A stretch of DNA of 64,000 nt, taken from Patescibacteria group bacterium (GTDB lineage Bacteria > Patescibacteriota > Patescibacteriia > UBA9934). The position numbers were made by a program, and so were the translations under genes. How positions within the stretch are numbered: the first letter of the stretch is position 1; the number at the start of each line of letters is the position of its first letter. This document shows, in pieces, positions 1 through 64,000 of the stretch. The stretch spans positions 40,446-104,445 of the forward strand of contig JBBTSM010000001.1 in the NCBI GenBank assembly GCA_038064675.1, written 5' to 3'. The notes beneath the pieces are model-generated. The model worked only from the letters and a program-made list of their open reading frames with translations. It had not been told where the DNA came from and searched no databases.

Positions 1-831
1 CGTCGCGACACCGGCCCGGCCATGGGGTTCGCTGCCGCCGTTCTTTCGCTTCGCGACGCCGATGAGCCAATGATGTTCATTCCGGCGGATCATTACATTC
101 GCGATGTTGAACGATTTCTTACTGTTCTTCGGACTGCCGATGAGCTGGTTCGTGAGAAAGGTGTGCTCGTAGACATTGCGATTCCGCCAACCTTCCCATC
201 AACAGCGTTGGGATACACAAAGATTGGCACCACGATCGACAACCGCAACGGCGTTGCGATTTTTGCATTCGCCGGGCACACGGAAAAACCGCCGTACGAT
301 ATTGCCAAGAAGTACCTCGAAGACGGTTCGTACTTGTGGCACGCGAATTACTACACCTGGACGCCGGCAAAGTTCTTAGAGGCATTCCAAAAATACGCGC
401 CGGAGATGAGCGAAGGGCTTCTTGCATTGCGCGAAGCGTACGCAGGTGGCGATCTCGACCGCGTCACCGAGATCTACTCGATGCTTCCAGGGAAGTCGTT
501 CGACTACGCCATTGCAGAAAAGATTGATCACGATCAAGTACAGATTCTTCGCGGCGACTTCGGCTGGAGCGACATCGGCACGTGGGACGTTCTGCATGAT
601 CGGCTCTCTGATCAAGGTGGCAACGTCGTAAAGGGGAATGCGATCGTCAAGAATACAAATGGATCATTGGTGTACGCGTCCGGCGATCGTCTTGTTGCCG
701 CCTTCGGCTTGCAGGACGTCGTCATCGTGGACACTCCCGATGCGCTTTTGGTATGCAACAAGCGCTCAGCAGAACAGCTCAAAGACTTGCTTGCCGAGAT
801 TCGGGAGAAGACGGGGGACGTGTACTTGTAA
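1..831 (+). CDS. Mannose-1-phosphate guanylyltransferase (ManC/GDP-mannose pyrophosphorylase), C-terminal part; 5' end truncated by the window edge
   Basis: Reading frame is open to position 1. ManC-like motifs PADHYI..D and FGWSDIGTWDVL are present. The N-terminal GGxGTRL nucleotide-binding motif is absent, so the gene starts upstream of the window. Confidence 0.6.
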   Translation, partial: RRDTGPAMGFAAAVLSLRDADEPMMFIPADHYIRDVERFLTVLRTADELVREKGVLVDIAIPPTFPSTALGYTKIGTTIDNRNGVAIFAFAGHTEKPPYDIAKKYLEDGSYLWHANYYTWTPAKFLEAFQKYAPEMSEGLLALREAYAGGDLDRVTEIYSMLPGKSFDYAIAEKIDHDQVQILRGDFGWSDIGTWDVLHDRLSDQGGNVVKGNAIVKNTNGSLVYASGDRLVAAFGLQDVVIVDTPDALLVCNKRSAEQLKDLLAEIREKTGDVYL

Positions 832-847
832 TCCTGGTTCCAAGATT

Positions 848-890
848 CCCCTCCGTCATTGCGAGGAGGGTAATCCCGACGCGGCAATCT
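848..890 (+). repeat. Short intergenic repeat module (TCCGTCATTGCGAGGAGGGTAATCCCGACGCGGCAATC) beginning 17 nt after a stop codon
   Basis: Near-identical to 2087-2128. Shares the GGGTAATCCCGA(C/T)CGC core with 12609-12630 and 19155-19176. Confidence 0.7.
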
Positions 891-996
891 AGGTTTCTTC
901 AGTCATCCTGAGCGAAGCGAAGGATCTGAGCGTCGATAACCTACGAGAGATGCTTCACTCCGTTCAGCATGACGAAACGGTCTTATCTTCTCCACT

Positions 997-2073
997 ATGC
1001 CAACCTATTCCTGGGAACGCCGATCAATGAATCCATTTAAGGGAAAAGTGCAGCTGCTCGCCATCCTCATCGGTGGCGTCATCATCGTGGTTGGATTCTT
1101 TGCGGCCATGTTCGCTGGCCGAGCGTGGTTTGCGCACCCAGCGCCAGGGTTTGAAGGTGCATCCAACGCGAGTGTTTCTTTGGAGGTAAAGCCTGGTGAC
1201 AACTTCGGCGTCATCGCATCTGAGCTGAAGCAGGACGGCGTCATTGATTCTGCGCTTGCGCTTCGGTTCTACGCGCGCGTTTTTGATTCATCGACTATCT
1301 ATCCGGGAACGTACACGATTCTTCGCGATTCGAGTTATCAGGACATCCTGGCTGTTCTTCATCAGATCGAATCGAACGTCGTCCGCATCACGATCCCAGA
1401 AGGATTCTCGCTTGTCGATATGGGTGTGCGCATTCAGAAGTTCTTGCCGAGCATTACCACCGAAGCATGGAATGCTGCGGTCGGTACCAGCGGAACCGCA
1501 TCGGCAAACGCATTCATCGCGTCGTCGATGAAGCCGGAAGGAGTCGATCTTGAAGGATATCTTTTTCCAGACACGTACGAGTTCTCCAAAGACGCCACGG
1601 CGGATCAGATTGCGAACATCATGATCGATGCCATGAAACGTCATATCGATGATCTCGGTGCCCCTACTGGCGATGCCGTGGGCATGAGCACGCACGAGAT
1701 GCTCACGTTGGCCTCGATTGTAGAAAAGGAAGTTCGCACCGCAGAAACCATGAAGAATGTCGCAGATGTATTTTTGAAGCGCATCGCGATTGGCATGCCG
1801 TTGCAGTCCGATGCAACGATCAATTACATTATCGACGGCGACAATCCAAGCCCGTTGTATTCCGACCTCGAAGTGGAATCCCCGTACAACACATACAAGC
1901 ACGCAGGGCTTCCGCCGGGCCCAATCTCGGCCCCAGGCCTGAACGCCCTCACCGCCGTCTTCCACCCAACGTCGAATGACTACTACTACTTCCTCACCAC
2001 CGACGCTGGCGATATCTACTACGCGAAAACGTACGATCAACATTTAGCAAACAAGGCGAACCACCTCAAATAA
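997..2073 (+). CDS. mltG: Endolytic murein transglycosylase MltG (YceG-like); alternative start at 1027
   Basis: N-terminal TM helix. C-terminal YceG signature GLPPGPISAPG...YYYFLTTDAGDIYYAKTYDQH. Confidence 0.8.
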   Translation: MPTYSWERRSMNPFKGKVQLLAILIGGVIIVVGFFAAMFAGRAWFAHPAPGFEGASNASVSLEVKPGDNFGVIASELKQDGVIDSALALRFYARVFDSSTIYPGTYTILRDSSYQDILAVLHQIESNVVRITIPEGFSLVDMGVRIQKFLPSITTEAWNAAVGTSGTASANAFIASSMKPEGVDLEGYLFPDTYEFSKDATADQIANIMIDAMKRHIDDLGAPTGDAVGMSTHEMLTLASIVEKEVRTAETMKNVADVFLKRIAIGMPLQSDATINYIIDGDNPSPLYSDLEVESPYNTYKHAGLPPGPISAPGLNALTAVFHPTSNDYYYFLTTDAGDIYYAKTYDQHLANKANHLK

Positions 2074-2085
2074 TATCTCTTTCTA

Positions 2086-2185
2086 TTCCGTCATTGCGAG
2101 GAGGGTAATCCCGACGCGGCAATCCAGATGAGCCTAGATTGCCACGTCGAGCGATTACGCTCTCCTCGCAATGACGGAGGTGAAT
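2086..2185 (+). repeat. Long imperfect inverted repeat (about 40-bp arms, loop CAGATGAGCCTAG) built from the same repeat module; hairpin/MITE-like element that probably also terminates mltG
   Basis: Left arm CCGTCATTGCGAGGAGGGTAATCCCGACGCGGCAATC. Right arm is its near reverse complement, GATTGCCACGTCGAGCGATTACGCTCTCCTCGCAATGACGG. Confidence 0.7.
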
Positions 2186-2198
2186 TGAACTCAACTCT

Positions 2199-3116
2199 AT
2201 GTTCACAATGCTCTTCACGATCATCGGTCTCGCAGCCTTCGAAGTGGTTTCCAGTATCGACAACGCCGTCATTAACGCCGAGGTGTTGCAGACCATGAGT
2301 CCCAAAGCGCGACGGTGGTTTCTTATTTGGGGAATGCTCTTCGCCGTTGTTGCGGTTCGTGGCTTGCTCCCGTGGCTGATTGTGTGGGGCGTTATGCCGG
2401 ATCTTGGTCCGATCGGTGCTTTAATGTCGACGATGAGCAGCGATCCGTTGGTGCATCTTGCGGTGGAGAAGGCAGCGCCAGTGTTGTTTGCCGGGGGAGG
2501 CACGTTCTTGTTGTTCCTGTTCTTCCATTGGTTGTTCCTTGAAGAAAAGCACTTCGGCCTTCCGCACGAAAAGTTTTTCGCACGCCAAGGCCTGTGGTTC
2601 TACGCCGTCGTCTCTATTCTCTTGGCATTCATCGTGTGGACGTCACTCTCCATTGAGCCATTCATGGCATTCGGTGCCGTGATTGGATCAACCGCATTCT
2701 TTATTACCCACGGATTCAAAGACAACGCCGAGCGTGCAGAAAAAGAACTCCTCTCCGGCAACACCAAACGCAGCGACATCAGCAAGATTTTATATCTTGA
2801 AGCCATCGACACGACTTTTTCAATCGACGGCGTTCTGGGCGCCTTCGCCTTCACCCTCTCCGTCCCCCTCATCCTCATCGGCAACGGCATCGGCGCCCTG
2901 GTTGTGCGCCAACTCACCGTAAGCAACATCGAAACGATCAAAAAATACATCTACCTCAAAAACGGCGCGATGTACTCATTACTTATCCTGGGCATCATGA
3001 TGATGTGCGAAGCCTTCGGCATCCACCTCCCACAATGGGGAGCTCCATTGGCGACGGTACTGATCCTGGCGGCTGCGGTGGTGAAGAGTAGAAGGAAGAT
3101 GTTGGAAGCTGGGTAA
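2199..3116 (+). CDS. TerC/Alx-family integral membrane protein
   Basis: Multiple TM helices. SIDNAVINAEVL and FSIDGVLGAFAF motifs typical of the TerC family. Confidence 0.6.
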   Translation: MFTMLFTIIGLAAFEVVSSIDNAVINAEVLQTMSPKARRWFLIWGMLFAVVAVRGLLPWLIVWGVMPDLGPIGALMSTMSSDPLVHLAVEKAAPVLFAGGGTFLLFLFFHWLFLEEKHFGLPHEKFFARQGLWFYAVVSILLAFIVWTSLSIEPFMAFGAVIGSTAFFITHGFKDNAERAEKELLSGNTKRSDISKILYLEAIDTTFSIDGVLGAFAFTLSVPLILIGNGIGALVVRQLTVSNIETIKKYIYLKNGAMYSLLILGIMMMCEAFGIHLPQWGAPLATVLILAAAVVKSRRKMLEAG

Positions 3117-3225
3117 AGTTGGTTTTGACGTTTTAACTTATTGGGGATAGTTTTTTCAATTTTCGGCTGATATAGTAAGATCACTGCGCTATTAAAGTGT
3201 TAATTGGGCGTAAGCTTTGGCTCCC

Positions 3226-3984
3226 ATGACTTCTGATTCTATTGAGCTTCTCGGAAAACTTATTCTCGCTTTTCTTGCGTTATTTGGAGGAAAGGAGCTT
3301 TTTAATAAAATAATCTTTCAAAGGATCGAAAAGGGTGAGCGTATTGGTCGAGATAAGGTAGTTAACAATTACTACAATGTCTCGAGAGTCGGAGATCCTG
3401 ATCTGCTGCTAAGCGAATCGTCCGTCCCTTCGCGTGAACCGGTGTCTGGGGATGATGGTGACCTGGTCCCAGGTGCACTGAAAATTTTAGCAGATGCAGA
3501 CGGCTCTATCATTTTAGTATCGAGCGATATTGAAAAAGTGATCGACTTTTTTGAAAGGGTTTTTAAAGAGAACGGAAATTGGAGAAACGGTCACTGTTTG
3601 ATTATGGGCGCACTCTTTGCGCTAATTTCCCAGAGACATCGAAACCTTGAGTGGCAAGAACATTGCGCCAGCTCTCTCCGTGAACTTTTTCATCAGTGGA
3701 AGGGAAGTGAAGGTTTGATTGTTTCTGCTTTTACCAAAATAAGGCCAAAGGGGGCGAATAACTTTCCAACAGCAAAGAATGGTAGGGATCTGTATGCTAG
3801 GATGCGTTGGTACTATGAATTTTTCTCTTCGATATGTCATCATCACCATCCGGACGCTCTAGTGGCATTGAAATCCATTCGAGACGATAGGGAGATAAAA
3901 GATATATCCGACGATTTGTTTAACAAGACAGTGGCAATGTTTTTTTATGAGATGGTAGGATTCATTAGACTTACAGGAGTATGA
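3226..3984 (+). CDS. Hypothetical protein with an N-terminal hydrophobic helix; first gene of the AT-rich island
   Basis: ATG at 3226 (the track start at 3217 is TTG). No recognisable motifs. Its stop overlaps the next gene's start (ATGA at 3981-3984). GC is much lower than the flanks. Confidence 0.5.
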   Translation: MTSDSIELLGKLILAFLALFGGKELFNKIIFQRIEKGERIGRDKVVNNYYNVSRVGDPDLLLSESSVPSREPVSGDDGDLVPGALKILADADGSIILVSSDIEKVIDFFERVFKENGNWRNGHCLIMGALFALISQRHRNLEWQEHCASSLRELFHQWKGSEGLIVSAFTKIRPKGANNFPTAKNGRDLYARMRWYYEFFSSICHHHHPDALVALKSIRDDREIKDISDDLFNKTVAMFFYEMVGFIRLTGV

Positions 3985-6920
3985 AACAATTAGAATTACA
4001 TAACGCGATTGACGGGTTTTTCAGAAGCGATATCAAGCTAGCTAATCTTCAATTTGCGCAAAGTTTATTGCAGAATGAAGACTCGCGGCGTTATTTTTTC
4101 GACCAAGCCAATGAAGTATGGCTTCAATGGCTTTGGGATTTCGGATTTCTTGACGCGATTAAGGGAGGGGCGAATACCGCACCTAGAGGTGTATATCGGC
4201 TTCCCGAACTCGGCTACCTCGAGAAAATTTGTAAGATAAATCCGGTCGGAGTTTCAAAGATCATTGAATCGGTAGAGATTTCCGAAGACAATTGTAGTCC
4301 GGAAGTATTATTGAGTTTTTTAAGGATTATCGGGACTTTTCCGGTTGAACAAATTGTACCGCTCATCGATAAGATTCTATCGGAACGATGGGTTTATTTA
4401 ATGCGAGATTCAGATAGGTCGAGTTACGATTTTGAAGTGATTGTAAAAGTATTAGTGGAAAAGAAAGAGAGCGTTGGTTTGTTAAAGTTATCTCAAGCCC
4501 TTTTGACTTTAAAGGATGAGGACGATATACGAGCAAAAAACGGAGATTTTGGAAGAGACGATTTTTTCTGCGTCAAAGATATTGATGAGTCGGGTATTTT
4601 TAGTGCGCTTATTACTATTGATGAGCATTATTTAACTGCTGCACTTAAAGTTACTACGGATACCATGGCGGCTATCATTAAGATGTCAGAAGCAGATGAA
4701 GGGGGAGTCTTTGAGTATAAGGATGCATTTGGCTTATATGACGTTGATTTTTTTAATCTAGATTTTGAGGGTGGCCATACGGGCTCATATCGCGCGAATG
4801 AAAAAAACTTTGTTACAACTATAAAGGTTCTTGCCGAGAGTGAGATGAACAAGAAATCTACAGGCGACGAAGATAAGAGGTCTGTTCTTGATCTTATAGA
4901 TAATATTCCTTCGAGTCGTCTGGTGTGGAGATTGCGATTATTTGTGCTAGCGCAGCAACCTCTTTTGTTTAAGAGTGAACTTAAAGATTCGTTCTTTAGG
5001 TTGTTTGAAGGTAAAAATGATTACGATATAGAGGGTGGCGCAGAATACAAGCAAGCTTTAAAAATTTGTTTCCCCCTTTTAGACGAAGATGATCAACGGC
5101 TTTATGTTGCGAATGTCATAAATTATTTTGTAAAAAAAGCGAAAGATAATCCAGAACAGAAATGGCACAAACAAACCGGATATGAAATTCTTTCGACCGT
5201 TTTTGTTGATTTAAATGGAGCGGAGAAACAAAAGGCTGCAGAGGTTTTTGGAAAGGAATTAGATGCGGAATATGTTCCGGAGCCGTCAATCGGTCGAATG
5301 AGGTCCGGTACCGTCATATATCAAGCACCAGATGAATTAGAGAAATATACAATTAAAGAAATCATATCGAGATTAAAAACAAATTGGACGCCAGAAAGAT
5401 TATCTGAAGAGTTCAAGAGTGAAGATTATTTCCGGCCTAGAGGAGCCGAGGGGCTTTGCGAGTCTATAAAACAGGATGTAAAGAAGCGTACTGCTGACTA
5501 TCTCAATAATATTGAACTCTTCTTTGATCGTGAGAATATTCATCCTTCGTATATTCACTCATTGCTGCGCGGTATTGAAGAGATGCTCCGTAACGATCAG
5601 AGTCTTAGCTTTGAGCAAATCGAAAATGTATTTGGATTGTTCGGGCTGATAAAGATAAGTGGGGAGAGGGCGCCTTTTAAGGGTAGTGACGATAAGTCCT
5701 GGCTCGCAGATTGGATTGGGGTTCACAGTGTTGCTGTGGATGTTCTTCTTCACATTCTCAGAGATAAGACATACAGGGGGGAAAAGCATGAGGGTTCCCG
5801 TCCTTGGGTTCTTTCATTCCTTTCTTATCTCTTCACCGTTAATGGCAGCCCCTCAAGGGATGACGAAGGCCCTGAATCTAGTGAGCCGTATTCCGTCGCA
5901 ATCAATTCCGTACGAGGCAGGGCGTATGAGGCATTTGTTGTGTTGGTAGAGAACGACGGAAAGACACTAAGGGAAGATGTGAAGCCTGTATATCGAGCGA
6001 TACTTTGTGACGAATCCCTTGCGGTGAGGTTCGTCATTGGTCGCTATCTAGCCTCGTTTTATTTTCGTGACATTGATTTCGTTCGGGGTCTTTTTGCTGA
6101 AATCTTTCCTAAAGATGACTCAGAGAAAAAGGATATTTATCTCGCAAGTTGGGAGGGCTATCTTTCCAACGTTCTATACCAGAAGCTATTTATTGATCTC
6201 GGAAGCTTCTATGATCATGCGATAGCGCTGAGTCCCTCTGAATATACGAAGAGAAAATACTCAACCGGATTGGATGAGGCTCTAGGCGTGCATCTTGCGC
6301 TTGCATTTATCTACTTCGGGTTGGATATTGAAAATGATCCTTTGCTTGTTAAATTTTGGAGCATCGAGAATCCAAAAAGGCATCAGGAGTTTATATCGTT
6401 TATCGGTCGTACATGTTTGACTCAAGATGGTGCCGGGGACAGGTGGTTTAAAGAGAATAAGGTCGATAAAGAAAGACTGATAGCGTTTTGGAGCTGGGCG
6501 GTGGGGCATGTTACTGAGCCTGAAGCCTTGTCTGGTTTCGGTTTCTGGGTGAATCAGGATCACGAGATTCTGGATGACAGTTTTGTTGCAGAGAAGATGG
6601 CGGAGACACTCAAGAAATCAAATGGTGAAATAGATTGGGACTACGGTCTCTTGAGACGATTGCCGGCGCTTGCTGCAAAAAATAGTGATTCGACATTGGA
6701 GATCATTGAACATCTTCTGTTGGGTAACGATGGTAGGCTTAACCCAAATCGGCGTGTTCCATTCTTTAGTCTCGATGGAGAAATAAGAGAATCTCTTGGT
6801 GTAATTTATGACGGCAGTGATGCTGCAATGAAAGTAAGGGTTTCCGATCTGATTAGCAGACTTATTACAGAAGGTAGCAGCATGTTCTGGGGGTTGAAGG
6901 AGGTGATAAAGGAGGCTTAA
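3981..6920 (+). CDS. Large hypothetical protein (979 aa), predicted mostly alpha-helical, no recognisable catalytic motifs
   Basis: Long uninterrupted ORF with an AGGAG RBS at 3975-3979. Translationally coupled to the upstream gene. AT-rich codon usage unlike the surrounding genes. Confidence 0.6.
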   Translation: MKQLELHNAIDGFFRSDIKLANLQFAQSLLQNEDSRRYFFDQANEVWLQWLWDFGFLDAIKGGANTAPRGVYRLPELGYLEKICKINPVGVSKIIESVEISEDNCSPEVLLSFLRIIGTFPVEQIVPLIDKILSERWVYLMRDSDRSSYDFEVIVKVLVEKKESVGLLKLSQALLTLKDEDDIRAKNGDFGRDDFFCVKDIDESGIFSALITIDEHYLTAALKVTTDTMAAIIKMSEADEGGVFEYKDAFGLYDVDFFNLDFEGGHTGSYRANEKNFVTTIKVLAESEMNKKSTGDEDKRSVLDLIDNIPSSRLVWRLRLFVLAQQPLLFKSELKDSFFRLFEGKNDYDIEGGAEYKQALKICFPLLDEDDQRLYVANVINYFVKKAKDNPEQKWHKQTGYEILSTVFVDLNGAEKQKAAEVFGKELDAEYVPEPSIGRMRSGTVIYQAPDELEKYTIKEIISRLKTNWTPERLSEEFKSEDYFRPRGAEGLCESIKQDVKKRTADYLNNIELFFDRENIHPSYIHSLLRGIEEMLRNDQSLSFEQIENVFGLFGLIKISGERAPFKGSDDKSWLADWIGVHSVAVDVLLHILRDKTYRGEKHEGSRPWVLSFLSYLFTVNGSPSRDDEGPESSEPYSVAINSVRGRAYEAFVVLVENDGKTLREDVKPVYRAILCDESLAVRFVIGRYLASFYFRDIDFVRGLFAEIFPKDDSEKKDIYLASWEGYLSNVLYQKLFIDLGSFYDHAIALSPSEYTKRKYSTGLDEALGVHLALAFIYFGLDIENDPLLVKFWSIENPKRHQEFISFIGRTCLTQDGAGDRWFKENKVDKERLIAFWSWAVGHVTEPEALSGFGFWVNQDHEILDDSFVAEKMAETLKKSNGEIDWDYGLLRRLPALAAKNSDSTLEIIEHLLLGNDGRLNPNRRVPFFSLDGEIRESLGVIYDGSDAAMKVRVSDLISRLITEGSSMFWGLKEVIKEA

Positions 6921-7022
6921 TCGGAGGTTAAACCGGTCGCCCCTGCAGAGATGTAGAGCGATCAGTACCTATCCACCTTCCTCCTTGTCACCATACTGAA
7001 TGGGCTACATTATGAGGTATCT

Positions 7023-7379
7023 ATGGAAAGGAATATTGATTTAACGGGGGTCGCTAAGGATATCGTGGCGTTTCGGGATGAGAGAGATTGGAAGCAATTT
7101 CATAATTTGAAGGATTTGGCGATTTCGTTGGTGTTAGAAGCGGGGGAGGTACTTGAGCATTTTCAGTGGAAGAATGCGGAGGAAATGGCTGCACATGTGC
7201 AGTCGCATAAGGAGGATGTGGCGGATGAGCTTTCTGATACGCTGTATTGGATTTTGCTCATGGCAAATGATCTGAATATCGATCTTGTTGCTGCGTTGGA
7301 GAAGAAGATGGAAAAGAATCGCGCGAAGTATCCGGCGGATAAGGCGAAGGGGAACCATAAGAAATACACAGAACTTTAA
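7023..7379 (+). CDS. MazG-like nucleoside triphosphate pyrophosphohydrolase (small all-alpha NTP-PPase, COG1694-like)
   Basis: EAGEVLEHFQWK...ELSDTLYWILLMANDLNIDL matches the metal-binding EExxE/D helix pair of MazG-type NTP-PPases. Confidence 0.75.
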   Translation: MERNIDLTGVAKDIVAFRDERDWKQFHNLKDLAISLVLEAGEVLEHFQWKNAEEMAAHVQSHKEDVADELSDTLYWILLMANDLNIDLVAALEKKMEKNRAKYPADKAKGNHKKYTEL

Positions 7380-7381
7380 AT

Positions 7382-8938
7382 ATGTTAGACATTAAGACTT
7401 TTCCATTTTCAGAAAGCGGCATCCAGCAAATGCGAAAGTCGCCAAATGCAATCGATTGGCCGATTGTGTATTTGATTGAAAACGGGAAGGATTTATATGT
7501 TGGCGAGACAATTCACGCGAGCGCGCGAACAAAGCAGCATCTTGAAAACCCAGAACGTAAAACATTGAAAACGATTCATGTCATTTCTGATGATGAATTT
7601 AATAAATCAGCAACTCTAGATGCAGAATCTTCGCTCATAGAATACTTTGCGGCTGATGGAAAGTATTCTCTTCAGAATGGGAATGGTGGATTACAAAATC
7701 ACGACTATTTTGATCGTGAAAAATACCAAGCAAAGTTTGAGGTTCTTTGGGAGAAGTTGCGAGAAATGCATATTGCGCAACATAGTCTTTTTCATATCCG
7801 TAATACTGATCTTTTTAAATATTCTCCGTACAAAACGCTTACAGATGATCAATACTTCTTGGCAACGTATCTTCTCGCCGATCTGACTGCGGATGTTGAG
7901 CGGAGATATCTTATTCATGGTGGTCCTGGAACGGGGAAAACGATTCTTGCAATCTATATTGTTAAGCAGCTCGTCGAACAAGGAAAAAAGAATGTTGCAC
8001 TGGTCATTGCGATGACTTCGTTGCGGAATACGCTAAAGAAAGTTTTTCGAGCAGTTCCTGGCCTCCGGTCAGACATGGTCATTGGACCAAATGATGTAAC
8101 AAAGCGTCACTACGATACGTTGATTGTTGATGAAGCTCACAGGCTTCGTCGAAGGAGAAATATCCCAAATTATGCATCGTTTGATCAGACCAATAAGCGA
8201 TTTGGATTAGGTACTGAAGGAACAGAATTGGATTGGATTTCTCGTTCCGCAAAACAAGTCATTTTGTTTTTTGATGAAAATCAATCGGTTCGACCGTCAG
8301 ATATTCCTGTTGAAGTTATAAAGAGCTCAGCAGAGACGCATTTCCGTTTAAGCGCACAAATTCGAGTGCAGGGCGGAGAGGAGTACATACATTTTGTTGA
8401 TAATATTCTTGAGGTAAAGCCGGCGGAATATGTGCAGGTCGCAAAATATGATTTTCAAATTTTTGAAGATATTTCTGAGATGATTCGCGAGTTGAAAGAA
8501 AAGGAAAAGATTCACGGTCTTTGTCGATTGGTCGCTGGATATGCTTGGGAGTGGGTTTCTCGGGACGATGCTAAGACGCCGGATATCATAATTGGCAATA
8601 CGAAGCTTTTTTGGAATAGCACAATTCAGGACTGGGTAAACTCTCCAAATGCCATAAATGAAGTTGGATGCATCCACACAATTCAGGGATATGATTTAAA
8701 TTATGCGGGAGTGATCGTTGGACCAGAAGTAACGTTTGACGCATCACGTAATTGTATAGTGATTAAGAAAGAAGAATATCGTGATGCCAACGGGTATCGT
8801 GGAATCGTAGATCAAGAAGAATTAAAGCGATACATCATTAATATTTACAAAACATTATTGACTCGGGGGATTCTGGGAACGTATGTCTATATCGTTGACC
8901 CCGATCTTCGAAGGTACTTTCAATCCACCCTTCGATAA
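7382..8938 (+). CDS. GIY-YIG nuclease domain fused to a DUF2075-type (Schlafen-like) P-loop ATPase/helicase
   Basis: N-terminal VYLIENGKDLYVGET...R..H (GIY-YIG-like). Walker A GGPGTGKT and Walker B LIVDEAHRL. DUF2075-like C-terminal region. Starts 2 nt after the MazG-like stop. Confidence 0.7.
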   Translation: MLDIKTFPFSESGIQQMRKSPNAIDWPIVYLIENGKDLYVGETIHASARTKQHLENPERKTLKTIHVISDDEFNKSATLDAESSLIEYFAADGKYSLQNGNGGLQNHDYFDREKYQAKFEVLWEKLREMHIAQHSLFHIRNTDLFKYSPYKTLTDDQYFLATYLLADLTADVERRYLIHGGPGTGKTILAIYIVKQLVEQGKKNVALVIAMTSLRNTLKKVFRAVPGLRSDMVIGPNDVTKRHYDTLIVDEAHRLRRRRNIPNYASFDQTNKRFGLGTEGTELDWISRSAKQVILFFDENQSVRPSDIPVEVIKSSAETHFRLSAQIRVQGGEEYIHFVDNILEVKPAEYVQVAKYDFQIFEDISEMIRELKEKEKIHGLCRLVAGYAWEWVSRDDAKTPDIIIGNTKLFWNSTIQDWVNSPNAINEVGCIHTIQGYDLNYAGVIVGPEVTFDASRNCIVIKKEEYRDANGYRGIVDQEELKRYIINIYKTLLTRGILGTYVYIVDPDLRRYFQSTLR

Positions 8939-8953
8939 AACTATTTTTTTGAA

Positions 8954-9410
8954 TATGCCCATTGAAACCCCAAAATTGAATCCTGCAGAAGTGAAGGTTC
9001 CTGCTGTTGAGACAGAACCGGGTTCTCGGGTGATAACAATTGCCGTGCACGCAAGGGAGCAGAAAAAGCGAGAGGCGCTTGTGGAGGAAGGTGTTGTGAT
9101 TGTTGAGGAACCGGGAGCGTTGAGCCAGGAATTGGAGGATGCTCGGAGGGATCGTGAGGCGGCGGAAGCGAGGGAGCTTGCTCGGCGGGAAAAGTTTTTT
9201 GCGGATCTTGTTGCAAAGTTTCCGGAGCTGACGGATGTGCAGCGCAATGCGGTGCGTGCAACAATGGAACGGGAGAGCTCGCGAACGTGGTCTAATTATG
9301 ATGGCACGGATACCACGATTAAGCGTATTTCAATCGAGGGTGACGTGTTAACTATCGTGTTTGATATTGAGGAAATGGGTATGCGCATCGACGAAAAAGT
9401 TTGCTTCTAG
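8954..9410 (+). CDS. Hypothetical protein with a charged, coiled-coil-like middle region
   Basis: ORF with ATG at 8954. Its stop TAG is directly followed by the ATG of the next gene. Confidence 0.45.
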
Positions 9411-9965
9411 ATGCTTCACGCCGAGCATATCCCGTACGTTCTTCGTCGCAAGCGCTTTTCGCGGGTGCTGCGGTTTGCGGTACATGCGGATGGACGGTTG
9501 GTGGTTACAGCACCAGTTCTCATCGGGAAGCGCACCATCGAAAAGATGATTGCGGAGAAGAGGGAATGGATTTTGGAGAAACTCGAGATTGCAAGAAAGA
9601 ACGCGAAGCCGGTGGCGCCGAAGAGGACGAAGAAGGAGATCGCCGATGATAAAGATCGCGCATTGGCGTTGATTCGAGATCGGATCGAGCATTTCAACCT
9701 TGTGTATCGATTATCGTGGAAACGGATTGCAATACGGAATCAGAAGACGAGATGGGGGAGTTGTTCGCGGAAGGGGAATTTGAATTTCAATTATAAGATT
9801 GCATTGTTGCCGCCGCATCTTGCGGACTACATCATCGTTCACGAACTCTGCCACTTGGCGCAGATGAATCATTCGAAAAAGTTTTGGGAACTGGTTGCGC
9901 AGACCATTCCAGATTGGCGAGGTCGGCGAAATGAGATTCGGGAGCACGAGATTCGATTGCGATGA
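9411..9965 (+). CDS. DUF45/YgjP-family (SprT/WLM-like) zinc metallohydrolase
   Basis: HExxH motif IIVHELCHLAQMNHS near the C-terminus. The family is typically about 180 aa. Confidence 0.7.
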   Translation: MLHAEHIPYVLRRKRFSRVLRFAVHADGRLVVTAPVLIGKRTIEKMIAEKREWILEKLEIARKNAKPVAPKRTKKEIADDKDRALALIRDRIEHFNLVYRLSWKRIAIRNQKTRWGSCSRKGNLNFNYKIALLPPHLADYIIVHELCHLAQMNHSKKFWELVAQTIPDWRGRRNEIREHEIRLR

Positions 9966-10228
9966 GTATGCCAACATGGTTCGTATACATGGTGCGCTGT
10001 GGCGATGGGAGTCTCTATACGGGGATCGCTATTGATGTTGTAAAGCGAATCGCGTTGCACAACGCGGGGAAAGGGGCGAAGTACACCAGAGCAAGATTGC
10101 CCGTGGTGCTTGTGTGGAGTGCGGCAATGAAGAGCGCGACCGATGCGCGAAAGGCGGAGGTGGATGTGAAGCGATTGTCGAAGAAAGAAAAAGAACAATT
10201 AATAGGTTTGCACGTGCGCCGTGGCTAA
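9962..10228 (+). CDS. Small GIY-YIG nuclease family protein (YhbQ/COG2827-like)
   Basis: FVYMVRCGDGSLYTGIAIDVVKRIALHNAGKGAKYTR is a canonical GIY-YIG core. Overlaps the upstream gene at ATGA. Confidence 0.75.
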   Translation: MSMPTWFVYMVRCGDGSLYTGIAIDVVKRIALHNAGKGAKYTRARLPVVLVWSAAMKSATDARKAEVDVKRLSKKEKEQLIGLHVRRG

Positions 10229-12401
10229 GGTTCCCGTCCCCGATAATTTCGGATACACTTCCTTCGCTATGAAAGACTTTGTTCTCTCCAACCAGCACGC
10301 CTCGCCGAATCTTCATATTGACTATCAGGCGGAGTTGAATGAGGAGCAGTATCGCGTGGTTTCTGGCGGTGGTGGGCCGATGCTGGTACTTGCGGGTGCG
10401 GGGAGTGGAAAAACGAGAACCATTACCTATCGTGTGGCGTGGTTGCTCGAACACGGTACGCCAGTGGAGAACATGTTGTTGCTCACGTTTACGAACAAAG
10501 CGGCAAAAGAAATGATGGCGCGCGTGGAAGGATTGCTTCGCGCATATCCAACAGGATTGTGGTCTGGAACCTTTCACTCCATCGCAAACCGCATGTTGCG
10601 CATGTACGGCGCGTACACTGGCTTCGGGAGCGATTTTTCCATTTTGGACGAGGAAGATGCGAACGATTTGATGAAGATGTGTATCAAGGAGCTGAAGATC
10701 GACACGAAGGGGCGACGATTCCCGAGTGTTGGAGTGTTGCGCGGACTCTTGTCGTACGCCAACAACGCTCGTCGATCGCTTCAGTCGGTGCTGAACGACC
10801 GCGCAGAACATTTCGCGGGAATTCTTCACGAGGTGACGGCGGTTGCAGAGCGATACGCATCCGCAAAACGCACAGCGAAGGCGATGGACTTTGATGATCT
10901 CTTGCTCGAGCTCCTCAAGCTTCTTCGTGAAAACGAATCCGTTCGCACGCAATTGGCCAATCGTTTTCAATTCGTGCTCGTGGATGAGTTCCAGGACACG
11001 AACATTATTCAGTCCGACATCGTCGATCTTCTTTCGTCCGGCCATCGGAATCTTCTCGTTGTTGGCGACGACGCACAGAGTATTTACTCCTTCCGCGCCG
11101 CAGAAATTAGGAACATTCTTGATTTTCAGAAACGGTATCCGGATGCGCAATCGTATCGATTGGTGATGAATTATCGCTCCACGCCGGAGATTCTTGCGGT
11201 TGCGAACGCTGTCATCTCGAATAACAGCGAGCAGTTCGCGAAAGAACTGGTGTCGGCCAAGTCTTCTGGAGAAAAGCCAAACATTGTTCCGGCGAACGAT
11301 GCACGAGAAGAAGCGCAGTATGTTGTTGAACAGATTTTGAAGCTGATCGATGAGGGAATCGAGCTCCAGGGAATCGCGGTGCTGTTCCGTGCAGCGTTTC
11401 ACTCGCAAGCTCTGGAATTCGAGCTGATGAAGCGGGGGATTGCGTACGAATATCGTGGCGGAATGAAGTTTTTTGAACGCGCCCACATCAAGGATGCCGT
11501 TGCGCATCTTCGGCTGCTTCGAAACGGTCACGACCTTGTTGCATGGGCCAGAGCGCTGCAGATTCAACCTGGTCTTGGCATTACCACAAGCCAGAAGATT
11601 GCGGAAACGATGAGTCAGTACGACTCTGCCCGCGATGCCATTGAGGCGCCGATGAAACTTTCTCCTCGGGTACAGTCTGGATTTGCCGGAACACGATCGA
11701 TTCTCCGCATGATGTTTGCTGCACCGCTGCCGTCGGAGGCTGTGCGCGCATTTGCAAATCACGAATCGTACCGGCTGTATCTTGAAGCCGAATATCCGAA
11801 TGCGCGTGAACGGGTTGAAGACTTGGATCAGCTCGCGGTGTTTGCGGAGCAGTATCGCGATCTTGGTGCATTCTTAGACGCGATGACGTTGGCTGGCGAT
11901 TTCGCGGGAAGGATCGATGATGCGGAATCGGGAGCCCGTGAAGAGTCCGATCGAAACAAACTTATCTTGTCGACGATTCACCAGGCGAAGGGACTGGAGT
12001 GGGATGCGGTGTTCGTACTGCACTGTGCGCAAGGAACGTTCCCGAGTGATCGAAGCATGGGGCAGTCGCGGGAAATCGAAGAAGAGCGACGACTGTTCTA
12101 CGTTGCGGCGACGCGAGCGCGGTCGAAGCTATATTTCACGTATCCAATGACGACCGGGTATGAATCGGTTGAGCTTCGTCAGCAGTCCATGTTTCTTGAT
12201 GAGATTCCGTTCGGCATGGCGGAAACCGTGCGTTTACGTCGCGCAATGCCAGCTTGGAGCATGTCGTCGTCGTACAGTACGCCAACCTCGTCTCGCCATC
12301 GTGCGCACGACGAGTTTGAAGAGCCCACAATCGTTCTCGACGACATGGGGGAGAAAATGGTAAAAAAGAGTGCACCTGGTTCGTTTCTCGGCGATCATTA
12401 A
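10221..12401 (+). CDS. UvrD/PcrA-family SF1 DNA helicase (GTG start at 10221; alternative ATG at 10269)
   Basis: LNEEQYRVV...GPMLVLAGAGSGKT (Walker A), DEFQDT (Walker B) and typical UvrD motifs through VAATRAR. Confidence 0.9.
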   Translation: MAKVPVPDNFGYTSFAMKDFVLSNQHASPNLHIDYQAELNEEQYRVVSGGGGPMLVLAGAGSGKTRTITYRVAWLLEHGTPVENMLLLTFTNKAAKEMMARVEGLLRAYPTGLWSGTFHSIANRMLRMYGAYTGFGSDFSILDEEDANDLMKMCIKELKIDTKGRRFPSVGVLRGLLSYANNARRSLQSVLNDRAEHFAGILHEVTAVAERYASAKRTAKAMDFDDLLLELLKLLRENESVRTQLANRFQFVLVDEFQDTNIIQSDIVDLLSSGHRNLLVVGDDAQSIYSFRAAEIRNILDFQKRYPDAQSYRLVMNYRSTPEILAVANAVISNNSEQFAKELVSAKSSGEKPNIVPANDAREEAQYVVEQILKLIDEGIELQGIAVLFRAAFHSQALEFELMKRGIAYEYRGGMKFFERAHIKDAVAHLRLLRNGHDLVAWARALQIQPGLGITTSQKIAETMSQYDSARDAIEAPMKLSPRVQSGFAGTRSILRMMFAAPLPSEAVRAFANHESYRLYLEAEYPNARERVEDLDQLAVFAEQYRDLGAFLDAMTLAGDFAGRIDDAESGAREESDRNKLILSTIHQAKGLEWDAVFVLHCAQGTFPSDRSMGQSREIEEERRLFYVAATRARSKLYFTYPMTTGYESVELRQQSMFLDEIPFGMAETVRLRRAMPAWSMSSSYSTPTSSRHRAHDEFEEPTIVLDDMGEKMVKKSAPGSFLGDH

Positions 12402-12402
12402 T

Positions 12403-12659
12403 TTTTCCGTCATCCCCGCGTAGGCGGGGATCCAGTATCATTGCAAGCTGGTGGCTCGGATATACATTCTTTTGCACTCCGCGCGAATCCCCGACGCTGC
12501 AACGTCTCGTTTGCACTCGACTGCAGCTGAGGGGCGCGTGCTCGTTGGAAGAATGTATCCTCTCCACTGGCGCTCGCGATGTCAGTCTCACTCGCCCAAT
12601 TTGCTCAAGGGTAATCCCGATCGCCCAAGCGCAGCGATCGCTCATCTTTCCTCTCCACT
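12403..12659 (+). repeat. Modular intergenic repeat of about 257 bp, copy A: TTCCGTCAT + palindrome ATCCCCGCGTAGGCGGGGAT + conserved body + GGGTAATCCCGATCGCCC tail. It fills the whole uvrD / malic-enzyme spacer
   Basis: High identity along its full length to 18932-19202 and partly to 24052-24195. Confidence 0.85.
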
Positions 12660-13808
12660 ATGTCCAATCACGACTACGCACAGCGTTCGATGGATGCGCA
12701 TAAGCTTCATGCCGGGAAATGGGCTATTACAAGCGTGATGCCGCTCGAAACTGCGGACGATTTGAGTATTGCGTACACGCCTGGAGTTGCTGCGCCGTGT
12801 TTGGCAATTGCGGCGGATCCGTTGGCTGCATATGATTTGACGATGAAAGGGCGCGCTGTTGCTGTTGTATCCGACGGATCGTCCGTGCTCGGGCTTGGCA
12901 ACATTGGCCCGATGGCGGGATTGCCAGTAATGGAAGGGAAAGCGGTATTGTATAAAAAGTACGCAAACATTGATGCGGTGCCGATCGTCCTTGCAAGTCA
13001 GAATGCGGACGAAATTATCGAGGCCGTGCGCATGATTGCACCAACATTTGGTGGAATTCATTTGGAAGACATTGCCGCACCGGCATGTTTCGAAATTGAA
13101 CAGCGGTTGAGCGAGATGCTCGACATCCCAGTCATGCACGACGATCAGCACGCAACAGCAATCGTTGCGCTTGCGGGGTTGATGAACGCGGCGAAAGTTG
13201 TTGGTCGATCGTTGGAATCCATGAACGTTGTGGTGAACGGTGCCGGTGCCGCGGGAATCGCTATCACATATCTGTTTATCGATGCCGGGGTTGCCAATGT
13301 GATTCTCGTCGATTCTAAGGGCGTTATTGGTCATCATCGATCTGACCTTTCGGGCCAGAAAGCGATCCTCGTTGCATTAACAAACACATATGGAGTGCAG
13401 GGCGGGCTCGCAGAAGCAATGCAGGGAACAGACGTGTTTGTTGGCGTAAGCAAGCCGAATCTTGTCTCGCAAGACATGGTGAAGTCTATGGCGCCAAATC
13501 CAATCATCTTCGCGCTCGCAAATCCGGTTCCAGAAATTGCGTACGACGACGCGAAGGCTGCCGGTGCTGCTGTCATCGCCACCGGGCGTAGTGATTATCC
13601 AAATCAAATCAACAATGTCCTTGTGTATCCAGGATTGTTCCGCGGATTGCTCAATCGCCGAGCAAGTAAGCTGACGAGTGTCATGAAAATTGCTGCCGCA
13701 ACGGCGTTGGCGGGTATGGTTCCAGAACCAACGGCAGAGAATATCATTCCAAGGATTATTGAGACGAATCCAGCGGAGGCAATTGCGAAAGCCATCGAAA
13801 GCGTATGA
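12660..13808 (+). CDS. NAD(P)-dependent malic enzyme (short, prokaryotic type)
   Basis: Malic enzyme motifs DDQHATAIV and VVNGAGAAGIA (Rossmann). Confidence 0.9.
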   Translation: MSNHDYAQRSMDAHKLHAGKWAITSVMPLETADDLSIAYTPGVAAPCLAIAADPLAAYDLTMKGRAVAVVSDGSSVLGLGNIGPMAGLPVMEGKAVLYKKYANIDAVPIVLASQNADEIIEAVRMIAPTFGGIHLEDIAAPACFEIEQRLSEMLDIPVMHDDQHATAIVALAGLMNAAKVVGRSLESMNVVVNGAGAAGIAITYLFIDAGVANVILVDSKGVIGHHRSDLSGQKAILVALTNTYGVQGGLAEAMQGTDVFVGVSKPNLVSQDMVKSMAPNPIIFALANPVPEIAYDDAKAAGAAVIATGRSDYPNQINNVLVYPGLFRGLLNRRASKLTSVMKIAAATALAGMVPEPTAENIIPRIIETNPAEAIAKAIESV

Positions 13809-14341
13809 GACAGCAAAGCTTCAGGCATCGTGGTGCGAAAAGCTCCGGAATCGGGGGAAGTATTTTGCTGATTATCGCAGCAGTGGTTGGAGTATTTGTG
13901 GTGTATCAACTTATTCTGTGGTTCCGTTCGAGTAGTGCAAAGACGATCGCGAACGATGTGGTTACCGCGGCGGTTGATACGGTTGATGCAAAAGCATCTT
14001 TGACGACGTCACTTAACAGTACTGCAGTGCTGAAGGTATCCGATGGGTCGTCGGCTGGAACTGTTGTGCGTTCGGGAACGGTAGAGGTGCCGTCGTACAG
14101 TCTTGTAGCGAATCTTGTTGCCCTTGCTCCAGATACGATGTACGAGGCATGGCTTGTGAAGGATGGCCTTGCCGACGTGAAGAGTGTTGGAGCGTTGAAC
14201 CCACGTGCGGACGGAAGTTGGGCCGCAACATTTAGCGCGAAAGATCCGTTGGACTATCCAACGATCGTCATCATGCTCGAGCCGAATGATGGGGATGCTG
14301 AGCCATCGGGGAACCGTATTGCTGAAGGAAGATTTGAATAA
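13805..14341 (+). CDS. Single-pass membrane protein with an extracytoplasmic anti-sigma-K factor RskA-like C-terminal domain
   Basis: N-terminal TM helix. YEAWLVKDG...G.LNPRADGSWAATF pattern resembles the RskA C-terminal domain. No sigma factor gene is adjacent. Confidence 0.4.
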   Translation: MRQQSFRHRGAKSSGIGGSILLIIAAVVGVFVVYQLILWFRSSSAKTIANDVVTAAVDTVDAKASLTTSLNSTAVLKVSDGSSAGTVVRSGTVEVPSYSLVANLVALAPDTMYEAWLVKDGLADVKSVGALNPRADGSWAATFSAKDPLDYPTIVIMLEPNDGDAEPSGNRIAEGRFE

Positions 14342-14350
14342 TTACTGCCT

Positions 14351-15559
14351 ATGACTATCGGTGTTCTGGGGGCTGGATACGTGGGGCTGGCAACAGCAGC
14401 GAGTTTTGCAGCGCGTGGCTTTGCGGTGGTGTGCGCCGACATCGACGAGAAGAAGATCGCGAAACTTCAGATTGGCGAGCTTCCATTTTTTGAGGAGGGA
14501 ATGGGCGACGTGTTCGCGACGGCATCGACTCCCGTGACTTTTACTACCAATCTCGAGAGCGCGTGTCTGTGCGATATAGTCTTTTGCTGCGTGGGAACGC
14601 CGAGCGCAGCTGACGGATCGGCGGATCTTTCGTTTGTGCGATCGGTCGCAAAAACCTGCGCCGACATCGCGCCAAATGCAGTATTTGTTCTGAAGTCGAC
14701 GGTTCCTCCGGGAACGTCGAGGTCGATTTCAGAATTTGTAGACGGAAAACTGCGTATTGCGGCAAATCCAGAATTTTTACGCGAAGGAAACGCAGTGCAA
14801 GACGCGCTGAATCCAACACGAGTGGTCATTGGGGCTGATGACGAATCGGTTTCATTGATTCTTGCCGATCTGTACAAGGATGTTGGTGCACCAATTGTTT
14901 CCACAAACACGGTGACTGCCGAGATGATTAAGTACGCGTCGAATAGCTTCCTCGCGACGAAGATCAGTTTTATTAACGACATCGCGAACCTCTGCGATGT
15001 GATTGGTGCCGATGTGCAATCTGTTGCAACAGGCATGGGGCTCGACGATCGTATCGGTGCAAAGTTTTTGCAGCCTGGGCCTGGATACGGCGGGAGTTGT
15101 TTTCCTAAAGATGTGCGAGCACTGATGCATCTTGGACAATCGGTGAAGGTGCCACTGCGTATCCTTGAAGCAACAACTGCGATTAATGCGGATCGTCAGC
15201 GATTGCCGTACCGTCAGCTTGTCGAGCATCTTGTGGATTTGAAAGGAAAGCGTATCGCTGTGTGGGGGCTTGCGTTTAAGCCGGGTACCGATGATGTCCG
15301 CGACGCTCCTGCACTCGGATTGTTGCGCCGGTGTATGGCGGACGAGGCAGACCTCGTTGCTTTTGATCCATTGGTTCGATCGCTCCCATCAGAATTCGGT
15401 GAAGTCGAGATGGCATCAAGCGCAGCTGATTCGCTCCGTGGAGCTGATGCAGTGGTGATTATGACCGATTGGCCCGAATTTTCCGCCGTTGAGCGTGTCG
15501 AGATTCTGAAAACTCTGCGAGGGGACTGTGTAATCGACCCACGATACGTTCTTCGATGA
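14351..15559 (+). CDS. ugd: UDP-glucose 6-dehydrogenase
   Basis: IGVLGAGYVGL Rossmann motif. Catalytic GGSCFPKD motif. Confidence 0.9.
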   Translation: MTIGVLGAGYVGLATAASFAARGFAVVCADIDEKKIAKLQIGELPFFEEGMGDVFATASTPVTFTTNLESACLCDIVFCCVGTPSAADGSADLSFVRSVAKTCADIAPNAVFVLKSTVPPGTSRSISEFVDGKLRIAANPEFLREGNAVQDALNPTRVVIGADDESVSLILADLYKDVGAPIVSTNTVTAEMIKYASNSFLATKISFINDIANLCDVIGADVQSVATGMGLDDRIGAKFLQPGPGYGGSCFPKDVRALMHLGQSVKVPLRILEATTAINADRQRLPYRQLVEHLVDLKGKRIAVWGLAFKPGTDDVRDAPALGLLRRCMADEADLVAFDPLVRSLPSEFGEVEMASSAADSLRGADAVVIMTDWPEFSAVERVEILKTLRGDCVIDPRYVLR

Positions 15560-15565
15560 GGTATA

Positions 15566-16318
15566 ATGAGGTCGTCTATGGCGCTGCTTCGTAGGTCCTC
15601 TTCAAAATCCTCGGGAGACAAATGTCGTTTTCCATTAAGCGATCAAGAACGCGCCCAAAGCGAGCAGAGCGGGCTTGTTCCTCATGCATCAGAAATTACC
15701 TGGCGCGTGTTTCGGATCATGGCAGAAATTGTTGAAGGGTTTCAGCTGCTCACGCGAACTACGCGTGAGGTTTCCGTATTTGGCTCGTCGCGATGTGCGC
15801 CGTCGAGCCATTGGTACAAAGAGTCGTATGCACTCGGAGTATTGTTGGGAAAGAATGGTTTCACTGTTGTGACTGGCGGAGGCCCAGGCATCATGGAGGC
15901 GGCGAATAAGGGCGCTTTTGAAAACGGGGCGCAATCGGTAGGCTTGAATATTGAGCTTTCTCATGAGCAACGACTGAATCCGTACGTTACGCTTTCGCAC
16001 GGCTTTCATTACTTCTTTACGCGAAAAGTGATGCTTGTGGCGGCGGCGCAGGCGTATGTTGTGTTCCCTGGAGGTTTTGGAACATTGGATGAGCTTTTTG
16101 AGCTGTTAACATTGGTCCAAACGGGGAAATCGAGCAAAATGCCCATTGTGCTCGTGGGAAAGGATCATTGGGCGCCGCTGATTGCTTGGCTCGAGAGTAG
16201 CGTGTACGGTACGCAGGACGCTATTGATCCGGGCGACTTGCGCCTATTTACTGTGGTAGACTCCGCAAACGAAGCATTCGATATTGTTTCCAAATCCCCA
16301 GAGCGCCACCTATTCTAG
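15566..16318 (+). CDS. LOG-family protein (TIGR00730; cytokinin riboside 5'-monophosphate phosphoribohydrolase-like / lysine decarboxylase-like)
   Basis: GGGPGIMEAANKGA and PGGFGTLDELFE motifs. Long-type N-terminal extension WRVFRIMAEIVEGFQLL. Confidence 0.8.
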   Translation: MRSSMALLRRSSSKSSGDKCRFPLSDQERAQSEQSGLVPHASEITWRVFRIMAEIVEGFQLLTRTTREVSVFGSSRCAPSSHWYKESYALGVLLGKNGFTVVTGGGPGIMEAANKGAFENGAQSVGLNIELSHEQRLNPYVTLSHGFHYFFTRKVMLVAAAQAYVVFPGGFGTLDELFELLTLVQTGKSSKMPIVLVGKDHWAPLIAWLESSVYGTQDAIDPGDLRLFTVVDSANEAFDIVSKSPERHLF

Positions 16319-16324
16319 ACGATT

Positions 16325-17899
16325 ATGTACGAACGATTAGCGAAACTTGCGTCCGGTTTGAAGCATCGCGAAAGCGTTGTTGCTGCGGCAAATGGTGAAG
16401 AGACTATCGAGGTGAGCGTTCCTGCGTCTACCGCGGCATCCATTTACGAGAAAGTTCGCAATACACTCGATTATCAAGAGGAACATCTGCTTCGTCGTAA
16501 TGCTATTGAACGCATTCTTCGACGATACCGCGGGGGAGGGGAATCACCAGATCGTATGGCGAGTGAGTTGTTGAAGGAGCTTGTTTGGGCGAAGTACTTG
16601 CCGAACAAGACTATTCCATTATCGCTCGGGAACACGATCGCGATTATTTTGGGAAAGTACGAACCGTTGTTTGCGGCGGTTATGGCGGTAAAGGCGAATC
16701 GTGAGCGTTTAAATAATTGGCTTCTGGATGTTGTTGCAACAGAGGTGGAATACACCCTCGCGCCACCGATGGCCGACGAGGCAATGGCGAGTTTTATGTA
16801 TGAGGAGATGCGCTCGCGTATTGATTGGGATCCAAAATTTGGATTGAGCGACGAGACGAAGGATTTGCGATTGTATACCGCGATTCACCGCACGCTTTTA
16901 AAGAGTAATGCCGCGACGCTGCGATTCCGATTGCTCACGCTCTATTACCCAACATGGGCTGGCGCGCAAGCAACATCGGCGTTGAGCGACGAGCTTGCGG
17001 CGAACATCGTTCGTGTTATTGAAACGATCGAAACAGAAATTTTCCATCCACTTACGGATCGATTGTCTCGTGTGCTTCGTCGAAAGGCGGGGATTTTCCG
17101 CGTATTGCGTGATGCGTTTATTCACGCAAAGGATTCGTCGAAATTACTCAACGACGCGGGCGCACTCGATGACGCGGTGAAAGAATCGCTCCATCATCGT
17201 ACGGATGATTTCCGAATTCGTTTGCGCCGAACTGTTGTTCGAACGGTGCTCTTCTTGTTTATCACCAAGATGTTGCTCGCATTGGTGCTTGAAGTGCCTT
17301 ACGATTTGTTTATTGTGCAGGACGCATCGTGGTATCCGTTGTTGGTGAACATTACGTTCCATCCGCTTTTTCTTGCGTTGATCGGTTTGACAGTGACGAT
17401 CCCGGAGAAGAAGAACGTAGAAGACTACCAGGCTGCTGTTCGGGCCATCGCGGTTGGCGCGCAGCACCAGCTCCTCACGGTTCGGGTGAAGCGCGAAACG
17501 CGCGGTGCGTGGTTCAATGTCTTCTTGGTGCTGTACGCCCTGCTCTTTATTGTGGTGTTTGGCGTTATCGCGTCTATTCTTCGTGGATTCGGTTTTCATG
17601 CGTTATCGATCGGGCTTTTCGTGTTCTTCCTTTCTTTAGTCACGTTCTTCGGAATTCGTATTCGATCGTCCACCAAGGATGTGGTGGCTTCGGATGCACG
17701 AAACGGATTCATCGGCACCGCATTCGATATTGTGCTCTTGCCGATTGTTCGCGCTGGAGCATGGCTCTCGATTCGCGTGGCGAAGATTAACGTGTTCATC
17801 TATTTCTTCGACTTCATTGTGGAGGCTCCTCTGAAGGTTGCGATTGAGTTCGTCGAGAGCTGGCTGACGTTTGTGAGGGAAAAAAAGGAAGAGATTTAA
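16325..17899 (+). CDS. Hypothetical polytopic membrane protein (524 aa)
   Basis: Soluble N-terminal half followed by several TM helices. No recognisable motifs. Confidence 0.5.
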   Translation: MYERLAKLASGLKHRESVVAAANGEETIEVSVPASTAASIYEKVRNTLDYQEEHLLRRNAIERILRRYRGGGESPDRMASELLKELVWAKYLPNKTIPLSLGNTIAIILGKYEPLFAAVMAVKANRERLNNWLLDVVATEVEYTLAPPMADEAMASFMYEEMRSRIDWDPKFGLSDETKDLRLYTAIHRTLLKSNAATLRFRLLTLYYPTWAGAQATSALSDELAANIVRVIETIETEIFHPLTDRLSRVLRRKAGIFRVLRDAFIHAKDSSKLLNDAGALDDAVKESLHHRTDDFRIRLRRTVVRTVLFLFITKMLLALVLEVPYDLFIVQDASWYPLLVNITFHPLFLALIGLTVTIPEKKNVEDYQAAVRAIAVGAQHQLLTVRVKRETRGAWFNVFLVLYALLFIVVFGVIASILRGFGFHALSIGLFVFFLSLVTFFGIRIRSSTKDVVASDARNGFIGTAFDIVLLPIVRAGAWLSIRVAKINVFIYFFDFIVEAPLKVAIEFVESWLTFVREKKEEI

Positions 17900-17915
17900 G
17901 TGGTAGAATACAGGC

Positions 17916-18926
17916 ATGAACGAACGAAGGCATCGCGTGCGGGGGTTGCGCGAAGCTGTGGCATTTGCTGCGGTGTGTTTGGTGACGTTTGTGGCAATGA
18001 CGTGTATCGGTGTTGTTATTCTTTTTCGTCCTGGCGCAGACAAGCTTGGTGTGACGTTCTCGAGTTCGTATTCACAGGATTTGGATTTGGATCCCGAGGA
18101 GGTTTTTACGGCGCTCGTGAGCGACCTTGGTGCGAAACGTGTTCGCATTCCAGTGTATTGGAGCGATCAGGAAACTGCTCCCGGAGTGTACGATTTTTCT
18201 GCGCTGGATTCGTTGATGCGGATTGCTGATGCGCATGGGACAGAAGTGACGCTCGCTATTGGCATGAAGGTTCCACGGTGGCCGGAGTGTTACTTGCCAC
18301 TATTTGTGAACGGTATGAACGATGAGGAACTCAATGCAGCGGTGTATCGGTATGATCAGGCGTTGATTAGTTATGCAAAGACGTATCCTGCGTTGGCGCG
18401 TTGGCAGGTGGAAAATGAGCCATTGTTCCCATATGGCAATTGTCCAAGGCCGTCGCTTGAACGTCTCACACGCGAGGTTTCTTTAGTTCGTGCGCTCGAT
18501 ACCGCACATCCCGTTATGCTGACTGTGAGCGGCGAACAAGAGCCATGGCTTGATGTATCCAGCATCGCAGACACGATTGGGGTAAGTATGTATCGGTTTG
18601 CGTACAACGACGTGCTTGGCGCTGTCGCGTTTCCGTACGGCCCGCTGTACTACCGTGTTCACGCCATCATTACCAAGTTTTTCGCGAAGGATGTGATTAT
18701 TTCTGAGCTGCAAATGGAGCCGTGGTTTACCGACGATCCACAAAAGCCGGAATCGATGGTTGTTCCGTTTACCGTCGACGATTTCGTTGATCACATGGAT
18801 TTTGTGAAACGAACGGGAATCCACGAAGTGTTGCTTTGGGGTGCGGAGTGGTGGTATTACCAGAAGGTTCATGGTGATCCTTCGCTCTGGAATATTGCAA
18901 AACAGACGTTCTCTGAGTCGAAATAA
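17916..18926 (+). CDS. Membrane-anchored glycoside hydrolase, GH5/clan GH-A-like
   Basis: N-terminal TM helix. Acid/base motif VENEP. Nucleophile motif IISELQ (ITE-like). Confidence 0.6.
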   Translation: MNERRHRVRGLREAVAFAAVCLVTFVAMTCIGVVILFRPGADKLGVTFSSSYSQDLDLDPEEVFTALVSDLGAKRVRIPVYWSDQETAPGVYDFSALDSLMRIADAHGTEVTLAIGMKVPRWPECYLPLFVNGMNDEELNAAVYRYDQALISYAKTYPALARWQVENEPLFPYGNCPRPSLERLTREVSLVRALDTAHPVMLTVSGEQEPWLDVSSIADTIGVSMYRFAYNDVLGAVAFPYGPLYYRVHAIITKFFAKDVIISELQMEPWFTDDPQKPESMVVPFTVDDFVDHMDFVKRTGIHEVLLWGAEWWYYQKVHGDPSLWNIAKQTFSESK

Positions 18927-18931
18927 TATTC

Positions 18932-19202
18932 TTCCGTCATCACTTTTCCTTAGTCATCCCCGCGCAGGCGGGGATCCAGAATTCATCGCGAGCTGGTGGC
19001 TCGGGTACATGTTTCTTCACTGTGCGTGAACGCCATCACGCCGTAACGTCTCGCTTGCGCTCGACTACTGCTGGATGGGTGCACTGCTCGTCGCGAAACA
19101 CGCACCCTCGCCACTGGCGATCGCGATATTCATCTCACTCGCTCAATTCGCTCAAGGGTAATCCCGATCGCCCGCGCGTAGCGCTCGCTCATCCATCTTT
19201 CT
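18932..19202 (+). repeat. Modular intergenic repeat of about 270 bp, copy B (TTCCGTCAT ... GTCATCCCCGCGCAGGCGGGGATCCAG ... GGGTAATCCCGATCGCCC); fills the GH5 / trmH spacer
   Basis: Aligns with 12403-12659 along its length. Begins 6 nt after a stop and ends at the next start codon. Confidence 0.85.
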
Positions 19203-19880
19203 ATGCTCACACCAGCTCAAGAAAAACTCTTACAGCAGCTCACCACCAAGCGGGGCAGACGTGAGGCGGAAATGTTTGTGATTGAGGGAGAAAAGTTTGT
19301 TCGCGACGCTGGCGGACTGGTGGAGTTTACGTTTACGCCTGCCGATACCACGAGATTCGCGGAGTACGTTTCCACGGAAACGCCCCAGGCATTTGCTGCT
19401 GTTGCTCGTATTCCAAAAGTCACAATGAAACGGTTTGCGGAATCGGCAACAATTGTTGTGCTCGATGGCGTGCAGGATCCAGGAAATGTTGGAACCATTT
19501 TGCGTGCTGCGCTCGGATTTGGTGCGAGTGTTCTCCTTGTAGAGTCTGCGGAGGTGACGAATCCAAAGGTGGTGCGCGCATCGGCGAGTGCAATTTTGCG
19601 AACACCGTGGATGACCGTGGCCCGAGAAGACGCTGGTGCAATTATTGCATCATTTCACAGGCCAGTGTATCGGCTTGAGTTGCGCGACGGTGCGGTGCTG
19701 CCGGACGAAATTCGCATAGAGCCGTGCGTGGTTGTTGCGGGCAGCGAAGGGAAGGGAATTACGCTTCCTGTTGCGGGAACATCTGTAGCAATTCCACATA
19801 ATCCAGCGCTCGAATCGCTGAACGTTGGTGTTGCAACGTCAATTATTTTGTATGAACGCTCCAAGCAAATCACCGTTTAG
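19203..19880 (+). CDS. SpoU/TrmH-family RNA 2'-O-methyltransferase
   Basis: VLDGVQDPGNVGTILR, GSEGKG and ESLNV motifs of the SPOUT class. Confidence 0.8.
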   Translation: MLTPAQEKLLQQLTTKRGRREAEMFVIEGEKFVRDAGGLVEFTFTPADTTRFAEYVSTETPQAFAAVARIPKVTMKRFAESATIVVLDGVQDPGNVGTILRAALGFGASVLLVESAEVTNPKVVRASASAILRTPWMTVAREDAGAIIASFHRPVYRLELRDGAVLPDEIRIEPCVVVAGSEGKGITLPVAGTSVAIPHNPALESLNVGVATSIILYERSKQITV

Positions 19881-21057
19881 TGTTTTGCAGCAGCATGGCG
19901 CTGCGCGACGGGGCACCTTGAATACCATGCACGGCGTCGTAGAAACGCCGGTGTTTATGCCGATCGCCACGGCTGGTGCGTTAAAGACGTTGTTGCCAAG
20001 CGAGGTGACGAATCTTGGCGCGTCGATTATTTTGGGGAACACGTATCACCTTTTGCTTCGCCCGGGCGAAGAGGAATTGAAGAAGCTCGGCGGCGTTCGA
20101 TCATTTATGCATTGGGACGGTCCGTTGCTGACGGATAGTGGGGGATACCAAGTGTTTAGTTTGTCCAAGTTGAATAAGACAGACGACGATGGCGTAACGT
20201 TTCAGTCACATATCGACGGGAGTTCGCATCGGCTTACTGCGGAACGATCGATGGAAATTCAAGATGCAATTGGTTCGTCCATTCGCATGCAGTTCGACGA
20301 CGTCGCGGCAGGAAATTCGACTCGCGATCGGTACACGGAAGCGATGGAACGATCGCTCCGTTGGGCCGCGCGATCGAAGGCAAAATTTAATGAACTTGTT
20401 TCCACGACAACCCTCCCCCTTACGAAGGGGGAGTTGGAGGGGGTCCGACCATTACTCTTTGGCATCATCCAAGGTGGCACACACCTCGATCTTCGCGCGC
20501 GATCGCTTCAGGGCCTTACTGATATCGGCTTTGATGGATACGCGATTGGCGGACTTTCTGTTGGCGAATCGCGTGAGGACGCATTTCGTATTGTGCGATC
20601 GTTGGCAAAAGAAATGCCAACGGATCGGCCACGATATTTTATGGGCGGTGGAATGCCAGAAGAAATTGTTGCGTATGTTTCGTTTGGTGTGGACATGTTC
20701 GATTGTGTGTTGCCTACACGCAACGCTCGGCACGGATCGTTGTTTGTCTGGAAGGGAAATCCAAAGGATGCAGTTCGCGAGGCGTTTACTCGGGCAATGG
20801 ACGGCGCGGCAGATTTTCGTATCGCGGAAGCGTTGTACGAAAAGATCCAAATCACGAACGAACGATTTACTGCCGACGAAACACCGATTGATTTCTGGAA
20901 TGACGCTGAAACGTCAAAAACGTTTTCTCGGGCGTATCTGCGTCATCTTTTTAAAACCGGTGAAACGCTCGGACTTCGGCTGGCAACACTGCAAAATCTG
21001 GGCTTTTATCTGAGAATGATGGAGGAACTTCGTGAATGCACAGCGAATCCCTTGTGA
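19852..21057 (+). CDS. tgt: Queuine tRNA-ribosyltransferase carrying a roughly 15-aa in-frame insertion (TTLPLTKGELEGVRP)
   Basis: Aligns with E. coli Tgt from GVVETPVFMP through MFDCVLPTRNARHG. The insertion sits before the FGIIQGG block, where E. coli has only GNKNA. Confidence 0.9.
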   Translation: MNAPSKSPFSVLQQHGAARRGTLNTMHGVVETPVFMPIATAGALKTLLPSEVTNLGASIILGNTYHLLLRPGEEELKKLGGVRSFMHWDGPLLTDSGGYQVFSLSKLNKTDDDGVTFQSHIDGSSHRLTAERSMEIQDAIGSSIRMQFDDVAAGNSTRDRYTEAMERSLRWAARSKAKFNELVSTTTLPLTKGELEGVRPLLFGIIQGGTHLDLRARSLQGLTDIGFDGYAIGGLSVGESREDAFRIVRSLAKEMPTDRPRYFMGGGMPEEIVAYVSFGVDMFDCVLPTRNARHGSLFVWKGNPKDAVREAFTRAMDGAADFRIAEALYEKIQITNERFTADETPIDFWNDAETSKTFSRAYLRHLFKTGETLGLRLATLQNLGFYLRMMEELRECTANPL

Positions 21058-21089
21058 AAACTCTGAATTTTGCCTAGAATGCTCGCACT

Positions 21090-23087
21090 ATGAATCGTAC
21101 CGCGATTGGTGCATTTTTCCTTGTAGTGTTCGCTGTAGGCGCCGGTGTCCTGTCCTTTCCGAAAGAATGGAATGGTGCAATGGCTGCAATGAAGGACAAG
21201 GTAGGTTTTCACCTTCCGTATGTTCCGGAAAACGACTTTACCCTTGGTTTAGACCTGAAGGGCGGTGCACACTTGGTGTATGAGGCCGACATGTCGTCCA
21301 TCGACGAAGCTGAACGCGAAACCGCGCTTGGTGGAGTGCGCGATGTGGTGGAACGTCGTGTGAACGCATTCGGTGTTGCAGAACCAATTGTCCAAACGAA
21401 CATCGCCGACGGTCACTACCGTGTGTTGGTGGATCTTCCTGGCGTTACCGACGTGAAAGATGCAATTGCGCAGATTGGTGAAACGCCGGTGCTGGCCTTC
21501 CGTACGCCAATTACCGACGTGAGCACCACGCCAACTGCTGAACAGCAGCAGCAAATTGACGACGCGCAGAAGACTGAGCGTGTTGCTGCGCTTGCGGTGA
21601 TGGATCGCGCACTTGCCGGCGAAGACTTTGCAGCGCTCGCAAAAGAATATTCCATTGATGCAACCACTAAGGATATCGGCGGATATGTTGGGTTTGTTGT
21701 TGCCGACGACGCAGAATACGACGGGCTTGTGACACAGTTCGAAAAGGGCCGTACGAAGTTCGGTGTCGTCAATGGCTTGTACGAAGGCACAAGCACAATG
21801 CATATCGTGAAGTACATCAGCAAGAAAACAGAATCTGAGCCACGGATCTCACACATTCTCATTTGTTACGCTGGCGCTCCAAGCTGTACGCAGTCACGAA
21901 CAAAGGAAGAGGCACTCGCGCTTGCAACACAGCTTCAGGCAGAAGCAACAACAAAAAACTTTGCTGATTTGGCAAAAACGAATTCCGACGATGGTGGGAG
22001 CAAGGATGTTGGCGGAGACGTTGGATATGTTACGCGAGGCAAAATGGTGAAGCCATTTGAAGACGCCGCATATGCAACGCGCGATACCAAAATTTCCGCT
22101 GTGGTGGAATCAGAATATGGTTATCATATTTTGTATCGTGTCGGTTCCCGTCCATCACGTAGCTACGAAATTGCGCAGATCGAAATGCCTTGGACGACCG
22201 CATCTGACATTTTGACGGTGGATCCTTGGAAGAATACAGAACTTTCTGGAAAGGATGTGAAGCACGCATCGGTGGCGTTCGATCAGACTACTGGTGCGCC
22301 GTACATCGTGCTCGATTTCAATGAAAACGGTACGCAACTGTTCGGTGAACTCACAAAAGATAATGTTGGAAAAGTCATCGGCATTTTCTTGGACGGTCAG
22401 CCAATCACCACGCCTGTTGTTCAAGAGCCAATCTACGGCGGTCAGGCTTCTATCACTGGAAGCTTCACTATCGCTGAGGCGAAGCTGCTTGCACAGCGGT
22501 TGAACGCTGGAGCATTGCCAGTGCCAATTTCGGTGGTCAGCCAGCAGACTATTGGTCCAGCGCTTGGAACTGCATCGCTTGATCTGAGCGTGAAAGCGGG
22601 CCTCATCGGGTTCCTTCTTGTTGCGCTGTTCGTGATTGGATACTACCGCCTTCCTGGCGTGGTCGCCGTTGGTGCTCTTGGCGTATACGCCTTGATCAAC
22701 TTGGCGCTCTTCAAGATTCTCGGCGTTACCATCACCTTGTCTGGTATTGCTGGATTCATCTTCTCCCTGGGTATTGCGGTGGACGCGAACGTGCTCATCT
22801 TTGAGCGCCTGAAGGAAGAGCTTCGCAATGGTCGCGATCTCCCAACGGCAATGGAGGAAGCCTTCCGCCGTGCATGGCCTTCGATTCGCGACGGTAACGC
22901 AACGACGCTTATCGCGACCGGAATTCTGTACACGATGACATCTGGTTCGGTTCGTGGATTCGCGCTCACCTTGGCGCTTGGTGTGTTCGTGTCGTTGTTC
23001 TGCGCGTTCGTGGTGTCGCGCTTTGTTCTTCGTCGTCTTGCGCGTATGCCAAAACTGCGAAAGTCGTTCTTCTTCCTTGGTCTCTAA
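21090..23087 (+). CDS. secD: Protein translocase subunit SecD with two tandem parvulin-type PPIase domains inserted in the periplasmic P1 region
   Basis: N-terminal TM helix. P1-base motifs LGLDLKGGAHLVY and FLDGQPITTPVV. C-terminal 6-TM bundle. In between lie two PpiC-like domains (..FAALAKEYS.D...GGYVGF.., and HILICYAG...FADLAKTNSDDGGSKDVGGDVGYVTRGKMVKPFEDAAYA...EYGYHILYRV). Confidence 0.85.
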   Translation: MNRTAIGAFFLVVFAVGAGVLSFPKEWNGAMAAMKDKVGFHLPYVPENDFTLGLDLKGGAHLVYEADMSSIDEAERETALGGVRDVVERRVNAFGVAEPIVQTNIADGHYRVLVDLPGVTDVKDAIAQIGETPVLAFRTPITDVSTTPTAEQQQQIDDAQKTERVAALAVMDRALAGEDFAALAKEYSIDATTKDIGGYVGFVVADDAEYDGLVTQFEKGRTKFGVVNGLYEGTSTMHIVKYISKKTESEPRISHILICYAGAPSCTQSRTKEEALALATQLQAEATTKNFADLAKTNSDDGGSKDVGGDVGYVTRGKMVKPFEDAAYATRDTKISAVVESEYGYHILYRVGSRPSRSYEIAQIEMPWTTASDILTVDPWKNTELSGKDVKHASVAFDQTTGAPYIVLDFNENGTQLFGELTKDNVGKVIGIFLDGQPITTPVVQEPIYGGQASITGSFTIAEAKLLAQRLNAGALPVPISVVSQQTIGPALGTASLDLSVKAGLIGFLLVALFVIGYYRLPGVVAVGALGVYALINLALFKILGVTITLSGIAGFIFSLGIAVDANVLIFERLKEELRNGRDLPTAMEEAFRRAWPSIRDGNATTLIATGILYTMTSGSVRGFALTLALGVFVSLFCAFVVSRFVLRRLARMPKLRKSFFFLGL

Positions 23088-23091
23088 TCCT

Positions 23092-23994
23092 ATGAAACTC
23101 TCCTTAAACGTTATCGGCCGTTCAAAACTGTGGTTGGCGATCTCTGGCGGCATCATTGTTGCTGCGTTCATTGCGCTGTTCACATACGGACTGAATTTCG
23201 GCATTGATTTCACCGGTGGAAGCTTACTTCAGGTGAACGCGCCGACTGCAACGGTTGAGTTGTTGCGCGACGCAGTAACGACTGCGGGATTTGAGCCTGT
23301 GGTTCAGCAAGGTGAGGGTGACGCGTACTTTGTTCGTCTTGCACCAGTGACAGAAGAGCAACACCAAACTATTCTCACCGCGGTGAAATCGGTTTCTCCT
23401 GATGCAACGGAAATCCGTTTCGATACCGTTGGTCCGGTGATCGGCGGCGAGCTTGAGAATGCTTCGTTGAAGGCAACCGCATTGATGCTCCTTCTCATTA
23501 CACTCTACGTTGCTTGGGCATTCCGCAAAGTGACCCGTCCAGTTGCGTCGTGGAAATACGGCGTGGTTACGATGATCGCGGCGTTTCACGACGTGATTAT
23601 TCCGCTCGGCGTGTTCGCGATTCTTGGTCATTACTTTGGATACCAGGTGGATATGGCCTTCGTCGCGGCAGTGCTGACGATTCTCGGATACTCCATTAAC
23701 GACACCATCGTGGTTCTGGACCGAACGCGTGAGAACCTTATCCGTCATCGTCATGGCGATGCGTCGTTCGGCGACATTGTGAATAAGAGTGTTTTGGAAA
23801 CTATCGCGCGTTCATTGAACACCACATTCGCAACGCTGCTCCCACTTCTCGCGGTATTCATTGTTGGCGGATCAACCACTCGTCCATTCGTTCTCGCGCT
23901 CATCATCGGTATGCTTTCCGGAGCATATTCATCTATCTTCGTCGCAAGCCCACTGCTCGTGGAATGGGAGAAATGGAGAGCGCATCGGACCTAA
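23092..23994 (+). CDS. secF: Protein translocase subunit SecF
   Basis: Starts 5 nt after the secD stop. FGIDFTGGSLLQV and conserved SecF TM motifs. Confidence 0.9.
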   Translation: MKLSLNVIGRSKLWLAISGGIIVAAFIALFTYGLNFGIDFTGGSLLQVNAPTATVELLRDAVTTAGFEPVVQQGEGDAYFVRLAPVTEEQHQTILTAVKSVSPDATEIRFDTVGPVIGGELENASLKATALMLLLITLYVAWAFRKVTRPVASWKYGVVTMIAAFHDVIIPLGVFAILGHYFGYQVDMAFVAAVLTILGYSINDTIVVLDRTRENLIRHRHGDASFGDIVNKSVLETIARSLNTTFATLLPLLAVFIVGGSTTRPFVLALIIGMLSGAYSSIFVASPLLVEWEKWRAHRT

Positions 23995-24051
23995 AAATTC
24001 CTCAGAATCAAAGCGAGCTCGAAAGGGCTCGTTTTGATTTGGTAACCTTTA

Positions 24052-24195
24052 CATCGCGAGCTGGTGGCTCGGATACATTCTTCTGCACTCCGCGCGAATC
24101 CCCTACGCTGCGACGTCTCGCTGATGCTCGACTGCAGCTGTGGGGCGGCGTGCTCGTTGGAAGAATGTATCCTCACCACTGGCGTTCGCGATGAC
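24052..24195 (+). repeat. Modular intergenic repeat, partial copy C (central body only); downstream of secF
   Basis: CATCGCGAGCTGGTGGCTCGGATACATTCTT...GTGCTCGTTGGAAGAATGTATCCTC.CCACTGGCG.TCGCGATG is collinear with 12436-12590. Confidence 0.8.
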
Positions 24196-24374
24196 TCGGT
24201 TCGACTTGGAGCGGCGTGCTATAATTCAACGGACAGGACTTCCTTATTTGAGGCTAGTTTCGATGAACGAGGAGCAAAGATCGCGAGGCGTACTTCACGG
24301 TACGTTGAGCGATTTTGCGACGAAGTGAGTCGAAAATAGACCAAATGAGGAAGTGCTAAAGGACTTTATCGCCT

Positions 24375-25865
24375 ATGATTGGCATCGCCATCCACCTCCC
24401 AAACGCTGTCGTGCACTACCTGAATGTCACGCCTTTTCCTCTCATGATGACGCAGGCATTGCTGCTCGTGGGTTGGGTTCCAATTCTTGGCGTGATTATT
24501 TGGGGTTTAACGCACATCTGGTTGGATTTTAAGCAAGGAATTTACAGCAAGTCCTTAAAATGGGTGCTTCTTGAGGTGAATGTTCCGCAGGACGCGATCA
24601 ATACGCCAAAAGGCATGGAGAACTTCTTCATGAACCTTTCAGGTGTGAAATCTGGCATTACCTGGCGCGAAATTTGGCTGCTTGGAAAAGAGCAGGCGTC
24701 GTTTAGTTTTGAAATCGTCAGCAACGAAGGGCGCATTCAGTTCCTCATCCGCACGATTGATAAATACCGTGATTTGGTTGAAGCGGCATTGTACGCACAG
24801 TATCCAGAAGCACAGTTCACGGAAGTTCCTGACTACGTCATGCAAATTCCAAAGGAATATCCAAACAATGAATACGACGTGTTTGGCGGTGAATTGGCGT
24901 TGTCGAATAAGTCGTATTTTCCAATCCGTACGTTCGAAGATTTTGAGCATCAGGGTGAGAAAGATTTTCGATTCAAGGATCCATTGCTGCCAATCATCGA
25001 AATGATGGGGAAAATGCGAGAGAAAGAGCACTACTGGATCCAGTTTGTTATTCGTCCGCCAGAGGATCAGCATTGGACGAAAGATGGTATCGCCTACTTG
25101 AACAAGATGATGGGCAAGGAGGAGAAGCATAAGCCGGGGTTCATGGATTCTTTGTCGGAGAACGCGCTGTGGCTTCCAAAGGGTATCGCGTCGCAGTTGA
25201 TTGGTTTTGGTGGCGCTCCGGGCGACCATAAGGAAGAAAAGAAGGACGACTTCCGTATGTTCCGCATGACGCCGCAGGAACGATTGATGCTCGATGCTGT
25301 GGCAGAAAAGATTTCCAAAGTTGGCTGGAAAACAAAGATTCGTTACTTATATGCCGGTCCAAAAACTGCGTTCCGTAAGGGATTGATGGCGAGTTCTATG
25401 AAGGGCATGTGGGCAGTATTTACGAACCAGAATCTCAATGGATTAAGTTTGCACGGTCCTGCCGTGCCAAAGGACGATTACTTCTGGCAAGCATGGCAGA
25501 TGCCGCAGAAACAAAAGAACCTTGTTTCTCGATTCCAGCGTCGTAGTGGTGGCGAAGGTGGAAGTTGGCAAATGTTGAATACCGTGGAGCTCGCAACGCT
25601 CTTTCACTTCCCAGCGGCAGATGCGCGTACGCCGGTGCTTTCTACCACCGGAGCCCGTCGTGCTGAAGCGCCAAGTACATTGCAGGTCGCGATGCACGAC
25701 GAACCGCAGCTTCAGAATTGGAAGCTTCAGAATGCGGATGCCAAGGAAGAAGAGCGCGTCCAAAGTCTTCCTATTGCTCCGCTCAGCGTTCCAACGCCAG
25801 TGTCTCCTACTGAACATACGTTGCCGCATGAGCCCGACGATGTTCCGCCGAATCTCCCGATGTAA
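24375..25865 (+). CDS. Hypothetical membrane protein (two N-terminal TM helices plus a large soluble domain); probable partner of the downstream ATPase
   Basis: Its stop is 6 nt before the ATPase start. No recognisable motifs. Confidence 0.55.
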   Translation: MIGIAIHLPNAVVHYLNVTPFPLMMTQALLLVGWVPILGVIIWGLTHIWLDFKQGIYSKSLKWVLLEVNVPQDAINTPKGMENFFMNLSGVKSGITWREIWLLGKEQASFSFEIVSNEGRIQFLIRTIDKYRDLVEAALYAQYPEAQFTEVPDYVMQIPKEYPNNEYDVFGGELALSNKSYFPIRTFEDFEHQGEKDFRFKDPLLPIIEMMGKMREKEHYWIQFVIRPPEDQHWTKDGIAYLNKMMGKEEKHKPGFMDSLSENALWLPKGIASQLIGFGGAPGDHKEEKKDDFRMFRMTPQERLMLDAVAEKISKVGWKTKIRYLYAGPKTAFRKGLMASSMKGMWAVFTNQNLNGLSLHGPAVPKDDYFWQAWQMPQKQKNLVSRFQRRSGGEGGSWQMLNTVELATLFHFPAADARTPVLSTTGARRAEAPSTLQVAMHDEPQLQNWKLQNADAKEEERVQSLPIAPLSVPTPVSPTEHTLPHEPDDVPPNLPM

Positions 25866-25871
25866 TTCGCT

Positions 25872-27863
25872 ATGCGCTACGAACACGACCACGAGAAGGA
25901 CATTGTCTATTTTGGCCAAACCAACTTCCGCAATCAAATGCGGAGGTTTGGCATTAAAACCGATGATCGCCGTCGCCACATGTACATTGTGGGAAAAACG
26001 GGTATGGGAAAAACGGTACTTCTCGAAAACATGATTCTTGCGGATATTTACGCTGGCCACGGCTGTGCGTACATCGATCCGCACGGAGACACAGTTCAAA
26101 AGATTCTCGACTATATTCCATCGTGGCGCATTAACGACGTGGTGTATTTCAATCCAGCGGACGGTGATTTTCCTGTTGCGTTCAACATGTTGGAGAAAAC
26201 GGAGGGTTGGGAGAACGTAAAGGATTACAACGCAAAGGTCATGTATGGGCTTCTTTCGATTTTTAAGAAGGTGTGGGAGAACGTGTGGAGTGCCCGCATG
26301 GAATACATTCTGCAGTACACGATTCTTGCGTTGCTTGATACTCCAGGCACGACGCTGCTTGGTATCAACCGCATGCTGTCCGATAAGGAATATCGCACAG
26401 AGATCGTCCAAAACGTGAAGGATCCAATGGTTCAGGCATTTTGGTTGAAGGAATTTGCGCAGTACGACGTAAAATTTGCCGCAGAGGCTTCCGCGCCAAT
26501 TCAAAACAAGGTTGGTCAATTTCTCGCATCAACGATGATGCGAAACATTGTTGCGCAATCAAAATCGTCGTTCAACTTCCGCGAAGTGATGGATGGACAG
26601 AGGATTCTGCTCATCAACCTGTCGAAAGGTCAGATTGGTGAGGACGCGATGCGTATTCTTGGTGGTATGTTGATTACAAAAATCTACATGTCTGCCATGG
26701 AACGCGTGAATATTCGCGACGAAAACGAGCGCGTAGATTTTTATTTGTACGTTGATGAATTCCAGAACTTTGCCACGGAATCGTTTGCGGACATTTTGTC
26801 AGAAGCTCGAAAATATCGTCTCAATCTCATTATCGCCCATCAGTACATCGCTCAGCTTGATAGCATGACGTCTACCGCAGTTCGGGATGCGGTGTTCGGT
26901 AACGTCGGAACAATGATTACGTTCCGTATTGGTGCGAAGGATGCAGAATTCTTGGAAAGTGAGTTCATGCCTCGATTCACGCCAGAGGATCTTATCAACC
27001 TTGCAAAGTGGAATATCTATTTGAAACTGATGATTGATGGTGTGAGTAGCCAGCCGTTCTCTGCAGCGACGCTTCCGCCAATCGGTCAGCGAACGGGAAG
27101 TGAGGAAAAGGTCATCGAACAATCACGTGAACGATTTGGTGGAAATCGGAAGATGATTGAGGAACATGTGATGACATGGAGCGGATTTAATCCAGATCTC
27201 GATGTTGGCGAAGCGTTTGCAAAGGTTGCTGCAGAAAAGAAAGAAGCGAAGAAGGCCCGATTCGCTCACGAGTACACCTGTGCTCGTTGTGGAAAATTAT
27301 TTACGTTGCCAGTGGAGCTTGATAAGAGCCGTCCAATCTACTGCGACGATTGTCATGCCCTCATGGTGGAAGAGCGGAAGAAGAAGGGATCATCGAAGCC
27401 ACCGCAAGGAAAGCAATACCCACCTGAGCCACCGAAGATATCGGCGAGCGAAATGGTTGTTATTCCCACGCCTGGAGAGGCATTACTAGAATCGTTACCG
27501 CCGCGACCCGAGGCTCCGCCGGCTCCTGAGGCTCTCGTCGCCGATCGCACCGAACTCAAAAGTACACCGAACGACGGCCATACGCATAAGCTTGTTCCTG
27601 TCGTTCCTCCTGCGCCCCGACCACAGCCTGCGCCGTCGATTCCTCGGTCTGCAGCTTCGGCGCCAACCGTGCCTACTGCAGAGGGTCAGCCGGCAAAGAA
27701 AAAGCGTCGTCGAAAAAAGAAGTCGTCTGGACTTGGTTCATCGATGTCGCCAATCCCGGTGCCTGTGCCAAAGCCAGCACAAGATCCTGTTGCTGCGGCG
27801 ATGTCTGCCGGACCGGTTCCAACCCCTGTCGCTCCTGGCGAGCGAATCAGTTTCGATTCATAA
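25872..27863 (+). CDS. TraD/VirD4-like (type IV coupling protein family) P-loop ATPase with a C-terminal C4 zinc ribbon and a Pro/Ala-rich basic tail
   Basis: Walker A YIVGKTGMGKT. Walker B LYVDEFQNF. Zinc ribbon CARCGKLFTLPVELDKSRPIYCDDCH. KKKRRRKKK tail. Confidence 0.75.
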   Translation: MRYEHDHEKDIVYFGQTNFRNQMRRFGIKTDDRRRHMYIVGKTGMGKTVLLENMILADIYAGHGCAYIDPHGDTVQKILDYIPSWRINDVVYFNPADGDFPVAFNMLEKTEGWENVKDYNAKVMYGLLSIFKKVWENVWSARMEYILQYTILALLDTPGTTLLGINRMLSDKEYRTEIVQNVKDPMVQAFWLKEFAQYDVKFAAEASAPIQNKVGQFLASTMMRNIVAQSKSSFNFREVMDGQRILLINLSKGQIGEDAMRILGGMLITKIYMSAMERVNIRDENERVDFYLYVDEFQNFATESFADILSEARKYRLNLIIAHQYIAQLDSMTSTAVRDAVFGNVGTMITFRIGAKDAEFLESEFMPRFTPEDLINLAKWNIYLKLMIDGVSSQPFSAATLPPIGQRTGSEEKVIEQSRERFGGNRKMIEEHVMTWSGFNPDLDVGEAFAKVAAEKKEAKKARFAHEYTCARCGKLFTLPVELDKSRPIYCDDCHALMVEERKKKGSSKPPQGKQYPPEPPKISASEMVVIPTPGEALLESLPPRPEAPPAPEALVADRTELKSTPNDGHTHKLVPVVPPAPRPQPAPSIPRSAASAPTVPTAEGQPAKKKRRRKKKSSGLGSSMSPIPVPVPKPAQDPVAAAMSAGPVPTPVAPGERISFDS

Positions 27864-27872
27864 TTCTCTTGT

Positions 27873-28646
27873 ATGGCGGTGATTTCCGCACTCGTTCTTG
27901 GGCTTGTTGAGGGAATCACCGAGTTCTTGCCCGTGTCATCGACCGGTCATCTCATTCTCTTCAACGAATGGTTTTCGTTCGCGCCGGAGTTTACGAAGAT
28001 GTTCGATATTGTGATTCAGCTTGGGGCGATTCTTGCGGTGCTCGTGGTTTTTTCGAAGCGGGTACTTCCTCGAACGCCATCGAATCTGAAACTCTGGAAA
28101 CGGTTTACGGTCTCGGTAATTCCAGCGCTTGTTATTGGAGCTTTGTTCGGATCAGCGATCCAGAAGGCACTGTTCAATCCAACGGTTGTTGCGATTGCGC
28201 TTATTGTTGGCGGCGTATTTTTGCTGGTCGCTGAGCGCTTTCGTCCAAAGCAGACAATTACTGATCTTGGACAGATGAGTTACGGAAAAGCGTTTGCGAT
28301 TGGTTGTATTCAGTGCTTCGCCTTCATTCCGGGAACTTCGCGATCTGCCGCGACCATCATTGGCGCGATGTTTCTTGGAGCTTCAAGAACCGCGGCAACG
28401 GAATACTCGTTTTTTCTTGCGGTGCCGACCATTGCGGCAGCATCGGCGTATTCTTTATTGAAGACTCCAGTCACGCTGAGCGGAAATGATTTCGCCATAC
28501 TCACGATCGGATTCGTGACTGCATTCGCCTCCGCTCTCGTCGTTATTCGATTATTTCTCCAATATATTCGGAATAAAACATTCGCTCCGTTCGCATATTA
28601 CCGAATTGTGCTTGGCATCGTCGTCCTGATCTTCTTTGCCCGATAG
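27873..28646 (+). CDS. uppP: Undecaprenyl-diphosphate phosphatase
   Basis: UppP/BacA signature EFLPVSSTGHLIL and polytopic membrane topology. Confidence 0.9.
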   Translation: MAVISALVLGLVEGITEFLPVSSTGHLILFNEWFSFAPEFTKMFDIVIQLGAILAVLVVFSKRVLPRTPSNLKLWKRFTVSVIPALVIGALFGSAIQKALFNPTVVAIALIVGGVFLLVAERFRPKQTITDLGQMSYGKAFAIGCIQCFAFIPGTSRSAATIIGAMFLGASRTAATEYSFFLAVPTIAAASAYSLLKTPVTLSGNDFAILTIGFVTAFASALVVIRLFLQYIRNKTFAPFAYYRIVLGIVVLIFFAR

Positions 28647-28672
28647 TTCATTTTCGAGTACCGTAGCCGCGT

Positions 28673-29533
28673 ATGTCTACCCCCGTTGTTCGCGAATCTG
28701 CAGTCTGGAGCGATATCGCGCTCTTGGATTCTGGAAATTTTGAAAAGTGCGAACGCTACGGCGATATTGTGATGGTACGTCCAGAACCGCAGGCGCTGTG
28801 GGATGTTGGGAATCCTTCAGTGTGGCAGTCTGCGCATTTGGCGTATAAGCGCCAAGGCCGCGAAGGGGAATGGACTATTCATAAATCCGTTCCAGAATCG
28901 TGGAACGTTTCGTGGGAAAATCTTACGTTCCGCATTCGTCCAACGTCGTTTAAGCACACGGGGCTTTTTCCAGAACAGGCGAGCAACTGGAAGTGGATTC
29001 GTGAGAACGTGAAGCCCGGAATGACGGTGTTGAATCTTTTTGGGTACACCGGTGGTGCAACATTGGCCGCGGCAAGCGTCGGCGCTGACGTAACGCATTG
29101 TGATGCGAGCAAGCCGGTGGTAACGTGGGGCAAGGAGAATGCCGAGCTCTCTGGACTCGGTGCTGCACCGATTCGATGGATCGTCGACGATGTACAAAAG
29201 TTCGTTTCGCGTGAGATTCGAAGAGGAAATTTTTACGACGTCATCATGCTTGACCCGCCGGCATTTGGTCGCGGGCCAGAAGGGGAGCTTTGGCAGTTTG
29301 AAGAGCATCTGCCAGCGTTGCTTGCAGACTGTGCGAAGTTATTGAAGCCAGAATCCGGGATGCTTTTGCTTAATGCGTATTCTCTGGGGTTCCCAGCGTT
29401 AGCTCTCGAAAATCTCGTTCGCACGACGATGCCGTTTGTGAAGAATATTGCCGCGGTCGAATTAACTTTAAAAGAAGAATCTCCTCGTGCCTTCGAGCTT
29501 CCAACCGGAATTGTTATTCGTGCAACGTGGTAA
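28673..29533 (+). CDS. Class I SAM-dependent (rRNA) methyltransferase, RlmI/COG1092-like
   Basis: SAM-binding motif LFGYTGGATLAAA, acidic loop DAS and catalytic-region motif DPPAFG. Confidence 0.7.
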   Translation: MSTPVVRESAVWSDIALLDSGNFEKCERYGDIVMVRPEPQALWDVGNPSVWQSAHLAYKRQGREGEWTIHKSVPESWNVSWENLTFRIRPTSFKHTGLFPEQASNWKWIRENVKPGMTVLNLFGYTGGATLAAASVGADVTHCDASKPVVTWGKENAELSGLGAAPIRWIVDDVQKFVSREIRRGNFYDVIMLDPPAFGRGPEGELWQFEEHLPALLADCAKLLKPESGMLLLNAYSLGFPALALENLVRTTMPFVKNIAAVELTLKEESPRAFELPTGIVIRATW

Positions 29534-29589
29534 GGCGATGTTGATAATCGATGGCCCGGAATCAATCGTTTTGATACGATCAAAGGACT

Positions 29590-30033
29590 ATGACCGACGA
29601 CGAAAAAATCCAGCTTGGCGCGGTGCTCGAAATCGTCCAGTCCATGCAGAAGACCATGGTCGCAATGCAGGATGATATTGGGGCAATTCAGGGCGTTATG
29701 GCCACGAAGGATGATCTCAAGAATTTCGCCACGAAAGATGACCTTAAGAATTTTGCTACGAAAGGCGACCTTAAGAATTTTGCCACGAAGGATGACGTTA
29801 CTGATATTCGGGGCGATATTGCGGCCATTAAGGAAGATGTTGAGTTCCTTAAAGACAGTGTGGCTACGAAGGATGATCTCGGCAGTCTCAAATCCGAGGT
29901 TTTCGAACACATCGATGGCTTTGCGCAGCAGAACCAGAAGTTCGATATCGAGTTGGTTGCGGCAAGGTCCCAGTTCAATCGGGTAGAAGAACGTGTGGAG
30001 GTTTTAGAATTGAAAGCGGGGATTGGGGCGTAA
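29590..30033 (+). CDS. Small coiled-coil protein with 9-aa tandem repeats (ATKDDLKNF x3+)
   Basis: ORF with three and a half perfect 27-bp DNA repeats at 29701-29808. Confidence 0.5.
   Translation: MTDDEKIQLGAVLEIVQSMQKTMVAMQDDIGAIQGVMATKDDLKNFATKDDLKNFATKGDLKNFATKDDVTDIRGDIAAIKEDVEFLKDSVATKDDLGSLKSEVFEHIDGFAQQNQKFDIELVAARSQFNRVEERVEVLELKAGIGA
29701..29808 (+). repeat. 27-bp in-frame tandem repeat (3.5 units)
   Basis: GCCACGAAGGATGATCTCAAGAATTTC / GCCACGAAAGATGACCTTAAGAATTTT / GCTACGAAAGGCGACCTTAAGAATTTT / partial unit. Confidence 0.9.
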
Positions 30034-30610
30034 TATGAATAATGACATCGTTTTAGACATCGAAACACAGAACACGTTTGAGGAAGTTGGCGGATATTTT
30101 ACCGATAAGCTCAAGGTTTCCATTGTTGTTGCGTATTACTACGCCACGGATACGTACGAATCGTATTTGGAGCACGAGCTCCCGTTGATGTTTAAGAATC
30201 TGGAAACCGGCGGGAGAATTATCGGCTACAACTCGATCGGTTTCGATATGCCGGTGTTGAATAATTATTATGCTGGCGATCTTTTGAAATTACCCCAGCT
30301 CGATATTTTGAAGGAGATCGAAAAGTCTCTTGGGTACCGTATTAAGCTTGACGACGTTGCCGCTGCCACGATCGGAACCCGGAAATCGAGTCATGGTCTA
30401 CAGGCTGTTGCGTGGTGGAAAGAGGGGAAGATCGAGGAAATCCGTGAATATTGTCAGCAAGATGTGAAAGTCACAAAAGAGGTATACGAATTCGGCCTGA
30501 AAAATGGATATGTTTTGTTCGATGACCGATCTGGCGAGCGTCGGCTAATTCCGGTGAATTTCACGCCGGTTCCAGAGAAGACCGTCGTGAACCTCACCAT
30601 GGGTTTCTAG
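30023..30610 (+). CDS. RNase H-like / DnaQ-type 3'-5' exonuclease domain protein
   Basis: LDIETQNTFEE (Exo I-like DxE) and YNSIGFDMPVL (Exo II-like) motifs. Overlaps the upstream gene by 11 nt. Confidence 0.5.
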   Translation: MGRNMNNDIVLDIETQNTFEEVGGYFTDKLKVSIVVAYYYATDTYESYLEHELPLMFKNLETGGRIIGYNSIGFDMPVLNNYYAGDLLKLPQLDILKEIEKSLGYRIKLDDVAAATIGTRKSSHGLQAVAWWKEGKIEEIREYCQQDVKVTKEVYEFGLKNGYVLFDDRSGERRLIPVNFTPVPEKTVVNLTMGF

Positions 30611-30642
30611 GAAGTTATCCCCGTGGATATGTTCTCTTGACC

Positions 30643-30686
30643 GCGCTCCGGAACACTCCGGAGCGTGTTTTTTCTTTGTTTTTTTT
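30643..30686 (+). terminator. Rho-independent terminator (GCGCTCCGGA-ACAC-TCCGGAGCG followed by a T-run)
   Basis: GC hairpin followed by TTTTTTCTTTGTTTTTTTT. Confidence 0.8.
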
Positions 30687-30744
30687 GGGTGCAGAATTTA
30701 CAACGGCGTTATCCACTTTTTCTGCGGAGTGCTGAACTGCGTAC

Positions 30745-30790
30745 CACTAGATGTAGTGCTATACTCGCCAATGCACCACAAGCGATTGTG
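30745..30790 (+). promoter_or_regulatory. Two palindromic NrdR-box-like operators (CACTAGATGTAGTG and CACAAGCGATTGTG, centres 32 bp apart) flanking a TATACT -10 element upstream of nrdJ
   Basis: Both are 14-bp palindromes with CAC..GTG ends, resembling the NrdR consensus acaCwAtATaTwGtgt. The spacing equals three helical turns. Confidence 0.45.
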
Positions 30791-30898
30791 TTGCGTCGTC
30801 GATAGGAGGAATCCACCCAGATTCTTCTTCTGGGATTTTTTGTCTCAAATTCGCGACCAATTGTATTTCATTTATTTAGTTCAACGCCGAACGCTTCT

Positions 30899-33800
30899 AT
30901 GTCAGCATCTATTGTGAAGGAGGGCGCAGTGAAAACGAACGACGCGGATGTCACATCTGCCGTCTACGGCTACATGACGTCGGTGAAGGAAGTGATTAAA
31001 CGCGATGGAACGCATGCGGCGTTTTCTTCGGAGAAGCTCGAGCGTTCAGTGATCCAATCATTGATCGCGGCAGGATTTAAAGAAAAAGATCTTCCACGCT
31101 ACGTGAATCGTATTACTGGAAATATTCTTTCCCGTATCCAGCGACGATTCGATGGCCATACCACGCCAACGTCGGGAATTATTCGAGAAATGGTCGCGGT
31201 CGCTCTTATCGACAATAACCTCGTGCACGTTGCTCGCATCTACTTGTCCTATCGAAAATCTGATGTCGTTGTTGCTGCTGAGCAGTACGGAAAGGGTATC
31301 TCGATGGATCGGTATTTCACCAAGGAAGGTGTTCACCCATACGATCTTTTGAAATGGGAAAAGCGCACCGCAAGTATCACGAATGAAAAGGGGGCAGTTG
31401 TTTTTGAACAAAAGGATATTGAAGTGCCAAGCACGTGGAGTCAAACATCAGTGAACATCGTTGCGCAGAAGTATTTCCGCGGAAAAGTCGGTACACCGGA
31501 GCGCGAAACGTCCATGAAGCAGCTCATGAGCCGCGTTGCCGTCACGATGGCGAACTGGGGTCGTAAGGACGGCTATTTTGCAACGAAGAATGATGCACAG
31601 GTGTTTGAGGATGAATTGACCTGGATTTTGGTAAATCAAATGGCGGCATTTAACTCGCCAGTGTGGTTTAACGTTGGTATCAATCCGCATCCGCAGTGTT
31701 CAGCGTGTTTCATCAACAGTGTTGAGGATGACATGCGTTCGATTCTTCATCTCACCGCCACAGAGAGCATGTTGTTCAAGCAAGGCTCTGGAACCGGATC
31801 AAACCTTTCGAACCTCCGTTCCACACAGGAATATCTTGGTGGAAGCAATGGCCGATCATCAGGTCCAGTGAGCTTTATGAAGGGTCTCGATTCCTTCGCG
31901 GGTATTGTGAAGTCTGGCGGAAAGACCCGCCGTGCCGCAAAAATGGTGATTTTGAACGTCGGCCACCCAGACATCATGACGTTCATTGAGTGTAAAGCAA
32001 AAGAGGAGCGCAAGGCTTGGACGTTGGTAGATGCTGGCTACGATAGTGGCATGGACGGCGAAGCATATGGATCTATCTACTTCCAGAACGCAAACAACTC
32101 GGTGCGTGTGACGGATGACTTTATGCGTGCGGTGGAAATGGATGGTGAATGGGTAACGCACGAGGTAACGACGGGCAAGCCATCTTTGACGTACAAGGCA
32201 CGTGATGTGATGCGCAGTATGGCGGAATGTGCATGGCAGTGCGGCGATCCTGGTATTCAGTACGATACGACGAGCAACCGCTGGCACACGTCAAAGAACA
32301 CGGGCCGCATCAACGCGAGCAACCCATGTTCCGAATACATGTTCTTGGACGACACCGCATGTAACTTGTCGTCGCTCAACTTGATGAAGTTCCGCAAGGA
32401 AGTGAATGGCGTCATGGAATTTGATGTCCCTTCTTTCATTCGTGCAGCAAAGGTGATGATCACGGCGATGGAAATTACGGTCGGAAATTCGAGCTACCCA
32501 ACGCCATCCATTGAGCAGAATAGCCACGACTTCCGCCCACTCGGCATTGGTTTCGCAAACCTTGGTGCGCTCTTGATGAGCCGCGGCGTTGCGTACGATT
32601 CTGACGAAGGTCGCAACATCGCTGGTGGAATTATGTCGTTGCTTTCGGGCTGTACGTACGAACAGAGCGCACATATTGCAGAGAAGATTGGCGCGTTTAC
32701 CGGCTTCGAGCTGAACAAAGAGCCATGTATGGAAGTGATGCGCATGCATCGCGACGCAACATACGCGATGAATCTTGAGGCATTGCCGGCAGACATTGCT
32801 GCTGCTGCGCGAACCGCGTGGGACAACGTTGTTACAGAAGGCGACAAGCACGGTTTGCGCAATGCACAGATTTCCGTGCTCGCGCCAACAGGAACCATCG
32901 CGTTTTTAATGGACTGTGATACCACAGGAATTGAACCAGACATCGCCATCGTCAAATACAAGTGGTTAGTGGGTGGCGGTATGCTCAAGATGGTGAACCA
33001 GACGGTTCCAGAAGCATTGACGCGTTTGAACTACAGTGCAGACGAGCGCAAGGCGATCCTCGAATTTATCGACAAGCAAGACACCATCGAAGGCGCACCA
33101 TTCGTAAAACCTGAGCATCTCCCTGTCTTTGATTGCGCGTTTAAGGCGAAGAACGGTGTTCGTTCGATTCACTATATGGGCCATCTTCGTATGATGGCTG
33201 CCGTGCAGCCGTTTATTTCTGGCGCAATCAGCAAAACGGTAAACATGCCAAACGAGGCAACGGTTGAAGAGATTGAAAGGGTGTACATGGAAGGCTGGAA
33301 GATGGGCTTGAAAGCGATCGCCATTTATCGCGATGGCAGCAAGCGTCAGCAGGCGCTCACCACAAGTAAGGAAAAGGATTCGGGAAAGATGAACGCGGAT
33401 TTGAAGGCTGAGGGCAAAGGGCAAGGGGCAGAGGTTTCAACGGTGAAAGTTGCTCCGATTGCGGAAAACGTAAACGCACCACGTCGTCGTCGCTTGCCAG
33501 ATGAGCGTCGTGCAATTAACCACAAGTTCTTGGTTGGTGGGCACAAGGGATTCATTACGGTTGGGTTGTACGACGACGGCACGCCAGGCGAGATGTTCAT
33601 TACCATGGCGAAGGAAGGATCCGTGATCAGCGGTTTGATGGATGCATTCGCGACATCCATCTCCATCGGTTTGCAGTACGGTGTGCCAATTCAGGTGCTC
33701 GTAAACAAGTTCGTACACATGCGCTTTGAGCCATCCGGATTCACGAACAATCCAAACATTCGCATCGCAAAATCCATCGTGGACTACATCTTCCGCTGGA

Positions 33801-34129
33801 TGGCACTCAAGTTCCTTTCGCCACAGGAGCAGATCGCTGTCGGCATCAACGTCGTTCCAGCAATCGGCGATTCCATCGTTGCCGATCGCGCAACGGATTC
33901 TGCGGTATCTCCAGCACAGGCCACGGAGCTCCAGCCAACCATCTTCGCTACAGCTTCAGACGCAAACCCAGCGATGACTCCTGGCACAGCGCCACAGAAA
34001 TCATCCCTCACCTCCACCTTCAACAACACCGCCGACGCTCCAGCCTGCGACACCTGCGGCAACATCATGGTGCGCAACGCAGCGTGCTACAAATGCTTGA
34101 ACTGCGGCAGCACGAGCGGATGCTCCTGA
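30899..34129 (+). CDS. nrdJ: Class II (adenosylcobalamin-dependent) ribonucleotide reductase with an N-terminal ATP-cone and a C-terminal zinc ribbon
   Basis: ATP-cone VIKRDGTHAAFSSEKL. Active-site block NPCSEYMFLDD. C-terminal CDTCGNIMVRNAACYKCLNCG. Start codon uncertain (ATG at 30899 or 30974). Confidence 0.85.
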   Translation: MSASIVKEGAVKTNDADVTSAVYGYMTSVKEVIKRDGTHAAFSSEKLERSVIQSLIAAGFKEKDLPRYVNRITGNILSRIQRRFDGHTTPTSGIIREMVAVALIDNNLVHVARIYLSYRKSDVVVAAEQYGKGISMDRYFTKEGVHPYDLLKWEKRTASITNEKGAVVFEQKDIEVPSTWSQTSVNIVAQKYFRGKVGTPERETSMKQLMSRVAVTMANWGRKDGYFATKNDAQVFEDELTWILVNQMAAFNSPVWFNVGINPHPQCSACFINSVEDDMRSILHLTATESMLFKQGSGTGSNLSNLRSTQEYLGGSNGRSSGPVSFMKGLDSFAGIVKSGGKTRRAAKMVILNVGHPDIMTFIECKAKEERKAWTLVDAGYDSGMDGEAYGSIYFQNANNSVRVTDDFMRAVEMDGEWVTHEVTTGKPSLTYKARDVMRSMAECAWQCGDPGIQYDTTSNRWHTSKNTGRINASNPCSEYMFLDDTACNLSSLNLMKFRKEVNGVMEFDVPSFIRAAKVMITAMEITVGNSSYPTPSIEQNSHDFRPLGIGFANLGALLMSRGVAYDSDEGRNIAGGIMSLLSGCTYEQSAHIAEKIGAFTGFELNKEPCMEVMRMHRDATYAMNLEALPADIAAAARTAWDNVVTEGDKHGLRNAQISVLAPTGTIAFLMDCDTTGIEPDIAIVKYKWLVGGGMLKMVNQTVPEALTRLNYSADERKAILEFIDKQDTIEGAPFVKPEHLPVFDCAFKAKNGVRSIHYMGHLRMMAAVQPFISGAISKTVNMPNEATVEEIERVYMEGWKMGLKAIAIYRDGSKRQQALTTSKEKDSGKMNADLKAEGKGQGAEVSTVKVAPIAENVNAPRRRRLPDERRAINHKFLVGGHKGFITVGLYDDGTPGEMFITMAKEGSVISGLMDAFATSISIGLQYGVPIQVLVNKFVHMRFEPSGFTNNPNIRIAKSIVDYIFRWMALKFLSPQEQIAVGINVVPAIGDSIVADRATDSAVSPAQATELQPTIFATASDANPAMTPGTAPQKSSLTSTFNNTADAPACDTCGNIMVRNAACYKCLNCGSTSGCS

Positions 34130-34135
34130 TTGGTT

Positions 34136-34546
34136 ATGTTGCCCGTTGCACAAAAAGCGTTGCTCATTGATGAGGACGGAAGAGTCCTTGTTCTGAAGAG
34201 CACCGATCCAGACGGATATGGAAATCATTGGGATTTTCCGGGAGGACGAATGGAAGAAGGTGAATCGCCACTCGAAACGCTTGATCGAGAAATTCAGGAA
34301 GAGGTCGGAATGAAAATCGACGTGAATGCGGCAAAGCTTTTTCACGTCGGTTGGTACAAGGGATTCGGCGATCGAGCACAGGAAAATGTTTACAAAACAT
34401 TTTGGATAGTTCCAGTTTCGAATGTGAGCGCTACATTGTCCTGGGAACACCAACAATTTTTCTGGTTTCAAATTGCTGATCTCCCAGACGATTTCGTAGG
34501 CCCGTATCGTGCGATCGTTGATCGATATCAGAAGTCGATATCTTAA
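34136..34546 (+). CDS. NUDIX hydrolase
   Basis: Nudix box GGRMEEGESPLETLDREIQEEVG. The track start at 34130 is TTG; ATG lies at 34136. Confidence 0.8.
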   Translation: MLPVAQKALLIDEDGRVLVLKSTDPDGYGNHWDFPGGRMEEGESPLETLDREIQEEVGMKIDVNAAKLFHVGWYKGFGDRAQENVYKTFWIVPVSNVSATLSWEHQQFFWFQIADLPDDFVGPYRAIVDRYQKSIS

Positions 34547-34597
34547 AATAACAACGAACCAGCCCCGCGAAGGGCTGGTTCGTCTTGTGTTGTTTTT

Positions 34598-35179
34598 ATG
34601 CCCGATAAACCAATCCTCGACGAACGTATTAAAGGCCGGCAAGGCTACGGGCTCATTCAGCTCATTCATGGTCATGGGAAGGGAAAAACGACGGCGGCGT
34701 TGGGGCAGGCCGTGAGGTGTGCAGGGGCGGGGAAGAGGGTGTTGATTGTGTATTTTGATAAGGGAGGGACGACGCATTATTCGGAACGGGCGATTATCGA
34801 TCTGATCGATGGCATCGATTATGTCGCCACTGGTCGCGATCGGATCGATCCGGTGACGAATCGATTTGATTTTTCTATCAACGATCTCGATCGGAGCGAG
34901 GCGGAGCGGGGAATCGATCTCGCGAAGGCGGCGATGATGTCTGGAGAGTACGACTTGGTGATTCTCGATGAAATCAATTCCACGCAGAACCTTGGGATGC
35001 TTTCGGTGGAATCGGTGCTCGACGCGTTGCGATCCAAGGGCGAGAATGTGGAGGTGATTTTGACGGGGCGCAACCCTGCGCAAGAGTTTCTCGATGCCGC
35101 GCATCTTGTTACAGAAATGCAATTACAAAGGCATTATTTCTATTCTGGTGTTTCAGCAAGGGAGGGATTAGATTTCTAA
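34598..35179 (+). CDS. cobO: Cob(I)alamin/cob(I)yrinic acid a,c-diamide adenosyltransferase (CobO/CobA/BtuR family)
   Basis: IQLIHGHGKGKTTAALGQAVRCAGAGKRVLIVYFDKGG is the characteristic P-loop block of CobA/BtuR. Confidence 0.8.
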   Translation: MPDKPILDERIKGRQGYGLIQLIHGHGKGKTTAALGQAVRCAGAGKRVLIVYFDKGGTTHYSERAIIDLIDGIDYVATGRDRIDPVTNRFDFSINDLDRSEAERGIDLAKAAMMSGEYDLVILDEINSTQNLGMLSVESVLDALRSKGENVEVILTGRNPAQEFLDAAHLVTEMQLQRHYFYSGVSAREGLDF

Positions 35180-35725
35180 TTGGCTGAAAATGGGAATTTC
35201 GTGTATGTTCTTTTTCTGTTGTGGATACGTGTACCCTCGGGTTCTCTAGAGCCGGGTATACTGATCCCGACCATTGTTGCCATCATCAAATTTTTTATGA
35301 CCATTGCTGAGATTGTTGCCGCGCTTCAAGAAGGAAATGACGTTATTGTTCGCGACAAAACCTTTCATACGCGTTCTTTGGAGACGGTGATTCTTGATTC
35401 CGGCGAGAATGTGTTTTGGGCATACGGCGATGCGGGAATTTGGCTTTCGGTAGATCCAGGTGGGGAAGAGATTATGCAGTTCGAGGATATTAATGAAGAG
35501 TTGGAGCCTGAAGACGATGTGGTGGTGTACGGGGGAAACGACTTTGAATTCTCATACGAAGGTTCTGCAACATTGAAAGACGATGACACTGCCGCGATGT
35601 ACACCTTCCGCGAATTTGAAAGCGCCGACGGCCGACGGATCCGCCTTACCACAGACGAGGGAAATGGCGACACGACGGTATCGTCTGGCGCGGTGGTTAC
35701 AGAAGAGGAAATTCAGGAGGCATAA
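35180..35725 (+). CDS. Hypothetical acidic protein (true start possibly at the internal Met near 35297)
   Basis: ORF only. Asp/Glu-rich C-terminal half. Confidence 0.35.
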   Translation: MAENGNFVYVLFLLWIRVPSGSLEPGILIPTIVAIIKFFMTIAEIVAALQEGNDVIVRDKTFHTRSLETVILDSGENVFWAYGDAGIWLSVDPGGEEIMQFEDINEELEPEDDVVVYGGNDFEFSYEGSATLKDDDTAAMYTFREFESADGRRIRLTTDEGNGDTTVSSGAVVTEEEIQEA

Positions 35726-35770
35726 ACAGAACAAGGACGCTTCGGCGTCCTTTTTTGTTATACTTCCCTT

Positions 35771-37744
35771 ATGGTCACTCTCCGTGAACGCGATGGTGGA
35801 ACATATGGGAAACGCCTCCGAATGTTGCGAGGTGTTCTTTTTGCTGTCTTTGGCGTGATTTGGATCCGATTATTCGTGCTTCAGGTGGTTTCTGCCCAGT
35901 TTTATCAAGACATCGCCAACGGGAAATATTCGCTGTACGAAGAGCTGGTTCCAGAACGCGGCAAGATCACCGTTCACGATTTTGATGATTCTACGCCATA
36001 CGACGTGGCAACGAACGAGCCTCGAGCGGTAGTGACTGCGGATCCTCGAAAAATCACGGACGCGACCGACGCGGGTAAACGCATCGCGCAGGCGTTGGGA
36101 TGGGAAGGTGTAGACGAATACGATCGCTACGCGCTGATCGCGAGCCTTGAGGCTCAAGGAAAACAGGACGAAGCCGACTCGCTCCGATCATTGACGGCAT
36201 GTGCTCCCCTTACGAAGGCGCTCGACGAGCCTGAGTTGGGCGAGGAGAGCGTAGTTGGAGGGGGTGTCGACTCCGATGTTGCCGATGTCACTCCGACCCC
36301 ACCCCCCGAACCCGTCGCGGAGTCCGATGAATGCCTTCAGGAAGACGCGAACGTCAAAAAGATTACTGATCTTATCGCGCGTCTTGGAAAGCACGACGAT
36401 CCATATGAGCCGGTCGCCGAGGGTGTCGATGCAGAATCGCTTGATCGGTTGTTGGCTCTGAACATCGACGGCATTTCATATGTCCTCAAGGATTCGCGAT
36501 CGTATCCAGAAAAGGGATTCGGTGGCCATGTACTCGGATTTGTGGGAAAGGACGATTCGGATAACCCAGTGGGGAATTATGGGCTGGAGGGATACTTTAA
36601 TGATTTTCTTTCAGGAAAGCCGGGGGAGATTTCATCTCAGCTCGCGAGTAGAGCATATACCCCAGCGATTGACGGTGGTTCGTTAATGCTGACGATTGAT
36701 CGCACGGTGCAGTACACCGCATGCAAGATGCTTCGCGACGGTGTGCAGCAATATCATGCCGATACCGGCGTGCTCGTTATTGTGGAGCCATCTACGGGAA
36801 GAATCCTCGCGATGTGCGGCAGTCCAGATTTTGACCCAGCAGAGTATTCGAAAGTCGGAAGCATTTCTGATTTTAATAACCAGGCAGTTTTTACGCCGTA
36901 CGAACCGGGATCGATTTTTAAACCGTTTACGCTTGCGGCAGGTATTGATACGGGCGCAATTACGCCAAATACAATTTTCGACGATCCTGGATTTGTAAAA
37001 CTTGATGACCGAACCATTCGCAACGCGCTCCAGAAGTCGTATGGAAAGATTACGATGACCCAGGGTCTTGAAGAATCGGTGAACACCGCAATGGTGTATG
37101 CCATGCAGCGCACCGGAAAAGACACGTTTACGCAGTACGTCAAAAACTTTGGATTTGGAACGCTCACAGGTATCACGCTGAACACAGAAGTTTCAGGAAC
37201 CGTTGCGTTGCTCGATGAACCAGGAATTGTGTATGCCGGCACCGCGAGTTTCGGGCAAGGCATCACAGCAACTCCACTACAGGTTGTGATGGGCTATGCC
37301 GCAATCGCGAACGGCGGAGCGTTGATGGTTCCACAAATTGTGGATCAGATGGAATATTCCGACGGCACCATTGATAAAAAACTGCCAGTAAAAATTCGTC
37401 AGGTTATCGACGCAAAGACTGCGGCCACGGTTGGGGGAATGCTCGTGTCTGTGGTGGAGAATGGCCATGGAAAGCGCGCATCGGTTCCGGGATATTGGAT
37501 TGCAGGTAAAACGGGAACCGCGCAGATTGCTGAAAACGGTGGATATTCAGAGACTGCGTTTAATGGATCGTTTGCAGGATTTGGTCCTGTTGAAGATCCA
37601 AAATTTGCGATGATCGTAAAGCTTTCCAATCCAAAGACCGTCTCCAACCTTGGTGTAGCATGGGGCGAGGCAACTGCCGCTCCAGTGTTTGGTGAAATCG
37701 CAAAGTTCCTTATGCAGTACTACCGCATTCCACCGACGAGGTAG
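35771..37744 (+). CDS. Penicillin-binding protein (class B transpeptidase, PBP2/FtsI-like) with an in-frame repeat-element insertion
   Basis: N-terminal TM helix. SxxK (GSIFKPF), SxN (ESVNTA) and KTGT (AGKTGTAQ) motifs. Insertion APLTKALDEPELGEESVVGGGVDSD... at 36204-36266. Confidence 0.85.
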   Translation: MVTLRERDGGTYGKRLRMLRGVLFAVFGVIWIRLFVLQVVSAQFYQDIANGKYSLYEELVPERGKITVHDFDDSTPYDVATNEPRAVVTADPRKITDATDAGKRIAQALGWEGVDEYDRYALIASLEAQGKQDEADSLRSLTACAPLTKALDEPELGEESVVGGGVDSDVADVTPTPPPEPVAESDECLQEDANVKKITDLIARLGKHDDPYEPVAEGVDAESLDRLLALNIDGISYVLKDSRSYPEKGFGGHVLGFVGKDDSDNPVGNYGLEGYFNDFLSGKPGEISSQLASRAYTPAIDGGSLMLTIDRTVQYTACKMLRDGVQQYHADTGVLVIVEPSTGRILAMCGSPDFDPAEYSKVGSISDFNNQAVFTPYEPGSIFKPFTLAAGIDTGAITPNTIFDDPGFVKLDDRTIRNALQKSYGKITMTQGLEESVNTAMVYAMQRTGKDTFTQYVKNFGFGTLTGITLNTEVSGTVALLDEPGIVYAGTASFGQGITATPLQVVMGYAAIANGGALMVPQIVDQMEYSDGTIDKKLPVKIRQVIDAKTAATVGGMLVSVVENGHGKRASVPGYWIAGKTGTAQIAENGGYSETAFNGSFAGFGPVEDPKFAMIVKLSNPKTVSNLGVAWGEATAAPVFGEIAKFLMQYYRIPPTR

Positions 37745-37756
37745 TCCGTGACAAAG

Positions 37757-37920
37757 CCCTCCCCTTACGAAGGCGCTCGACGAGCTGAAGCGGGTGAGGA
37801 GAGTGAGTTAGGAGGGGTCTGATCGTGAAGTGACCTTGGATGGATGTGATGAGAACGGCAGGAGTGACGCATTATCGGCGACGCTCGTCGAGCCTGAGTT
37901 GGGCGAGGAGGGTGAGGGGT
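37757..37920 (+). repeat. Two intergenic copies of the CCCTCCCCTTACGAAGG / CGCTCG(A/T)CGAGC CTGAGTTGGGCGAGGAG repeat unit also found inside the PBP gene
   Basis: 37757-37820 and 37878-37920 match 36204-36266. Confidence 0.8.
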
Positions 37921-38294
37921 ATTCGATTTCAAACAGGGTGTTTTGTTAACGCAACTCATTTGCGTTAAGAAAACGCTGGTCGATTGTAGCGATCTGCGTG
38001 GTCGGCGATAATGCCAGTTACGATCATTGATCGTGTATTTCTGAAATCGATTTCATTGTTTCTCGATTTCCGGCTCAGATCACATTGTGTTGCTCAGTTT
38101 TAAAGCCTCAAAATTCGAGGGTATCGATTCCTGCCGCAGTACCTCGCACTCCCGGAGTTCACGAGCCCCCTCCTTCTCCCCCATCCCCATCCGGGGACAA
38201 GTAAATGGGGGAGGGCTATCACCATCCCGTCACAACCCCTCAAAGGGTCAGTTGAGGTTCACTTTTCCCCCATTTTCCCCTACACTGCCTGCAT

Positions 38295-39584
38295 ATGAAA
38301 CCCATCGTTATTCGCGTCCTTCGATACTTAGCCAAGCGGCAAATCGCTCAGTTTCACCCAATGGTGATTGCGGTCACGGGAAGCGTGGGGAAGACGAGCA
38401 CCAAGAATGCGATTGCGATTGCGCTGGGTGCAGCATTCGATGTGCGAACGGCGAATAAAAACTACAACAACGAGTTTGGTGTGCCATTGGCGATTATGGG
38501 GGAGATGAGCCCGGGCAAGAATGTGTGGGAGTGGCTGAAGCTTTTTGTACGTCAGTACAACGTGAAGAAATTTCCAACGCATCTTGTTTTGGAATACGGC
38601 GCCGATCGCCCTGGCGACATTCAAGCGTCGTGTGATATTGCCAAGCCGGATGTTGCGGTGATTACGGCAATCTCACCGGTGCATGCATCAAACTACACGA
38701 ACTTCGGCGCGCTTGCGGACGAGAAGGCAACGCTCGGTGACAATGTGAAAGAAGACGGATTGGTCATTTTGAATGCGGACGATCAGACGGTGAACCTCAT
38801 GCGCGATCGCTTCACAGCAACAACGGCAACGTACGGAAAGTCGGGCCGACAGGCGAACATCAAAGATATTTACGTGAAGACGGTACTTAATGACCATTAT
38901 GTGCTGAATGATGTCGCAGTACTGACGAAGGCAGCAATCGAGATTGATGGCGAAACGGTGGACTTGAAGCTTCCGAATTGTTTGGGCGACACGCCGGTGT
39001 TCGCGTGTGCTGCAGCGCTTCTCGTTGCTAAGCATTGCGACGTTCCGTTGAAGAAGGCTGCGAAAGCGCTGAATGAGTCGTTTGCTCCCGCACCTGGGCG
39101 CCTTCGACCGCTTGCCGGGGTGAAAGGCTCGTTGATCCTCGACGATACATACAACGCTGCTCCAGCATCTACCATCGCCGCACTCGACGCTCTCACATTG
39201 TTTACGGCGGATCGACCGGGAAGCCGGCGAATCGCCGCGCTGGGAAAGATGGCAGAGCTTGGGCAATATTCCGAAGCCGAGCATGCAGCAGTCGGTCGTC
39301 GAGTTTCTGAAGTTGCTGATATCTTTGTTGCTACTGGAAGTGAAATGCAGGGTGCCGCCGATGAAGCTGAGCGCATGGGAATGAAGCTGTCGTCAGTAGT
39401 TCGTGTGCACGACGCAGTGGAGGCTGGCCGATGGCTTGATGCGAATGTGAAAGAAGGCGATATCGTCCTCGTGAAAGGCTCCCAAAGTGCGCGCATGGAA
39501 AAAGCGACAAAAGATATCGTCGCAGAGCCGTTGCGCGCATCGGAGCTTTTGGTGCGACAAGAAAAGTATTGGCTGAAGAATTAG
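38295..39584 (+). CDS. murF: Mur ligase family protein, MurF-like (UDP-MurNAc-tripeptide--D-Ala-D-Ala ligase)
   Basis: ATP-binding VIAVTGSVGKTSTK. Mur ligase middle and C-terminal motifs. Confidence 0.8.
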   Translation: MKPIVIRVLRYLAKRQIAQFHPMVIAVTGSVGKTSTKNAIAIALGAAFDVRTANKNYNNEFGVPLAIMGEMSPGKNVWEWLKLFVRQYNVKKFPTHLVLEYGADRPGDIQASCDIAKPDVAVITAISPVHASNYTNFGALADEKATLGDNVKEDGLVILNADDQTVNLMRDRFTATTATYGKSGRQANIKDIYVKTVLNDHYVLNDVAVLTKAAIEIDGETVDLKLPNCLGDTPVFACAAALLVAKHCDVPLKKAAKALNESFAPAPGRLRPLAGVKGSLILDDTYNAAPASTIAALDALTLFTADRPGSRRIAALGKMAELGQYSEAEHAAVGRRVSEVADIFVATGSEMQGAADEAERMGMKLSSVVRVHDAVEAGRWLDANVKEGDIVLVKGSQSARMEKATKDIVAEPLRASELLVRQEKYWLKN

Positions 39585-39586
39585 CT

Positions 39587-40183
39587 ATGCAACTCACGAC
39601 CGACATTGATCTTGTTATTTCCACGCTGAAATCCGGCGGTGTCGTTGTGTATCCAACGGAAACAACGTATGGAATTGGTTGCGATGCAACGAACGTTGCG
39701 GCGGTTGATAGGATTTTTGCGATAAAGGGACGCCCGCAGGCAAAGGGTGTCACTGCGTTGTTGCCAAAGAACGAATGGGGTGATCGAATCGGTTTAGTGT
39801 GGCCACCGGCCCTTCGAGAGCTCGCAGAGAAGCACTGGCCTGGCGCACTGAACGTTGTGTTGCCGGCGGCTGCTCCGTCGGAGATTGTTCCAGCGTATCT
39901 TACGAACGGCACGCTCGCTGTTCGTCGATCGAGTCATCCTGTCGCGAACGCTCTTGTCGATGCACTTGGTGTTCCGTTGGTTTCGACCAGCGCGAATATT
40001 TCGGGAGAGCCGGAGTTATATAGTGCGAAGGAGATCTTTGATCGGTTCAGCGGAGAAGCTATTCAACCGGACGTTATTTTCGATGCTGGTGAATTACCAA
40101 AACGCGCGCCGTCCACATTGATTGTTTGGGACGACGCGCGTGGTGTTGTGGTGTTGCGGCAAGGAGAAATACAGGTATTTTAA
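39587..40183 (+). CDS. tsaC: L-threonylcarbamoyladenylate synthase (YrdC/TsaC family)
   Basis: VVVYPTETTYGIGCDATN and SANISGEP motifs. ATG at 39587 (the track start at 39569 is TTG inside murF). Confidence 0.85.
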   Translation: MQLTTDIDLVISTLKSGGVVVYPTETTYGIGCDATNVAAVDRIFAIKGRPQAKGVTALLPKNEWGDRIGLVWPPALRELAEKHWPGALNVVLPAAAPSEIVPAYLTNGTLAVRRSSHPVANALVDALGVPLVSTSANISGEPELYSAKEIFDRFSGEAIQPDVIFDAGELPKRAPSTLIVWDDARGVVVLRQGEIQVF

Positions 40184-40689
40184 TCATTATAGAGAAGCCC
40201 GGTGATCTTTGATCCGCTTCCCCAAATTCTGTTGAATGTTTCTTCGCGATGATCTTTTGACGACGTGTTTTGTATGGTTGTTTCTGGGTTGAGTATCAGT
40301 TGTCGAAGGTTCGATCGCGTTCCAATATATATCTCACTGAGTCCGGTGATAAATTGACCGGCCGTTGGATCGATGATGATATCGGTGTCGGGCGTGAGAC
40401 CTTTTACAACAAGATACGCATGATTCGGGTGATATTCACTCGTTGTATCATCGGAAGTTGCCAATCGAATTCCGGGAATTTTTTCAACAAGCAACGAGCC
40501 GACTTCGTTGGCTATTGTTGCACAGTGCGCGCGCGTTCTGCATTCTTTTATCCGTTCTGCCGCAAATGCACTCAAATGTTCCCTAGATTGATCTACTGCC
40601 GAGCGCACGTTTTCAACTTCATAGTGCTTCACTTCTGGCGTGAGTGGTCGATTCTCAGAAAAATCCCATGTTGGAAAGTCTTTGTTCAT
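40180..40689 (-). CDS. Hypothetical protein (169 aa)
   Basis: ORF convergent with tsaC. No recognisable motifs. Confidence 0.45.
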   Translation of the reverse strand: MNKDFPTWDFSENRPLTPEVKHYEVENVRSAVDQSREHLSAFAAERIKECRTRAHCATIANEVGSLLVEKIPGIRLATSDDTTSEYHPNHAYLVVKGLTPDTDIIIDPTAGQFITGLSEIYIGTRSNLRQLILNPETTIQNTSSKDHREETFNRIWGSGSKITGLLYND

Positions 40690-40727
40690 AGAATACGTAG
40701 CTTGTGTGTAATTATACAGCTACCGCA

Positions 40728-42551
40728 TCAATCCACGGTTACGGCTTTTGCGAGGTTGCGAGGACGATCTGGGTTGATGCCCTTGAGAACGGCGAGTTCG
40801 TAGGCGAGGATTTGCATCGGGATGTTCGCAACAAGTCCAGTGAGGGCACCGTTTTTTGGAACAATGATCGTTTCTGTTGCCACACGTTCTGCGAGTTTTG
40901 GATTGTCCGTGATGATAATCGTTCGCGCGCCGCGAGCTCGTACTTCTTCTGCTGCCGTTCGCATCAGCTGGCCGTGTTGGTCGTCGAAAATGCACAGAAT
41001 GACTGGCGTGTTTTCTTCGATGAGCGCGAATGGTCCGTGCTTGAGCGCGCCGCCAGCGTAGCCTTCAGCGTGAAGATAGGTGATCTCTTTGATCTTGAGT
41101 GCTCCTTCGCGAGCGATACTCTCGCACGGCCCTTTGCCGAGGACGAAACAGTGTTCAGCATCCACGAGTGTCTTGGCGATCTCCTTACACGCCTCGCGAG
41201 TGTTCAGCGCGATTTTTACGAGCGTTGGCAGGCGACGAAGTTCGTCAATGAGATACTTGCGTCGCTCAACCTCTGTTCCTCGATGCATGCTAAACCATGC
41301 GGCGATCATTTCGAGTGCGACGACTTGCGTGCTGAAGGCTTTTGTTGACGCAACCGCGTGTTCGCGACCAGCGTTGAGGTACACTCCGCATTTTGTACTC
41401 CGTGCAATCAACGAACCGACCGCATTCACCACGGAGAATGTTGGTACGCCGCGATCTTGAGCGATGACGAGCGCACGATGGGTGTCCTTGGTTTCGCCCG
41501 ATTGTGAAATGACGAGAAGGCCTGCGCCGTGCGGAGCAAAGTGATGCTCAGTGATCTCTGAGGCATCGACCACTTGAACTGTGTCGAACGCCTTGATGGC
41601 ACGCATGCCCAGTGCGCCGTACATTCCGGCGTGGAGCGATGTTCCGCATGCGGCGATGACAAGATGCTTAATACCGAGAAGCGTTTCTTTGTTGCGCTCC
41701 AATCCACCAAGTTTAATATCAAAATCCGTTGGAATACGTGCGCCGTGGTTGAGGGTTCGTGCCAACGCATCCGGCTGTTCCATGATTTCTTTGATGGTCC
41801 AGTGTTCGAATGGAGCGGGGGAGAGCTCGATGACTTCTTCTGGTGCGAGCTCGACTCTTGAGGTATCGAGCGTGGTGCCTTCGGGGGTGATGAGGGCGAA
41901 CTCGCCATTTTGGAGCGCGATGAATTCGCGGGTGTGATTATTGAACGCCGATGGTTCGCTTGCAACATACATCGTTCCTTTGCCAACGCCGACGACGAGG
42001 GGGCTGCCGTTTCGAGCCGCAAGAATCGTGTTCGGCATCAGTGGCGATACAACCGCGACCCCCCACGTGCCTTCCAGTTTGGCGAGCGCGTGTTTCATTG
42101 CAACGTCCAGCGGTTCTCCATCGTCCAGGTACTTTCCGATGAGCTGTGCGATAACCTCCGTATCAGTTTGCGATTTGAAAATAATTCCCGTCGCCTCAAG
42201 ATCGGCTTTGAGCTTGTGTGCGTTTTCGATGATGCCGTTATGAACAAGCGTGAGGCGATTCTTCATGTCCGAATGCGGATGGGCATTTGCGTCGGTTTTT
42301 CCGCCATGGGTTGCCCAGCGGGTATGGCCGATGCCGAAACGATTCCCCACATGGTCGGGCAAATGTTCCCGAAGTCGAGCGATGGCATCTGGGGCAACGC
42401 CGCTCGCAAACTTCGTCGTAACGATAATGCCATTGTCGGAAACCGTGGCCACACCAGCAGAATCGTATCCGCGACTCTCCAGGATCGAAAGCCCGTCAAC
42501 GATTATGCTGACACTATCTGTATCGCCTACAACCCCGATAATTCCACACAT
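40728..42551 (-). CDS. glmS: Glutamine--fructose-6-phosphate aminotransferase (isomerising)
   Basis: Start set at MCGIIG (catalytic N-terminal Cys). Two SIS domains. C-terminal ...PRNLAKAVTVD. Confidence 0.95.
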   Translation of the reverse strand: MCGIIGVVGDTDSVSIIVDGLSILESRGYDSAGVATVSDNGIIVTTKFASGVAPDAIARLREHLPDHVGNRFGIGHTRWATHGGKTDANAHPHSDMKNRLTLVHNGIIENAHKLKADLEATGIIFKSQTDTEVIAQLIGKYLDDGEPLDVAMKHALAKLEGTWGVAVVSPLMPNTILAARNGSPLVVGVGKGTMYVASEPSAFNNHTREFIALQNGEFALITPEGTTLDTSRVELAPEEVIELSPAPFEHWTIKEIMEQPDALARTLNHGARIPTDFDIKLGGLERNKETLLGIKHLVIAACGTSLHAGMYGALGMRAIKAFDTVQVVDASEITEHHFAPHGAGLLVISQSGETKDTHRALVIAQDRGVPTFSVVNAVGSLIARSTKCGVYLNAGREHAVASTKAFSTQVVALEMIAAWFSMHRGTEVERRKYLIDELRRLPTLVKIALNTREACKEIAKTLVDAEHCFVLGKGPCESIAREGALKIKEITYLHAEGYAGGALKHGPFALIEENTPVILCIFDDQHGQLMRTAAEEVRARGARTIIITDNPKLAERVATETIIVPKNGALTGLVANIPMQILAYELAVLKGINPDRPRNLAKAVTVD

Positions 42552-42689
42552 ACTCTTTTGTTTATGGATAGAACGATCACCTGACAATAGTCCCGTCGAA
42601 AATGTAGAGCAAGTCTGTCTGAGGATAAGTTGACGGACGTAATTGGTTGAACATAAAGCGATTCGTCGTGTGCCGAGCGTGCTAAAATT

Positions 42690-42995
42690 TTGGATATGAT
42701 GAATGATGAATTGCGGATTCAGGTTGACGAGGCGGTAGAGGCACGACTTCCGAGGGATTTCTACAGGGTTTTTGAGCGATTAGAGCCGAACCTTTCCAGC
42801 CTTACGCCAGCCGACGCCGGGCGGCTGCGCGAAGCAACGTCTCGAATGTTTAACATGACAACAGTCGGCTTGGACGAGCACGATCGGGCCACGATGGGCC
42901 GGCTTCGGCGATGGTGGGAGCAGCCGAATGAAGGGAACAGGGAAATAAAACGCGGATTTTCAGCAGTGATTGCGGGACTTTTTGGCAGAAGGTAG
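42690..42995 (+). CDS. Hypothetical protein (101 aa)
   Basis: ORF only. Confidence 0.4.
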   Translation: MDMMNDELRIQVDEAVEARLPRDFYRVFERLEPNLSSLTPADAGRLREATSRMFNMTTVGLDEHDRATMGRLRRWWEQPNEGNREIKRGFSAVIAGLFGRR

Positions 42996-43026
42996 AGAAG
43001 GGTCGTTTCTATTGAAAAAGCAGAAT

Positions 43027-43494
43027 ATGGCTACCTACACCAACATGGAGATGGAGCTTTGGCGGGAGCTGCAAGACTTTGCGGAAAAAGCGTCTGGCGA
43101 AAGAAAAACACGCGTAGCTGCTTGTTTGGTTTGGCCAAGCGGACGAAAAGTTTTTGGTGCGAACCGTCTCTTGGATGGTCACGGCCTGACCGAGCAAGAG
43201 ATTACAGACCGAGTGAGACCCAAGTTTTATGACGCCATGAAGTGTGGCGAGCCAGATGCAATCGACAAGGCCATAGAGTTGGGGCTGGATCTTGGAGATG
43301 CAAAGCTCTACTCTCTCTTGTTTCCATGTCCGCGCTGCGCAGAAAAGATCGCGAAGACCGGTATTAGAACCATTGTCGCTCTTCATCATCGGACAAACCA
43401 TAACGGCAATTTTGATAACCCTTTAGAAGATTCTCGGAAAATGTTTGATAGCGTTGGTATACAGTACGACATCGGCGAGCCTGATGGGCGATAG
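43027..43494 (+). CDS. Cytidine/deoxycytidylate deaminase-like zinc-binding protein (divergent)
   Basis: PCPRCAEKIAKTGIRTIV matches the PCxxCA...GI..VV zinc-ligand block of CDA-fold deaminases. No clean HAE motif was seen. Confidence 0.45.
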   Translation: MATYTNMEMELWRELQDFAEKASGERKTRVAACLVWPSGRKVFGANRLLDGHGLTEQEITDRVRPKFYDAMKCGEPDAIDKAIELGLDLGDAKLYSLLFPCPRCAEKIAKTGIRTIVALHHRTNHNGNFDNPLEDSRKMFDSVGIQYDIGEPDGR

Positions 43495-43515
43495 AGAATA
43501 ACACTCACATAAGAA

Positions 43516-43540
43516 AAACCACCTCGCTATGAGGTGGTTT
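43516..43540. terminator. Bidirectional rho-independent terminator (AACCACCTC-loop-GAGGTGGTT flanked by A- and T-runs)
   Basis: Perfect 9-bp stem. Serves the + strand gene and the - strand tRNA. Confidence 0.8.
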
Positions 43541-43543
43541 TTC

Positions 43544-43618
43544 TGGTGACTCCACGGAGAATCGAACTCCGATTAGAGGCTTGAGAAGCCCCTGTCCTAA
43601 CCGTTAGACGATGGAGCC
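43544..43618 (-). tRNA. tRNA-Glu (anticodon CTC), CCA encoded
   Basis: Reverse complement folds as a cloverleaf: acceptor GGCTCCA/TGGAGTC, anticodon loop TTCTCAA, T-loop GTTCGATTC, 3' ACCA. Confidence 0.9.
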
Positions 43619-43750
43619 GAAAATTGCAGGAGGAGCGTATCAAAAAACACAGAGTATGGCAACGAACCGCCCCAACAACAAACCCCGCGCTGAGAACAAC
43701 GGTCATCCTCAGCGTGAGGGTCGTTGTCTCGCACGGGGCGAGAACTGCGG

Positions 43751-44353
43751 TCACGGCTTCATCCGTCGTTGCACACGGCTGATGAGGAAGATCATGCCCG
43801 AGGTGGTAGGGATCGTCCGGGCGAGGTAGATCCACGAATATGTGTCGTCACGCACCCACGCGGGGTACAGGGCGCACAAATTCGCGGACAGCACGCAGCA
43901 CCAGAAGAAGATCGGTTCCGTCACACGCTCGGCATTCCACAGCCGTCGAGCGGTCGCGAAGTACGCGATGAGGCCGATGCACTGAACGAGGATATAGGAG
44001 ATGAGGGCGTTCTTGGTGATGAACCAGAACACGACCACTCCTGCGCCTCCCGCAAGGCACAGTCGCTGCACGCGGTCGAAGGCTACTGTGAGGGTGCCAC
44101 GCCGCCTGTTGAGCTGGATGATGTGGTACAGAATGTACACGACGTTCAGCGTACCCGTCGGGACGGCGATGTTGCCCGTCCACGATTTGCTTGGACTTTG
44201 CCAGTACATCCAGCACGAGAGGGTCATCATGACCATCATGAGCACCCACGCCGCGGGCACGGGGTTGGTCTCCTTGTTCTGAGCGCGGCGAACGTAGTCC
44301 ACCGCAGAAATCAGCATGAGCATTGCTGTTACCAGCACGGCTGCTTCGTACAC
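43751..44353 (-). CDS. Hypothetical polytopic membrane protein, strongly GC3-biased
   Basis: Four to five TM helices. Codon usage distinct from neighbouring genes. Followed by a large hairpin terminator at 43672-43735. Confidence 0.55.
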   Translation of the reverse strand: MYEAAVLVTAMLMLISAVDYVRRAQNKETNPVPAAWVLMMVMMTLSCWMYWQSPSKSWTGNIAVPTGTLNVVYILYHIIQLNRRRGTLTVAFDRVQRLCLAGGAGVVVFWFITKNALISYILVQCIGLIAYFATARRLWNAERVTEPIFFWCCVLSANLCALYPAWVRDDTYSWIYLARTIPTTSGMIFLISRVQRRMKP

Positions 44354-44529
44354 GGTGAAACTCCTTGAAAGAACCGGCTTGCCCTGCCGATAGGGTTGTC
44401 TTGCGACACGTCAAAGTAGCATCTAGACGCTGCCTTGTCCATGTTGATTCCAATAAAACAACAAACCCCGTGCTGAGAACGACAGCGTTCCCAGTAGAGG
44501 GGGCTTGTCGTCTCGCGCGGGGCGAGGAG

Positions 44530-44892
44530 TCACAAGTTGACGATGTTCGGACGGACCTTCTCCAGATCTGCGTGCTCGATGAAGAGGATGCTGGCGGGAG
44601 CCATACCCATCTTGTAGAGCGCGATCCCACGATCGGATTCCGAGCAGAGCATGGGATAGCCGCCAAACAGACACGGACGAACGGTGACTCCGTTTCCGCC
44701 CTGGTAGTAGACGGCATCCTCACACACCTCCTTGGAGGGTTGGGCCATCACCGAGGTCCGCCAGTTGGTGTCCGTGACATTGGCGCAGGCCATCTCGATC
44801 TGCTGGTCGAGCACCGGGTCGTCGCCCTTGGTGTAGCCACAGCCGAGAGCGAAGAAGAACATGAAGACCGCGAAGGCGACGAGAATACGCAT
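44530..44892 (-). CDS. Small Cys-rich lipoprotein (lipobox LGC), GC3-biased
   Basis: Signal peptide MRILVAFAVFMFFFALGCGY. Six cysteines. Paralogous terminator hairpin at 44466-44525. Confidence 0.5.
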   Translation of the reverse strand: MRILVAFAVFMFFFALGCGYTKGDDPVLDQQIEMACANVTDTNWRTSVMAQPSKEVCEDAVYYQGGNGVTVRPCLFGGYPMLCSESDRGIALYKMGMAPASILFIEHADLEKVRPNIVNL

Positions 44893-45143
44893 GGGAGTGA
44901 TCCGGGTGCGGGGTGAAGTCTTGGAGCTTTTGAGCCTTGCGACGAAGCAGAATAACACAAAACCGCCATTTTGTCCATATGTCTAGCGGCGGTTTCTGAA
45001 CTTTTTTGGCTATGTTGGAACAACAACCTCTCCGAAGTTAAACCGAAGCAGGGCTAGCTTTTCGTTCACCAAAAACATCACCCAGCAATGGGTGGTCTTT
45101 TTGTGGAGTTTGTCGCGAGGGCACATGGCGTATACTTAGTGAT

Positions 45144-46178
45144 ATGTCGGTATTCTTTTTCCTTATCTTTTGCGTGTCGCTTCCCGCGTTTTTGGTGGGA
45201 ATGATTGTTCCGGCGGTGTTTAGTAGGTTCTTCAAAGAAGGTGTAACGCGGGGAAAAATCGCCAAACTGTTGGGTGCGATCATGTTCGGTTCGTTGTTTG
45301 CAAGCATCGCGATGGCTACGCCAATTGCGCCATCGACGTCGGATGATGGGGCTTACGACGTAGCAGTGGTCGAAGACACGGTGCCGAACATTGATGCTGA
45401 TGTTTTGGATGCGGAAAACGGCGTTGTTGAGGATGGGAATTCATCGAGAGTTCGTGCGACTGTAGTGAGCGTTGTTGACGGAGATACCGTAAAGGTCGAT
45501 ATCGCCGGTATTCGCGAGACGATTCGGATCATCGGCATCAACACGCCGGAGACGGTGGATCCGCGTAAGCCGGTGGAATGTTTTGGAAAGGAGGCGTCGG
45601 CGAGAGCGAAGGAATTGCTTACAAGCCAGACGATCGAACTCGAGGCCGATGCCACACAGGGTGAACAAGATAAATACGGACGATTGTTGCGCTACGTTTT
45701 TCTGCCGGATGGATCGAATTTCGGGAAGACGATGATCACTGAAGGGTTTGCGTACGAGTACACGTATTCCACGCCGTACAGTTATCAGCAGGAATACAAG
45801 GACGCGCAGGCTGATGCCACAAAGAACGAGCGTGGACTCTGGGCGAGTGGGGCGTGTAATGACGGATCCGAGACATTGGATACTCCGACGTCGACCGTGG
45901 AGCCGACATCCACATCGAATTCGACAGTTGCGCCAGCGGTAGAAGCTCCCGTTACGCCGTCAGAGCCGAGCGCTGCTTCGAATCCCGCCGATTCTGTGCC
46001 GTCGACGCCTCCGAGTTCGAGCTGTTCGTGTTCTTCCAACACCTACAACTGTTCGGATTTTTCTACGCATGCCGCCGCTCAGGCCGTCTACGATTGTTGC
46101 ATGGCACAGGTTGGTTCCGATATTCATCGTTTGGATGGGAATGATAACGATGGGCTCGCGTGTGAAAGTTTGAGGTGA
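45144..46178 (+). CDS. Secreted thermonuclease (SNase/micrococcal nuclease homologue) with an S/T/P-rich linker and a C-terminal Excalibur calcium-binding domain
   Basis: SNase motifs VVDGDTVKV...IRIIGINTPE...KYGRLLRYVF...GLWAS. Excalibur DGNDNDGLACE. Confidence 0.85.
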   Translation: MSVFFFLIFCVSLPAFLVGMIVPAVFSRFFKEGVTRGKIAKLLGAIMFGSLFASIAMATPIAPSTSDDGAYDVAVVEDTVPNIDADVLDAENGVVEDGNSSRVRATVVSVVDGDTVKVDIAGIRETIRIIGINTPETVDPRKPVECFGKEASARAKELLTSQTIELEADATQGEQDKYGRLLRYVFLPDGSNFGKTMITEGFAYEYTYSTPYSYQQEYKDAQADATKNERGLWASGACNDGSETLDTPTSTVEPTSTSNSTVAPAVEAPVTPSEPSAASNPADSVPSTPPSSSCSCSSNTYNCSDFSTHAAAQAVYDCCMAQVGSDIHRLDGNDNDGLACESLR

Positions 46179-46184
46179 AGCACA

Positions 46185-47075
46185 TTACTCACCCGAGAGC
46201 GTTTCGTCTTTTGCCCATCCCGTCCGCTCTTCACGAGGCAATCGGGTGATGGAGTACGAAATTGGTTCATCTGGATCCACGGTTCTGGCAATCCATGGCG
46301 TCTTTATTGCTTCCTTAATGAAATCGGTGATTGATCCGTCTTTGGTGTACGGAGGATTCGTGTTTGGAATCGCGAGCTCTTCAAAGGTATCGATGCCGCC
46401 GGATGCAATGCAGCCGTTGGAAAGTGTGACAGCGAAACTCATTGTAAGTTCGGCTGCGTCTTCCGGCACGGCAACAATTGACCCGAATGGGTGAACGTAG
46501 CCGTGAGCATTCGGTGGAATAGTAAACGTGGATCCTGGCGTGAGGTCGTGAAGGTACGATCCCCAGTCATTCGAATTCGTCCCATCGGTAAGGAGCTGCA
46601 CGCCGTTGATGTCGGATGTGAGAATGGTGCGAGTAGTGCTTGTGCGATCTGCGGATTCCGATCGGTAGCTGAGTTCGAGACGGGTAATTGTTGCGCTGCA
46701 TGCTGCATCGCTTACATTTGCAATCGCCAACCATGCCGCCGCAGCAGGATTCGTTTCTGAATATCCCGTCCATTGCTGTGTGCCACACTCGTCCGGCGCA
46801 TGTGTCGGTTTCGCTTTCCCGCAGTTTGGCGCAACCACTTTTGCAATTTCCGATGATGTCGATTGTGATTCGATCTGGTTTACATTGACGGGAAGATCGG
46901 GACTTCCGGAAACAACGATTTCGGTGGATGTTTCGCTAGCCATCTGTATTGTATTTGAAAACATCTTTTCCGCGGAAATGCCAAAACCCGCAAATACTAA
47001 ACTCGCCGCAGCAATGTGCAGATGATAGCGTTTCTTGGTTTTGACCCGACGAGTATGTTTCCCGGACGTCCTCAT
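46185..47075 (-). CDS. Hypothetical secreted/anchored protein
   Basis: Basic N-terminus plus a hydrophobic helix. Start set at MRTSGKH. Confidence 0.45.
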   Translation of the reverse strand: MRTSGKHTRRVKTKKRYHLHIAAASLVFAGFGISAEKMFSNTIQMASETSTEIVVSGSPDLPVNVNQIESQSTSSEIAKVVAPNCGKAKPTHAPDECGTQQWTGYSETNPAAAAWLAIANVSDAACSATITRLELSYRSESADRTSTTRTILTSDINGVQLLTDGTNSNDWGSYLHDLTPGSTFTIPPNAHGYVHPFGSIVAVPEDAAELTMSFAVTLSNGCIASGGIDTFEELAIPNTNPPYTKDGSITDFIKEAIKTPWIARTVDPDEPISYSITRLPREERTGWAKDETLSGE

Positions 47076-47094
47076 ACGCCTCAACTCTATCATC

Positions 47095-47634
47095 TCACCG
47101 AAAAAGGTCGATAATCTTTGTCCCCAATGCATTCGCGACAACGGCAACGGCAGATGTTATGGCGGTGATGACGAGAAAAATGAATGCGACAAGCGGATCT
47201 TTGTGGAGTGAAAGCGCTAAAAGCGCGGTGCTGCCGTAGGTAATCGTTGCGAGTCCTATGAGCGCGAAGAGAGATTTTTGTGCCGTCCACTTCCATTGAA
47301 TGTTGAATTTCCAATGGATGAGCGGTTCAATGAGGCTCATTACTACACAGAACACCGTGTAGGCAACGAGAAACGGTTGAATGAGGTTGATCTGAACGGA
47401 AACGTGAAGGTTTGGGAGCGCGGATGCGATGGCCGCAAAGAGACGATTTCCGAGGTCTGGATTCCACGAGAGTGCAAGGCCAAGTATCGCCACGAACGCC
47501 AAACACACACCGAACAATTGCAAAATAATCGCTGGCACCGTCAAAAACCACACGCCGTATCCCACAACGGCCCTTGCAATGAAGAACACGGGCGAACTGC
47601 GTTGGGCTTGTTGCATATGGGGGAAGTATAGCAA
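47095..47634 (-). CDS. Hypothetical membrane protein (five TM helices)
   Basis: Hydrophobic ORF. Confidence 0.45.
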   Translation of the reverse strand: MLYFPHMQQAQRSSPVFFIARAVVGYGVWFLTVPAIILQLFGVCLAFVAILGLALSWNPDLGNRLFAAIASALPNLHVSVQINLIQPFLVAYTVFCVVMSLIEPLIHWKFNIQWKWTAQKSLFALIGLATITYGSTALLALSLHKDPLVAFIFLVITAITSAVAVVANALGTKIIDLFR

Positions 47635-47692
47635 GACAGACGTTTTGTTTTTGTGTACATTAGGAGAATCACACTCGAATATCTTTCGCTAT

Positions 47693-48721
47693 ATGAAATG
47701 CCATTTCTTCAATGACTATTCTGAAGGTGCGCATCCGCGAATTCTCGAGGCTTTGCAGCGTTGTAATGATTCTCAAGAGACGGGATACGGCGAAGACTCG
47801 TTTTCACTGCAGGCTGCGTTGATCCTAAAATCGAAGATGGGTACTGCCGACGTGGACGTTCATTTCCTTTCTGCTGGCACGCAGGCGAATTTCATTGCGA
47901 TGGCGGCGATGTTGCGACCGTACGAATCGGTGATCGCTGCGGATTCGGGACATATCGCCGTGCATGAGGCTGGTGCGGTCGAATCGACCGGACACAAGAT
48001 CAATACTATCGCGGTCGCTCAGGGGAAGCTCACACCGAAAGACATTCAAGGCGTTGTTGATTCGCATACCGACGAACACATGGTAAAACCGCGAGTCGTG
48101 TTTATTTCGCAGGCCACCGAGGTCGGAACGATCTACGCAAAGGCCGAGCTTGAGGTAATATCGAACGTGTGTAAGAAGAATGATTTGTATCTTTACGTTG
48201 ATGGCGCACGTTTAGGATCGGCGCTGATGAGTGAGAGATCCGATGTGACAATCTCTGACATCGCGCAATTCGCTGATATGTTTTACATCGGTGGTACAAA
48301 GAACGGTGCGTTGCTTGGCGAAGCAATGGTGATTGTGAATCCGGTGCTGAAAAAAGATTTTCGATACTTCCTCAAGCAACGCGGCGCACTTTTGGCGAAG
48401 GGCCGAGTTCTTGGTGTGCAATTCGTCGAGCTCTTCATCGACGACTTGTATTTCGATCTTGCGAAACACGCGAATGCAATGGCAAAAAAATTGAGTGATG
48501 GTATCGTGGCGTTGGGGCATTCCTTCTTGGCGGATTCTTCGACCAATCAGATTTTCCCAATTCTGCCGAATGCACTTATTGAGAAGATGAAGGTTGATTA
48601 TGGATTTTACGTTTGGGGGAAGATCGATGCAGACCATTCGTCCATCCGTCTCGTTGCATCCTGGGCCACGAAAGAGTCTGCAGTTGATGAATTCCTTACT
48701 GATCTCCGTACCAGATCGTAG
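47693..48721 (+). CDS. Low-specificity L-threonine aldolase (PLP-dependent)
   Basis: FNDYSEGAHPRILEAL N-terminus and GGTKNG PLP-lysine block. Start at MKCHFF. Confidence 0.85.
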   Translation: MKCHFFNDYSEGAHPRILEALQRCNDSQETGYGEDSFSLQAALILKSKMGTADVDVHFLSAGTQANFIAMAAMLRPYESVIAADSGHIAVHEAGAVESTGHKINTIAVAQGKLTPKDIQGVVDSHTDEHMVKPRVVFISQATEVGTIYAKAELEVISNVCKKNDLYLYVDGARLGSALMSERSDVTISDIAQFADMFYIGGTKNGALLGEAMVIVNPVLKKDFRYFLKQRGALLAKGRVLGVQFVELFIDDLYFDLAKHANAMAKKLSDGIVALGHSFLADSSTNQIFPILPNALIEKMKVDYGFYVWGKIDADHSSIRLVASWATKESAVDEFLTDLRTRS

Positions 48722-48747
48722 TAGATGATCTGGTATACTCATGCTAT

Positions 48748-49089
48748 ATGTTTGGACTCCTTCAGCCAGCGTTTCGATATGATCCGACTCTTCTTTCCAA
48801 AACAGAGCCAGGGAATAAACGTTGGCGTTATGAGGGGAAGACGGTGGTGTTTGGACCTGAATATGCGGCGGGAATTTTAGACGAGGAACGAATGCTTTTA
48901 CGAACAGACCGGTCGGCCGAGGGAGCGGGACTTGCGTCAGGGATGCTTGGCATAACGGCGCATGAACTTCGTGAAACATTTCCAGAAGCAGTTCGTGATG
49001 CAAAGGTATTTCAATACACTGAAGAAAAAATCGACGAGATTTTTCGCAAGGCCCCGCTGCGTGAGTCGCAGATGCCAAAGATCCGATGA
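48748..49089 (+). CDS. Hypothetical protein (113 aa)
   Basis: ORF only. Confidence 0.4.
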   Translation: MFGLLQPAFRYDPTLLSKTEPGNKRWRYEGKTVVFGPEYAAGILDEERMLLRTDRSAEGAGLASGMLGITAHELRETFPEAVRDAKVFQYTEEKIDEIFRKAPLRESQMPKIR

Positions 49090-49195
49090 TTTTATTTCAG
49101 GTCTATTATGTAGAAATCGGGACAATTTCAGATGTTTGATATACTTCACACAAGGAAATGATCTGATCTTTTGATTCGTTTTTATCGATGTATGT

Positions 49196-50278
49196 ATGCC
49201 GAAATTTGAACAATTAATGGGCGCAATGAAAAATACGGATTCTGAAGGTTCAGACGCGAGGATGGTGCCCGAGGGCCCGCACTGGGGACTTCCTCGTGAT
49301 GTTGATATCGATCACGAGGATCTTCGAGAGGAAGAAATCGAACGGCGTCGAGAGTTTTTGGGCGCAGCATGGGAAGAGATTTTGAGCTCAATAAACGGAC
49401 CAAAAAAAGGAATCGAACAAGGCCGGTTGGAGGAAATTTTGGATGCTGCATCGGGCCTCTCTTTGGAAAAGAAGGAAGTGGCCGGTGGGGTGAACGATTT
49501 GTTGTTCACTCTCCGAAATTTGCTCAGCGAAGACGACGAAACTCGTGGACTTGGTGAAATCCGGATTGCATGCCATACGCACCTTTGGGAAGTGGATAAT
49601 GAATCGTCGAGCAATTTTTCGCGATCCGTAATCTTGATGGCGTTCGATCATTTTCAGGAAGCATACGAGAACTATCTTTTCACGGGAACGTTTCGCAAAG
49701 AGGGGGAGGATTATTATGTGCGCGAGCTTGTCGAAGAGTTTGTGCGCACGAATGGTGCAGCTGTTCTCGAAACTCGTGAGGACGCGATATATGTTCAAGC
49801 GGTGTATGCGGCGATTCGAGCCATGGGATATGTTGGTATTCAGCCAGAGACATTGCTCAAGAAGAAAACTCCAACAATTGAGGTACGAACGGATATTTCC
49901 GGGGTTTCGGACGAACAACTTCTTCAAAAAATTCAGCGCGCACCAATGTTCAGTCGAGATGGATCCGATCGTGTGCTTGGAATGGATCAGGGCCACGACG
50001 TTTTGGGAATCGTTTTATATAGTGAACAACGCCCAACGTTGCTTCCAGCCTTTGCTGACGCGTTAGCCGCGGTTAAACAGTCAGGAAGGCTTACGAATGA
50101 AGCAAGAAAAGCAAAGAGCCTTGGCGAATTAATGCGCCTCTCACGAGGAAAACTGTATTTCAATAATGGAATTACGAGCGGTCGATACTGGCGCTATGCA
50201 TATCAAACATCGGAGAGAATTGATGCTCCATGGGAAGAGGCTATTATCGGATGGCACGACAATGACGGCGACGAATAG
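49196..50278 (+). CDS. Hypothetical protein (360 aa)
   Basis: ORF only. Confidence 0.5.
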   Translation: MPKFEQLMGAMKNTDSEGSDARMVPEGPHWGLPRDVDIDHEDLREEEIERRREFLGAAWEEILSSINGPKKGIEQGRLEEILDAASGLSLEKKEVAGGVNDLLFTLRNLLSEDDETRGLGEIRIACHTHLWEVDNESSSNFSRSVILMAFDHFQEAYENYLFTGTFRKEGEDYYVRELVEEFVRTNGAAVLETREDAIYVQAVYAAIRAMGYVGIQPETLLKKKTPTIEVRTDISGVSDEQLLQKIQRAPMFSRDGSDRVLGMDQGHDVLGIVLYSEQRPTLLPAFADALAAVKQSGRLTNEARKAKSLGELMRLSRGKLYFNNGITSGRYWRYAYQTSERIDAPWEEAIIGWHDNDGDE

Positions 50279-50301
50279 CGAATATAGATTCCCAATTGGT
50301 T

Positions 50302-51966
50302 ATGATCAACTCCCTCTTTCTCGAAATCGCGGCGGTCATGATGACTGCGGGGTTGTTTTCGCTCATCGCGTATAAGTTAAGGCAGCCGTTGATTATCGCG
50401 TACATCGCCACGGGAATCGTGGTGGGGCCGGGGTTGTTCAATCTTGCGCATTCGGTGGATGTGTTCGAAACGATGTCGAGTATTGGTATTGCGTTCCTGC
50501 TGTTCATCGTTGGATTAAATCTCAACTGGCGCAACGTCAAAGATGTTGGTCGCGTTGCGCTTATCGCCGGATCGGCACAGGTCATTATCACATCCATCAT
50601 CGGCACAAGCATCGCGCTTGCGCTCAGCGTTCCGTTGCCAACGGCGATTTTTCTTGGTGTCGCATTCTCCTTCTCGTCCACAATCATCATCGTAAAGCTG
50701 CTCACGGATAAGGAGGATCTCGACCGCTTGTACGGCCGCATTGCCGTGGGAATGCTCATCGTTCAAGACATTATCGCAATGCTCATCCTTCTCGTTCTTT
50801 CTGCGATGCACGACGGACAAGACTTGCGCGCGATTCTTACCTTCTCGCTGGGCAAGGGGCTGGTGACGATGTTTGTATTGTGGTTGCTTGCAAAGCTCGT
50901 CGTGCCAAAAGTGTTTTCCTATGCTGCAAAAAGTCAGGAGTTGCTGTTCTTGATTGCACTCGGGTGGTGTTTTGCTGTTGCAAGCGCGCTGCAGTATTTC
51001 GGGTTCGGTATCGAGAGCGGTGCGTTGCTTGCCGGTGTTTCACTTGCAGGAACAGGATTTCAGCATGAGATTGAAGCGAAGATTCGCTCTCTGCGCGATT
51101 TCTTCCTCATCATTTTCTTCATTGTTCTTGGTACGCACCTTACGCTTGGTGCATTTGATCATGTGATCATTCCGGCGCTGGTGCTGAGCGCATATGTGCT
51201 GATCGGTAATCCGCTCATTGCACAATTCATCATGCGATTCATGGGCTACCATTCGCGCACTGCGTTTCTTGCCGGAACCACCGTGGCGCAGATTAGCGAG
51301 TTCTCATTCATCATGCTCGCAGCCGGAATCGCTGGCGGGTTTGTGTTGCCAGAAGCAATGACGCTCGCCACGATCGTTGGACTCATCACTATTGCAGGGT
51401 CGTCCTATCTCGTCGCATATAACGAAAGTATTTATGAAAAGCTTTCCGTATTCTTTCCGTCGAAGAAACACGAACACGACGACGTGAAGCACACGGGAAG
51501 TGATGTTGTGCTTCTTGGGTACGATCGGATGGGCCTTGAGATCCTTCCGAAAATTGAGGAGATGACGGACGAATATCGCATCATCGATTTCAATCCTGCC
51601 GTGGTTGAACGCTTACTTGTAGACGGCAAGCCGGTGATGTACGGCGATGTGGGCAGTGAAGATGTGCTGATGATGGCGCATGTAGATAAGGCGAAACTCG
51701 TCATTTCAACGATTCCCGACATGAGCGTGAACGATGCGATTCTCGATTTCTTCCGTCATCGTCATAGCAAAGCATCGATTGTCGTTACCGTGAAGTCGTC
51801 GCAAGATGCCAAGCGATGCTATGATTTAGGTGCAACGTTTGTGATTGTGCCGAGTATTCTTTCCGGTGAACGATTTGGCGAGTTTTTGGCGAAACGGAAG
51901 GAAAAGAAGACGGCATGGAGTACGTTGGCAAAAACGTACATGCACTGGGTAAGTGATCGTGGATAA
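50302..51966 (+). CDS. Kef-type cation:proton antiporter (CPA2) with a C-terminal RCK/TrkA-N domain
   Basis: Roughly 12 TM helices, then a Rossmann motif VVLLGYDRMG. Confidence 0.85.
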   Translation: MINSLFLEIAAVMMTAGLFSLIAYKLRQPLIIAYIATGIVVGPGLFNLAHSVDVFETMSSIGIAFLLFIVGLNLNWRNVKDVGRVALIAGSAQVIITSIIGTSIALALSVPLPTAIFLGVAFSFSSTIIIVKLLTDKEDLDRLYGRIAVGMLIVQDIIAMLILLVLSAMHDGQDLRAILTFSLGKGLVTMFVLWLLAKLVVPKVFSYAAKSQELLFLIALGWCFAVASALQYFGFGIESGALLAGVSLAGTGFQHEIEAKIRSLRDFFLIIFFIVLGTHLTLGAFDHVIIPALVLSAYVLIGNPLIAQFIMRFMGYHSRTAFLAGTTVAQISEFSFIMLAAGIAGGFVLPEAMTLATIVGLITIAGSSYLVAYNESIYEKLSVFFPSKKHEHDDVKHTGSDVVLLGYDRMGLEILPKIEEMTDEYRIIDFNPAVVERLLVDGKPVMYGDVGSEDVLMMAHVDKAKLVISTIPDMSVNDAILDFFRHRHSKASIVVTVKSSQDAKRCYDLGATFVIVPSILSGERFGEFLAKRKEKKTAWSTLAKTYMHWVSDRG

Positions 51967-51975
51967 TATTTTTCT

Positions 51976-52809
51976 ATGGTGATGATGAAATTTGAAGGTC
52001 CATCCATTGGCGTTCACCACGACACCGCACCGCCGCTCGTGTTGCAGAAACCTCGCATGAGTATGAGTGATCGTTTTGCTGCACGGATTGCCGAACAGGG
52101 CGGATCCAAGGACGTTGTTGATGCATCGGTGAATACTGCCGAGGACGACCGTGTTGCTGAGCAGATCCGCGCGATCAATGAAAAGACAGCGGTGGCGAGC
52201 ATGTCATCTGCGGAATCGATTCCAGTTGCAGCGGTCGAGGTTCCGGTTGAGGCTGCGCCAGAAGCTGCGGTGGAGGCTGCTCCTGAGAAGAGCGCCGAGC
52301 AGCTCGCAGCGGAAGATAAAGCGATGCGTGAAAAAGCGATGGTACGTGCTGCAGAGATTCGTCGAGCGAAGATTACGAAGATTCAAACGCAGGAAAAGCT
52401 TGTAACGGCGCGATCGGTGCTCATGAAGATGGCTGACGCTGTTCCGATGGTAACGAAGATGGAACGGCCACCAATGCCGAGCATCGATCAGATGCAGAAG
52501 ATTGAGATTCCGGGATTCGGCGAAGCGATGGTGCTTTCGGTGGATCCAGATTCGCAGGTGATGTATTTCGCCACACCGGCTGAGCGAAGTAAGGTTGATG
52601 CGATGCTCGTGAAAGACGAAGGAATGAGTTCCATGAAGGCGGCGAATTTCGAAAATGTGATTGCCGTCACTCCAGATCAGGCCCGGCAGTACATCGCGGC
52701 GGCAAATGCAAAGCGACAATTTTTCACCAGTGAAGGAACGATCCCTTCGGAGGAAGTTGCAGCAAATACTCCAAATCACCTTGAAAACCGATACAGCGTT
52801 GCGGCATAG
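51976..52809 (+). CDS. Hypothetical Ala/Glu-rich protein
   Basis: ORF only. Confidence 0.45.
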   Translation: MVMMKFEGPSIGVHHDTAPPLVLQKPRMSMSDRFAARIAEQGGSKDVVDASVNTAEDDRVAEQIRAINEKTAVASMSSAESIPVAAVEVPVEAAPEAAVEAAPEKSAEQLAAEDKAMREKAMVRAAEIRRAKITKIQTQEKLVTARSVLMKMADAVPMVTKMERPPMPSIDQMQKIEIPGFGEAMVLSVDPDSQVMYFATPAERSKVDAMLVKDEGMSSMKAANFENVIAVTPDQARQYIAAANAKRQFFTSEGTIPSEEVAANTPNHLENRYSVAA

Positions 52810-52835
52810 GGTGAACAAGAAACACACGGCTGGCG

Positions 52836-52864
52836 TTGACCATTCGTGTGTTTTGGCCTATACT
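52836..52864 (+). promoter_or_regulatory. Sigma-70-type promoter (TTGACC-17-TATACT)
   Basis: Near-consensus hexamers with 17-bp spacing. AGGAGG RBS at 52877-52882. Confidence 0.6.
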
Positions 52865-52886
52865 CGCATTCCATTCAGGAGGCAGC

Positions 52887-53429
52887 ATGAGTGCTGCAAA
52901 ATTTCGTGTCGAACGCGCATCCGTGCCGATTGAACCGCTCAGCCCTGTTGTTCGGGCGGTGTCGTACCCTCCGGACTGCACCATCTGGGTGCCCGACGTG
53001 ATGGACGGCATTGTTCACTACAACATGGGTGCTCGGAAACCCAAGGAGCGAGGAAGGCGCTGGACTCGGAAGATCGTTCTCCGGCCGGAACAGGGGCAGA
53101 ATACTGAGGCATCGCGTCATGGGGGGAAAAAACACAATCGGGTGGCGACGTTTTTCTTTTTTCAGGGGGAGGTGCTCCGGATCGCTATGGTGAATTCCAA
53201 CGATCCGCAGTGTCGATTCCGGGATCACGGCCCTCGTTCGGTGCTTTCTCTGCACAACGATGACCTCGTTACGAGGATGACGGTGATGGCCGACAACATT
53301 CTTACTCGGGGCATCCCGAGTTTGGATGGCACGGTGGTGGTCGTCACCTGGAACCAGCTTCGCCAGATGGAACGCTTCCGCCACGTGGCTGTAGTGCCGA
53401 ACCTCACCATCACCTGGCCGTCCGCTTGA
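52887..53429 (+). CDS. Orphan hypothetical protein (180 aa) with atypical CGG-rich codon usage; a protein-coding call is uncertain
   Basis: Strong promoter, RBS and ATG, with a hairpin terminator at 53450-53479. No recognisable motifs. Confidence 0.35.
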   Translation: MSAAKFRVERASVPIEPLSPVVRAVSYPPDCTIWVPDVMDGIVHYNMGARKPKERGRRWTRKIVLRPEQGQNTEASRHGGKKHNRVATFFFFQGEVLRIAMVNSNDPQCRFRDHGPRSVLSLHNDDLVTRMTVMADNILTRGIPSLDGTVVVVTWNQLRQMERFRHVAVVPNLTITWPSA

Positions 53430-53449
53430 TGCGGCGCTGCCGCTACGCG

Positions 53450-53479
53450 CACCTCGAACCCTGACGTGGGATCGAGGTG
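53450..53479 (+). terminator. Hairpin (CACCTCGAACCC-TGACGT-GGGATCGAGGTG) followed by TTGCCGTTTCTGG
   Basis: 12-bp stem with one mismatch. Confidence 0.5.
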
Positions 53480-53779
53480 TTGCCGTTTCTGGGGAAAAAG
53501 AAACTGATCTTGGAATGGGTTGTGACGGAGCGACAGCGAGACTGACAGTATTCGTGGCCCGGCATGCTGGATTTTCGAATTGGCGAGTGTCAAGTCCGCT
53601 TTACACTCTTTTGATAGAAAACCCCAATGAAAATGCGTATGGATGTGTAAAGACCTCTTTACACTCGTGGATCGGGAAATCGAGCATGCCCTCCTCGCCG
53701 ATGATGCCGGTTCATCGCAATTCCTATCACAACCCACTAAAAGATCAGTTCAGGGCTCACCCCTGGGGACAAATTTCTT

Positions 53780-53820
53780 TTGACACTTTTTTGTTAGCAC
53801 TCTATACTACCGAGTGCTAA
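53780..53820 (+). promoter_or_regulatory. hrcA promoter (TTGACA-17-TATACT) overlapping a perfect CIRCE operator (TTAGCACTC-N9-GAGTGCTAA at 53794-53820)
   Basis: Exact CIRCE consensus with a 9-nt spacer containing the -10 hexamer, 20 nt upstream of hrcA. Confidence 0.9.
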
Positions 53821-53839
53821 TTGAGCGTTCTCAGGCCCT

Positions 53840-54535
53840 ATGAACACGCGTCAATCTCATATTTTACAGCTCGTGGTGGACGAATACGTCCGGACGGCTG
53901 AGCCAGTCAGTTCCCAGGCTCTTTGCGCTGGGTTCGATCTGGATTGTTCTCCGGCCACGGTCCGAAACGACATGATGGCGCTGGAAGAAGAAGGGCATTT
54001 GTATCAACCCCACACGTCATCTGGCAGAGTTCCCACGGAAGAAGGCTATCGGTACTACCTAGCCAACGTGGTGCAAGCCAAGCAGCCGAAGGTCGCTACC
54101 GAGCTCCGAAGCGCGATGGAGGAGATTCGATCGCTTGAATCGAAAATCCAATTCCTCGGGCGCCGACTTGCCGATCTTTCCGGGGATGCCGTCATCGTCA
54201 CCAATGAACATCAAACGTCGGCCCTCGGCGTGGCAAACCTTCTGCGAAAGCCGGATTTCAAGGAGGACAACATGCTCCTCGCGTTGGCCGAAGACATCGA
54301 GCGCCTTGAGCGCGATGCCACCAGCGTGATGAACGTTGCCCCGAGCGAGGTCCGAATCCTTCTCGGCGAAGAAAGCCCCATGGGCAAACGCCTCGCCACC
54401 GTCATCGTCCGCCACCAGTTACCAAACGGCGAAATCGGCGTCCTCAGTATCGTAGGTCCTCTGCGAATGAACTACGCAAGAAACGTTGCTCTCCTTTCCG
54501 AAGCAAAAAGAATTTTAGAAGAAAATGATTTGTAA
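53840..54535 (+). CDS. hrcA: Heat-inducible transcription repressor HrcA (short form)
   Basis: N-terminal wHTH ILQLVVDEYVRTAEPVSSQAL. Sits in the CIRCE/dnaK operon context. Confidence 0.85.
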   Translation: MNTRQSHILQLVVDEYVRTAEPVSSQALCAGFDLDCSPATVRNDMMALEEEGHLYQPHTSSGRVPTEEGYRYYLANVVQAKQPKVATELRSAMEEIRSLESKIQFLGRRLADLSGDAVIVTNEHQTSALGVANLLRKPDFKEDNMLLALAEDIERLERDATSVMNVAPSEVRILLGEESPMGKRLATVIVRHQLPNGEIGVLSIVGPLRMNYARNVALLSEAKRILEENDL

Positions 54536-54538
54536 ATT

Positions 54539-55114
54539 ATGACGGACGAAGAATTGAAAGACGAAGAGGGCAAAGGGCAGGGGGCAGAGGAATCCGTCAT
54601 CCCAAATGACTCTGGTCATCCCCGCGCAGGCGGGGATCCATCATCGGACCTCGAAGCTCTCCAGCAGAAATGCGCCGAATACCTTCACGGCTGGAAGCGT
54701 GCCCTCGCAGACTACGAAAATCTGCAAAAGCAAAACTCCAGCGCTCGTGACGACGACCGCCGACGCGTTCGATCGAATTTGGCGGAGGATCTGCTCCCCG
54801 TCGTCGACAACTTCGGCTACGTCACCAAGCACGTCCCCGACATCACCGCTTGTCCCGACGACTTTAAGAAAAAGTTCGACACCTGGTTCCAAGGCATCGG
54901 CCACATCGAACGCCAATTCGCGGAAGCGATGAAGAACATGGGAGTTGAGGCGATCCCAAGTGTCGGAACCATCTTCGACCCAAACCTCCACGAAAGTGGT
55001 GGCTCACGATCGGAGCCTGGAAAGAAAGAACACGAGATCATCGAGGAACTCATCAAAGGCTGGAAGATCGGTGACGTCGTGTTGCGACCTGCAAAAGTAA
55101 TCGTTAATGAATAA
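54539..55114 (+). CDS. grpE: Nucleotide exchange factor GrpE (N-terminal region contains a palindromic repeat unit in frame)
   Basis: Coiled-coil plus a C-terminal beta domain. Lies upstream of dnaK. Confidence 0.85.
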
Positions 55115-55118
55115 TTCT

Positions 55119-57023
55119 ATGTCAAAGATCCTCGGAATCGATTTAGGGACAACAAACTCGTGTGTGGCAATTATGGAAGGCGGACAGCCGAAGGTGTTGG
55201 AGAATAAGGAGGGAATGCGAACCACGCCATCCATTATCGCGGTTGCGAAGAATGGGGAGCGACTTGTTGGACAGCCAGCAAAGCGACAGGCGGTGACGAA
55301 CCCGAAGAATACGTTGTACTCGATTAAGCGATTGATCGGTCGACGGTTTAGTGATGAGGAAGTTCAGCGCGATATTAAGTTGATGCCGTTTGCGATTGTT
55401 GCTCGCGGCGAGGGAATCGCGATCAAGATGGGCGATAAGGATTTTTCGCCACAAGAAATCGCGGCGATGGTGCTTGGAAAATTGAAAGCAGATGCAGAAG
55501 AGAAGCTCGGTGAGAAGGTTTCCGAGGCTGTCATTACTGTTCCTGCGTACTTCGACGACGCGCAGCGTCAGGCAACCAAGGATGCTGGTGAAATCGCCGG
55601 TCTCAAGGTGCTTCGCATTATCAACGAGCCAACGGCTGCTGCGCTTGCGTACGGTTTTGATAAGAAAGTTGGACAGAAAATCGTTGTGTACGATCTTGGT
55701 GGAGGAACGTTCGATGTGTCCGTGCTCGACGTGAGCGAAGGAACCGTTGAGGTGCTCGCAACCAACGGCGATACGCATCTTGGAGGCGATGACTTCGATC
55801 TGACGATCATGAAGTGGATTCTTGATGAGTTTAAGAAGCTCGAAGGAATTGATCTTTCTGGTGACGCACTCGCAATGCAGCGTATTAAGGACGCGGCAGA
55901 GCGCGCAAAGATTGAGTTGTCGACTGCGCAGACCACCGAAATCAACCAGCCGTTTATTACGTCTGGTGCTGAAGGGCCGAAGCACTTGGTGATGAGCCTT
56001 TCACGCGCAAAGCTGGAGGAACTTGTTGGCGGACTCGTCGATAAAACGATGGAGCCAGTGAAGAAAGCGCTTGCAGATGCAAAGATGGATGCAAAGAGCA
56101 TCGGCGAAATCGTTATGGTCGGTGGTATGACTCGCATGCCACTCGTCCTTACAAAGGTTGAAGCATTCTTTGGCAAGAAGCCAAACGTAACGGTGAATCC
56201 AGATGAAGTGGTTGCTGTCGGAGCTGCGGTTCAGGCTGGTGTGATGCAAGGCGATGTGAAGGATGTGCTTCTTCTCGATGTTGCACCGCTCTCCCTTGGA
56301 ATCGAAACCATGGGAAGCGTGTTCACGAAACTCATCGATCGCAACACCACCATCCCGACCAGCAAGTCGCAGGTGTTCTCGACCGCGGCAGATAATCAGC
56401 CAGCCGTCACGATTCGCGTTGGCCAGGGTGAGCGCCCAATGTTTAACGACAACAAAGTGCTTGGTCAGTTCGATCTTTCCGGCATTCCACCAGCACCACG
56501 TGGCGTTCCGCAGATTGAAGTGAAGTTCGATATTGATGCGAACGGCATTCTGCACGTGTCGGCGACCGACAAGGCAAGCGGAAAAGCGCAGACGATCACG
56601 ATCACCTCATCGAGCGGTCTCTCGAAAGAGGAAATCGAAAAGATGAAGGCGGATGCAGAAAGTCACGCTACCGAGGATAAGCAGAAGCAGGAGTTGATCG
56701 AGGCGCGTAACATCGCTGATACCATGGTATACACCGTGGAGAAGATGCTCGTCGATAATAAAGAGAAAGTTTCTGAAGAAGACAAGAAAATTCTCGAGGA
56801 AAAGATGGAAGCCGTGAAGAAGGTAAAGGACACGGACGATCTTGCAGCGATCAAAGCTGCTGGAGACGATCTTTCGAAAGAGGCTCAGCGTGTTGGTGGT
56901 GCGATGTACGCGAAGGACGACGCTGCGAAGAATGCAGAAGCTGGTGCAGCACCAGAAGCAGAATCGACGGCGAAAGATGCAGAATTCACGGAGAAGAAAG
57001 ATGACGATGCAGCACAAAGCTAA
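55119..57023 (+). CDS. dnaK: Chaperone DnaK (Hsp70)
   Basis: [25 protein letters not shown] and the C-terminal lid. Start set at MSKIL. Confidence 0.97.
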
Positions 57024-57034
57024 GTTGTAATTCC

Positions 57035-57056
57035 AGGCGGGGTTTGTGCCCCGCCT
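57035..57056 (+). terminator. Rho-independent terminator after dnaK (GGCGGGG-TTTGTG-CCCCGCC + TTTC)
   Basis: GC-rich hairpin 12 nt after the stop. Confidence 0.7.
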
Positions 57057-57066
57057 TTCGGCTGAT

Positions 57067-57549
57067 ATGACGGAGGTTTACACAAAAATTCTCGCACTTC
57101 TTGATTCACGAAACGTGAAATACGAGACTGAGCATCACGAAACCACCATTACTAGCCAAGATGCCGCGAGAATTCGCAACGTTTCCTTGCATGCCGGAGC
57201 AAAAGCGTTGGTGATTCGGGGCAATAAGACGAAGCAGTATTGGTTGTTCGTTATGCCGGCGGATTTGCGCCTGAGTAGTGCGAAAGTCACGGCGATTATT
57301 GGCGAGAAGTTCAGTTTTGCACCAGAGCCAGAGGCGGTGACAGGCTGTGTTCGTGGAAGCGTTCCGCCGCTTGGATCGATGATCGGCCTGAAGACGTATT
57401 GCGACAAGCGCCTGGCAGAGAACGAGATTATTCACTTCAACGCCGGGAGTCTGACAGATTCGGTCACAATGCAGTACACTGACTATCTCGCAATCGAGAA
57501 ACCGGAGTTAGTCGATATTACTGAGACTGCTGCCGATAACGCAATATGA
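57067..57549 (+). CDS. ybaK: YbaK/ProX-family aminoacyl-tRNA deacylase
   Basis: HAGAKALVIRG and GSVPPLG motifs of the YbaK/EbsC editing domain. Confidence 0.75.
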   Translation: MTEVYTKILALLDSRNVKYETEHHETTITSQDAARIRNVSLHAGAKALVIRGNKTKQYWLFVMPADLRLSSAKVTAIIGEKFSFAPEPEAVTGCVRGSVPPLGSMIGLKTYCDKRLAENEIIHFNAGSLTDSVTMQYTDYLAIEKPELVDITETAADNAI

Positions 57550-57572
57550 ACTCCGCAAGATCCTGAACGCGT

Positions 57573-58055
57573 GTGAAGGATCTCGACCGTGCCCACATGG
57601 AACCATCGAAACATCTGATAGAGGCCCTTCGCATTCGCTCAGGGTCTGTTGCCTACCTAACTTCCTCTATGACCACGAACAAAGAATACGCACTGCTCTG
57701 CGAGTTCGCGACACAATCCACAAACGGATTGAACAGCTTCATGCACGTGTTTGACCGCACGATGTTCCCAGCAGGCGAATCGCCGGTGCTTCGCGGATTC
57801 CTTGCCATGCGGCTGACGCATCTTCCAGAGGCTTCGAACGTCGAGGTGTACGTCACCGATGGATCGAATACGTTGGTGGAAAAAGGAACAATGTTTAAGC
57901 AACAGATCAAAGGACCGAACGCGAACCTTCTTGTCCGCATTGGGGGCATGACGGTACCAAAGGCGGGGGAGTATCGCATCTGGTCGCGCGTGGATGGATC
58001 GGAGCCGTTGGAGCTGTGTACGTGGTATGCGGAAGAGAAAGCGAAAGTCGCGTAA
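57573..58055 (+). CDS. Hypothetical protein (160 aa)
   Basis: ORF only. Confidence 0.4.
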   Translation: MKDLDRAHMEPSKHLIEALRIRSGSVAYLTSSMTTNKEYALLCEFATQSTNGLNSFMHVFDRTMFPAGESPVLRGFLAMRLTHLPEASNVEVYVTDGSNTLVEKGTMFKQQIKGPNANLLVRIGGMTVPKAGEYRIWSRVDGSEPLELCTWYAEEKAKVA

Positions 58056-58071
58056 CCCTCGAAGCCTTTTT

Positions 58072-58260
58072 ATGAAAATCCTCGATCGCATTAGGCTCAT
58101 GTTTGTGAAAGACGGCTCGCCCGACGAAAAGCGTCCGGACGACATGACATCCAAAAAGATGTCGGAAGCGATGTGCGCAATCGGCGACAAATGTTGCCAG
58201 GCGCCATCGGCGGAATCGAAATCCTGTTGCGGCGAGGATTGCGACTGTGATTGCAAATAA
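58072..58260 (+). CDS. Small Cys-rich (metallothionein-like / metal-binding) protein
   Basis: 62 aa with 10 Cys, including CC, CCGEDCDCDC. Confidence 0.4.
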   Translation: MKILDRIRLMFVKDGSPDEKRPDDMTSKKMSEAMCAIGDKCCQAPSAESKSCCGEDCDCDCK

Positions 58261-58429
58261 TATGGGAGAGCGTTGGCGAAAATTTACATCAGGAACACTG
58301 AAAACCATGCTCGCAGGTTTTTTGTACGTTCTCACTCTTCCTGCGGTGCGGAATTGGTTGATGAACTTACTGCTCGGCAAACGAAAAGCGAATCAGAAAG
58401 TGATCGACGTTGAGGCGAAGAAGGAATAA
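58247..58429 (+). CDS. Small membrane protein (60 aa)
   Basis: ORF with one TM helix. Confidence 0.3.
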   Translation: MIANNMGERWRKFTSGTLKTMLAGFLYVLTLPAVRNWLMNLLLGKRKANQKVIDVEAKKE

Positions 58430-58436
58430 GGCGATT

Positions 58437-59513
58437 ATGGCTGGTAAAGATTTCTACAAAGTTCTCGGAGTTGAAAAGTCTGCATCGCAAGACGATATTA
58501 AGCGTGCGTTTCGAAAACTGGCGCATGAGCACCATCCGGATAAGGGTGGAAAGGAAGAGAAGTTTAAGGAAATTAACGAGGCGTATCAAGCATTGGGCGA
58601 TGAGCAGAAGCGCGCGCAGTACGATCAATTTGGTTCCGCAGCGTTCGATGGAAGTGGCGGAGGAAATCCGTTTGGTGGTGGTAATCCATTCGGCGGAGGC
58701 GGAGGATTTGATTTTAGTGGTGCGGGGTTCGAGGATCTCGGCGACATTCTTGGTGGAATGTTTGGTGGCGGTGGCCGTCAGCAACGCGAGCCAAAGGGGG
58801 GGGATCTTGAGATTGGTATTCGGTTGAAATTTTCAGAAGCTGTGTTCGGTGTGGAGAAAGAAATTCCACTGACGAAGCATTCAAAATGTCCGCGATGCGC
58901 GGGAACGGCGGCAGAGCCTGGAACGAAAATGAAAACGTGTACGACGTGCGACGGAAAAGGATTCCGGGTAGTAATGCAGCGCACCATGCTTGGCGCGATG
59001 CAGATGAAAGCGGCGTGTGCGGAGTGCCACGGTCGCGGTGAGAAGCCGGAGAAGGATTGTACGGAGTGTCATGGCAAAGGCGCAGTTCACGGTCGAACAA
59101 CAGTTCGTTTCGATATCCCAGCTGGCGTGGACGACGGCATGAGCGTTCGCGTTCGTGGTGAAGGCGAAAGTATTGGTGCGCAAGGCGAGTCGGGAGATTT
59201 GTATCTGCGCCTTCGTGTTGAACCGGATCCGCGATTCAAGCGCGATGGGTTTACGATTTATGTCACAAAGAACATCGGCTTTACGCAGGCTGCGCTCGGC
59301 GACACGGTAGATGTTGATACGGTTGATGGAAAGGTTGAGGTGAAGATTCCACAGGGAACGCAGAGTGGTGATGAGCTTCGATTGCGAGGAAAAGGCGTGC
59401 CGAATAACCGTGGTCGTGGGGATCAGATTGTGATTGTGAAAGTGATTACGCCAACGAAGCTTGATAAGCGAATGCAAGAGTTGTTGAAGGAGATGAACTT
59501 GCGAGAAAAATAG
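58437..59513 (+). CDS. dnaJ: Chaperone DnaJ (J domain, G/F region, zinc-finger CxxCxGxG repeats, C-terminal domains)
   Basis: DFYKVLGV...HPDK J domain, four CxxCxG motifs, and an AAGGAA RBS. Confidence 0.95.
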   Translation: MAGKDFYKVLGVEKSASQDDIKRAFRKLAHEHHPDKGGKEEKFKEINEAYQALGDEQKRAQYDQFGSAAFDGSGGGNPFGGGNPFGGGGGFDFSGAGFEDLGDILGGMFGGGGRQQREPKGGDLEIGIRLKFSEAVFGVEKEIPLTKHSKCPRCAGTAAEPGTKMKTCTTCDGKGFRVVMQRTMLGAMQMKAACAECHGRGEKPEKDCTECHGKGAVHGRTTVRFDIPAGVDDGMSVRVRGEGESIGAQGESGDLYLRLRVEPDPRFKRDGFTIYVTKNIGFTQAALGDTVDVDTVDGKVEVKIPQGTQSGDELRLRGKGVPNNRGRGDQIVIVKVITPTKLDKRMQELLKEMNLREK

Positions 59514-59520
59514 AACGCGG

Positions 59521-60027
59521 GTGATGCGATATACTGTTCGCAGTATGTCTTTTGATTACTCCTCGTTGTTCGTGTTCGATGCAATGATCGCCGCGGGTGT
59601 TATCGCGGCCTCCTTCCTTTTTGTCTATACGATCGGTCGGTATTCCATTGTGCCGACGATTGCTGCACTTGGTATGGGTGCGACGTTTGCAGCACTCGCC
59701 CCGTTTGTGGGGCGCGTTCCCGGAATAAGCGCTTGGCCAGCGTATCAGCAGCACATTCTCATCTTTGCGCTCATGACGATCGCTGCATGTTTTGTTTTTC
59801 GAAGACATTCATACTTCGAGCCAAGCGCTATGCCGAGCAAGATTGAACTCGCAATGTGCGCAGTGCTTATTGCCGGATTCATTCTGGCGGTTCTTGGATC
59901 GTTTCTCCCTGCCGATGTGGTTACGGCACTCTCGCCGCATATGAAGCTTCTTTTCGTCGATGACATTCAAAGAACGTTGTGGTTGGTTGCTCCGGTGGCC
60001 GTTTTTGCTTTCATGAAGGGGCGATAA
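59521..60027 (+). CDS. Hypothetical membrane protein (five TM helices)
   Basis: Hydrophobic ORF. Confidence 0.45.
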   Translation: MMRYTVRSMSFDYSSLFVFDAMIAAGVIAASFLFVYTIGRYSIVPTIAALGMGATFAALAPFVGRVPGISAWPAYQQHILIFALMTIAACFVFRRHSYFEPSAMPSKIELAMCAVLIAGFILAVLGSFLPADVVTALSPHMKLLFVDDIQRTLWLVAPVAVFAFMKGR

Positions 60028-60084
60028 AAACCATCCTCAGGGCGGCTCGCCGAGCGGCGATTTCCAGGCTACAATCGGGGCACT

Positions 60085-61731
60085 ATGGCCGAAACGCTTT
60101 ACCGAAAATACCGTCCACAGTGCTTTGCGGATGTTGCGGAACAGGAGCACGTTTTACGAACAATTCAGCAGCAGTTGGCAAAGAATACGGTTGCACATGC
60201 GTATCTGTTTTCTGGTCCACGCGGGACGGGAAAAACGACTATCGCCCGATTGCTCGCGAAGGCGCTCAACTGCGAGAACCGCAAGGCGGGGGAGTCGGAG
60301 CCGTGTAACACGTGTTCCTCGTGTACCGACTTTGCGTCGGGCAGATTCATGTCGTGCATCGAGATCGACGCCGCATCGCAAACTGGCGTCGACAATGTTC
60401 GCGATAACATCATCGAGAACGCGCGCTTCGCTCCAAGCCGCGGGTCGTTCAAGGTATTTATTCTCGACGAAGTTCACATGCTTTCCGGTTCGTCATTCAA
60501 CGCGTTATTGAAGACGCTCGAAGAACCGCCGGCACATGCTATTTTCATTCTCGCAACAACCGAGCTTCATAAAATCCCCGCAACCATCGCGTCACGCTGC
60601 CAGCGTTTCGAGTTTCATCGCGTGCCGCCAGTAGTGATGATGCCGCGCCTGAAGAAGATTTCGGAAGCCGAGGGCTTCACGATCGACGACGATGTTCTTG
60701 CGCAGATTGCTCGCTTGAGTGAGGGCTGTTTGCGCGACGCAGAAAGTTTGCTCGGGCAAGTGCTCGCGCTGGGTGAAAAGAACGTCACACTCGCGGTGGC
60801 CTCGTTGGTATTGCCGATGACGAATATTGCCGTTGTTACCGATATCGTCGATGCAGTTGCGGTGAATGATGCGCAAAAGGCGCTGAAAATTGTCGGAACA
60901 TTTGTTGCTGACGGGGGTTCGATAAAACATCTCATCGAAGAGCTTCTTGAATACGTTCGTACGGTGATGTTCGCCGCATTCGGCGACACCACGATGGATG
61001 CGTACGACACGAAGACCGTTGAGCGATTGCGCGCAGCGGGATCGGTATTCGGAGTTTCTCGATCTCAAATGTTCCTCGACGCGCTGTTGTCCGCAAGAAC
61101 GCGATCGAGCTTGCCGGCAATCCCGCAGATCCCACTTGAGATTGCGATTTTGGATGTGTGTTCACCTCCCCCCGACCCCCTCCTTCGAAAGGAGGGGGAG
61201 AGGTCGGCGACATCGCTCCCCCTTACGAAGGGGGAGTCGGAGGGGGTGAAGAGAGCGATTGCCGCTCCCGCCGCCCGAGTGATTCCTGTCCTTCCTCCGT
61301 CACGTGTCATCGAAGAGCCAGCCACCCCAGACGCACCGATTCGATACGACTTTGCACCAATTCAGCAAATGGAATCTGTTGTTGCGGATCAGCCGTCGGG
61401 ATTAGCAGAAGCGCCAATCTTTCCCCTCGAGGAAATCGTGAACAAATGGGAACGGTGTATCGCGATCATCGCAGAAGACAACGTGGCACTTCCGCTCGTT
61501 CTTCGTGGCGCTGTTCCGGTGAAGGTTGAAGGATCGGTGGTGACGATTTCCTGTGCGTACGCGTTTCACGCCGATGCATTGAAAGAAGCAAAAGCAAGAA
61601 CGCTCGTTGAAGATGCGATTGAAAAAGTATTGCAACAGCGCGTAACAATCGTTTCCGTTCATGTTCCCGTAAAAGAAACGAGCGACGCAGTAACAGACTT
61701 CGTCAGTCAGCTCGGCGGGTCTCTTGCATAA
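60085..61731 (+). CDS. dnaX: DNA polymerase III subunit gamma/tau, with two palindromic repeat units inserted in frame in the linker after domain III
   Basis: AHAYLFSGPRGTGKTT, zinc module CxxC...C, ILDEVHMLS and SRCQRF motifs. Insertion SPPPDPLLRKEGERSATSLPLTKGESEGV at 61165-61248. Confidence 0.9.
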   Translation: MAETLYRKYRPQCFADVAEQEHVLRTIQQQLAKNTVAHAYLFSGPRGTGKTTIARLLAKALNCENRKAGESEPCNTCSSCTDFASGRFMSCIEIDAASQTGVDNVRDNIIENARFAPSRGSFKVFILDEVHMLSGSSFNALLKTLEEPPAHAIFILATTELHKIPATIASRCQRFEFHRVPPVVMMPRLKKISEAEGFTIDDDVLAQIARLSEGCLRDAESLLGQVLALGEKNVTLAVASLVLPMTNIAVVTDIVDAVAVNDAQKALKIVGTFVADGGSIKHLIEELLEYVRTVMFAAFGDTTMDAYDTKTVERLRAAGSVFGVSRSQMFLDALLSARTRSSLPAIPQIPLEIAILDVCSPPPDPLLRKEGERSATSLPLTKGESEGVKRAIAAPAARVIPVLPPSRVIEEPATPDAPIRYDFAPIQQMESVVADQPSGLAEAPIFPLEEIVNKWERCIAIIAEDNVALPLVLRGAVPVKVEGSVVTISCAYAFHADALKEAKARTLVEDAIEKVLQQRVTIVSVHVPVKETSDAVTDFVSQLGGSLA

Positions 61732-61735
61732 TCGA

Positions 61736-62104
61736 TTACGCGAGGTGGGTCTGTGACTCGAAGTATGCGCGAGCTCGATTCACGTCGTCTGCAACTTTCT
61801 TGCGCATGGCTTCTTCGCCGGTCCAGGGAACGAGTTCCGAGAGTTTTGATCGGACATCCACACTCAATCGTGTGCCATAAAGGTCGCTGGTGAAGTCGAA
61901 GAGATGCACTTCGAATTTTCCACGCCGGTCAGCATCGAAGCAGATGAGTGCTTCAAAATGCTCGTCGCCCCACGTCGCATAGCCGGCATACACGCCAGGG
62001 GCAAGATCTGGACGTTCAAGCAGCGAAAGATTCGCGGTAGGGATTCCATATCCCTCACCGGCAAATCCATCACCATGAATGACATTTCCCGTGAGCATTG
62101 CCAT
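61736..62104 (-). CDS. Monofunctional riboflavin kinase
   Basis: GYGIPTANL, GVYA and EVHLFDF..DLYG motifs of the RibF C-terminal kinase domain. Start uncertain (62104, 62098 or 62125). Confidence 0.75.
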   Translation of the reverse strand: MAMLTGNVIHGDGFAGEGYGIPTANLSLLERPDLAPGVYAGYATWGDEHFEALICFDADRRGKFEVHLFDFTSDLYGTRLSVDVRSKLSELVPWTGEEAMRKKVADDVNRARAYFESQTHLA

Positions 62105-62133
62105 AGTGAATTCACTGTAGCACAAACAAAAAT

Positions 62134-62151
62134 ACCCGGAAATGACCGGGT
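62134..62151 (-). terminator. Hairpin ACCCGG-AAATGA-CCGGGT with a T-run on the minus strand
   Basis: Lies downstream of the 62164-63114 minus-strand gene. Confidence 0.55.
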
Positions 62152-62163
62152 ATTCTTGTAAAA

Positions 62164-63114
62164 CTAGTGTGACGCGGACTCTCCTGAGGAGTCGCTGGAT
62201 CCGCCCGAGCTATCACTATCCGATGAATCTTCGCTGTCGGTTGATGAATCTTCTGTTTGCGTGTCTTCAGTAACCGTGTCTTGATTTTTTGAGTCTCCAT
62301 TGTCTTCTATTTCATCTGTATTGTCGTCTTGCGTAGCGGTGTCGTTCGCTTCTTCTGAAGCGTCGTCGACTTCTGCGACGTCTGGCACCTCGGTATGATC
62401 TTCTTCCTTTACATGTTTTGGACGAAGGTCGTCGATAATGCCCTGAAGAACATCGATTGCTGCTTGATTGTCCACCTTCGTGAGTGCGAGTGCGACACCG
62501 AGACGCTTTTCAATGTCGTCAACCTGCAACGCATGTTCCTTGAGAACTTTTTCCTTGTCTGCATCTAATGCGGCATCAATTTCCGTTGCCGATCCGTCTT
62601 GTTCTTCGCGGAATAGGTTGCCATCTGAATCTTCGAGAACGGTTCCTTCTGGAATCTCTCCGTCTTCAAGCGGAGCGCCAACGGTAAAACTGGACCAGAA
62701 TGCCTCAGAAACATCATCAACGCGGCTGCTCCAGTCGTCGCCGTAGAGGTTCTTTGCGGTATCTTCGTCGGGAATTTCTCGGAGGACACCGTCACTTTCA
62801 ACGGCATACACCGAAGGATCGCTTGGAATTTTTACCAAACGTGTTCCCGCTTGATACACTAGGCGATCGCCGATAGGAAACGATGCAAGGTCGTCGCATG
62901 AAATCGTCTTCACGGTGCTGAAATCTGAATACCAACTGAGATACATTTTCTCGTTCGGGAACACGTACCGATCCCCGTCGTCGGCGATGTAGTACACCGA
63001 TGAGAAATCCGGACACTTCACCAAATCATTTGCTCCAGCGGCAAACGCGCGATGTGCGGGGAATGAGGACGAAAGGAGTGCCGCGAGTGCGACGAAGGAA
63101 AGGACTTTGTTCAT
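62164..63114 (-). CDS. Secreted acidic protein with an Asp/Ser/Glu-rich C-terminal tail
   Basis: Signal peptide MNKVLSFVALAALLSSSFPAHRAFA. Low-complexity SDSEDSSDSDSS tail. Confidence 0.5.
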   Translation of the reverse strand: MNKVLSFVALAALLSSSFPAHRAFAAGANDLVKCPDFSSVYYIADDGDRYVFPNEKMYLSWYSDFSTVKTISCDDLASFPIGDRLVYQAGTRLVKIPSDPSVYAVESDGVLREIPDEDTAKNLYGDDWSSRVDDVSEAFWSSFTVGAPLEDGEIPEGTVLEDSDGNLFREEQDGSATEIDAALDADKEKVLKEHALQVDDIEKRLGVALALTKVDNQAAIDVLQGIIDDLRPKHVKEEDHTEVPDVAEVDDASEEANDTATQDDNTDEIEDNGDSKNQDTVTEDTQTEDSSTDSEDSSDSDSSGGSSDSSGESASH

Positions 63115-63128
63115 ATGCATGAAGTATA

Positions 63129-63929
63129 TCATTTTTCTCTGTAGATTCTTGCGGAGCCGTCGAGAAGCGTGAGATCGATCGATTGGGTAATCATCGACTC
63201 CTCGTTGTGCTCTGCTCGTTCAATTGCGCCCAGAACTGGCATGACAATCTGCGAATGACCAATGAGTGTGTCGGTGGATCCGTTGGGGAACGTCATCACG
63301 CCGGCGGCGTTGCAATACACGAGCGCAGCGTTCGTTTCCACCGACCTCGCAATACACAGCGCGTCGAGCAACTGTTCTTCTGATCGTGGATTGTATTCTG
63401 CCATCGATTCCGCAATTTCGCGATACCAGTAGCTCGGACAGTAAACGATTTGTACGCCTTGTTTCCTTATCCGTTCGAAGATTTCTGGGAACAGCACGTC
63501 CCAACAAATGACGATTCCGGCGCGACCGAACCGCGTTTCGAATACGGGAGCGTCGGTTCCTGGATTAAGGAATCGATACTCGGCGGGGTAAAGATGATTC
63601 TTGCGGTAGGTCCCGAGAACATTACCTTCAAAGTCGATGTAATAACTCGTGTTGAAGTTTCCTTCCTCCGTTTTCTCCATTACTGATCCTGTCACGATAT
63701 CGATCGCGTACTTTTTTGCCAACGATCGGAACCGATCACGAACCGTACGATCGGTATCGAGCTTCGTCAGATCACCAAAGATTGATGCGGTGATGCAGTC
63801 TTCTGGAAAGACAACAACATCTGCTAAATCGGATTTTGCACGTTGGATGAATTCTTCGATGCGTGTGAAGTTTGCTTCGGTGTCGAGGTGCGTAATACGA
63901 AATTGAACAACGGCAATACGTGGATGCAT
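63129..63929 (-). CDS. Carbon-nitrogen hydrolase (nitrilase superfamily) protein
   Basis: Catalytic triad context FPED (Glu), a Lys block, and GIVICWD (Cys). Confidence 0.8.
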   Translation of the reverse strand: MHPRIAVVQFRITHLDTEANFTRIEEFIQRAKSDLADVVVFPEDCITASIFGDLTKLDTDRTVRDRFRSLAKKYAIDIVTGSVMEKTEEGNFNTSYYIDFEGNVLGTYRKNHLYPAEYRFLNPGTDAPVFETRFGRAGIVICWDVLFPEIFERIRKQGVQIVYCPSYWYREIAESMAEYNPRSEEQLLDALCIARSVETNAALVYCNAAGVMTFPNGSTDTLIGHSQIVMPVLGAIERAEHNEESMITQSIDLTLLDGSARIYREK

Positions 63930-64000
63930 AAAAATGGTTAAGAAATAAAACCTATTTCTTAACGCATCTTCGGTGGTTCAAAAATCGTTTGGCTAATCAT

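What the first reader, a model, noticed from the sequence alone, without database searches (positions are those of the whole stretch)
3117..8940. AT-rich four-gene island (two large unknown proteins + MazG-like NTP pyrophosphohydrolase + GIY-YIG/DUF2075 nuclease-ATPase): candidate novel defence or mobile-derived module
The GC content drops sharply between the TerC gene, which ends at 3116, and the gene starting at 8954. Inside that interval are four co-directional genes. Two of them are translationally coupled and have no detectable motifs (252 aa with a hydrophobic N-terminal helix, and 979 aa, mostly helical). The third is a MazG-type all-alpha NTP pyrophosphohydrolase, a family used by defence systems and phages to manipulate (d)NTP pools. 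The fourth is a fusion of a GIY-YIG endonuclease domain to a DUF2075/Schlafen-like Walker A/B ATPase. The compositional discontinuity and the gene content are consistent with a horizontally acquired island. The pairing of a nucleotide-pool enzyme with a nuclease-helicase and two uncharacterised large proteins does not match any named system I recognise, such as BREX, DISARM, Hachiman, Gabija, Septu or Zorya.
Basis: partly seen in the sequence, partly recalled or inferred. Interest (0 to 1): 0.8.

Follow-up and report, generated by a model that had tools for sequence, protein, structure and literature searches.

The report
Two separate candidate phage-defence gene pairs
The AT-rich island is real, but it is two unrelated two-gene modules side by side rather than one four-gene system: a split relative of a known phage-capsid sensor protein with a small partner found nowhere else, and a widespread, apparently undescribed pairing of a dCTP-pyrophosphatase-like enzyme with a nuclease-helicase of a known anti-phage type.

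Summary

The "four-gene cassette" reading does not hold. Of 79 loci with a relative of the 979-aa protein (g2), one has MazG+DUF2075 nearby. Of 80 loci with a relative of the DUF2075 protein (g4), none has g1 or g2.

Module A (g1+g2):
- g2 is a HEAT/ARM-like solenoid.
- Its C-terminal half matches the non-SIR2 region of Dsr1. A 2026 paper identifies that region as a phage capsid-protein sensor shared with Avs7.
- The g1 domain has an invariant Arg and His. It occurs only directly upstream of g2 or fused to its N-terminus (60 of 79 loci; 100 hits among 1.84 billion representative proteins).
- In other loci a CHAT protease or a transmembrane-helix protein sits in the g1 position.
- 37 of 79 loci have restriction-modification genes within 6 kb.

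Module B (g3+g4):
- g3 is a DCTPP1-like MazG. g4 is a GIY-YIG + DUF2075 protein with the "Nhi-like" architecture.
- MazG lies directly upstream of g4 relatives in 45 of 66 metagenomic loci, in Bacillus megaplasmids and on an archaeal plasmid.
- I found no paper describing this pairing.

Both modules are best read as new variants of known kinds of defence system. No function has been tested experimentally.

The parts
3117..8940 (.). Low-GC island between the TerC/DUF475 gene and the next host-like gene
   Evidence: GC is 0.416 here against 0.516 for the rest of the window. The gene-level z-scores are -2.4 to -4.2. There is no tRNA, integrase or flanking repeat.
3217..3984 (+). g1: small partner protein (252 aa from the ATG at 3226, or 255 aa from the TTG at 3217). 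It has an N-terminal hydrophobic helix (about residues 8-26), a linker, and then a helical domain found only in this family (about residues 100-252) with invariant R155 and H208.
   Evidence: It has no Pfam, NCBIfam, PADLOC or PHROGs match. Family alignment A3 shows invariant R155 and H208 and nearly invariant A132, W146, S153 and E156. The domain lies directly upstream of g2 or fused to it in 60 of 79 loci. It gives 100 hits among 1.84 billion representatives, all standalone or N-terminal to g2-like proteins apart from two repeat artefacts. Hydrophobic helix.
3981..6920 (+). g2: 979-aa HEAT/ARM-like alpha-solenoid. Its C-terminal half (about residues 451-979, nt 5331-6917) is homologous to the non-SIR2 sensor region of Dsr1.
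6921..7022 (+). Intergenic spacer between the two gene pairs
   Evidence: It is 102 nt long. It contains one weak promoter-like match at 6985-7013, which is no more than chance would give.
7023..7379 (+). g3: 118-aa MazG-like NTP pyrophosphohydrolase of the DCTPP1/RS21-C6 type
   Evidence: It matches PF12643 at 7e-18. Its closest solved relatives are dCTP pyrophosphatase 1 / RS21-C6 at E 8e-19, aligned over residues 15-118, and the ExxE...ExxD metal-binding motifs are retained. It also matches the phage pyrophosphatase family phrog_3301 at 6.5e-15.
7382..8938 (+). g4: 518-aa protein with an N-terminal GIY-YIG nuclease domain (about residues 25-105, nt 7454-7696) and a DUF2075/Schlafen-group-3 SF1-type ATPase-helicase (residues 176-506, nt 7907-8899). 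Walker A is GPGTGKT and Walker B is DEAH.
   Evidence: It matches PF09848 at 1e-67. It matches PADLOC Nhi at 6e-17 and AbiO at 5e-16 over the ATPase core, and PDC-S14 over the N-terminus. The GIY-YIG domain is confirmed at family level. The invariant GPGTGK and DEAHR motifs are in alignment A7.

Best explanation
The interval is a small, horizontally acquired defence islet in a groundwater Patescibacteria genome. It holds two independent two-gene modules that happen to be neighbours.

Module A (g1+g2) is a naturally split version of a single protein found fused in other genomes.
- g2 is a large HEAT/ARM-like solenoid. Its C-terminal half is homologous to the sensor region of Dsr1. Published work shows that this region, which Dsr1 shares with Avs7, binds phage major capsid protein.
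- g1 sits where Dsr1 carries its SIR2 NADase. It is a small helical domain with an invariant Arg and His. In this clade it is tethered by an N-terminal hydrophobic helix.
- Inferred mechanism: the solenoid captures a phage structural protein made during infection, most likely the capsid protein. The resulting conformational change activates the bound g1 subunit. That subunit then damages the cell or the phage, and replication is aborted. Its chemistry is unknown; a nuclease or RNase-like Arg/His site, or membrane action, are the candidates.

Module B (g3+g4) is a conserved operon.
- g3 is a DCTPP1-like MazG pyrophosphatase.
- g4 is a GIY-YIG nuclease fused to a DUF2075 SF1-type helicase, which is the Nhi-like architecture.
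- Inferred mechanism: g4 unwinds and cuts phage DNA or replication intermediates, as Nhi does. g3 hydrolyses dCTP or 5-modified dCTP. That would either starve phages that use modified cytosine or clear modified nucleotides released by the degradation.

Shown here: the homologies, the domain content, the fusion/fission relationship, the conserved gene pairings and the genomic contexts.
Inferred: every functional step.
For: Independence of the two modules:
- g3+g4 lie near g2 in 1 of 79 loci.
- g1 and g2 are found in 0 of 80 g4 loci.

Module A:
- The N-terminal extension of the ~1150-1200-aa g2 homologs aligns with g1 residues ~103-209 (E 2e-6 and 7e-5).
- The g1 profile finds 46 separate upstream genes and 14 fusions among 79 loci.
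- g1 and g2 overlap by 4 nt.
- An exhaustive search finds the g1 domain only standalone or fused to g2-like proteins.
- Three divergent family members match the Dsr1 model.
- Dsr1's sensor is shared with Avs7 and detects phage major capsid protein; the same sensor occurs in non-STAND proteins with varied N-termini, including split ones (PMC13581612).
- The g2 model is a confident solenoid with no enzyme fold.
- The g1 position holds other proteins in some loci: a CHAT protease in L022, L047 and L007, and transmembrane-helix proteins in 7 loci. This fits a constant sensor with swappable effectors.
- 37 of 79 loci have RM-type genes within 6 kb. About 19 are co-directional arrays with an HmaA helicase plus Eco57I-type methylase, or with type III Mod and Res.
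- The family is patchily spread over CPR, Chloroflexota, Nitrospirota, Gammaproteobacteria and Omnitrophota, and the island is low in GC.

Module B:
- MazG lies directly upstream of g4 relatives on the same strand in 45 of 66 evaluable metagenome loci: 15 of 18 with the GIY-YIG N-terminus and 30 of 48 with the other N-terminus.
- 63 of 80 g4 loci contain a MazG-like ORF somewhere within the locus.
- The same adjacency is seen in about 25 Bacillus cereus-group megaplasmids, on a Halalkalicoccus plasmid and in CPR locus L007.
- g3 is closest to DCTPP1/RS21-C6.
- The GIY-YIG domain is confirmed.
- Nuclease + DUF2075 proteins (Nhi, Nhi-like) have been shown experimentally to be anti-phage.
Against: - No experiment bears on either module.
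- g1 has no recognisable catalytic fold. Its only database signal is a ~35-residue, motif-level similarity to PF18165, and its model confidence is moderate (pLDDT 50-80). It could be a regulatory or adaptor domain rather than an effector.
- The link to capsid sensing has two steps: g2 to the PADLOC Dsr1 model, then Dsr1 to Avs7 through the literature. Only the C-terminal half of g2 matches. P0003, a close family member, did not hit the Dsr1 model. The structure searches did not single out a defence sensor: the best was Avs4 at TM 0.33, and the rest were generic HEAT proteins.
- In Caldilineaceae the gene sits in conserved synteny with housekeeping genes, so there it may be inherited vertically.
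- In about half of the loci no RM-type or recombinase gene was detected within 6 kb.
- For module B, MazG is missing next to some g4 relatives. Nhi-like was reported to defend as a single gene, so g3's role may be accessory or unrelated.
Confidence: 0.6

Rival explanations
1. The four genes form one integrated four-component defence system. The MazG enzyme, the nuclease-helicase and the two large proteins would act together.
For: All four genes are co-directional, share the low GC, and lie within 5.8 kb. Both modules are also adjacent in a second CPR genome, L007.
Against: The modules co-occur in 1 of 79 g2 loci and 0 of 80 g4 loci. In L007 the order is reversed, the g2 partner is a CHAT-domain protein rather than g1, and g4 has a different nuclease domain. 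That points to independent juxtaposition. Each pair is tightly coupled internally, while 102 nt separate the pairs.
Confidence: 0.06
2. g1-g2 is not an autonomous system. It is an accessory scaffold or specificity subunit of restriction-modification-like systems (Hma-type helicase-methylase, or type III Mod-Res). The window copy is an orphan left without its partners.
For: About 19 of 79 loci place g1/g2 as the last gene of a co-directional array: HmaA then Eco57I-type methylase in 7, methylase alone in 4, and Mod then Res in 6-8. A variable nuclease gene often follows g2 in those arrays. HEAT solenoids are typical protein-protein scaffolds.
Against: About half of the loci, including the window, have no such neighbour within 6 kb. 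The associated RM systems belong to unrelated types. Hma systems are known to host unrelated embedded defence genes. A downstream nuclease occurs in only about 10 of 48 loci. Homology to the Dsr1 sensor and the swappable partners, CHAT among them, fit a self-contained sensor-effector better.
Confidence: 0.15
3. The genes are not immune genes. g1-g2 would be a structural or regulatory HEAT-repeat complex, perhaps membrane-associated. g3-g4 would be a nucleotide-pool sanitising enzyme paired with a DNA repair or replication helicase-nuclease, carried on plasmids and islands for maintenance.
For: No family member has a measured phenotype. The Caldilineaceae copies lie in conserved housekeeping synteny. 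DCTPP1 is a housekeeping sanitising enzyme in eukaryotes. The g3-g4 pair is common on Bacillus megaplasmids.
Against: The phyletic distribution is patchy and the composition atypical. RM and recombinase genes are frequent neighbours. g2 is homologous to a validated phage sensor. g4 shares its architecture with validated Nhi and Nhi-like proteins. HNH, zeta-toxin and restriction genes surround the Bacillus copies.
Confidence: 0.13
4. The island is a remnant of a phage or other mobile element. The genes would serve the element, for example in superinfection exclusion, anti-restriction or manipulation of the nucleotide pool, rather than the host.
For: The GC is low. g3 matches a phage pyrophosphatase PHROG. 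Three viral contigs carry g2 relatives. Serine recombinases lie near g2 in 15 loci.
Against: The island has no integrase, att-like repeats, tRNA or phage structural genes, and its flanks are housekeeping genes. g1 and g2 match no PHROG. Only 3 of 2.9 million viral contigs carry a g2 relative.
Confidence: 0.06

Closest known systems
Dsr1 (defence-associated sirtuin 1) and the Avs7/Dsr1-type capsid-protein sensor superfamily (Li et al., Nature 2026, PMC13581612)
   Same: The C-terminal ~520 residues of g2 and of its relatives match the non-SIR2 part of the PADLOC Dsr1 model, positions 738-1195 of 1227, at E 4e-13 to 3e-19. Both are large alpha-solenoids with an N-terminal position that holds a variable module. 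The paper reports non-STAND and split proteins carrying this sensor with HEPN-like, MBL, TM and unknown N-termini.
   Different: g1 and g2 contain no SIR2 domain and no STAND NTPase. The N-terminal half of g2 (about residues 1-450) has no detectable match. The partner domain g1 occurs only in this family. The protein is split into two translationally coupled genes here. Whether it binds capsid protein is untested.
Nhi (S. epidermidis SERP2475; Bari et al.) and Nhi-like (Millman et al. 2022)
   Same: g4 has the defining architecture of an N-terminal nuclease followed by a DUF2075 (PF09848) SF1-type helicase/ATPase. It matches the PADLOC Nhi and AbiO models over the ATPase core.
   Different: The nuclease is GIY-YIG, not PD-(D/E)xK. 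Similarity to the Nhi model covers only residues 140-375. g4 is encoded in a conserved operon with a MazG-like gene, and none of the papers I could search mentions that pairing.
DCTPP1 / RS21-C6 all-alpha MazG-type dCTP pyrophosphatases
   Same: g3 aligns over nearly its whole length with DCTPP1 at E 8e-19 and keeps the metal-binding acidic motifs.
   Different: g3 is a minimal 118-aa prokaryotic protein, translationally coupled to a nuclease-helicase. Its substrate is unknown.
Hma systems and their embedded defence genes (Payne et al. 2021, 2024)
   Same: In 7 loci, g1/g2 directly follows a full-length HmaA helicase (1644 bits) and an Eco57I-type methylase. Hma loci are known to host unrelated defence genes.
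   Different: The window has no Hma genes. No HmaC ATPase lies downstream of g2 in the loci I examined. None of HEC-01 to HEC-09 and none of the PADLOC candidate models matches g1 or g2.

Membership tests
Dsr1 (defence-associated sirtuin 1) | N-terminal SIR2 NADase domain | tested here: not met
   Neither g1 nor g2 has any Pfam or NCBIfam hit. The PADLOC Dsr1 match starts at model position 739.
Dsr1 (defence-associated sirtuin 1) | C-terminal sensor region homologous to that of Dsr1 | tested here: met
   g2 matches at E 3.8e-13, P0030 at 5.4e-17 and P0046 at 3e-19, over Dsr1 model positions 738-1195 of 1227. Dsr1 is the only one of 5027 PADLOC models that was hit.
Avs7 / STAND pattern-recognition receptors | Central STAND NTPase (NACHT/NB-ARC-type P-loop) | tested here: not met
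   g1 and g2 match no P-loop or STAND family, and the g2 model is solenoid throughout.
Avs7 / Dsr1-type sensor superfamily | Bilobed sensor that binds phage major capsid protein | not testable with these tools
   The link is indirect: g2 to Dsr1 by HMM, then Dsr1 to Avs7 by the literature. The structure searches gave only generic HEAT/ARM hits. The paper's catalogue (its Supplementary Table 8) is not held.
Nhi / Nhi-like | DUF2075 (PF09848) SF1-type helicase/ATPase with Walker A and B motifs | tested here: met
   PF09848 matches at E 1e-67. GPGTGK and DEAHR are invariant in alignment A7.
Nhi / Nhi-like | N-terminal nuclease domain (PD-(D/E)xK in Nhi itself) | tested here: inconclusive
   A nuclease domain is present, but it is GIY-YIG. 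Relatives such as the L007 and Halalkalicoccus proteins instead have an N-terminus with an E-x-K motif that looks PD-(D/E)xK-like. So the loose "Nhi-like" definition is met and the strict Nhi definition is not.
Nhi / Nhi-like | Anti-phage activity | not testable with these tools
   This needs phage challenge in a host.
GIY-YIG nuclease superfamily | GIY...YIG motifs followed by the conserved Arg, His, Glu and Asn | tested here: met
   Y30, Y39-x-G41, R49, H53 and E82 are invariant and N99 is nearly invariant across 19 relatives. 18 of 19 hit PF01541. The PDB profile hits are I-TevI, UvrC and T4 endonuclease II only.
MazG / DCTPP1-type all-alpha NTP pyrophosphohydrolase | MazG-like fold with ExxE...ExxD metal-binding motifs | tested here: met
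   PF12643 matches at 7e-18. The alignment to DCTPP1 (E 8e-19) conserves LEAGEVLE and DELSD.
Hma system | HmaA helicase, HmaB methylase and HmaC ATPase genes in the locus | tested here: not met
   None of the four window proteins matches an Hma model beyond a weak P-loop hit. HmaA is present only in some relatives' loci.

The most novel reading that the evidence does not exclude
The g1 domain is a previously unrecognised effector that works only with this Dsr1/Avs7-like solenoid. It is membrane-anchored in the window's clade, and the system gives CPR bacteria a capsid-triggered abortive response with new chemistry. Separately, the MazG + nuclease-DUF2075 operon is a true two-component system. 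In it a DCTPP1-like enzyme destroys dCTP or modified dCTP together with the nuclease-helicase, which would be a combination of nucleotide-pool attack and DNA attack not yet described.
Probability: 0.25. Interest if true: 0.7.

Novelty: new variant of a known kind. Interest (0 to 1): 0.5.

Why it matters
- **Module A** would add a new effector type, and a naturally split form, to the recently defined family of capsid-sensing receptors. The partner swapping seen here (g1 domain, CHAT protease, transmembrane-helix proteins) gives natural comparison cases for studying how one sensor drives different outputs.
- **Host lineage:** most members are in Patescibacteria/CPR, small-genome episymbionts whose antiviral repertoire is poorly known.
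- **Module B** shows that many Nhi-like nuclease-helicases, including those on Bacillus cereus-group megaplasmids, come with a DCTPP1-like pyrophosphatase that published tests of single genes would have left out. If that partner matters, it links depletion or sanitation of the nucleotide pool to nuclease-based immunity. The Bacillus copies are in culturable organisms, which makes this directly testable.

Tried and rejected
1. **A second genomic context for the island.** Contigs L086 and L087 seemed to have different upstream genes. They are 100% identical in DNA to the window, and only the gene calling differed.
2. **"Cluster 17" and the L007 upstream ORF as divergent g1 copies.** hhalign gives a probability below 1%. 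They are alternative partners, so my interim label was wrong.
3. **g1/g2 "embedded" in Hma between the methylase and HmaC.** No HmaC lies downstream.
4. **A nuclease gene as an obligate third component downstream of g2.** Only about 10 of 48 downstream ORFs are nuclease-type.
5. **g1 as a pP_pnuc_1 nuclease.** 12 of 32 members hit PF18165, but only over profile positions ~9-45 of 133, all below threshold. This is motif-level similarity only.
6. **g1 as a canonical HEPN domain (Rx4-6H).** The His four residues after R155 in the window copy (an Rx3H spacing) is not conserved, and the invariant His lies ~53 residues further on.
7. **g1 "AHH" as an HNH/EndoVII nuclease.** In the model the His sits at the end of a long helix before the hairpin, which is not a beta-beta-alpha-metal layout. 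Confidence there is low.
8. **Insertion signatures.** No flanking direct repeats, tRNA or integrase were found.
9. **Sequence search of the PDB with the g2 profile.** It gave no hits.
10. **Tool limits.** The afdb50 fold library was unavailable. The supplementary tables of the Avs7/Dsr1 paper are not held.
11. **Literature on a MazG + DUF2075, Nhi or Schlafen pairing.** Nothing was found. Subscription-only papers are not covered.
Full report
**1. Observation**

The interval contains four co-directional ORFs:
- g1: 3217..3984, 255 aa from a TTG start. Public gene calls start at the ATG at 3226, giving 252 aa.
- g2: 3981..6920, 979 aa.
- g3: 7023..7379, 118 aa.
- g4: 7382..8938, 518 aa.

g1 and g2 overlap by 4 nt (ATGA), with a GGAG just upstream. 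g3 and g4 are 2 nt apart. 102 nt separate the two pairs.

GC is 0.416 inside 3117-8940 and 0.516 elsewhere. g1, g2 and g4 are the three lowest-GC genes of the 59 in the window, with z = -3.5 to -4.2. No tRNA, integrase or flanking repeat marks the ends.

Identical copies occur only in Hainich groundwater assemblies (well H41, 0.1-0.2 µm filter fractions) and in one MAG, always in the same TerC-YgjP context. NCBI labels the identical g1 as coming from a Patescibacteria group bacterium.

**2. Are the four genes one cassette? No.**

I fetched 80 loci carrying g2 relatives from species-representative genomes; 128 relatives exist in that collection. I then searched their ORFs with g1, g3 and g4.
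- MazG+DUF2075 appear near g2 in only one locus, L007.
- In L007 the order is reversed, the gene coupled to g2 is a CHAT-domain protein rather than g1, and the DUF2075 protein has a different nuclease domain.
- In the reverse direction, none of 80 metagenomic loci with g4 relatives contains a g1- or g2-like ORF.

The island is therefore two modules side by side.

**3. Module A (g1+g2)**

*g2 family and fold*
- g2 has about 50 cluster-level homologs, none of them annotated.
- They fall into two length classes, about 980 aa and about 1150-1200 aa.
- The AF2 model of g2 is confident (pLDDT 87.9) and entirely helical.
- No enzyme fold or catalytic motif is evident.

*g1 and g2 are a split protein*
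- The extra N-terminal ~180 residues of the long g2 forms align with g1 residues ~103-209.
- A g1 profile finds the domain directly upstream of g2 in 46 loci and fused to it in 14, out of 79.
- So g1+g2 is a split form of a protein that is fused in other genomes.

*The g1 domain*
- It has invariant R155 and H208, and nearly invariant W146, S153 and E156.
- It has no significant database match.
- An exhaustive HMMER search of 1.84 billion representatives found only 100 proteins. Apart from two repeat artefacts, all are standalone or N-terminal to g2-like proteins.
- In the fusion model the domain is a helical bundle of moderate confidence.
- About half of the N-extended forms carry an N-terminal hydrophobic helix. 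The window's copy is borderline.

*Link to a known sensor*
- g2 matches the PADLOC Dsr1 model at E 3.8e-13.
- Two divergent relatives match at 5e-17 and 3e-19.
- Together these matches cover Dsr1 positions 738-1195 of 1227, which is the non-SIR2 part.
- Li et al. (Nature 2026, PMC13581612) show that this part of Dsr1 is a sensor shared with Avs7. It binds HK97-fold major capsid protein.
- They also report the same sensor in non-STAND proteins with HEPN-like, MBL, TM or unknown N-termini, split proteins included.

*Variable partner*
- In loci that lack g1, the coupled upstream gene differs.
- It is a CHAT-domain protein in L022 (4.7e-8), L047 and L007.
- It is a protein with a transmembrane helix in seven loci, and an unknown protein in others.
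- A constant solenoid with a swappable N-terminal or upstream module is what a sensor-effector design looks like.

*Genomic context*
- 37 of 79 loci have RM-type genes within 6 kb.
- About 19 are co-directional arrays behind an HmaA helicase plus Eco57I-type methylase, or behind type III Mod-Res.
- Large serine recombinases occur in 15 loci.
- Hma loci are known to harbour unrelated defence genes.
- A nuclease gene follows g2 in about 10 of 48 loci, so it is not obligatory.
- Only 3 of 2.9 million viral contigs carry a g2 relative.

*Inferred mechanism*
- g2 captures a phage structural protein, most likely the capsid protein.
- That activates the bound g1 subunit, whose chemistry is unknown.
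- Every functional step here is inference.

**4. Module B (g3+g4)**

*g3*
- g3 is MazG-like (PF12643, 7e-18).
- Its closest solved relatives are DCTPP1/RS21-C6 dCTP pyrophosphatases (E 8e-19), and the metal-binding motifs are retained.
- DCTPP1 is described as hydrolysing abnormal or 5-modified dCTP (abstracts).

*g4*
- g4 has a DUF2075/Schlafen-group-3 helicase core (1e-67).
- Its N-terminal domain is confirmed as GIY-YIG at family level. Y30, Y39-x-G41, R49, H53 and E82 are invariant and N99 is nearly invariant. 18 of 19 relatives hit PF01541. The PDB profile hits are I-TevI, UvrC and T4 endonuclease II.
- Nuclease + DUF2075 is the architecture of Nhi and of Nhi-like, both shown to defend against phages.
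- GIY-YIG-DUF2075 fusions were noted in 2019.

*The pairing appears to be new*
- A MazG-like gene lies directly upstream on the same strand in 45 of 66 evaluable metagenomic g4 loci: 15 of 18 of the GIY-YIG type and 30 of 48 with the other nuclease type.
- 63 of 80 loci have a MazG-like ORF somewhere within the locus.
- The pair is also adjacent in about 25 Bacillus cereus-group megaplasmids, often among HNH, zeta-toxin and restriction genes.
- It is adjacent on a Halalkalicoccus plasmid as well.
- I found no paper linking MazG with DUF2075, Nhi or Schlafen-type defence.

*Inferred mechanism*
- g4 attacks phage DNA.
- g3 depletes or sanitises dCTP or modified dCTP.

**5. Comparison and novelty**

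- Module A is not Dsr1, because it has no SIR2 domain. It is not an Avs, because it has no STAND NTPase.
- It does share the Dsr1 sensor region. It is best read as a new variant within the Avs7/Dsr1-sensor superfamily, split here into two genes and carrying a partner domain found nowhere else.
- I could not check whether it is already in that paper's catalogue.
- Module B is an Nhi-like system of the GIY-YIG type with a conserved, apparently undescribed MazG partner.
- Overall rating: new variant of a known kind, of moderate interest. There are two clear, testable leads, and the Bacillus homologs of module B are experimentally tractable.

**6. Caveats**

- All functional statements are inferences from homology, architecture and context.
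- The capsid-sensing link has two steps and covers only half of g2.
- g1 might be regulatory rather than an effector.
- The Caldilineaceae copies look vertically inherited.
- The empty-site test for the insertion could not be run.

Noticed in passing
window 12403-12646, 18944-19193 and about 24050-24200: An intergenic repeat family with three copies (79-89% identical) lies after the UvrD gene and after two other genes. The copies fold into a long imperfect hairpin of about 150 nt, and 9 predicted pairs keep pairing through changes on both sides. No Rfam family matches. It may be a MITE/REP-like element or a structured RNA.
   Followed up: partly
window 845-893 and 2087-2185: A short palindromic element of about 50 nt recurs in two intergenic regions, upstream of the YceG gene and upstream of the TerC gene, in both orientations (blastn self-matches). 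It may be a terminator-like repeat.
   Followed up: no
window 8883-9410: The 175-aa ORF downstream of the island has no family match. As called publicly, it overlaps the 3' end of g4 by 56 nt. An in-frame ATG at 8954 would remove the overlap. Its GC (0.49) lies between the island's and the host's, so the right edge of the island is not sharply defined.
   Followed up: no
window 9962-10228 (88 aa), directly upstream of the UvrD-like gene at 10221-12401: A small standalone GIY-YIG protein (PF01541 in the public annotation of the identical contig) overlaps the start of a UvrD-type helicase gene, and a YgjP-like metallopeptidase gene lies just before it. A second 75-aa GIY-YIG gene lies further upstream on the parent contig. 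Both have host-like GC.
   Followed up: no
L022:8959-9996, L047:8873-9997, L007:8950-9999: In three Patescibacteria loci, a CHAT-domain (caspase-like protease) protein of about 345-375 aa takes the place of g1. In L022 and L007 it overlaps the start of the g2 homolog; in L047 it ends a few nucleotides before it. This solenoid + CHAT pairing is loosely reminiscent of TPR-CHAT proteins.
   Followed up: partly
L063, L069, L071, L075 (Caldilineaceae), the ORFs directly upstream of g2: In these loci the g1-like domain is the C-terminal part of a longer 363-374-aa protein, with an extra N-terminal region of about 200 residues and unknown nature. The surrounding genes are syntenic housekeeping genes.
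   Followed up: no
L002, L010, L014, L043, L050, L053, L080: These loci share a recurrent co-directional array: a full-length HmaA-type SNF2+NOV_C helicase, an Eco57I/type IIG-like methylase, (g1)g2, and then a variable gene. That last gene is a nuclease in five loci (Cas4-like PD-(D/E)xK, SNase, Mrr or REase-like), a UvrD/GajB-like helicase in L010, and an unmatched ORF in L053. No HmaC ATPase is present. This could be a distinct multi-gene RM-like system type.
   Followed up: partly
L077:7351-9177: An FRG-domain + TPR-repeat protein (608 aa) lies upstream of the g1/g2 pair in one Caldilineaceae genome. My neighbour clustering wrongly merged it with the g1 cluster.
   Followed up: no

Follow-up and report, generated by a model that had tools for sequence, protein, structure and literature searches.

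A widespread two-gene cassette encodes a predicted DCTPP1-like pyrophosphohydrolase and a predicted GIY-YIG nuclease-SF1B helicase fusion

The gene at positions 7382-8938 of our window (the whole stretch of 64,000 nucleotides that was analysed, from a Patescibacteria group bacterium) comes second in a self-contained bicistronic cassette that is widespread and uncharacterised. Its product is predicted from its sequence to be a three-part enzyme, with a GIY-YIG endonuclease domain, a helical linker, and an SF1B helicase/translocase. The first gene is MazG-like and is an obligate partner of the nuclease-helicase gene. It encodes a protein with an intact metal site that we predict, in both activity and substrate, to be a DCTPP1-like (d)NTP pyrophosphohydrolase. 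Our search of the literature found no description of a MazG protein paired with a nuclease-helicase, and no experimental work on the family. The cassette closes a low-GC island that was horizontally acquired. The features of the region are the following:

3120..8940, no strand: low-GC island of four genes with the cassette as its right-hand end (composition profiles)
7023..7379, + strand: first cassette gene, MazG-like all-alpha NTP pyrophosphohydrolase (predicted), DCTPP1-like, 118 aa (Pfam, structure match)
7382..8938, + strand: second cassette gene, GIY-YIG nuclease / SF1B (DUF2075, Schlafen group 3) helicase fusion, activities predicted (ORF and translation, Pfam, AlphaFold)
7382..7450, + strand: N-terminal extension, a beta-strand and a helix ahead of the GIY-YIG core (residues 1-23)
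7451..7693, + strand: GIY-YIG catalytic core (residues 24-104), with beta1, beta2, alpha1, beta3, alpha2, and N99
7694..7891, + strand: helical linker from nuclease to motor (residues 105-170; model and conservation)
7892..8935, + strand: SF1B helicase/translocase core of the DUF2075 / Schlafen group 3 type (residues 171-518; PF09848, Foldseek, invariant residues)
7919..7942, + strand: Walker A / helicase motif I, GGPGTGKT (residues 180-187; read from the sequence)
8120..8146, + strand: Walker B / helicase motif II, LIVDEAHRL (residues 247-255; read from the sequence)

Architecture of the nuclease-helicase protein

The open reading frame starts with an ATG, encodes 518 aa, and has its stop codon at 8938. 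The protein annotated in a Patescibacteria MAG is identical to it, and its AlphaFold model has a pLDDT of 87.3. An earlier note on this DNA had read in the same frame a GIY-YIG motif (residues 29-53, VYLIENGKDLYVGET...R49..H53 in the translation), GGPGTGKT, and LIVDEAHRL. The frame and the three motifs are all present as quoted.

The motor matches PF09848 (SLFN-g3_helicase, formerly DUF2075) over residues 176-506 with an E-value of 1e-67 and 229.4 bits, for a cutoff of 24, and the match spans positions 4-354 of the 354 in the profile. The assignment to DUF2075 made in the earlier note thus passed the profile search outright. Residues G180, G183, G185, and K186 of Walker A, and D250, E251, H253, and R254 of Walker B, are invariant in the 87 homologues. 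The same is true of Q301, R328, and H432-T433-x-Q435, and 86 of the 87 homologues conserve G436 and R495. A Foldseek search with the model of the motor returned RecD2 (2e-9), followed by Dna2, Upf1, Dda, IGHMBP2, nsp13, Pif1, SLFN14, and SLFN11. Hence, what had been described as an SF1-like NTPase has an SF1B fold, with two RecA-like domains and intact ATPase/helicase motifs.

The GIY-YIG assignment, which had also been proposed, holds at the level of the family and of the structure, whereas the window protein alone scores 17.6 bits against PF01541, for a Pfam cutoff of 22.6. We regard it as confirmed, well beyond chance, because 40 of 53 close homologues match PF01541 at E<=0.01, several relatives exceed the cutoff with 23-35 bits (P0224 with 34.7, P0164 with 26.4, P0170 with 25.4, and P0171 with 23.2), and the catalytic residues are invariant. 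The core has Y30 in beta1 (V-Y30-L), Y39 and G41 in beta2 (L-Y39-V-G41-E), R49 and H53 in alpha1, E82 in alpha2, and then N99. Residues Y30, Y39, G41, and R49 are found in all 86 homologues and H53 in 85 of them. E82, at the position of the metal-binding Glu in the second helix, and the downstream N99 are equally invariant (86/86). The beta-beta-alpha-beta-alpha fold of the domain superposes on solved GIY-YIG domains, among which UvrC gives the best matches and SLX1 is also present.

The earlier note called the endonuclease module site-unspecific, which is a conjecture: known GIY-YIG nucleases can be specific for a site, a structure, or a modification. Those closest at hand for comparison (the N-terminal domain of UvrC, T4 EndoII, R.Eco29kI, I-TevI, PD-T4-3, and SLX1) have only 11-22% sequence identity with the domain of the cassette, and a fusion to a DUF2075 motor occurs in none of them. 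The subtype of the cassette differs from them by a beta-alpha extension of its own at the N-terminus and by the conserved motifs NKSATLD and LQNGNGG. In both structure models, the extension consists of a strand (residues 3-8) and a helix (residues 11-18). It includes an F9 that is invariant in the alignment of homologues, and it is shared with the PDC-S14 profiles of PADLOC, whose match covers residues 3-102. The linker is modelled as three helices (112-128, 136-146, and 155-168) and has conserved residues of its own (H107, Y115, F119, W123, F145-K146, and S148-P149). An 88-aa GIY-YIG ORF showed no detectable similarity to the N-terminal domain of the 518-aa protein. We also considered whether the fusion had been described under a COG number in the 2006 phylogenomic survey of GIY-YIG domains and rejected this, since the sole helicase fusion mentioned in the text of the survey is that of the eukaryotic Tlr8p with an SF1 helicase.

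The MazG-like partner and the S24 tail

The MazG-like protein matches PF12643 with an E-value of 6.9e-18 and 65.1 bits (cutoff of 27). Its metal site, of the form E-x-x-E ... E-x-x-D, is made of E39, E42, E69, and D72, which are invariant in 81 of 81 partners, and E45 is conserved in 80 of them. The closest solved structures are those of DCTPP1/RS21-C6, with an E-value of 8e-19 over 104 residues. E39, E42, E69, and D72 align with E63, E66, E95, and D98 of the mouse protein, and W23, W49, and W76 with W47, W73, and Y102, which we take to be its metal ligands and aromatic residues, respectively. In contrast to DCTPP1, the partner is a minimal bacterial protein of 118 aa in an operon with a nuclease-helicase, an arrangement that, to our knowledge, has not been described for DCTPP1.

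The stop codon of the MazG-like gene (TAA, 7377-7379) is separated from the ATG of the helicase gene by 2 nt, as the earlier note had said when suggesting that the two are co-expressed. Our scan of the cassette for promoters and terminators gave signals no better than those of shuffled sequence, and no terminator was found between the two genes. The conservation of the pair supports co-expression. Among 80 loci representing species, 75 have a MazG-like gene directly upstream of the helicase gene. Of the five exceptions, three are at contig edges, which leaves 75 of 77 informative loci of reference genomes, and these span several phyla. The same arrangement is found in five of five independent contigs, whose flanks are unrelated, on one faecal 'phage' scaffold, and, at 34% identity, on two Bacillus megaplasmids, where the partner is annotated as 'nucleotide pyrophosphohydrolase'. 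The genes of the cassettes are spaced by 1-6 nt or overlap. The pairwise identities of one protein co-vary with those of the other (r=0.47), and in one metagenomic protein the MazG-like part is fused directly to the GIY-YIG domain of the cassette.

About half of the family (43 of 87 relatives) carries a C-terminal LexA/UmuD-like S24 domain, which the earlier note missed and which is absent from the window protein. In these tails, the Ser and the Lys are invariant and the cleavage site is Cys-Gly (CG) or Ala-Gly (AG). In the long forms, the domain probably makes the activity respond to RecA-ssDNA, i.e. to DNA damage or infection. The window protein ends at residue 518, like other short forms, with no S24 domain or Ser-Lys dyad, and an HMM of the S24 tails has no match in the window, so none is encoded separately nearby. 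Judging from its sequence, it is a natural short form. We rejected the possibility that it is a truncated long form with its S24 domain in the downstream ORF 8883-9410, because many natural forms of ~520 aa share the same end, this ORF has neither an S24 nor any other match, and the HMM is blank in the window. As it lacks this switch, the window copy must be constitutive or otherwise controlled.

Distribution and genomic context

The pair is co-inherited across Patescibacteria, Bacteroidota, Bacillota, and at least one archaeon, and is also found on megaplasmids of the Bacillus cereus group. Its distribution is patchy: with the patterns that we used, we found ~494 matches in 185,579 species genomes. 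In the window, the GC content of the island is about 0.36-0.47, for 0.51-0.55 in the flanks. It drops directly after the end of a TerC-family gene (3116) and recovers directly after the stop codon of the nuclease-helicase gene. At the edges of the island we found only short imperfect repeats, with no att-like repeats and no tRNA gene nearby. The island has no phage structural or integrase genes, and a search for an empty-site allele, which would show recent insertion, found none. We considered and rejected a four-gene system including the 255-aa and 979-aa genes of the island, because neither accompanies the cassette in any other locus.

The flanks of the cassette are unrelated even between copies that are 60-70% identical, and there is no conserved third gene among the 148 nearest neighbours of cassette loci. 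Elsewhere, the neighbours vary, and many of them are toxin-antitoxin, restriction, or defence-candidate genes. They include Fic/SoFic, RhuM, NYN, AbiEii, SocA/Panacea, Mrr, and PDC candidates, as well as type IV restriction enzymes of the PLD-helicase-DUF3427 type. On Bacillus plasmids, SocA, a zeta toxin, and nucleases of the HNH type are encoded nearby, and in one locus (L010) an OLD-family nuclease is a neighbour. Many neighbours are ordinary housekeeping genes (ribosomal proteins, GidA, TspO). YgjP-like genes are near the cassette in the window and in six other Patescibacteria loci, and PcrA/UvrD-like genes are in some.

Candidate function of the cassette

The nearest characterised analogues are Nhi, which joins a PD-(D/E)XK nuclease to DUF2075, and the Nhi-like proteins, which join a NERD domain to it. 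Nhi (SERP2475 of Staphylococcus epidermidis) resembles our protein in joining a nuclease, at the N-terminus, to an SF1B helicase of the DUF2075 type within one polypeptide, and its defence against phages requires both activities (bioRxiv 10.1101/776245). Yet, its nuclease is not of the GIY-YIG type, and it is encoded by a single gene, whereas the family of the window has its MazG-like partner and often an S24 tail. The Nhi-like proteins of Millman et al. 2022 were shown to be defensive (bioRxiv 10.1101/2022.05.11.491447) and share with ours the N-terminal nuclease followed by DUF2075. However, their nuclease is a NERD domain (PMC10952713), for which (PF08378) the window protein has no match at E<=0.01, and no MazG partner is described for them. 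Hence, the GIY-YIG nuclease, the near-constant DCTPP1-like partner, and the frequent LexA-type tail are new relative to the Nhi-type nuclease-helicases, and a role in immunity is suggested by our analysis. AbiO, an abortive-infection protein of Lactococcus, has a related DUF2075-type motor, but its profile reaches only the first half of ours and leaves the N-terminal nuclease unmatched. The Schlafen proteins of group 3 (SLFN5/11/13/14) have a C-terminal PF09848 helicase and a nuclease fused to the same motor, but no MazG partner. Their N-terminal nuclease is the unrelated Schlafen core domain, which cleaves tRNA and rRNA. They act in antiviral restriction and in the DNA-damage response (PMC6765204; bioRxiv 10.1101/776245), and the former work also noted DUF2075 proteins beside DUF3427 restriction enzymes and fusions to GIY-YIG.

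With moderate confidence, we consider that the cassette is a module targeting nucleic acids for defence against phages or other mobile DNA, and that it works in a manner similar to Nhi. We infer this function from the architecture and the neighbourhood. The immunity role put forward in the earlier note is thus plausible, and its support is circumstantial: the matches of the motor to defence profiles, the low-GC island, and the variable, defence-rich neighbourhoods. The PADLOC profile of Nhi matches the motor with an E-value of 5.6e-17, over residues 140-375 only, and that of AbiO with 5.4e-16, over residues 119-373. The defence candidates PDC-S14 and PDC-S41 match the nuclease domain and the C-terminal half, respectively, and the MazG-like gene has no match in PADLOC. 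In such a module, the motor would load on foreign or replicating DNA and translocate with ATP, and the tethered GIY-YIG domain would cut the DNA engaged by the motor. The role that we give to the MazG partner is speculation. It could act on the nucleotide pool, by stripping modified or non-canonical dCTP-type precursors of phages or by lowering the supply of dNTP, which would reinforce restriction and/or keep modified bases out of the host DNA. Defences that deplete nucleotides (dCTP deaminase, dGTPase) were reportedly described by Tal et al. in 2022. A partner that depletes the pools of dCTP or dNTP during infection would follow the same logic, although those enzymes belong to another family.

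The strongest alternative, which we hold to be a possible but minor one, is that the cassette repairs DNA under damage or replication stress. The MazG protein would clear damaged or non-canonical nucleotides from the dNTP pool, the GIY-YIG helicase would excise or process lesions or stalled forks like UvrC, SLX1, or Dna2, and the LexA-like domain of the long forms would provide a link to the SOS response. The structural matches of the nuclease domain to UvrC and SLX1 fit this explanation, and so do the resemblance of the motor to Dna2 and RecD2, the proximity of the partner to the house-cleaning DCTPP1, the self-cleaving domain in half of the relatives, and the YgjP-like and PcrA/UvrD-like genes near the cassette. 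However, repair accounts poorly for a patchy distribution, a location within an acquired island, unrelated flanks between close copies, carriage by megaplasmids amid HNH, zeta-toxin, and SocA genes, and the recurrence of type IV restriction enzymes and toxin-antitoxin genes beside the cassette. The matches of the helicase part to the Nhi and AbiO profiles also speak against it.

It is improbable that the cassette is a toxin-antidote pair (addiction or abortive infection), in which a toxic DNase is neutralised by the MazG protein, either directly or by destruction of an activating nucleotide, and which stabilises the carrier element or kills infected cells. The tight coupling of a small upstream gene to a large nuclease gene, and the presence of the pair on plasmids and variable islands alongside other toxin-antitoxin genes, are in line with this scheme. 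In one low-coverage contig from the same population, a stop codon (position 7471) takes the place of precisely the catalytic Tyr30, as would be expected of a costly nuclease, but this variant is supported by ~3x coverage and is possibly an error. On the other hand, the metal site is complete in all copies of the partner, which suggests that it acts as an enzyme and not as a purely stoichiometric antidote, and we know of no MazG-family protein that is an antitoxin. Phages often encode MazG, and there are four weak matches to the family in a phage collection, yet it is very improbable that the cassette is selfish cargo, either of the homing type (a mobile GIY-YIG homing endonuclease) or borne by phages (a module for replication or anti-defence), given that a search of 2.9 million viral contigs yielded no relative, three of the four matches are unverified and unannotated faecal scaffolds, the full-length one adjoins a type IV restriction enzyme, and the island shows no intron/intein context or NUMOD-type DNA-binding domains besides lacking phage genes.

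Returning to defence, a more specific and rather unlikely version is that the cassette is an undescribed nucleotide-centred immune module, combining DCTPP1-like policing of the dNTP pool, by which modified dCTP-type precursors made by phages would be destroyed or replication starved, GIY-YIG/Schlafen-type destruction of any DNA still synthesised, and, in half of the family, licensing of the nuclease by LexA-like self-cleavage stimulated by RecA. If this were true, bacteria would have a counterpart of the way in which eukaryotes pair restriction of the dNTP pool with a damage-responsive helicase-nuclease of the SLFN11 type. Proteins joining a nuclease to DUF2075 (Nhi and Nhi-like) are proven single-gene phage defences and have their motor in common with the human Schlafen restriction factors. 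The hypothesis of a defence function is directly testable, since there are culturable carriers, including Bacillus thuringiensis HD-1 (genes BTK_RS33805/33800 of pBMB431), Pedobacter (such as Pedobacter sp. Leaf41), Chryseobacterium (such as C. taiwanense), and Holdemania. The family is present in at least several hundred species, including Patescibacteria with tiny genomes, whose defence mechanisms are little studied. If it is defensive, nucleotide-pool control, DNA-damage sensing, and DNA degradation would be joined in one compact two-gene unit.

A nuclease-helicase fusion in short and long forms

The cassette consists of two genes:
7023-7379 (+), MazG-like gene
7382-8938 (+), gene of the window protein, a GIY-YIG nuclease fused to a DUF2075 helicase

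The second gene is an ATG-start ORF of 518 residues, and an identical protein in a groundwater Patescibacteria (CPR) metagenome-assembled genome is labelled only 'DNA/RNA helicase domain-containing protein'. The earlier note had described the product as an immunity-type GIY-YIG and DUF2075 fusion, and all the motifs it quoted were found: VYLIENGKDLYVGET, then R49 and H53, Walker A GGPGTGKT (residues 180-187), and Walker B LIVDEAHRL (residues 247-255). Its DUF2075 assignment is borne out by Pfam, where the whole PF09848 profile (SLFN-g3_helicase, former DUF2075) aligned to residues 176-506 (E=1e-67). The AlphaFold model, computed with 53 homologues as input, is confident (mean pLDDT 87.3), and its Foldseek neighbours are SF1B helicases (RecD2, Dna2, Upf1, Dda, IGHMBP2, coronavirus nsp13, and Pif1), with human SLFN14 and SLFN11 also among the matches. 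Across the alignment of 87 homologues there is no variation in the Walker A lysine, the Walker B Asp-Glu, Q301, R328, or the HTxQ motif, and G436 (adjoining HTxQ) and R495 are kept in 86 of them. Given this conservation of the helicase motifs, the motor is very likely catalytically competent.

Taken alone, the window protein scores 17.6 bits on PF01541, against a Pfam threshold of 22.6, and PDB searches with its single sequence were uninformative for the N-terminal domain. At the level of the family, the profile is matched at E<=0.01 by 40 of 53 close homologues (best 7e-6), and more distant relatives exceed the curated threshold (23-35 bits). Among 86 homologues from several phyla, Y30 (the 'GIY' Tyr), Y39 and G41 (the 'YIG' Tyr-x-Gly), R49 and H53 of the helix, the metal-binding E82, and the downstream N99 are near-invariant. 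These matches and conserved catalytic residues establish the N-terminal domain as GIY-YIG. The failure of profile searches for either domain, which the earlier note had named as refuting its reading, did not occur, and the domain call is correct. Searching exhaustively with the N-terminal domain as query gave ~585 clusters at 50% identity, in which it is almost always N-terminal in full-length GIY-YIG and DUF2075 proteins. One homologue (P0224, 673 aa) has two tandem GIY-YIG domains before the DUF2075 motor.

Many close homologues are longer (~667-735 aa) and carry an extra C-terminal Peptidase_S24 (LexA/UmuD-like) domain. This optional tail is present in 43 of the 87 aligned relatives (P0008, P0013, L006, L008, and 39 other loci, all outside the window), where its catalytic Ser (G-[DE]-S-M) and Lys are invariant. 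The site ahead of the domain is Cys-Gly in Patescibacteria and Ala-Gly in Bacteroidota. Such a cleavage site with the Ser and Lys is a hallmark of RecA-stimulated self-cleavage, and these residues suggest RecA-dependent self-processing of the nuclease-helicase. The window protein is a naturally short member of the family, since its end point matches that of other ~520-aa forms and no S24 domain is encoded near the cassette in the window.

The MazG-like partner

The MazG-like ORF ends in a TAA (7377-7379) followed by two bases and the ATG of the helicase gene, confirming the 2-nt spacing reported in the earlier note. The two genes are not separated by any terminator-like site, and a promoter scan at the cassette performed no better than chance.

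The operon is conserved, and the MazG-like gene is a non-accidental neighbour of the helicase gene. On four other contigs with wholly different flanks (58-67% identical homologues), a 115-120-aa MazG-like gene stops 1-6 nt upstream of the helicase gene. Our census, restricted to one genome per species, revealed relatives in at least 494 genomes: mostly Patescibacteria, with Bacteroidota (Pedobacter, Chryseobacterium, Marivirga, Haliscomenobacter), Bacillota (Holdemania, Clostridium, Erysipelotrichaceae), and one Woesearchaeote. A MazG-like ORF is directly upstream in 75 of the 80 loci kept from this census, and three of the five exceptions have less than 100 nt of upstream sequence. The same gene order occurs on Bacillus cereus-group megaplasmids (34%-identical homologues; upstream gene labelled 'nucleotide pyrophosphohydrolase' by RefSeq) and on an unverified faecal 'phage' scaffold. 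Pairwise identities of the MazG-like and helicase proteins co-vary (r=0.47). In P0219, a metagenomic 331-aa fragment, a MazG-like domain is joined straight to the GIY-YIG domain in place of residues 1-25, a single case that lends weak Rosetta-stone support to the pairing. No third conserved gene was found among the 148 nearest neighbours of the cassette.

The MazG-like product matches PF12643 (Pfam, E=7e-18), and its nearest solved structures are mammalian DCTPP1/RS21-C6 (dCTP pyrophosphatase 1; E=8e-19) and an archaeal pyrophosphatase. The active site is intact: across 81 partners E39, E42, E69, and D72 never vary, and E45 is found in 80 of the 81. In the DCTPP1 alignment, these four invariant residues correspond to mouse E63/E66/E95/D98, and the aromatic W23/W49/W76 to mouse W47/W73/Y102; in RS21-C6 these residues bind the metal and stack on the base, respectively. 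Because of this correspondence, the partner is most likely an active (d)NTP pyrophosphohydrolase.

Island, flanks, and neighbours in other genomes

The cassette closes a 5.8-kb acquired island on the right, since GC drops from 0.51-0.55 to 0.36-0.47 directly after a TerC-family gene (~3120) and recovers directly past the helicase stop codon (~8940). We found no flanking repeats or nearby tRNA at the island edges, and no empty-site allele. Other genes in the island and its right flank are:
3217-6920 (+), two overlapping island ORFs of 255 aa (hydrophobic N-terminus) and 979 aa
8883-9410 (+), 175-aa ORF sharing 56 nt with the 3' end of the helicase gene
9411-9965 (+), YgjP-like metallopeptidase gene
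9962-10228 (+), stand-alone 88-aa GIY-YIG protein, overlapping the start of the next gene
10221-12401, UvrD/PcrA-like SF1A helicase gene

The 255-aa and 979-aa ORFs have no Pfam, NCBIfam, or PDB match; PADLOC aligns the 979-aa product with the C-terminal region of its Dsr1 profile (E=3.8e-13), and no SIR2 domain is present. The two genes may form a separate, unknown defence-type unit, since they accompany the cassette in no other locus. The 175-aa ORF has no database matches and probably starts at a later ATG (~8955), as part of the native flank, because GC climbs to host level inside it.

The 88-aa GIY-YIG and SF1A helicase genes amount to a 'split' nuclease and helicase beside the fused one, and no sequence similarity could be detected between the 88-aa protein and the N-terminal domain of the window protein. 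Homologues are found close to the cassette in L050, L060, and L067, and the source contig carries another GIY-YIG gene (75 aa; L094 3492-3719), ~11.5 kb upstream of the cassette. Six other Patescibacteria loci (L013, L014, L025, L026, L036, L050; 44-50% identity) also have a YgjP-like gene at most a few kb downstream of the cassette, which could reflect a common insertion hotspot or a loose functional link. In L096 (ERZ1292625, same groundwater population, ~3x coverage), T7471G replaces the codon of the invariant catalytic Tyr30 with a stop (TAT to TAG) and GG7484-7485TT changes G35 to Leu; these changes may represent either a genuine knockout of the nuclease domain or an error arising from low coverage.

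The cassette is horizontally mobile, and its neighbours in other genomes are heterogeneous, housekeeping genes among them. Recurrent ones include Fic/SoFic, RhuM, NYN, AbiEii, SocA/Panacea antitoxins, Mrr, M78 peptidases, the PADLOC candidates PDC-S04, PDC-S05, and PDC-S23, and PLD-helicase-DUF3427 type IV (modification-dependent) restriction enzymes. The latter lie directly upstream of the cassette in at least two unrelated loci (L011 511-3432, L093 3459-6560), and the 148 nearest neighbours include a second DUF3427 match. An OLD-family nuclease adjoins it in L010, and HNH nucleases and a zeta toxin are found nearby on the Bacillus megaplasmids.

Proposed function and relation to known systems

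We lean towards a defence module with a motor, a nuclease cut, and a nucleotide-pool partner, on the following grounds. Nhi and Nhi-like (NERD and DUF2075) are the closest characterised systems, and Nhi, a PD-(D/E)XK and DUF2075 protein, needs both nuclease and helicase for phage defence (bioRxiv 10.1101/776245). The PADLOC Nhi and AbiO profiles match the motor, and the defence-candidate profile PDC-S14 matches the nuclease domain. Finally, a 2019 paper briefly mentions occasional fusions of DUF2075 to GIY-YIG and its location beside DUF3427 restriction enzymes, and it notes the DUF2075 adjacency of McaZI (PMC6765204), echoed by the DUF3427 enzymes of L011 and L093. The motor would translocate along foreign or replicating DNA, the GIY-YIG domain would cut the DNA on which it moves, and the MazG partner would act on the nucleotide pool, this specific role being the weakest step of the proposal. 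The LexA-like tail of the long forms would tie activity to RecA-ssDNA.

The main rival, possible if doubtful, is a repair or SOS function made of the same parts. A toxin-antidote pair is improbable, and a phage or homing element very improbable; the family is essentially absent from the viral collections searched.

The window protein belongs to the GIY-YIG superfamily and to the DUF2075/Schlafen-group-3 helicase family. Its mode of action may resemble that of Nhi and Nhi-like, but it falls outside both, because it lacks their defining nuclease domain and single-gene organisation. In the searchable literature, we found neither experimental work on the GIY-YIG and DUF2075 architecture nor any account of the MazG pairing or the S24 variants. 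The cassette is one more nuclease-helicase candidate, but its three-component logic is unusually clean, widely conserved, and testable, and culturable carriers exist.

Follow-up and report, generated by a model that had tools for sequence, protein, structure and literature searches.

The stretch of about 260 bp that recurs between genes of this genome is best explained, with a probability of roughly 70%, as a set of mobile DNA repeats that are non-autonomous, form hairpins and are combined into a NIME/BIME-like mosaic, in a groundwater lineage of Uhrbacteria-like Patescibacteria. The window, by which we mean the whole 64-kb stretch of DNA that was analysed, carries two full copies, each built from a short tagged hairpin (module A), a long hairpin (module B) and a tail (module C), and in addition isolated modules and related hairpins (Table 1). 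Altogether, about 84 kb of the source genome and about 200 kb of related genomes were examined.

Table 1. Repeat modules and tagged hairpins in the window (CM R1, score against covariance model R1)
Feature	Position	Strand	Characteristics
852-892 unit, single copy	852..892	+	long-loop CGTCAT-tagged hairpin TCCGTCATTGCGAGGAGGGTAATCCCGACGCGGCAATCTAG; 98% identical to 2087-2127
AGTCAT-tagged hairpin	901..930	+	AGTCATCCTGAGCGAAGCGAAGGATCTGAG; from sequence and fold
CGTCAT-tagged hairpin	945..974	-	CGTCATGCTGAACGGAGTGAAGCATCTCTC; from fold
Head-to-head doublet of the 852-892 unit	2087..2178	.	arms of ~44 nt; fold z = -10.1
Module A, copy 1	12405..12435	+	CGTCAT-tagged hairpin with 8-bp stem, 4-nt loop and CCAG tail; SRM/NTS-like, CGTC-1 REP type
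Module B, copy 1 (type 1)	12436..12585	+	147-nt rod-like imperfect hairpin; CM R1 149 bits
Module C, copy 1	12586..12646	+	tail with GGGTAATCCCGATCGCCC, 7-bp CGATCGC/GCGATCG stem and GCTCATC end
Module A, copy 2	18932..18979	+	solo TTCCGTCATC tag, 12-nt spacer, AGTCAT-tagged hairpin
Module B, copy 2 (type 2)	18981..19132	+	CM R1 142.5 bits; arms differ from type 1 mainly through compensatory changes
Module C, copy 2	19133..19193	+	from alignment and repeat family
Module B, copy 3 (type 1), without A or C	24049..24197	+	CM R1 165.5 bits
Module A in GrpE	54593..54640	+	tag, spacer and hairpin in frame; N-terminal tail, residues 19-34

The repeat family is real. As the original prediction stated, the two full copies (12403-12659 and 18932-19202) are collinear with each other and with a partial copy, which was found to span 24049-24197; the full copies share 79% identity over 252 aligned nt, and 24052-24195 matches 12439-12581 with 88.9% identity over 144 nt. 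Both full copies indeed occupy the entire spacer from stop to start codon (258 and 276 nt), while the usual spacer length in the source genome is below 30 nt. The sequence TTCCGTCAT is found at 12405, 3 nt past the TAA at 12399-12401, and at 18932, 5 nt past the TAA at 18924-18926. The rule that an element always begins with it shortly past a stop codon holds for four of five window sites, but not for the third copy, which has neither palindrome nor tail and starts 57 nt past the SecF stop codon, between the SecF intrinsic terminator (∼24011-24040) and a TGCTATAAT promoter (24216-24224). As DNA, the B module of this copy folds with -41.9 kcal/mol (z = -6.8). Among the shorter elements, the hairpin proposed at 2086-2185 was borne out and spans 2087-2178, with arms of about 44 nt and -63.6 kcal/mol (z = -10), whereas the single short element placed near 848-890 was only partly correct, since a tagged hairpin is present there but 832-996 comprises three of them; window positions 936-977 are 88% identical to L002 3636-3677. 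The motif TCCGTCAT occurs 12 times in the window compared to 3.4 expected occurrences. Nor is the family restricted to a few window copies: module B is also present in loci L001, L002, L013/L034, L024 and L057-L059, with two copies each in L057 and L058. A pattern scan of metagenome contigs yielded 38 loci. Genuine copies were confined to L013/L034 and L024; the remaining 35 loci, of high GC content, hit the two outer-stem words by chance and share nothing with B in between. None of the nine loci from a scan of viral contigs was real, and covariance model R1 detected no further B copies in the window plus 20-kb flanks and none in L060-L062.

The elements are insertions into gene junctions that were once nearly gap-free, because the orthologous sites are empty in syntenic relatives. 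At site 1, between the genes for UvrD and malic enzyme, the 258 nt of the window compare to 13, 13, 8 and 12 nt in L058, L059, L061 and L062, respectively, and at site 2, between a GH42-like gene and SpoU, the 276 nt of the window compare to 5 and 4 nt in L061 and L062. The empty site 1 of L058 reads TAA GCTCCTCTCCACT ATG, and the ancestral spacer CCTCTCCACT is retained in the window at 12650-12659, after module C of copy 1. Other repeat families are found at the same sites in L060. The flanking genes are housekeeping genes, whose order is strictly conserved in seven genomes, and the spacers alone vary. Entire spacers are found in one syntenic genome and missing from another, and the elements at a given junction are exchanged, shortened, nested or inverted from genome to genome. 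Site 2, for example, has orthologous B copies in L057, L058 and L059; the window has type 2 there and L057 type 1, and the B copy of L058 is truncated at its 5' end. At site 3, B in plus orientation is followed by an inverted A' in L058, L057 contains an inverted A'+B, and L059 a complex inverted nest of 420 nt with inverted fragments. When the borders of B and of the entire composite were searched for target-site duplications, only ambiguous T-rich or TTTCC-like matches emerged. A seeming in-frame insertion in DnaX (580 aa in L054, 548 aa in the window) is an assembly gap, visible as a run of X.

Module B represents a new repeat with strong covariation and an unusual degree of conservation. 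Its arms (CATCGCRAGCTGGTGGCTCGG ... CCACTGGCGNTYGCGATG) form a rod of 147 nt, and the pairing is maintained through compensatory changes: across 11 copies from 8 loci, 94.1% of the cells of 51 pairs are paired and 25 of these pairs changed on both sides. None of 500 shuffles attained this pairing, and slid controls were paired to 32-47%. Between genomes B is 75-93% identical, while third codon positions are identical to only 45-58%. Rfam 15 at the gathering score found one tRNA and matched no module, and at E values up to 5 the sole match inside any element was a chance miRNA on 2099-2164. Phage and plasmid records gave no matches other than to module A, and a full-text literature search returned no papers on the peptides that such repeats would encode (e.g., RLRGND and PAFAGMT).

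Such conservation could also be expected if B, alone or together with A and C, were a selected cis-acting RNA element in polycistronic mRNAs, e.g., a long double-stranded RNase III processing site or a 3'-end stabiliser or insulator that separates operon segments, which was copied to several junctions as it is useful. The highly conserved and covarying pairing, the identity of B between lineages in which synonymous sites are saturated, and the near-invariance of an unpaired GCTCGTTG motif all support this idea. Wherever a copy lies in a co-directional gene string, it has the sense orientation (sites 1 and 2 of the window; site 2 of L057, L058 and L059; L013; L024), and sites 1 and 2 must be transcribed through, as the spacers of the relatives measure 4-13 nt. 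Co-transcription of copies 1 and 2 is very probable, because the same junctions belong to a gap-free co-directional gene string in relatives; promoter and terminator scans predicted nothing inside these two copies. No observation supported the roles as terminator, RNA-stability element or sRNA that the original prediction suggested. On the sense strand 43 G.U cells were counted compared to 20 A.C cells. However, 18 of the 43 derive from two invariant pairs, and without these fixed wobble pairs the strand bias is gone (25 versus 20), so that the excess is too weak to choose between selection on RNA and on DNA. Compensatory change in palindromic DNA may equally arise if a hairpin is selected as DNA or if one arm corrects the other. 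Moreover, B has no constant neighbour gene (malic enzyme, SpoU, DUF8128, YbaB and others), the same junctions are empty in close relatives without visible consequence, and copies have persisted in truncated form at site 2 of L058, nested at site 3 of L059 and inverted at site 3 of L057, while one copy lies outside an operon behind a terminator. We therefore consider a selected RNA element unlikely as the explanation of the family, although it is compatible with a mosaic of mobile repeats and does not exclude it.

The imperfect dyad of ∼125-147 nt just past stop codons, in gene orientation, is also reminiscent of the VCR/attC repeats of Vibrio, which have the same position and orientation. That B is an integron attC-like recombination site at gene-cassette boundaries is nevertheless highly improbable in view of the strictly conserved order of the flanking housekeeping genes, the ends CATCGCRAGC...GCTYGCGATG, which on inspection do not fit RYYYAAC/GTTRRRY core sites, and the lack of any integrase seen in the loci.

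Module A (CGTCATCCCCGCGYAGGCGGGGATCCAG; RNA fold of copy 1 -16.1 kcal/mol, z = -4.1) can be assigned by its sequence to the SRM/NTS-type hairpins, i.e., to the CGTC-tagged REPs. NTS/SRM is the hairpin cut by Ssn proteins, which are GIY-YIG single-strand DNA nucleases that act on the tagged strand only (Chenal et al. 2025, PMC11893778). It shares with module A the directional layout of CGTCAT tag, GC-rich 8-bp stem, short loop and ATCCAG tail, and the sequences are nearly identical. The published SRM search sequence, HGTCWYN(0-2)YYVSBRHN(0-5)WNVSBRGN(0-2)RNCYNB, is matched at 12408-12435 and 18952-18979, i.e., twice in the window compared to a shuffle average of 0.26, and also by the A copies of L013, L024 and L057; the GrpE copy misses it at the first base only. 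Both window copies match the NTS consensus CGTCATTCCCGCGMAVGCGGGAATCYRG at 25 of 28 positions, with 0 such matches expected, and two of the three mismatches form a compensating change from a T-A to a C-G stem pair. Repeats on an Azospirillum megaplasmid are 94-97% identical to module A. Set against the description of CGTC-1 REPs (Di Nocera, De Gregorio and Rocco 2013, PMC3733652), module A reads CGTC-AT CCCCGC GYAG GCGGGG AT-CCAG and thus has their tag, AT-starting 8-bp stem, 4-nt loop and CCA tail. Like the repeats here, CGTC-1 REPs form head-to-head dimers that fold into larger hairpins, reside downstream of coding regions between unidirectional ORFs and are sometimes intragenic. The intragenic copy encodes residues of GrpE directly in front of the Pfam GrpE domain, which begins at residue 35. 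The situation differs in several respects from the systems of PMC11893778: the host belongs to the CPR/Patescibacteria, a group that is unmentioned there, canonical SRMs are few (2 per 64 kb instead of hundreds), and A is joined to the 147-nt hairpin B.

The palindrome of module A had been likened to a type I-E CRISPR repeat, as the stem TCCCCGCGC...GCGGGGAT resembles the E. coli I-E repeat. A degenerate or orphan CRISPR repeat, with the elements as array remnants, is very hard to reconcile with solitary copies at 12409, 18953 and 54615 (6.5 kb and 35 kb apart) instead of a tandem array, with the directional tag and tail and the consensus match of an NTS/SRM hairpin, or with the in-frame copy in GrpE, so that the palindrome is not CRISPR-related. 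An assembly artefact, i.e., collapsed or chimeric contigs, which the original prediction had named as a caveat, is refuted. Short-read contigs do break at these repeats, and the Logan contig L065 stops within copies 1 and 2, in the way that true repeats would cause. The independent NCBI MAG contig L064, however, is 100% identical over window positions 13939-25559 and reproduces copies 2 and 3 exactly. In addition, three further species-level genomes, obtained from other samples, have orthologous B copies at these junctions, and B is also found in two GTDB species representatives from lakes.

A candidate for an enzyme acting on tagged hairpins is encoded on the same contig, about 5 kb upstream of the window. 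This Ssn-like gene (L050 4628-4921, 97 aa), at the iPGM|HhH-GPD junction, lies between two inverted TCCGTCAT repeats (4585-4634; 4909-4962), and the 852-892 unit flanks the Ssn-like gene in both L050 and L067. The protein has Pfam GIY-YIG as its sole domain, and its residues Y9/Y20/E67 are spaced as Y6/Y17/E64 of SsnA; in NCBIfam it gave a weak match below the cutoff, and in the PDB only UPF0213 relatives were found. Its family comprises at least 7,986 single-domain members of about 95 aa, and a 75%-identical homologue shows the same repeat-ORF-repeat layout in a different gene neighbourhood. Ssn nucleases are single-domain GIY-YIG proteins of ∼94 aa (cd10448) whose genes typically have the motif on both sides, and the layout NTS-ssnA-NTS applies to 42% of the homologues (PMC11893778). 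Unlike the canonical SRM, the repeats that bound the gene here have a long loop with a nested stem, and due to this loop the 852-892 unit fails the published search sequence. A cognate pairing of the L050 protein with module A is assumed. A second GIY-YIG gene (window 9962-10228) was discarded as a candidate, since it is syntenic, UPF0213-like and without flanking repeats.

The doublet at 2087-2178 can be aligned to the two ends of L050 4585-4962, and the ATGA/GCCTAG in its centre corresponds to the start (ATGA...) and the end (...GCCTAG) of the ORF in the L050 unit. It is an internal-deletion, MITE-like derivative of this repeat-ssn-repeat unit, which shares the terminal inverted repeats of the longer coding element and retains traces of where the ORF began and ended; a target duplication was not seen at this site. 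The survey of CGTC REPs, which did not include CPR genomes, concluded that there is no dedicated transposase (PMC3733652), whereas here a repeat-bounded GIY-YIG gene and a deletion derivative reside on the same contig. This derivative supports the IS-like idea that the authors of PMC11893778 had put forward as a hypothesis.

Module C is weakly structured (z = -1.3) and its core resembles the 852-892 unit. In copy 1, GGGTAATCCCGATCGCCC is located at 12609-12626, and the region is 83% identical to 19095-19193. The modules occur apart and in varied combinations. A stands by itself within GrpE, as do B at 24049, in L001 and in L002, and a C-like module at L050 5708-5751; A+B is found in L024 and L013, and A+B+C twice in the window. 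This confirms a modular mosaic intergenic family of the BOX/BIME/Correia kind. Since the palindrome matches NTS/SRM and the CGTC-1 REP, NIMEs (neisserial intergenic mosaic elements) are a closer analogue than BOX or Correia elements and offer the nearest known architecture. They consist of dRS3/NTS hairpins and 50-150 bp RS units, usually in arrays (Bentley et al. 2007, PMC1797815). Both systems are intergenic mosaics that combine a dRS3/NTS-type hairpin with a unit of about 150 bp from several families, and both occupy syntenic positions with variable content and length between genomes. The order A-B-C would correspond to a hairpin, the 147-nt unit and a decayed hairpin, and site 3 of L058 shows B followed by an inverted A'. 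In contrast to NIMEs, the elements here are single A-B-C units and not arrays, and B also stands alone. While RS units are flanked by dRS3, only one intact tagged hairpin is present per unit in the window copies, and the tail resembles a decayed second one. RS units were described as possibly inert spacers (PMC1797815), whereas B is a long covarying hairpin, and NIMEs adjoin surface-antigen genes, whereas the elements here lie between housekeeping genes within operons. E. coli BIMEs are also similar in architecture.

For the mosaic of mobile hairpin repeats we propose the following course. The repeats would have colonised gene junctions that were originally almost gap-free, and spread and turnover may proceed via hairpins of single-stranded DNA, formed at replication forks or when DNA is taken up, and by recombination or gene conversion among the copies. 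By analogy, the most likely enzyme to act on module A and on the 852-892 unit is an Ssn-type nuclease. It would bind the tagged hairpin and nick a few nt upstream, as was shown for Neisseria SsnA (PMC11893778). The weakest step concerns B, and that it travels as cargo beside A or is mobilised likewise is rather doubtful. The arms of B pair end to end, and empty sites and turnover are present; neither a parent element nor a duplication turned up. The ends of B (TCATCGCGAGCTGG) are alike to those of the 852-892 unit (TCATTGCGAGGAGG) at 11 of 14 positions, which is a lead only. Copies 1 and 2 would be co-transcribed as long RNA hairpins, which must permit read-through in that orientation, and any effect on RNA processing or stability would be a by-product. 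Several observations count against the mobile mosaic: no transposase or Ssn gene was found beside any B copy, no full-length parent with B arms was seen, the search for target-site duplications yielded no clean one, and the repeats around the Ssn-like gene fail the SRM sequence. The conservation of B across saturated lineages, the sense orientation at all within-operon sites and the G.U excess fit a selected RNA element, too.

Other families of hairpin repeats offer partial parallels. In the REP/BIME and REPIN systems, short tagged hairpins and doublets are long kept beside a single-copy, hairpin-recognising single-strand DNA enzyme, the IS200/IS605-like Y1 protein RAYT, and likewise form intergenic mosaic clusters. 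Their tag, however, is GT(A/G)G, while CGTC(AT) and a candidate GIY-YIG nuclease are found here, and no Y1_Tnp domain or Y1 transposase is among the precomputed Pfam matches of the fetched loci (∼200 kb). ERIC, Correia (CREE) and RUP-type MITEs resemble B and the 2087-2178 doublet as imperfect palindromes of 90-150 nt in transcribed intergenic DNA, whose presence varies between relatives and which fold into long RNA hairpins. They differ in that here sequence similarity to them, a TA or other target duplication and a DDE-type parent are lacking, and B is far more conserved between species than the surrounding neutral sites.

An extension of this scheme is more tentative still. The tagged hairpins, the 2087-2178 doublet and perhaps the A-B composite might be non-autonomous partners of an IS-like element with an Ssn-type GIY-YIG nuclease as its only protein, B being structured cargo under selection and the insertions now serving as built-in RNA hairpin punctuation inside operons. 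If true, this would constitute a system for single-strand transposition or repeat seeding that is guided by hairpins and separate from IS200/IS605-RAYT.

Such repeats have practical consequences, as they cause CPR assemblies to break and may be mistaken for small ORFs or for CRISPR-like repeats. A literature search for CPR together with MITE or palindromic repeats found nothing relevant. CPR/Patescibacteria genomes are usually called small, compact and poor in mobile DNA, and yet most of the longer intergenic spacers examined in the 64-kb stretch are insertions of several families of hairpin repeats, dated as such because the junctions of syntenic relatives measure only 4-13 nt. Hairpins of the TCCGTCAT type are thereby linked to the Ssn nucleases, whose characterisation is recent, in a phylum for which these had not been discussed previously. 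With 2087-2178 there is a concrete case of a hairpin doublet as a deletion derivative of a repeat-ssn-repeat unit, which bears on an open question, as it was stated that "CGTC REPs lack a dedicated transposase" (PMC3733652) and that the layout is "identical to IS architecture" (PMC11893778). Finally, module B is a good test case for telling apart whether a hairpin is selected as DNA or as RNA.

The repeat that occupies the three spacers is a NIME/BIME-like intergenic mosaic of three modules (see table). Module A is by its sequence a known Ssn-related, CGTC-tagged hairpin, module B is a long, strongly covarying hairpin that constitutes a new repeat, and module C is a tail partly resembling a decayed tagged hairpin. 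This identity is sharper than that of the original prediction, whose modular intergenic repeat family is borne out by modules found separately and in several combinations. The start of C is homologous to a short extension 3' of B in three compared loci (L002, L013 and L057), so the composite is conserved partly as a unit. Copies 1 and 2 share 79% identity over 252 aligned nt, and copy 3 is 88.9% identical to the middle of copy 1 across 144 nt; the copies are thus genuine and collinear, and an assembly artefact is excluded as their source. In this genome the majority of spacers are <30 nt and nearly all genes are co-oriented. Copies 1 and 2 wholly take up their stop-to-start spacers, as had been noted; copy 3 sits between a terminator and a promoter. 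The 149.6-kb contig carrying the window was sampled from Hainich groundwater well H41, the window proteins carry the label Patescibacteria, and just two repeat matches were found in the genome collection, both in Candidatus Uhrbacteria MAGs.

Features of the repeat modules, related elements and syntenic spacers (window coordinates unless a locus handle is given; L050 is the contig of the window with its upstream flank, L057-L062 are syntenic loci, other handles are compared loci)
Feature	Position, or spacer length at sites 1; 2; 3	Composition
Copy 1	12403-12659	Site 1, UvrD/malic enzyme
Copy 2	18932-19202	Site 2, GH42-like/SpoU
Copy 3	24052-24195	Site 3, SecF/DUF8128
Module A		TTCCGTCATCCCCGCGYAGGCGGGGATCCAG; unpaired tag, 8-bp GC stem, 4-nt loop, CCAG tail
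Module B	12436-12585, 18981-19132, 24049-24197	147-nt imperfect palindrome; folds as a single long rod as RNA or DNA
Module C		Tail with GGGTAATCCCGATCGCCC, GCTCATC at end; little predicted structure
A by itself	54593-54640	In GrpE, in frame
B by itself	24049-24197; L001, L002	
C-like by itself	L050 5708-5751	
A+B	L024, L013/L034	
A+B+C	Two occurrences in window	
Window	258; 276; 380 nt	A+B+C; A+B+C with B type 2; terminator + sense B
L057	250; 250; 280 nt	A + different long hairpin; B type 1, A loop holding another nested palindrome; A'+B inverted
L058	13; 163; 295 nt	TAA GCTCCTCTCCACT ATG; 5'-truncated B; sense B then inverted A'
L059	13; 214; 420 nt	Site 2 B type 2 without A; site 3 inverted nest
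L060	142; 180; 220 nt	Unrelated hairpin MITE; unrelated hairpin MITE; other palindrome family
L061	8; 5; 56 nt	
L062	12; 4 nt	Site 3 outside locus sequence
Ssn-like ORF	L050 4628-4921	97 aa
Repeat-ORF-repeat unit	L050 4585-4962	Inverted TCCGTCAT-type repeats
Homologous unit	L067 2955-3400	Third repeat
Deletion derivative	2087-2178	Hairpin
Tagged hairpin cluster	832-996 (165 nt)	852-892 (+), 901-930 (+), 945-974 (-)
Second GIY-YIG gene	9962-10228	88 aa, UPF0213-like
Hairpin MITE	24234-24357	~125 nt, ends AGGACTT...AAGTCCT
In-frame palindromes	TGT 20405-20444; DnaX 61208-61247	..LPLTKGELEGV..; ..LPLTKGESEGV..
Largest non-coding gap	37745-38294	550 nt
Pre-start sequences	12647-12662, 19190-19205, 985-999	CCTCTCCACT ATG or CATCTTTCT ATG
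SecF; TGT (longest ORF)	22954-23994; 19825-21057	346 aa; 410 aa

The Neisseria hairpin NTS (CGTCATTCCCGCGMAVGCGGGAATCYRG) is bound by SsnA, a 94-aa single-domain GIY-YIG protein, only as ssDNA and only on the tagged strand, with a cut a few nt upstream, and ssn genes commonly carry the motif on both flanks (Chenal et al. 2025, PMC11893778). Both A copies of the window match the degenerate search sequence for Ssn-related motifs (SRM) defined in that study (2 vs 0.26 in shuffles), and they differ from the NTS by three mismatches, two of them a compensating stem pair. Such hairpins were named CGTC-tagged REPs (Di Nocera et al. 2013, PMC3733652), and the description of the CGTC-1 family, an 8-bp stem starting with AT, a 4-nt loop and a CCA tail, fits module A exactly. 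According to the same survey, CGTC REPs form head-to-head dimers, lie downstream of genes with some copies within genes, have no known dedicated transposase and occur in Azospirillum lipoferum, among other hosts (PMC3733652). Azospirillum megaplasmids carry repeats with 94-97% identity to the initial 33 nt of the element. Since A fits all three, its likeness to a CRISPR I-E palindrome, which had been remarked on earlier, is coincidental. A further hairpin of the SRM type, preceded by a solo tag, is read in frame as residues 19-34 of GrpE, in its N-terminal tail and directly ahead of the Pfam GrpE domain.

Some 5 kb before the window begins, an ORF (MNDRQYYIYILTN...) encodes a protein with GIY-YIG as its sole domain and with tyrosine and glutamate spacing as in SsnA Y6/Y17/E64; its family is very large, comprising ~95-aa GIY-YIG proteins spread across phyla. 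The ORF is bounded by inverted TCCGTCTTTGCGAGGAGGGTAATCCCGACGAAGCAATCTAG copies, equal to the 852-892 unit of the window, a long-loop CGTCAT-tagged hairpin; the start codon follows one copy and the stop codon lies inside the other. Owing to their long loop, these bounding repeats are not matched by the published SRM search sequence. The whole unit is nested in a CCCCC-type palindrome, and TCCGTCAT occurs 12 times in the window vs 3.4 expected. In L067, a homologue with 75% identity is surrounded by other genes but is bounded by repeats in the same way. Hairpin 2087-2178 aligns with both ends of the unit, and its centre, ATGA/GCCTAG, equals the first four and last six bases of the ORF, which identifies it as a MITE-like deletion derivative. 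Three tagged hairpins are clustered in spacer 832-996 as a small array of the BIME/NIME kind, and the right part of this spacer is 88% identical to L002 3636-3677. In the window and in all relatives, another small GIY-YIG gene comes after the YgjP-like gene; as a candidate Ssn-like gene it was rejected, since it lacks flanking repeats and is syntenic throughout, and it is a distinct resident gene.

For module B, a MAFFT/RNAalifold consensus of seven copies contains 51 pairs, 16 of them with compensatory changes. When 11 copies were aligned on the covariance model R1, 94.1% of cells were paired and 25 of the 51 pairs showed changes on both sides, which none of 500 shuffles matched, while sliding the partners reduced pairing to 32-47%. 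Fitting to R1 favours structure, but the independent seven-copy consensus agrees. The two sub-types of B are set apart mostly by paired substitutions, e.g. GGATACATTCTTC/GAAGAATGTATCC vs GGGTACATGTTTC/GAAACATGCACCC. No Rfam family matches the element.

Six syntenic loci, reached via Ugd protein homologues, share with the window the gene order UvrD, malic enzyme, RskA-like, Ugd, LOG, 524-aa protein, GH42-like, SpoU, TGT, SecD, SecF and DUF8128. The short or empty junctions in these relatives indicate that the ancestral gene string was nearly gap-free; the elements are insertions, and the same few permissive junctions were colonised independently by several repeat families, with content still changing. 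The separate hairpin MITE (RNA fold z = -9.5) is inserted downstream of the TGCTATAAT promoter and ahead of DUF8128, where L057, L058 and L059 are without it, and has copies in L001, L024 (two), L050, L051, L057 and L060 (three, including sites 1 and 2). Palindromes of the CCCCCTTACGAAGGGGGAG type occur in frame in TGT and DnaX; 10-14 palindrome-encoded residues are missing from TGT of L057, L058 and L060, and L062 has a longer version, so another family of repeats has inserted in frame here, in the manner of the Rickettsia palindromic elements. Every relative has a SecF of 300 aa, and TGT is 391-401 aa long in most of them; the longest-ORF starts overcall both genes in the window, and the true starts probably lie downstream. 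The largest non-coding gap of the window is 70-72% similar to L024 10271-10522 and L059 5126-5315, has short repeats in common with 36204-36263 and L062, had no match in Rfam, and could be an undescribed RNA or additional repeats.

Downstream of SecF, a predicted intrinsic terminator (GAGCTCGAAAGGGCTCGTTTTGATTT) and the predicted TGCTATAAT promoter are kept in all relatives, with copy 3 placed between them. Sites 1 and 2 leave no room for transcription signals when empty, and none were predicted in the filled sites of the window, so that read-through of copies 1 and 2 in sense orientation is almost certain. Ahead of the start codons that follow the elements lies pyrimidine-rich sequence with no Shine-Dalgarno motif; this sequence also occurs at the empty L058 site and hence belongs to the gene, not to the repeat. 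Within co-directional gene strings B is always in sense, and inverted B occurs only at the terminator-promoter gap. This bias fits selection against antisense in mRNA, and a strand-specific ssDNA mechanism fits just as well, because genes and replication are co-directed here; GC skew is >0 along nearly the entire window. Sense-strand wobbles in B (G.U 43 vs A.C 20, or 25 vs 20 minus two invariant wobble pairs) do not tell an RNA from a DNA hairpin, and a selected RNA role of B appears unlikely.

Module A and the 852-892 unit would most likely be mobile through ssDNA hairpins with involvement of an Ssn-type nuclease; extending such mobility to B is only a hypothesis. At the third codon positions of four flanking genes, the window shares only 45-58% identity with L057-L059, which is essentially saturation, whereas the B copies of L057-L059 and the two lake MAGs are 75-93% identical to window B. 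This conservation reflects either strong constraint on sequence and structure, acting on the element or on the host, or exchange of copies. Either reading fits long-lived repeats whose population depends on enzyme recognition, as described for REPINs.
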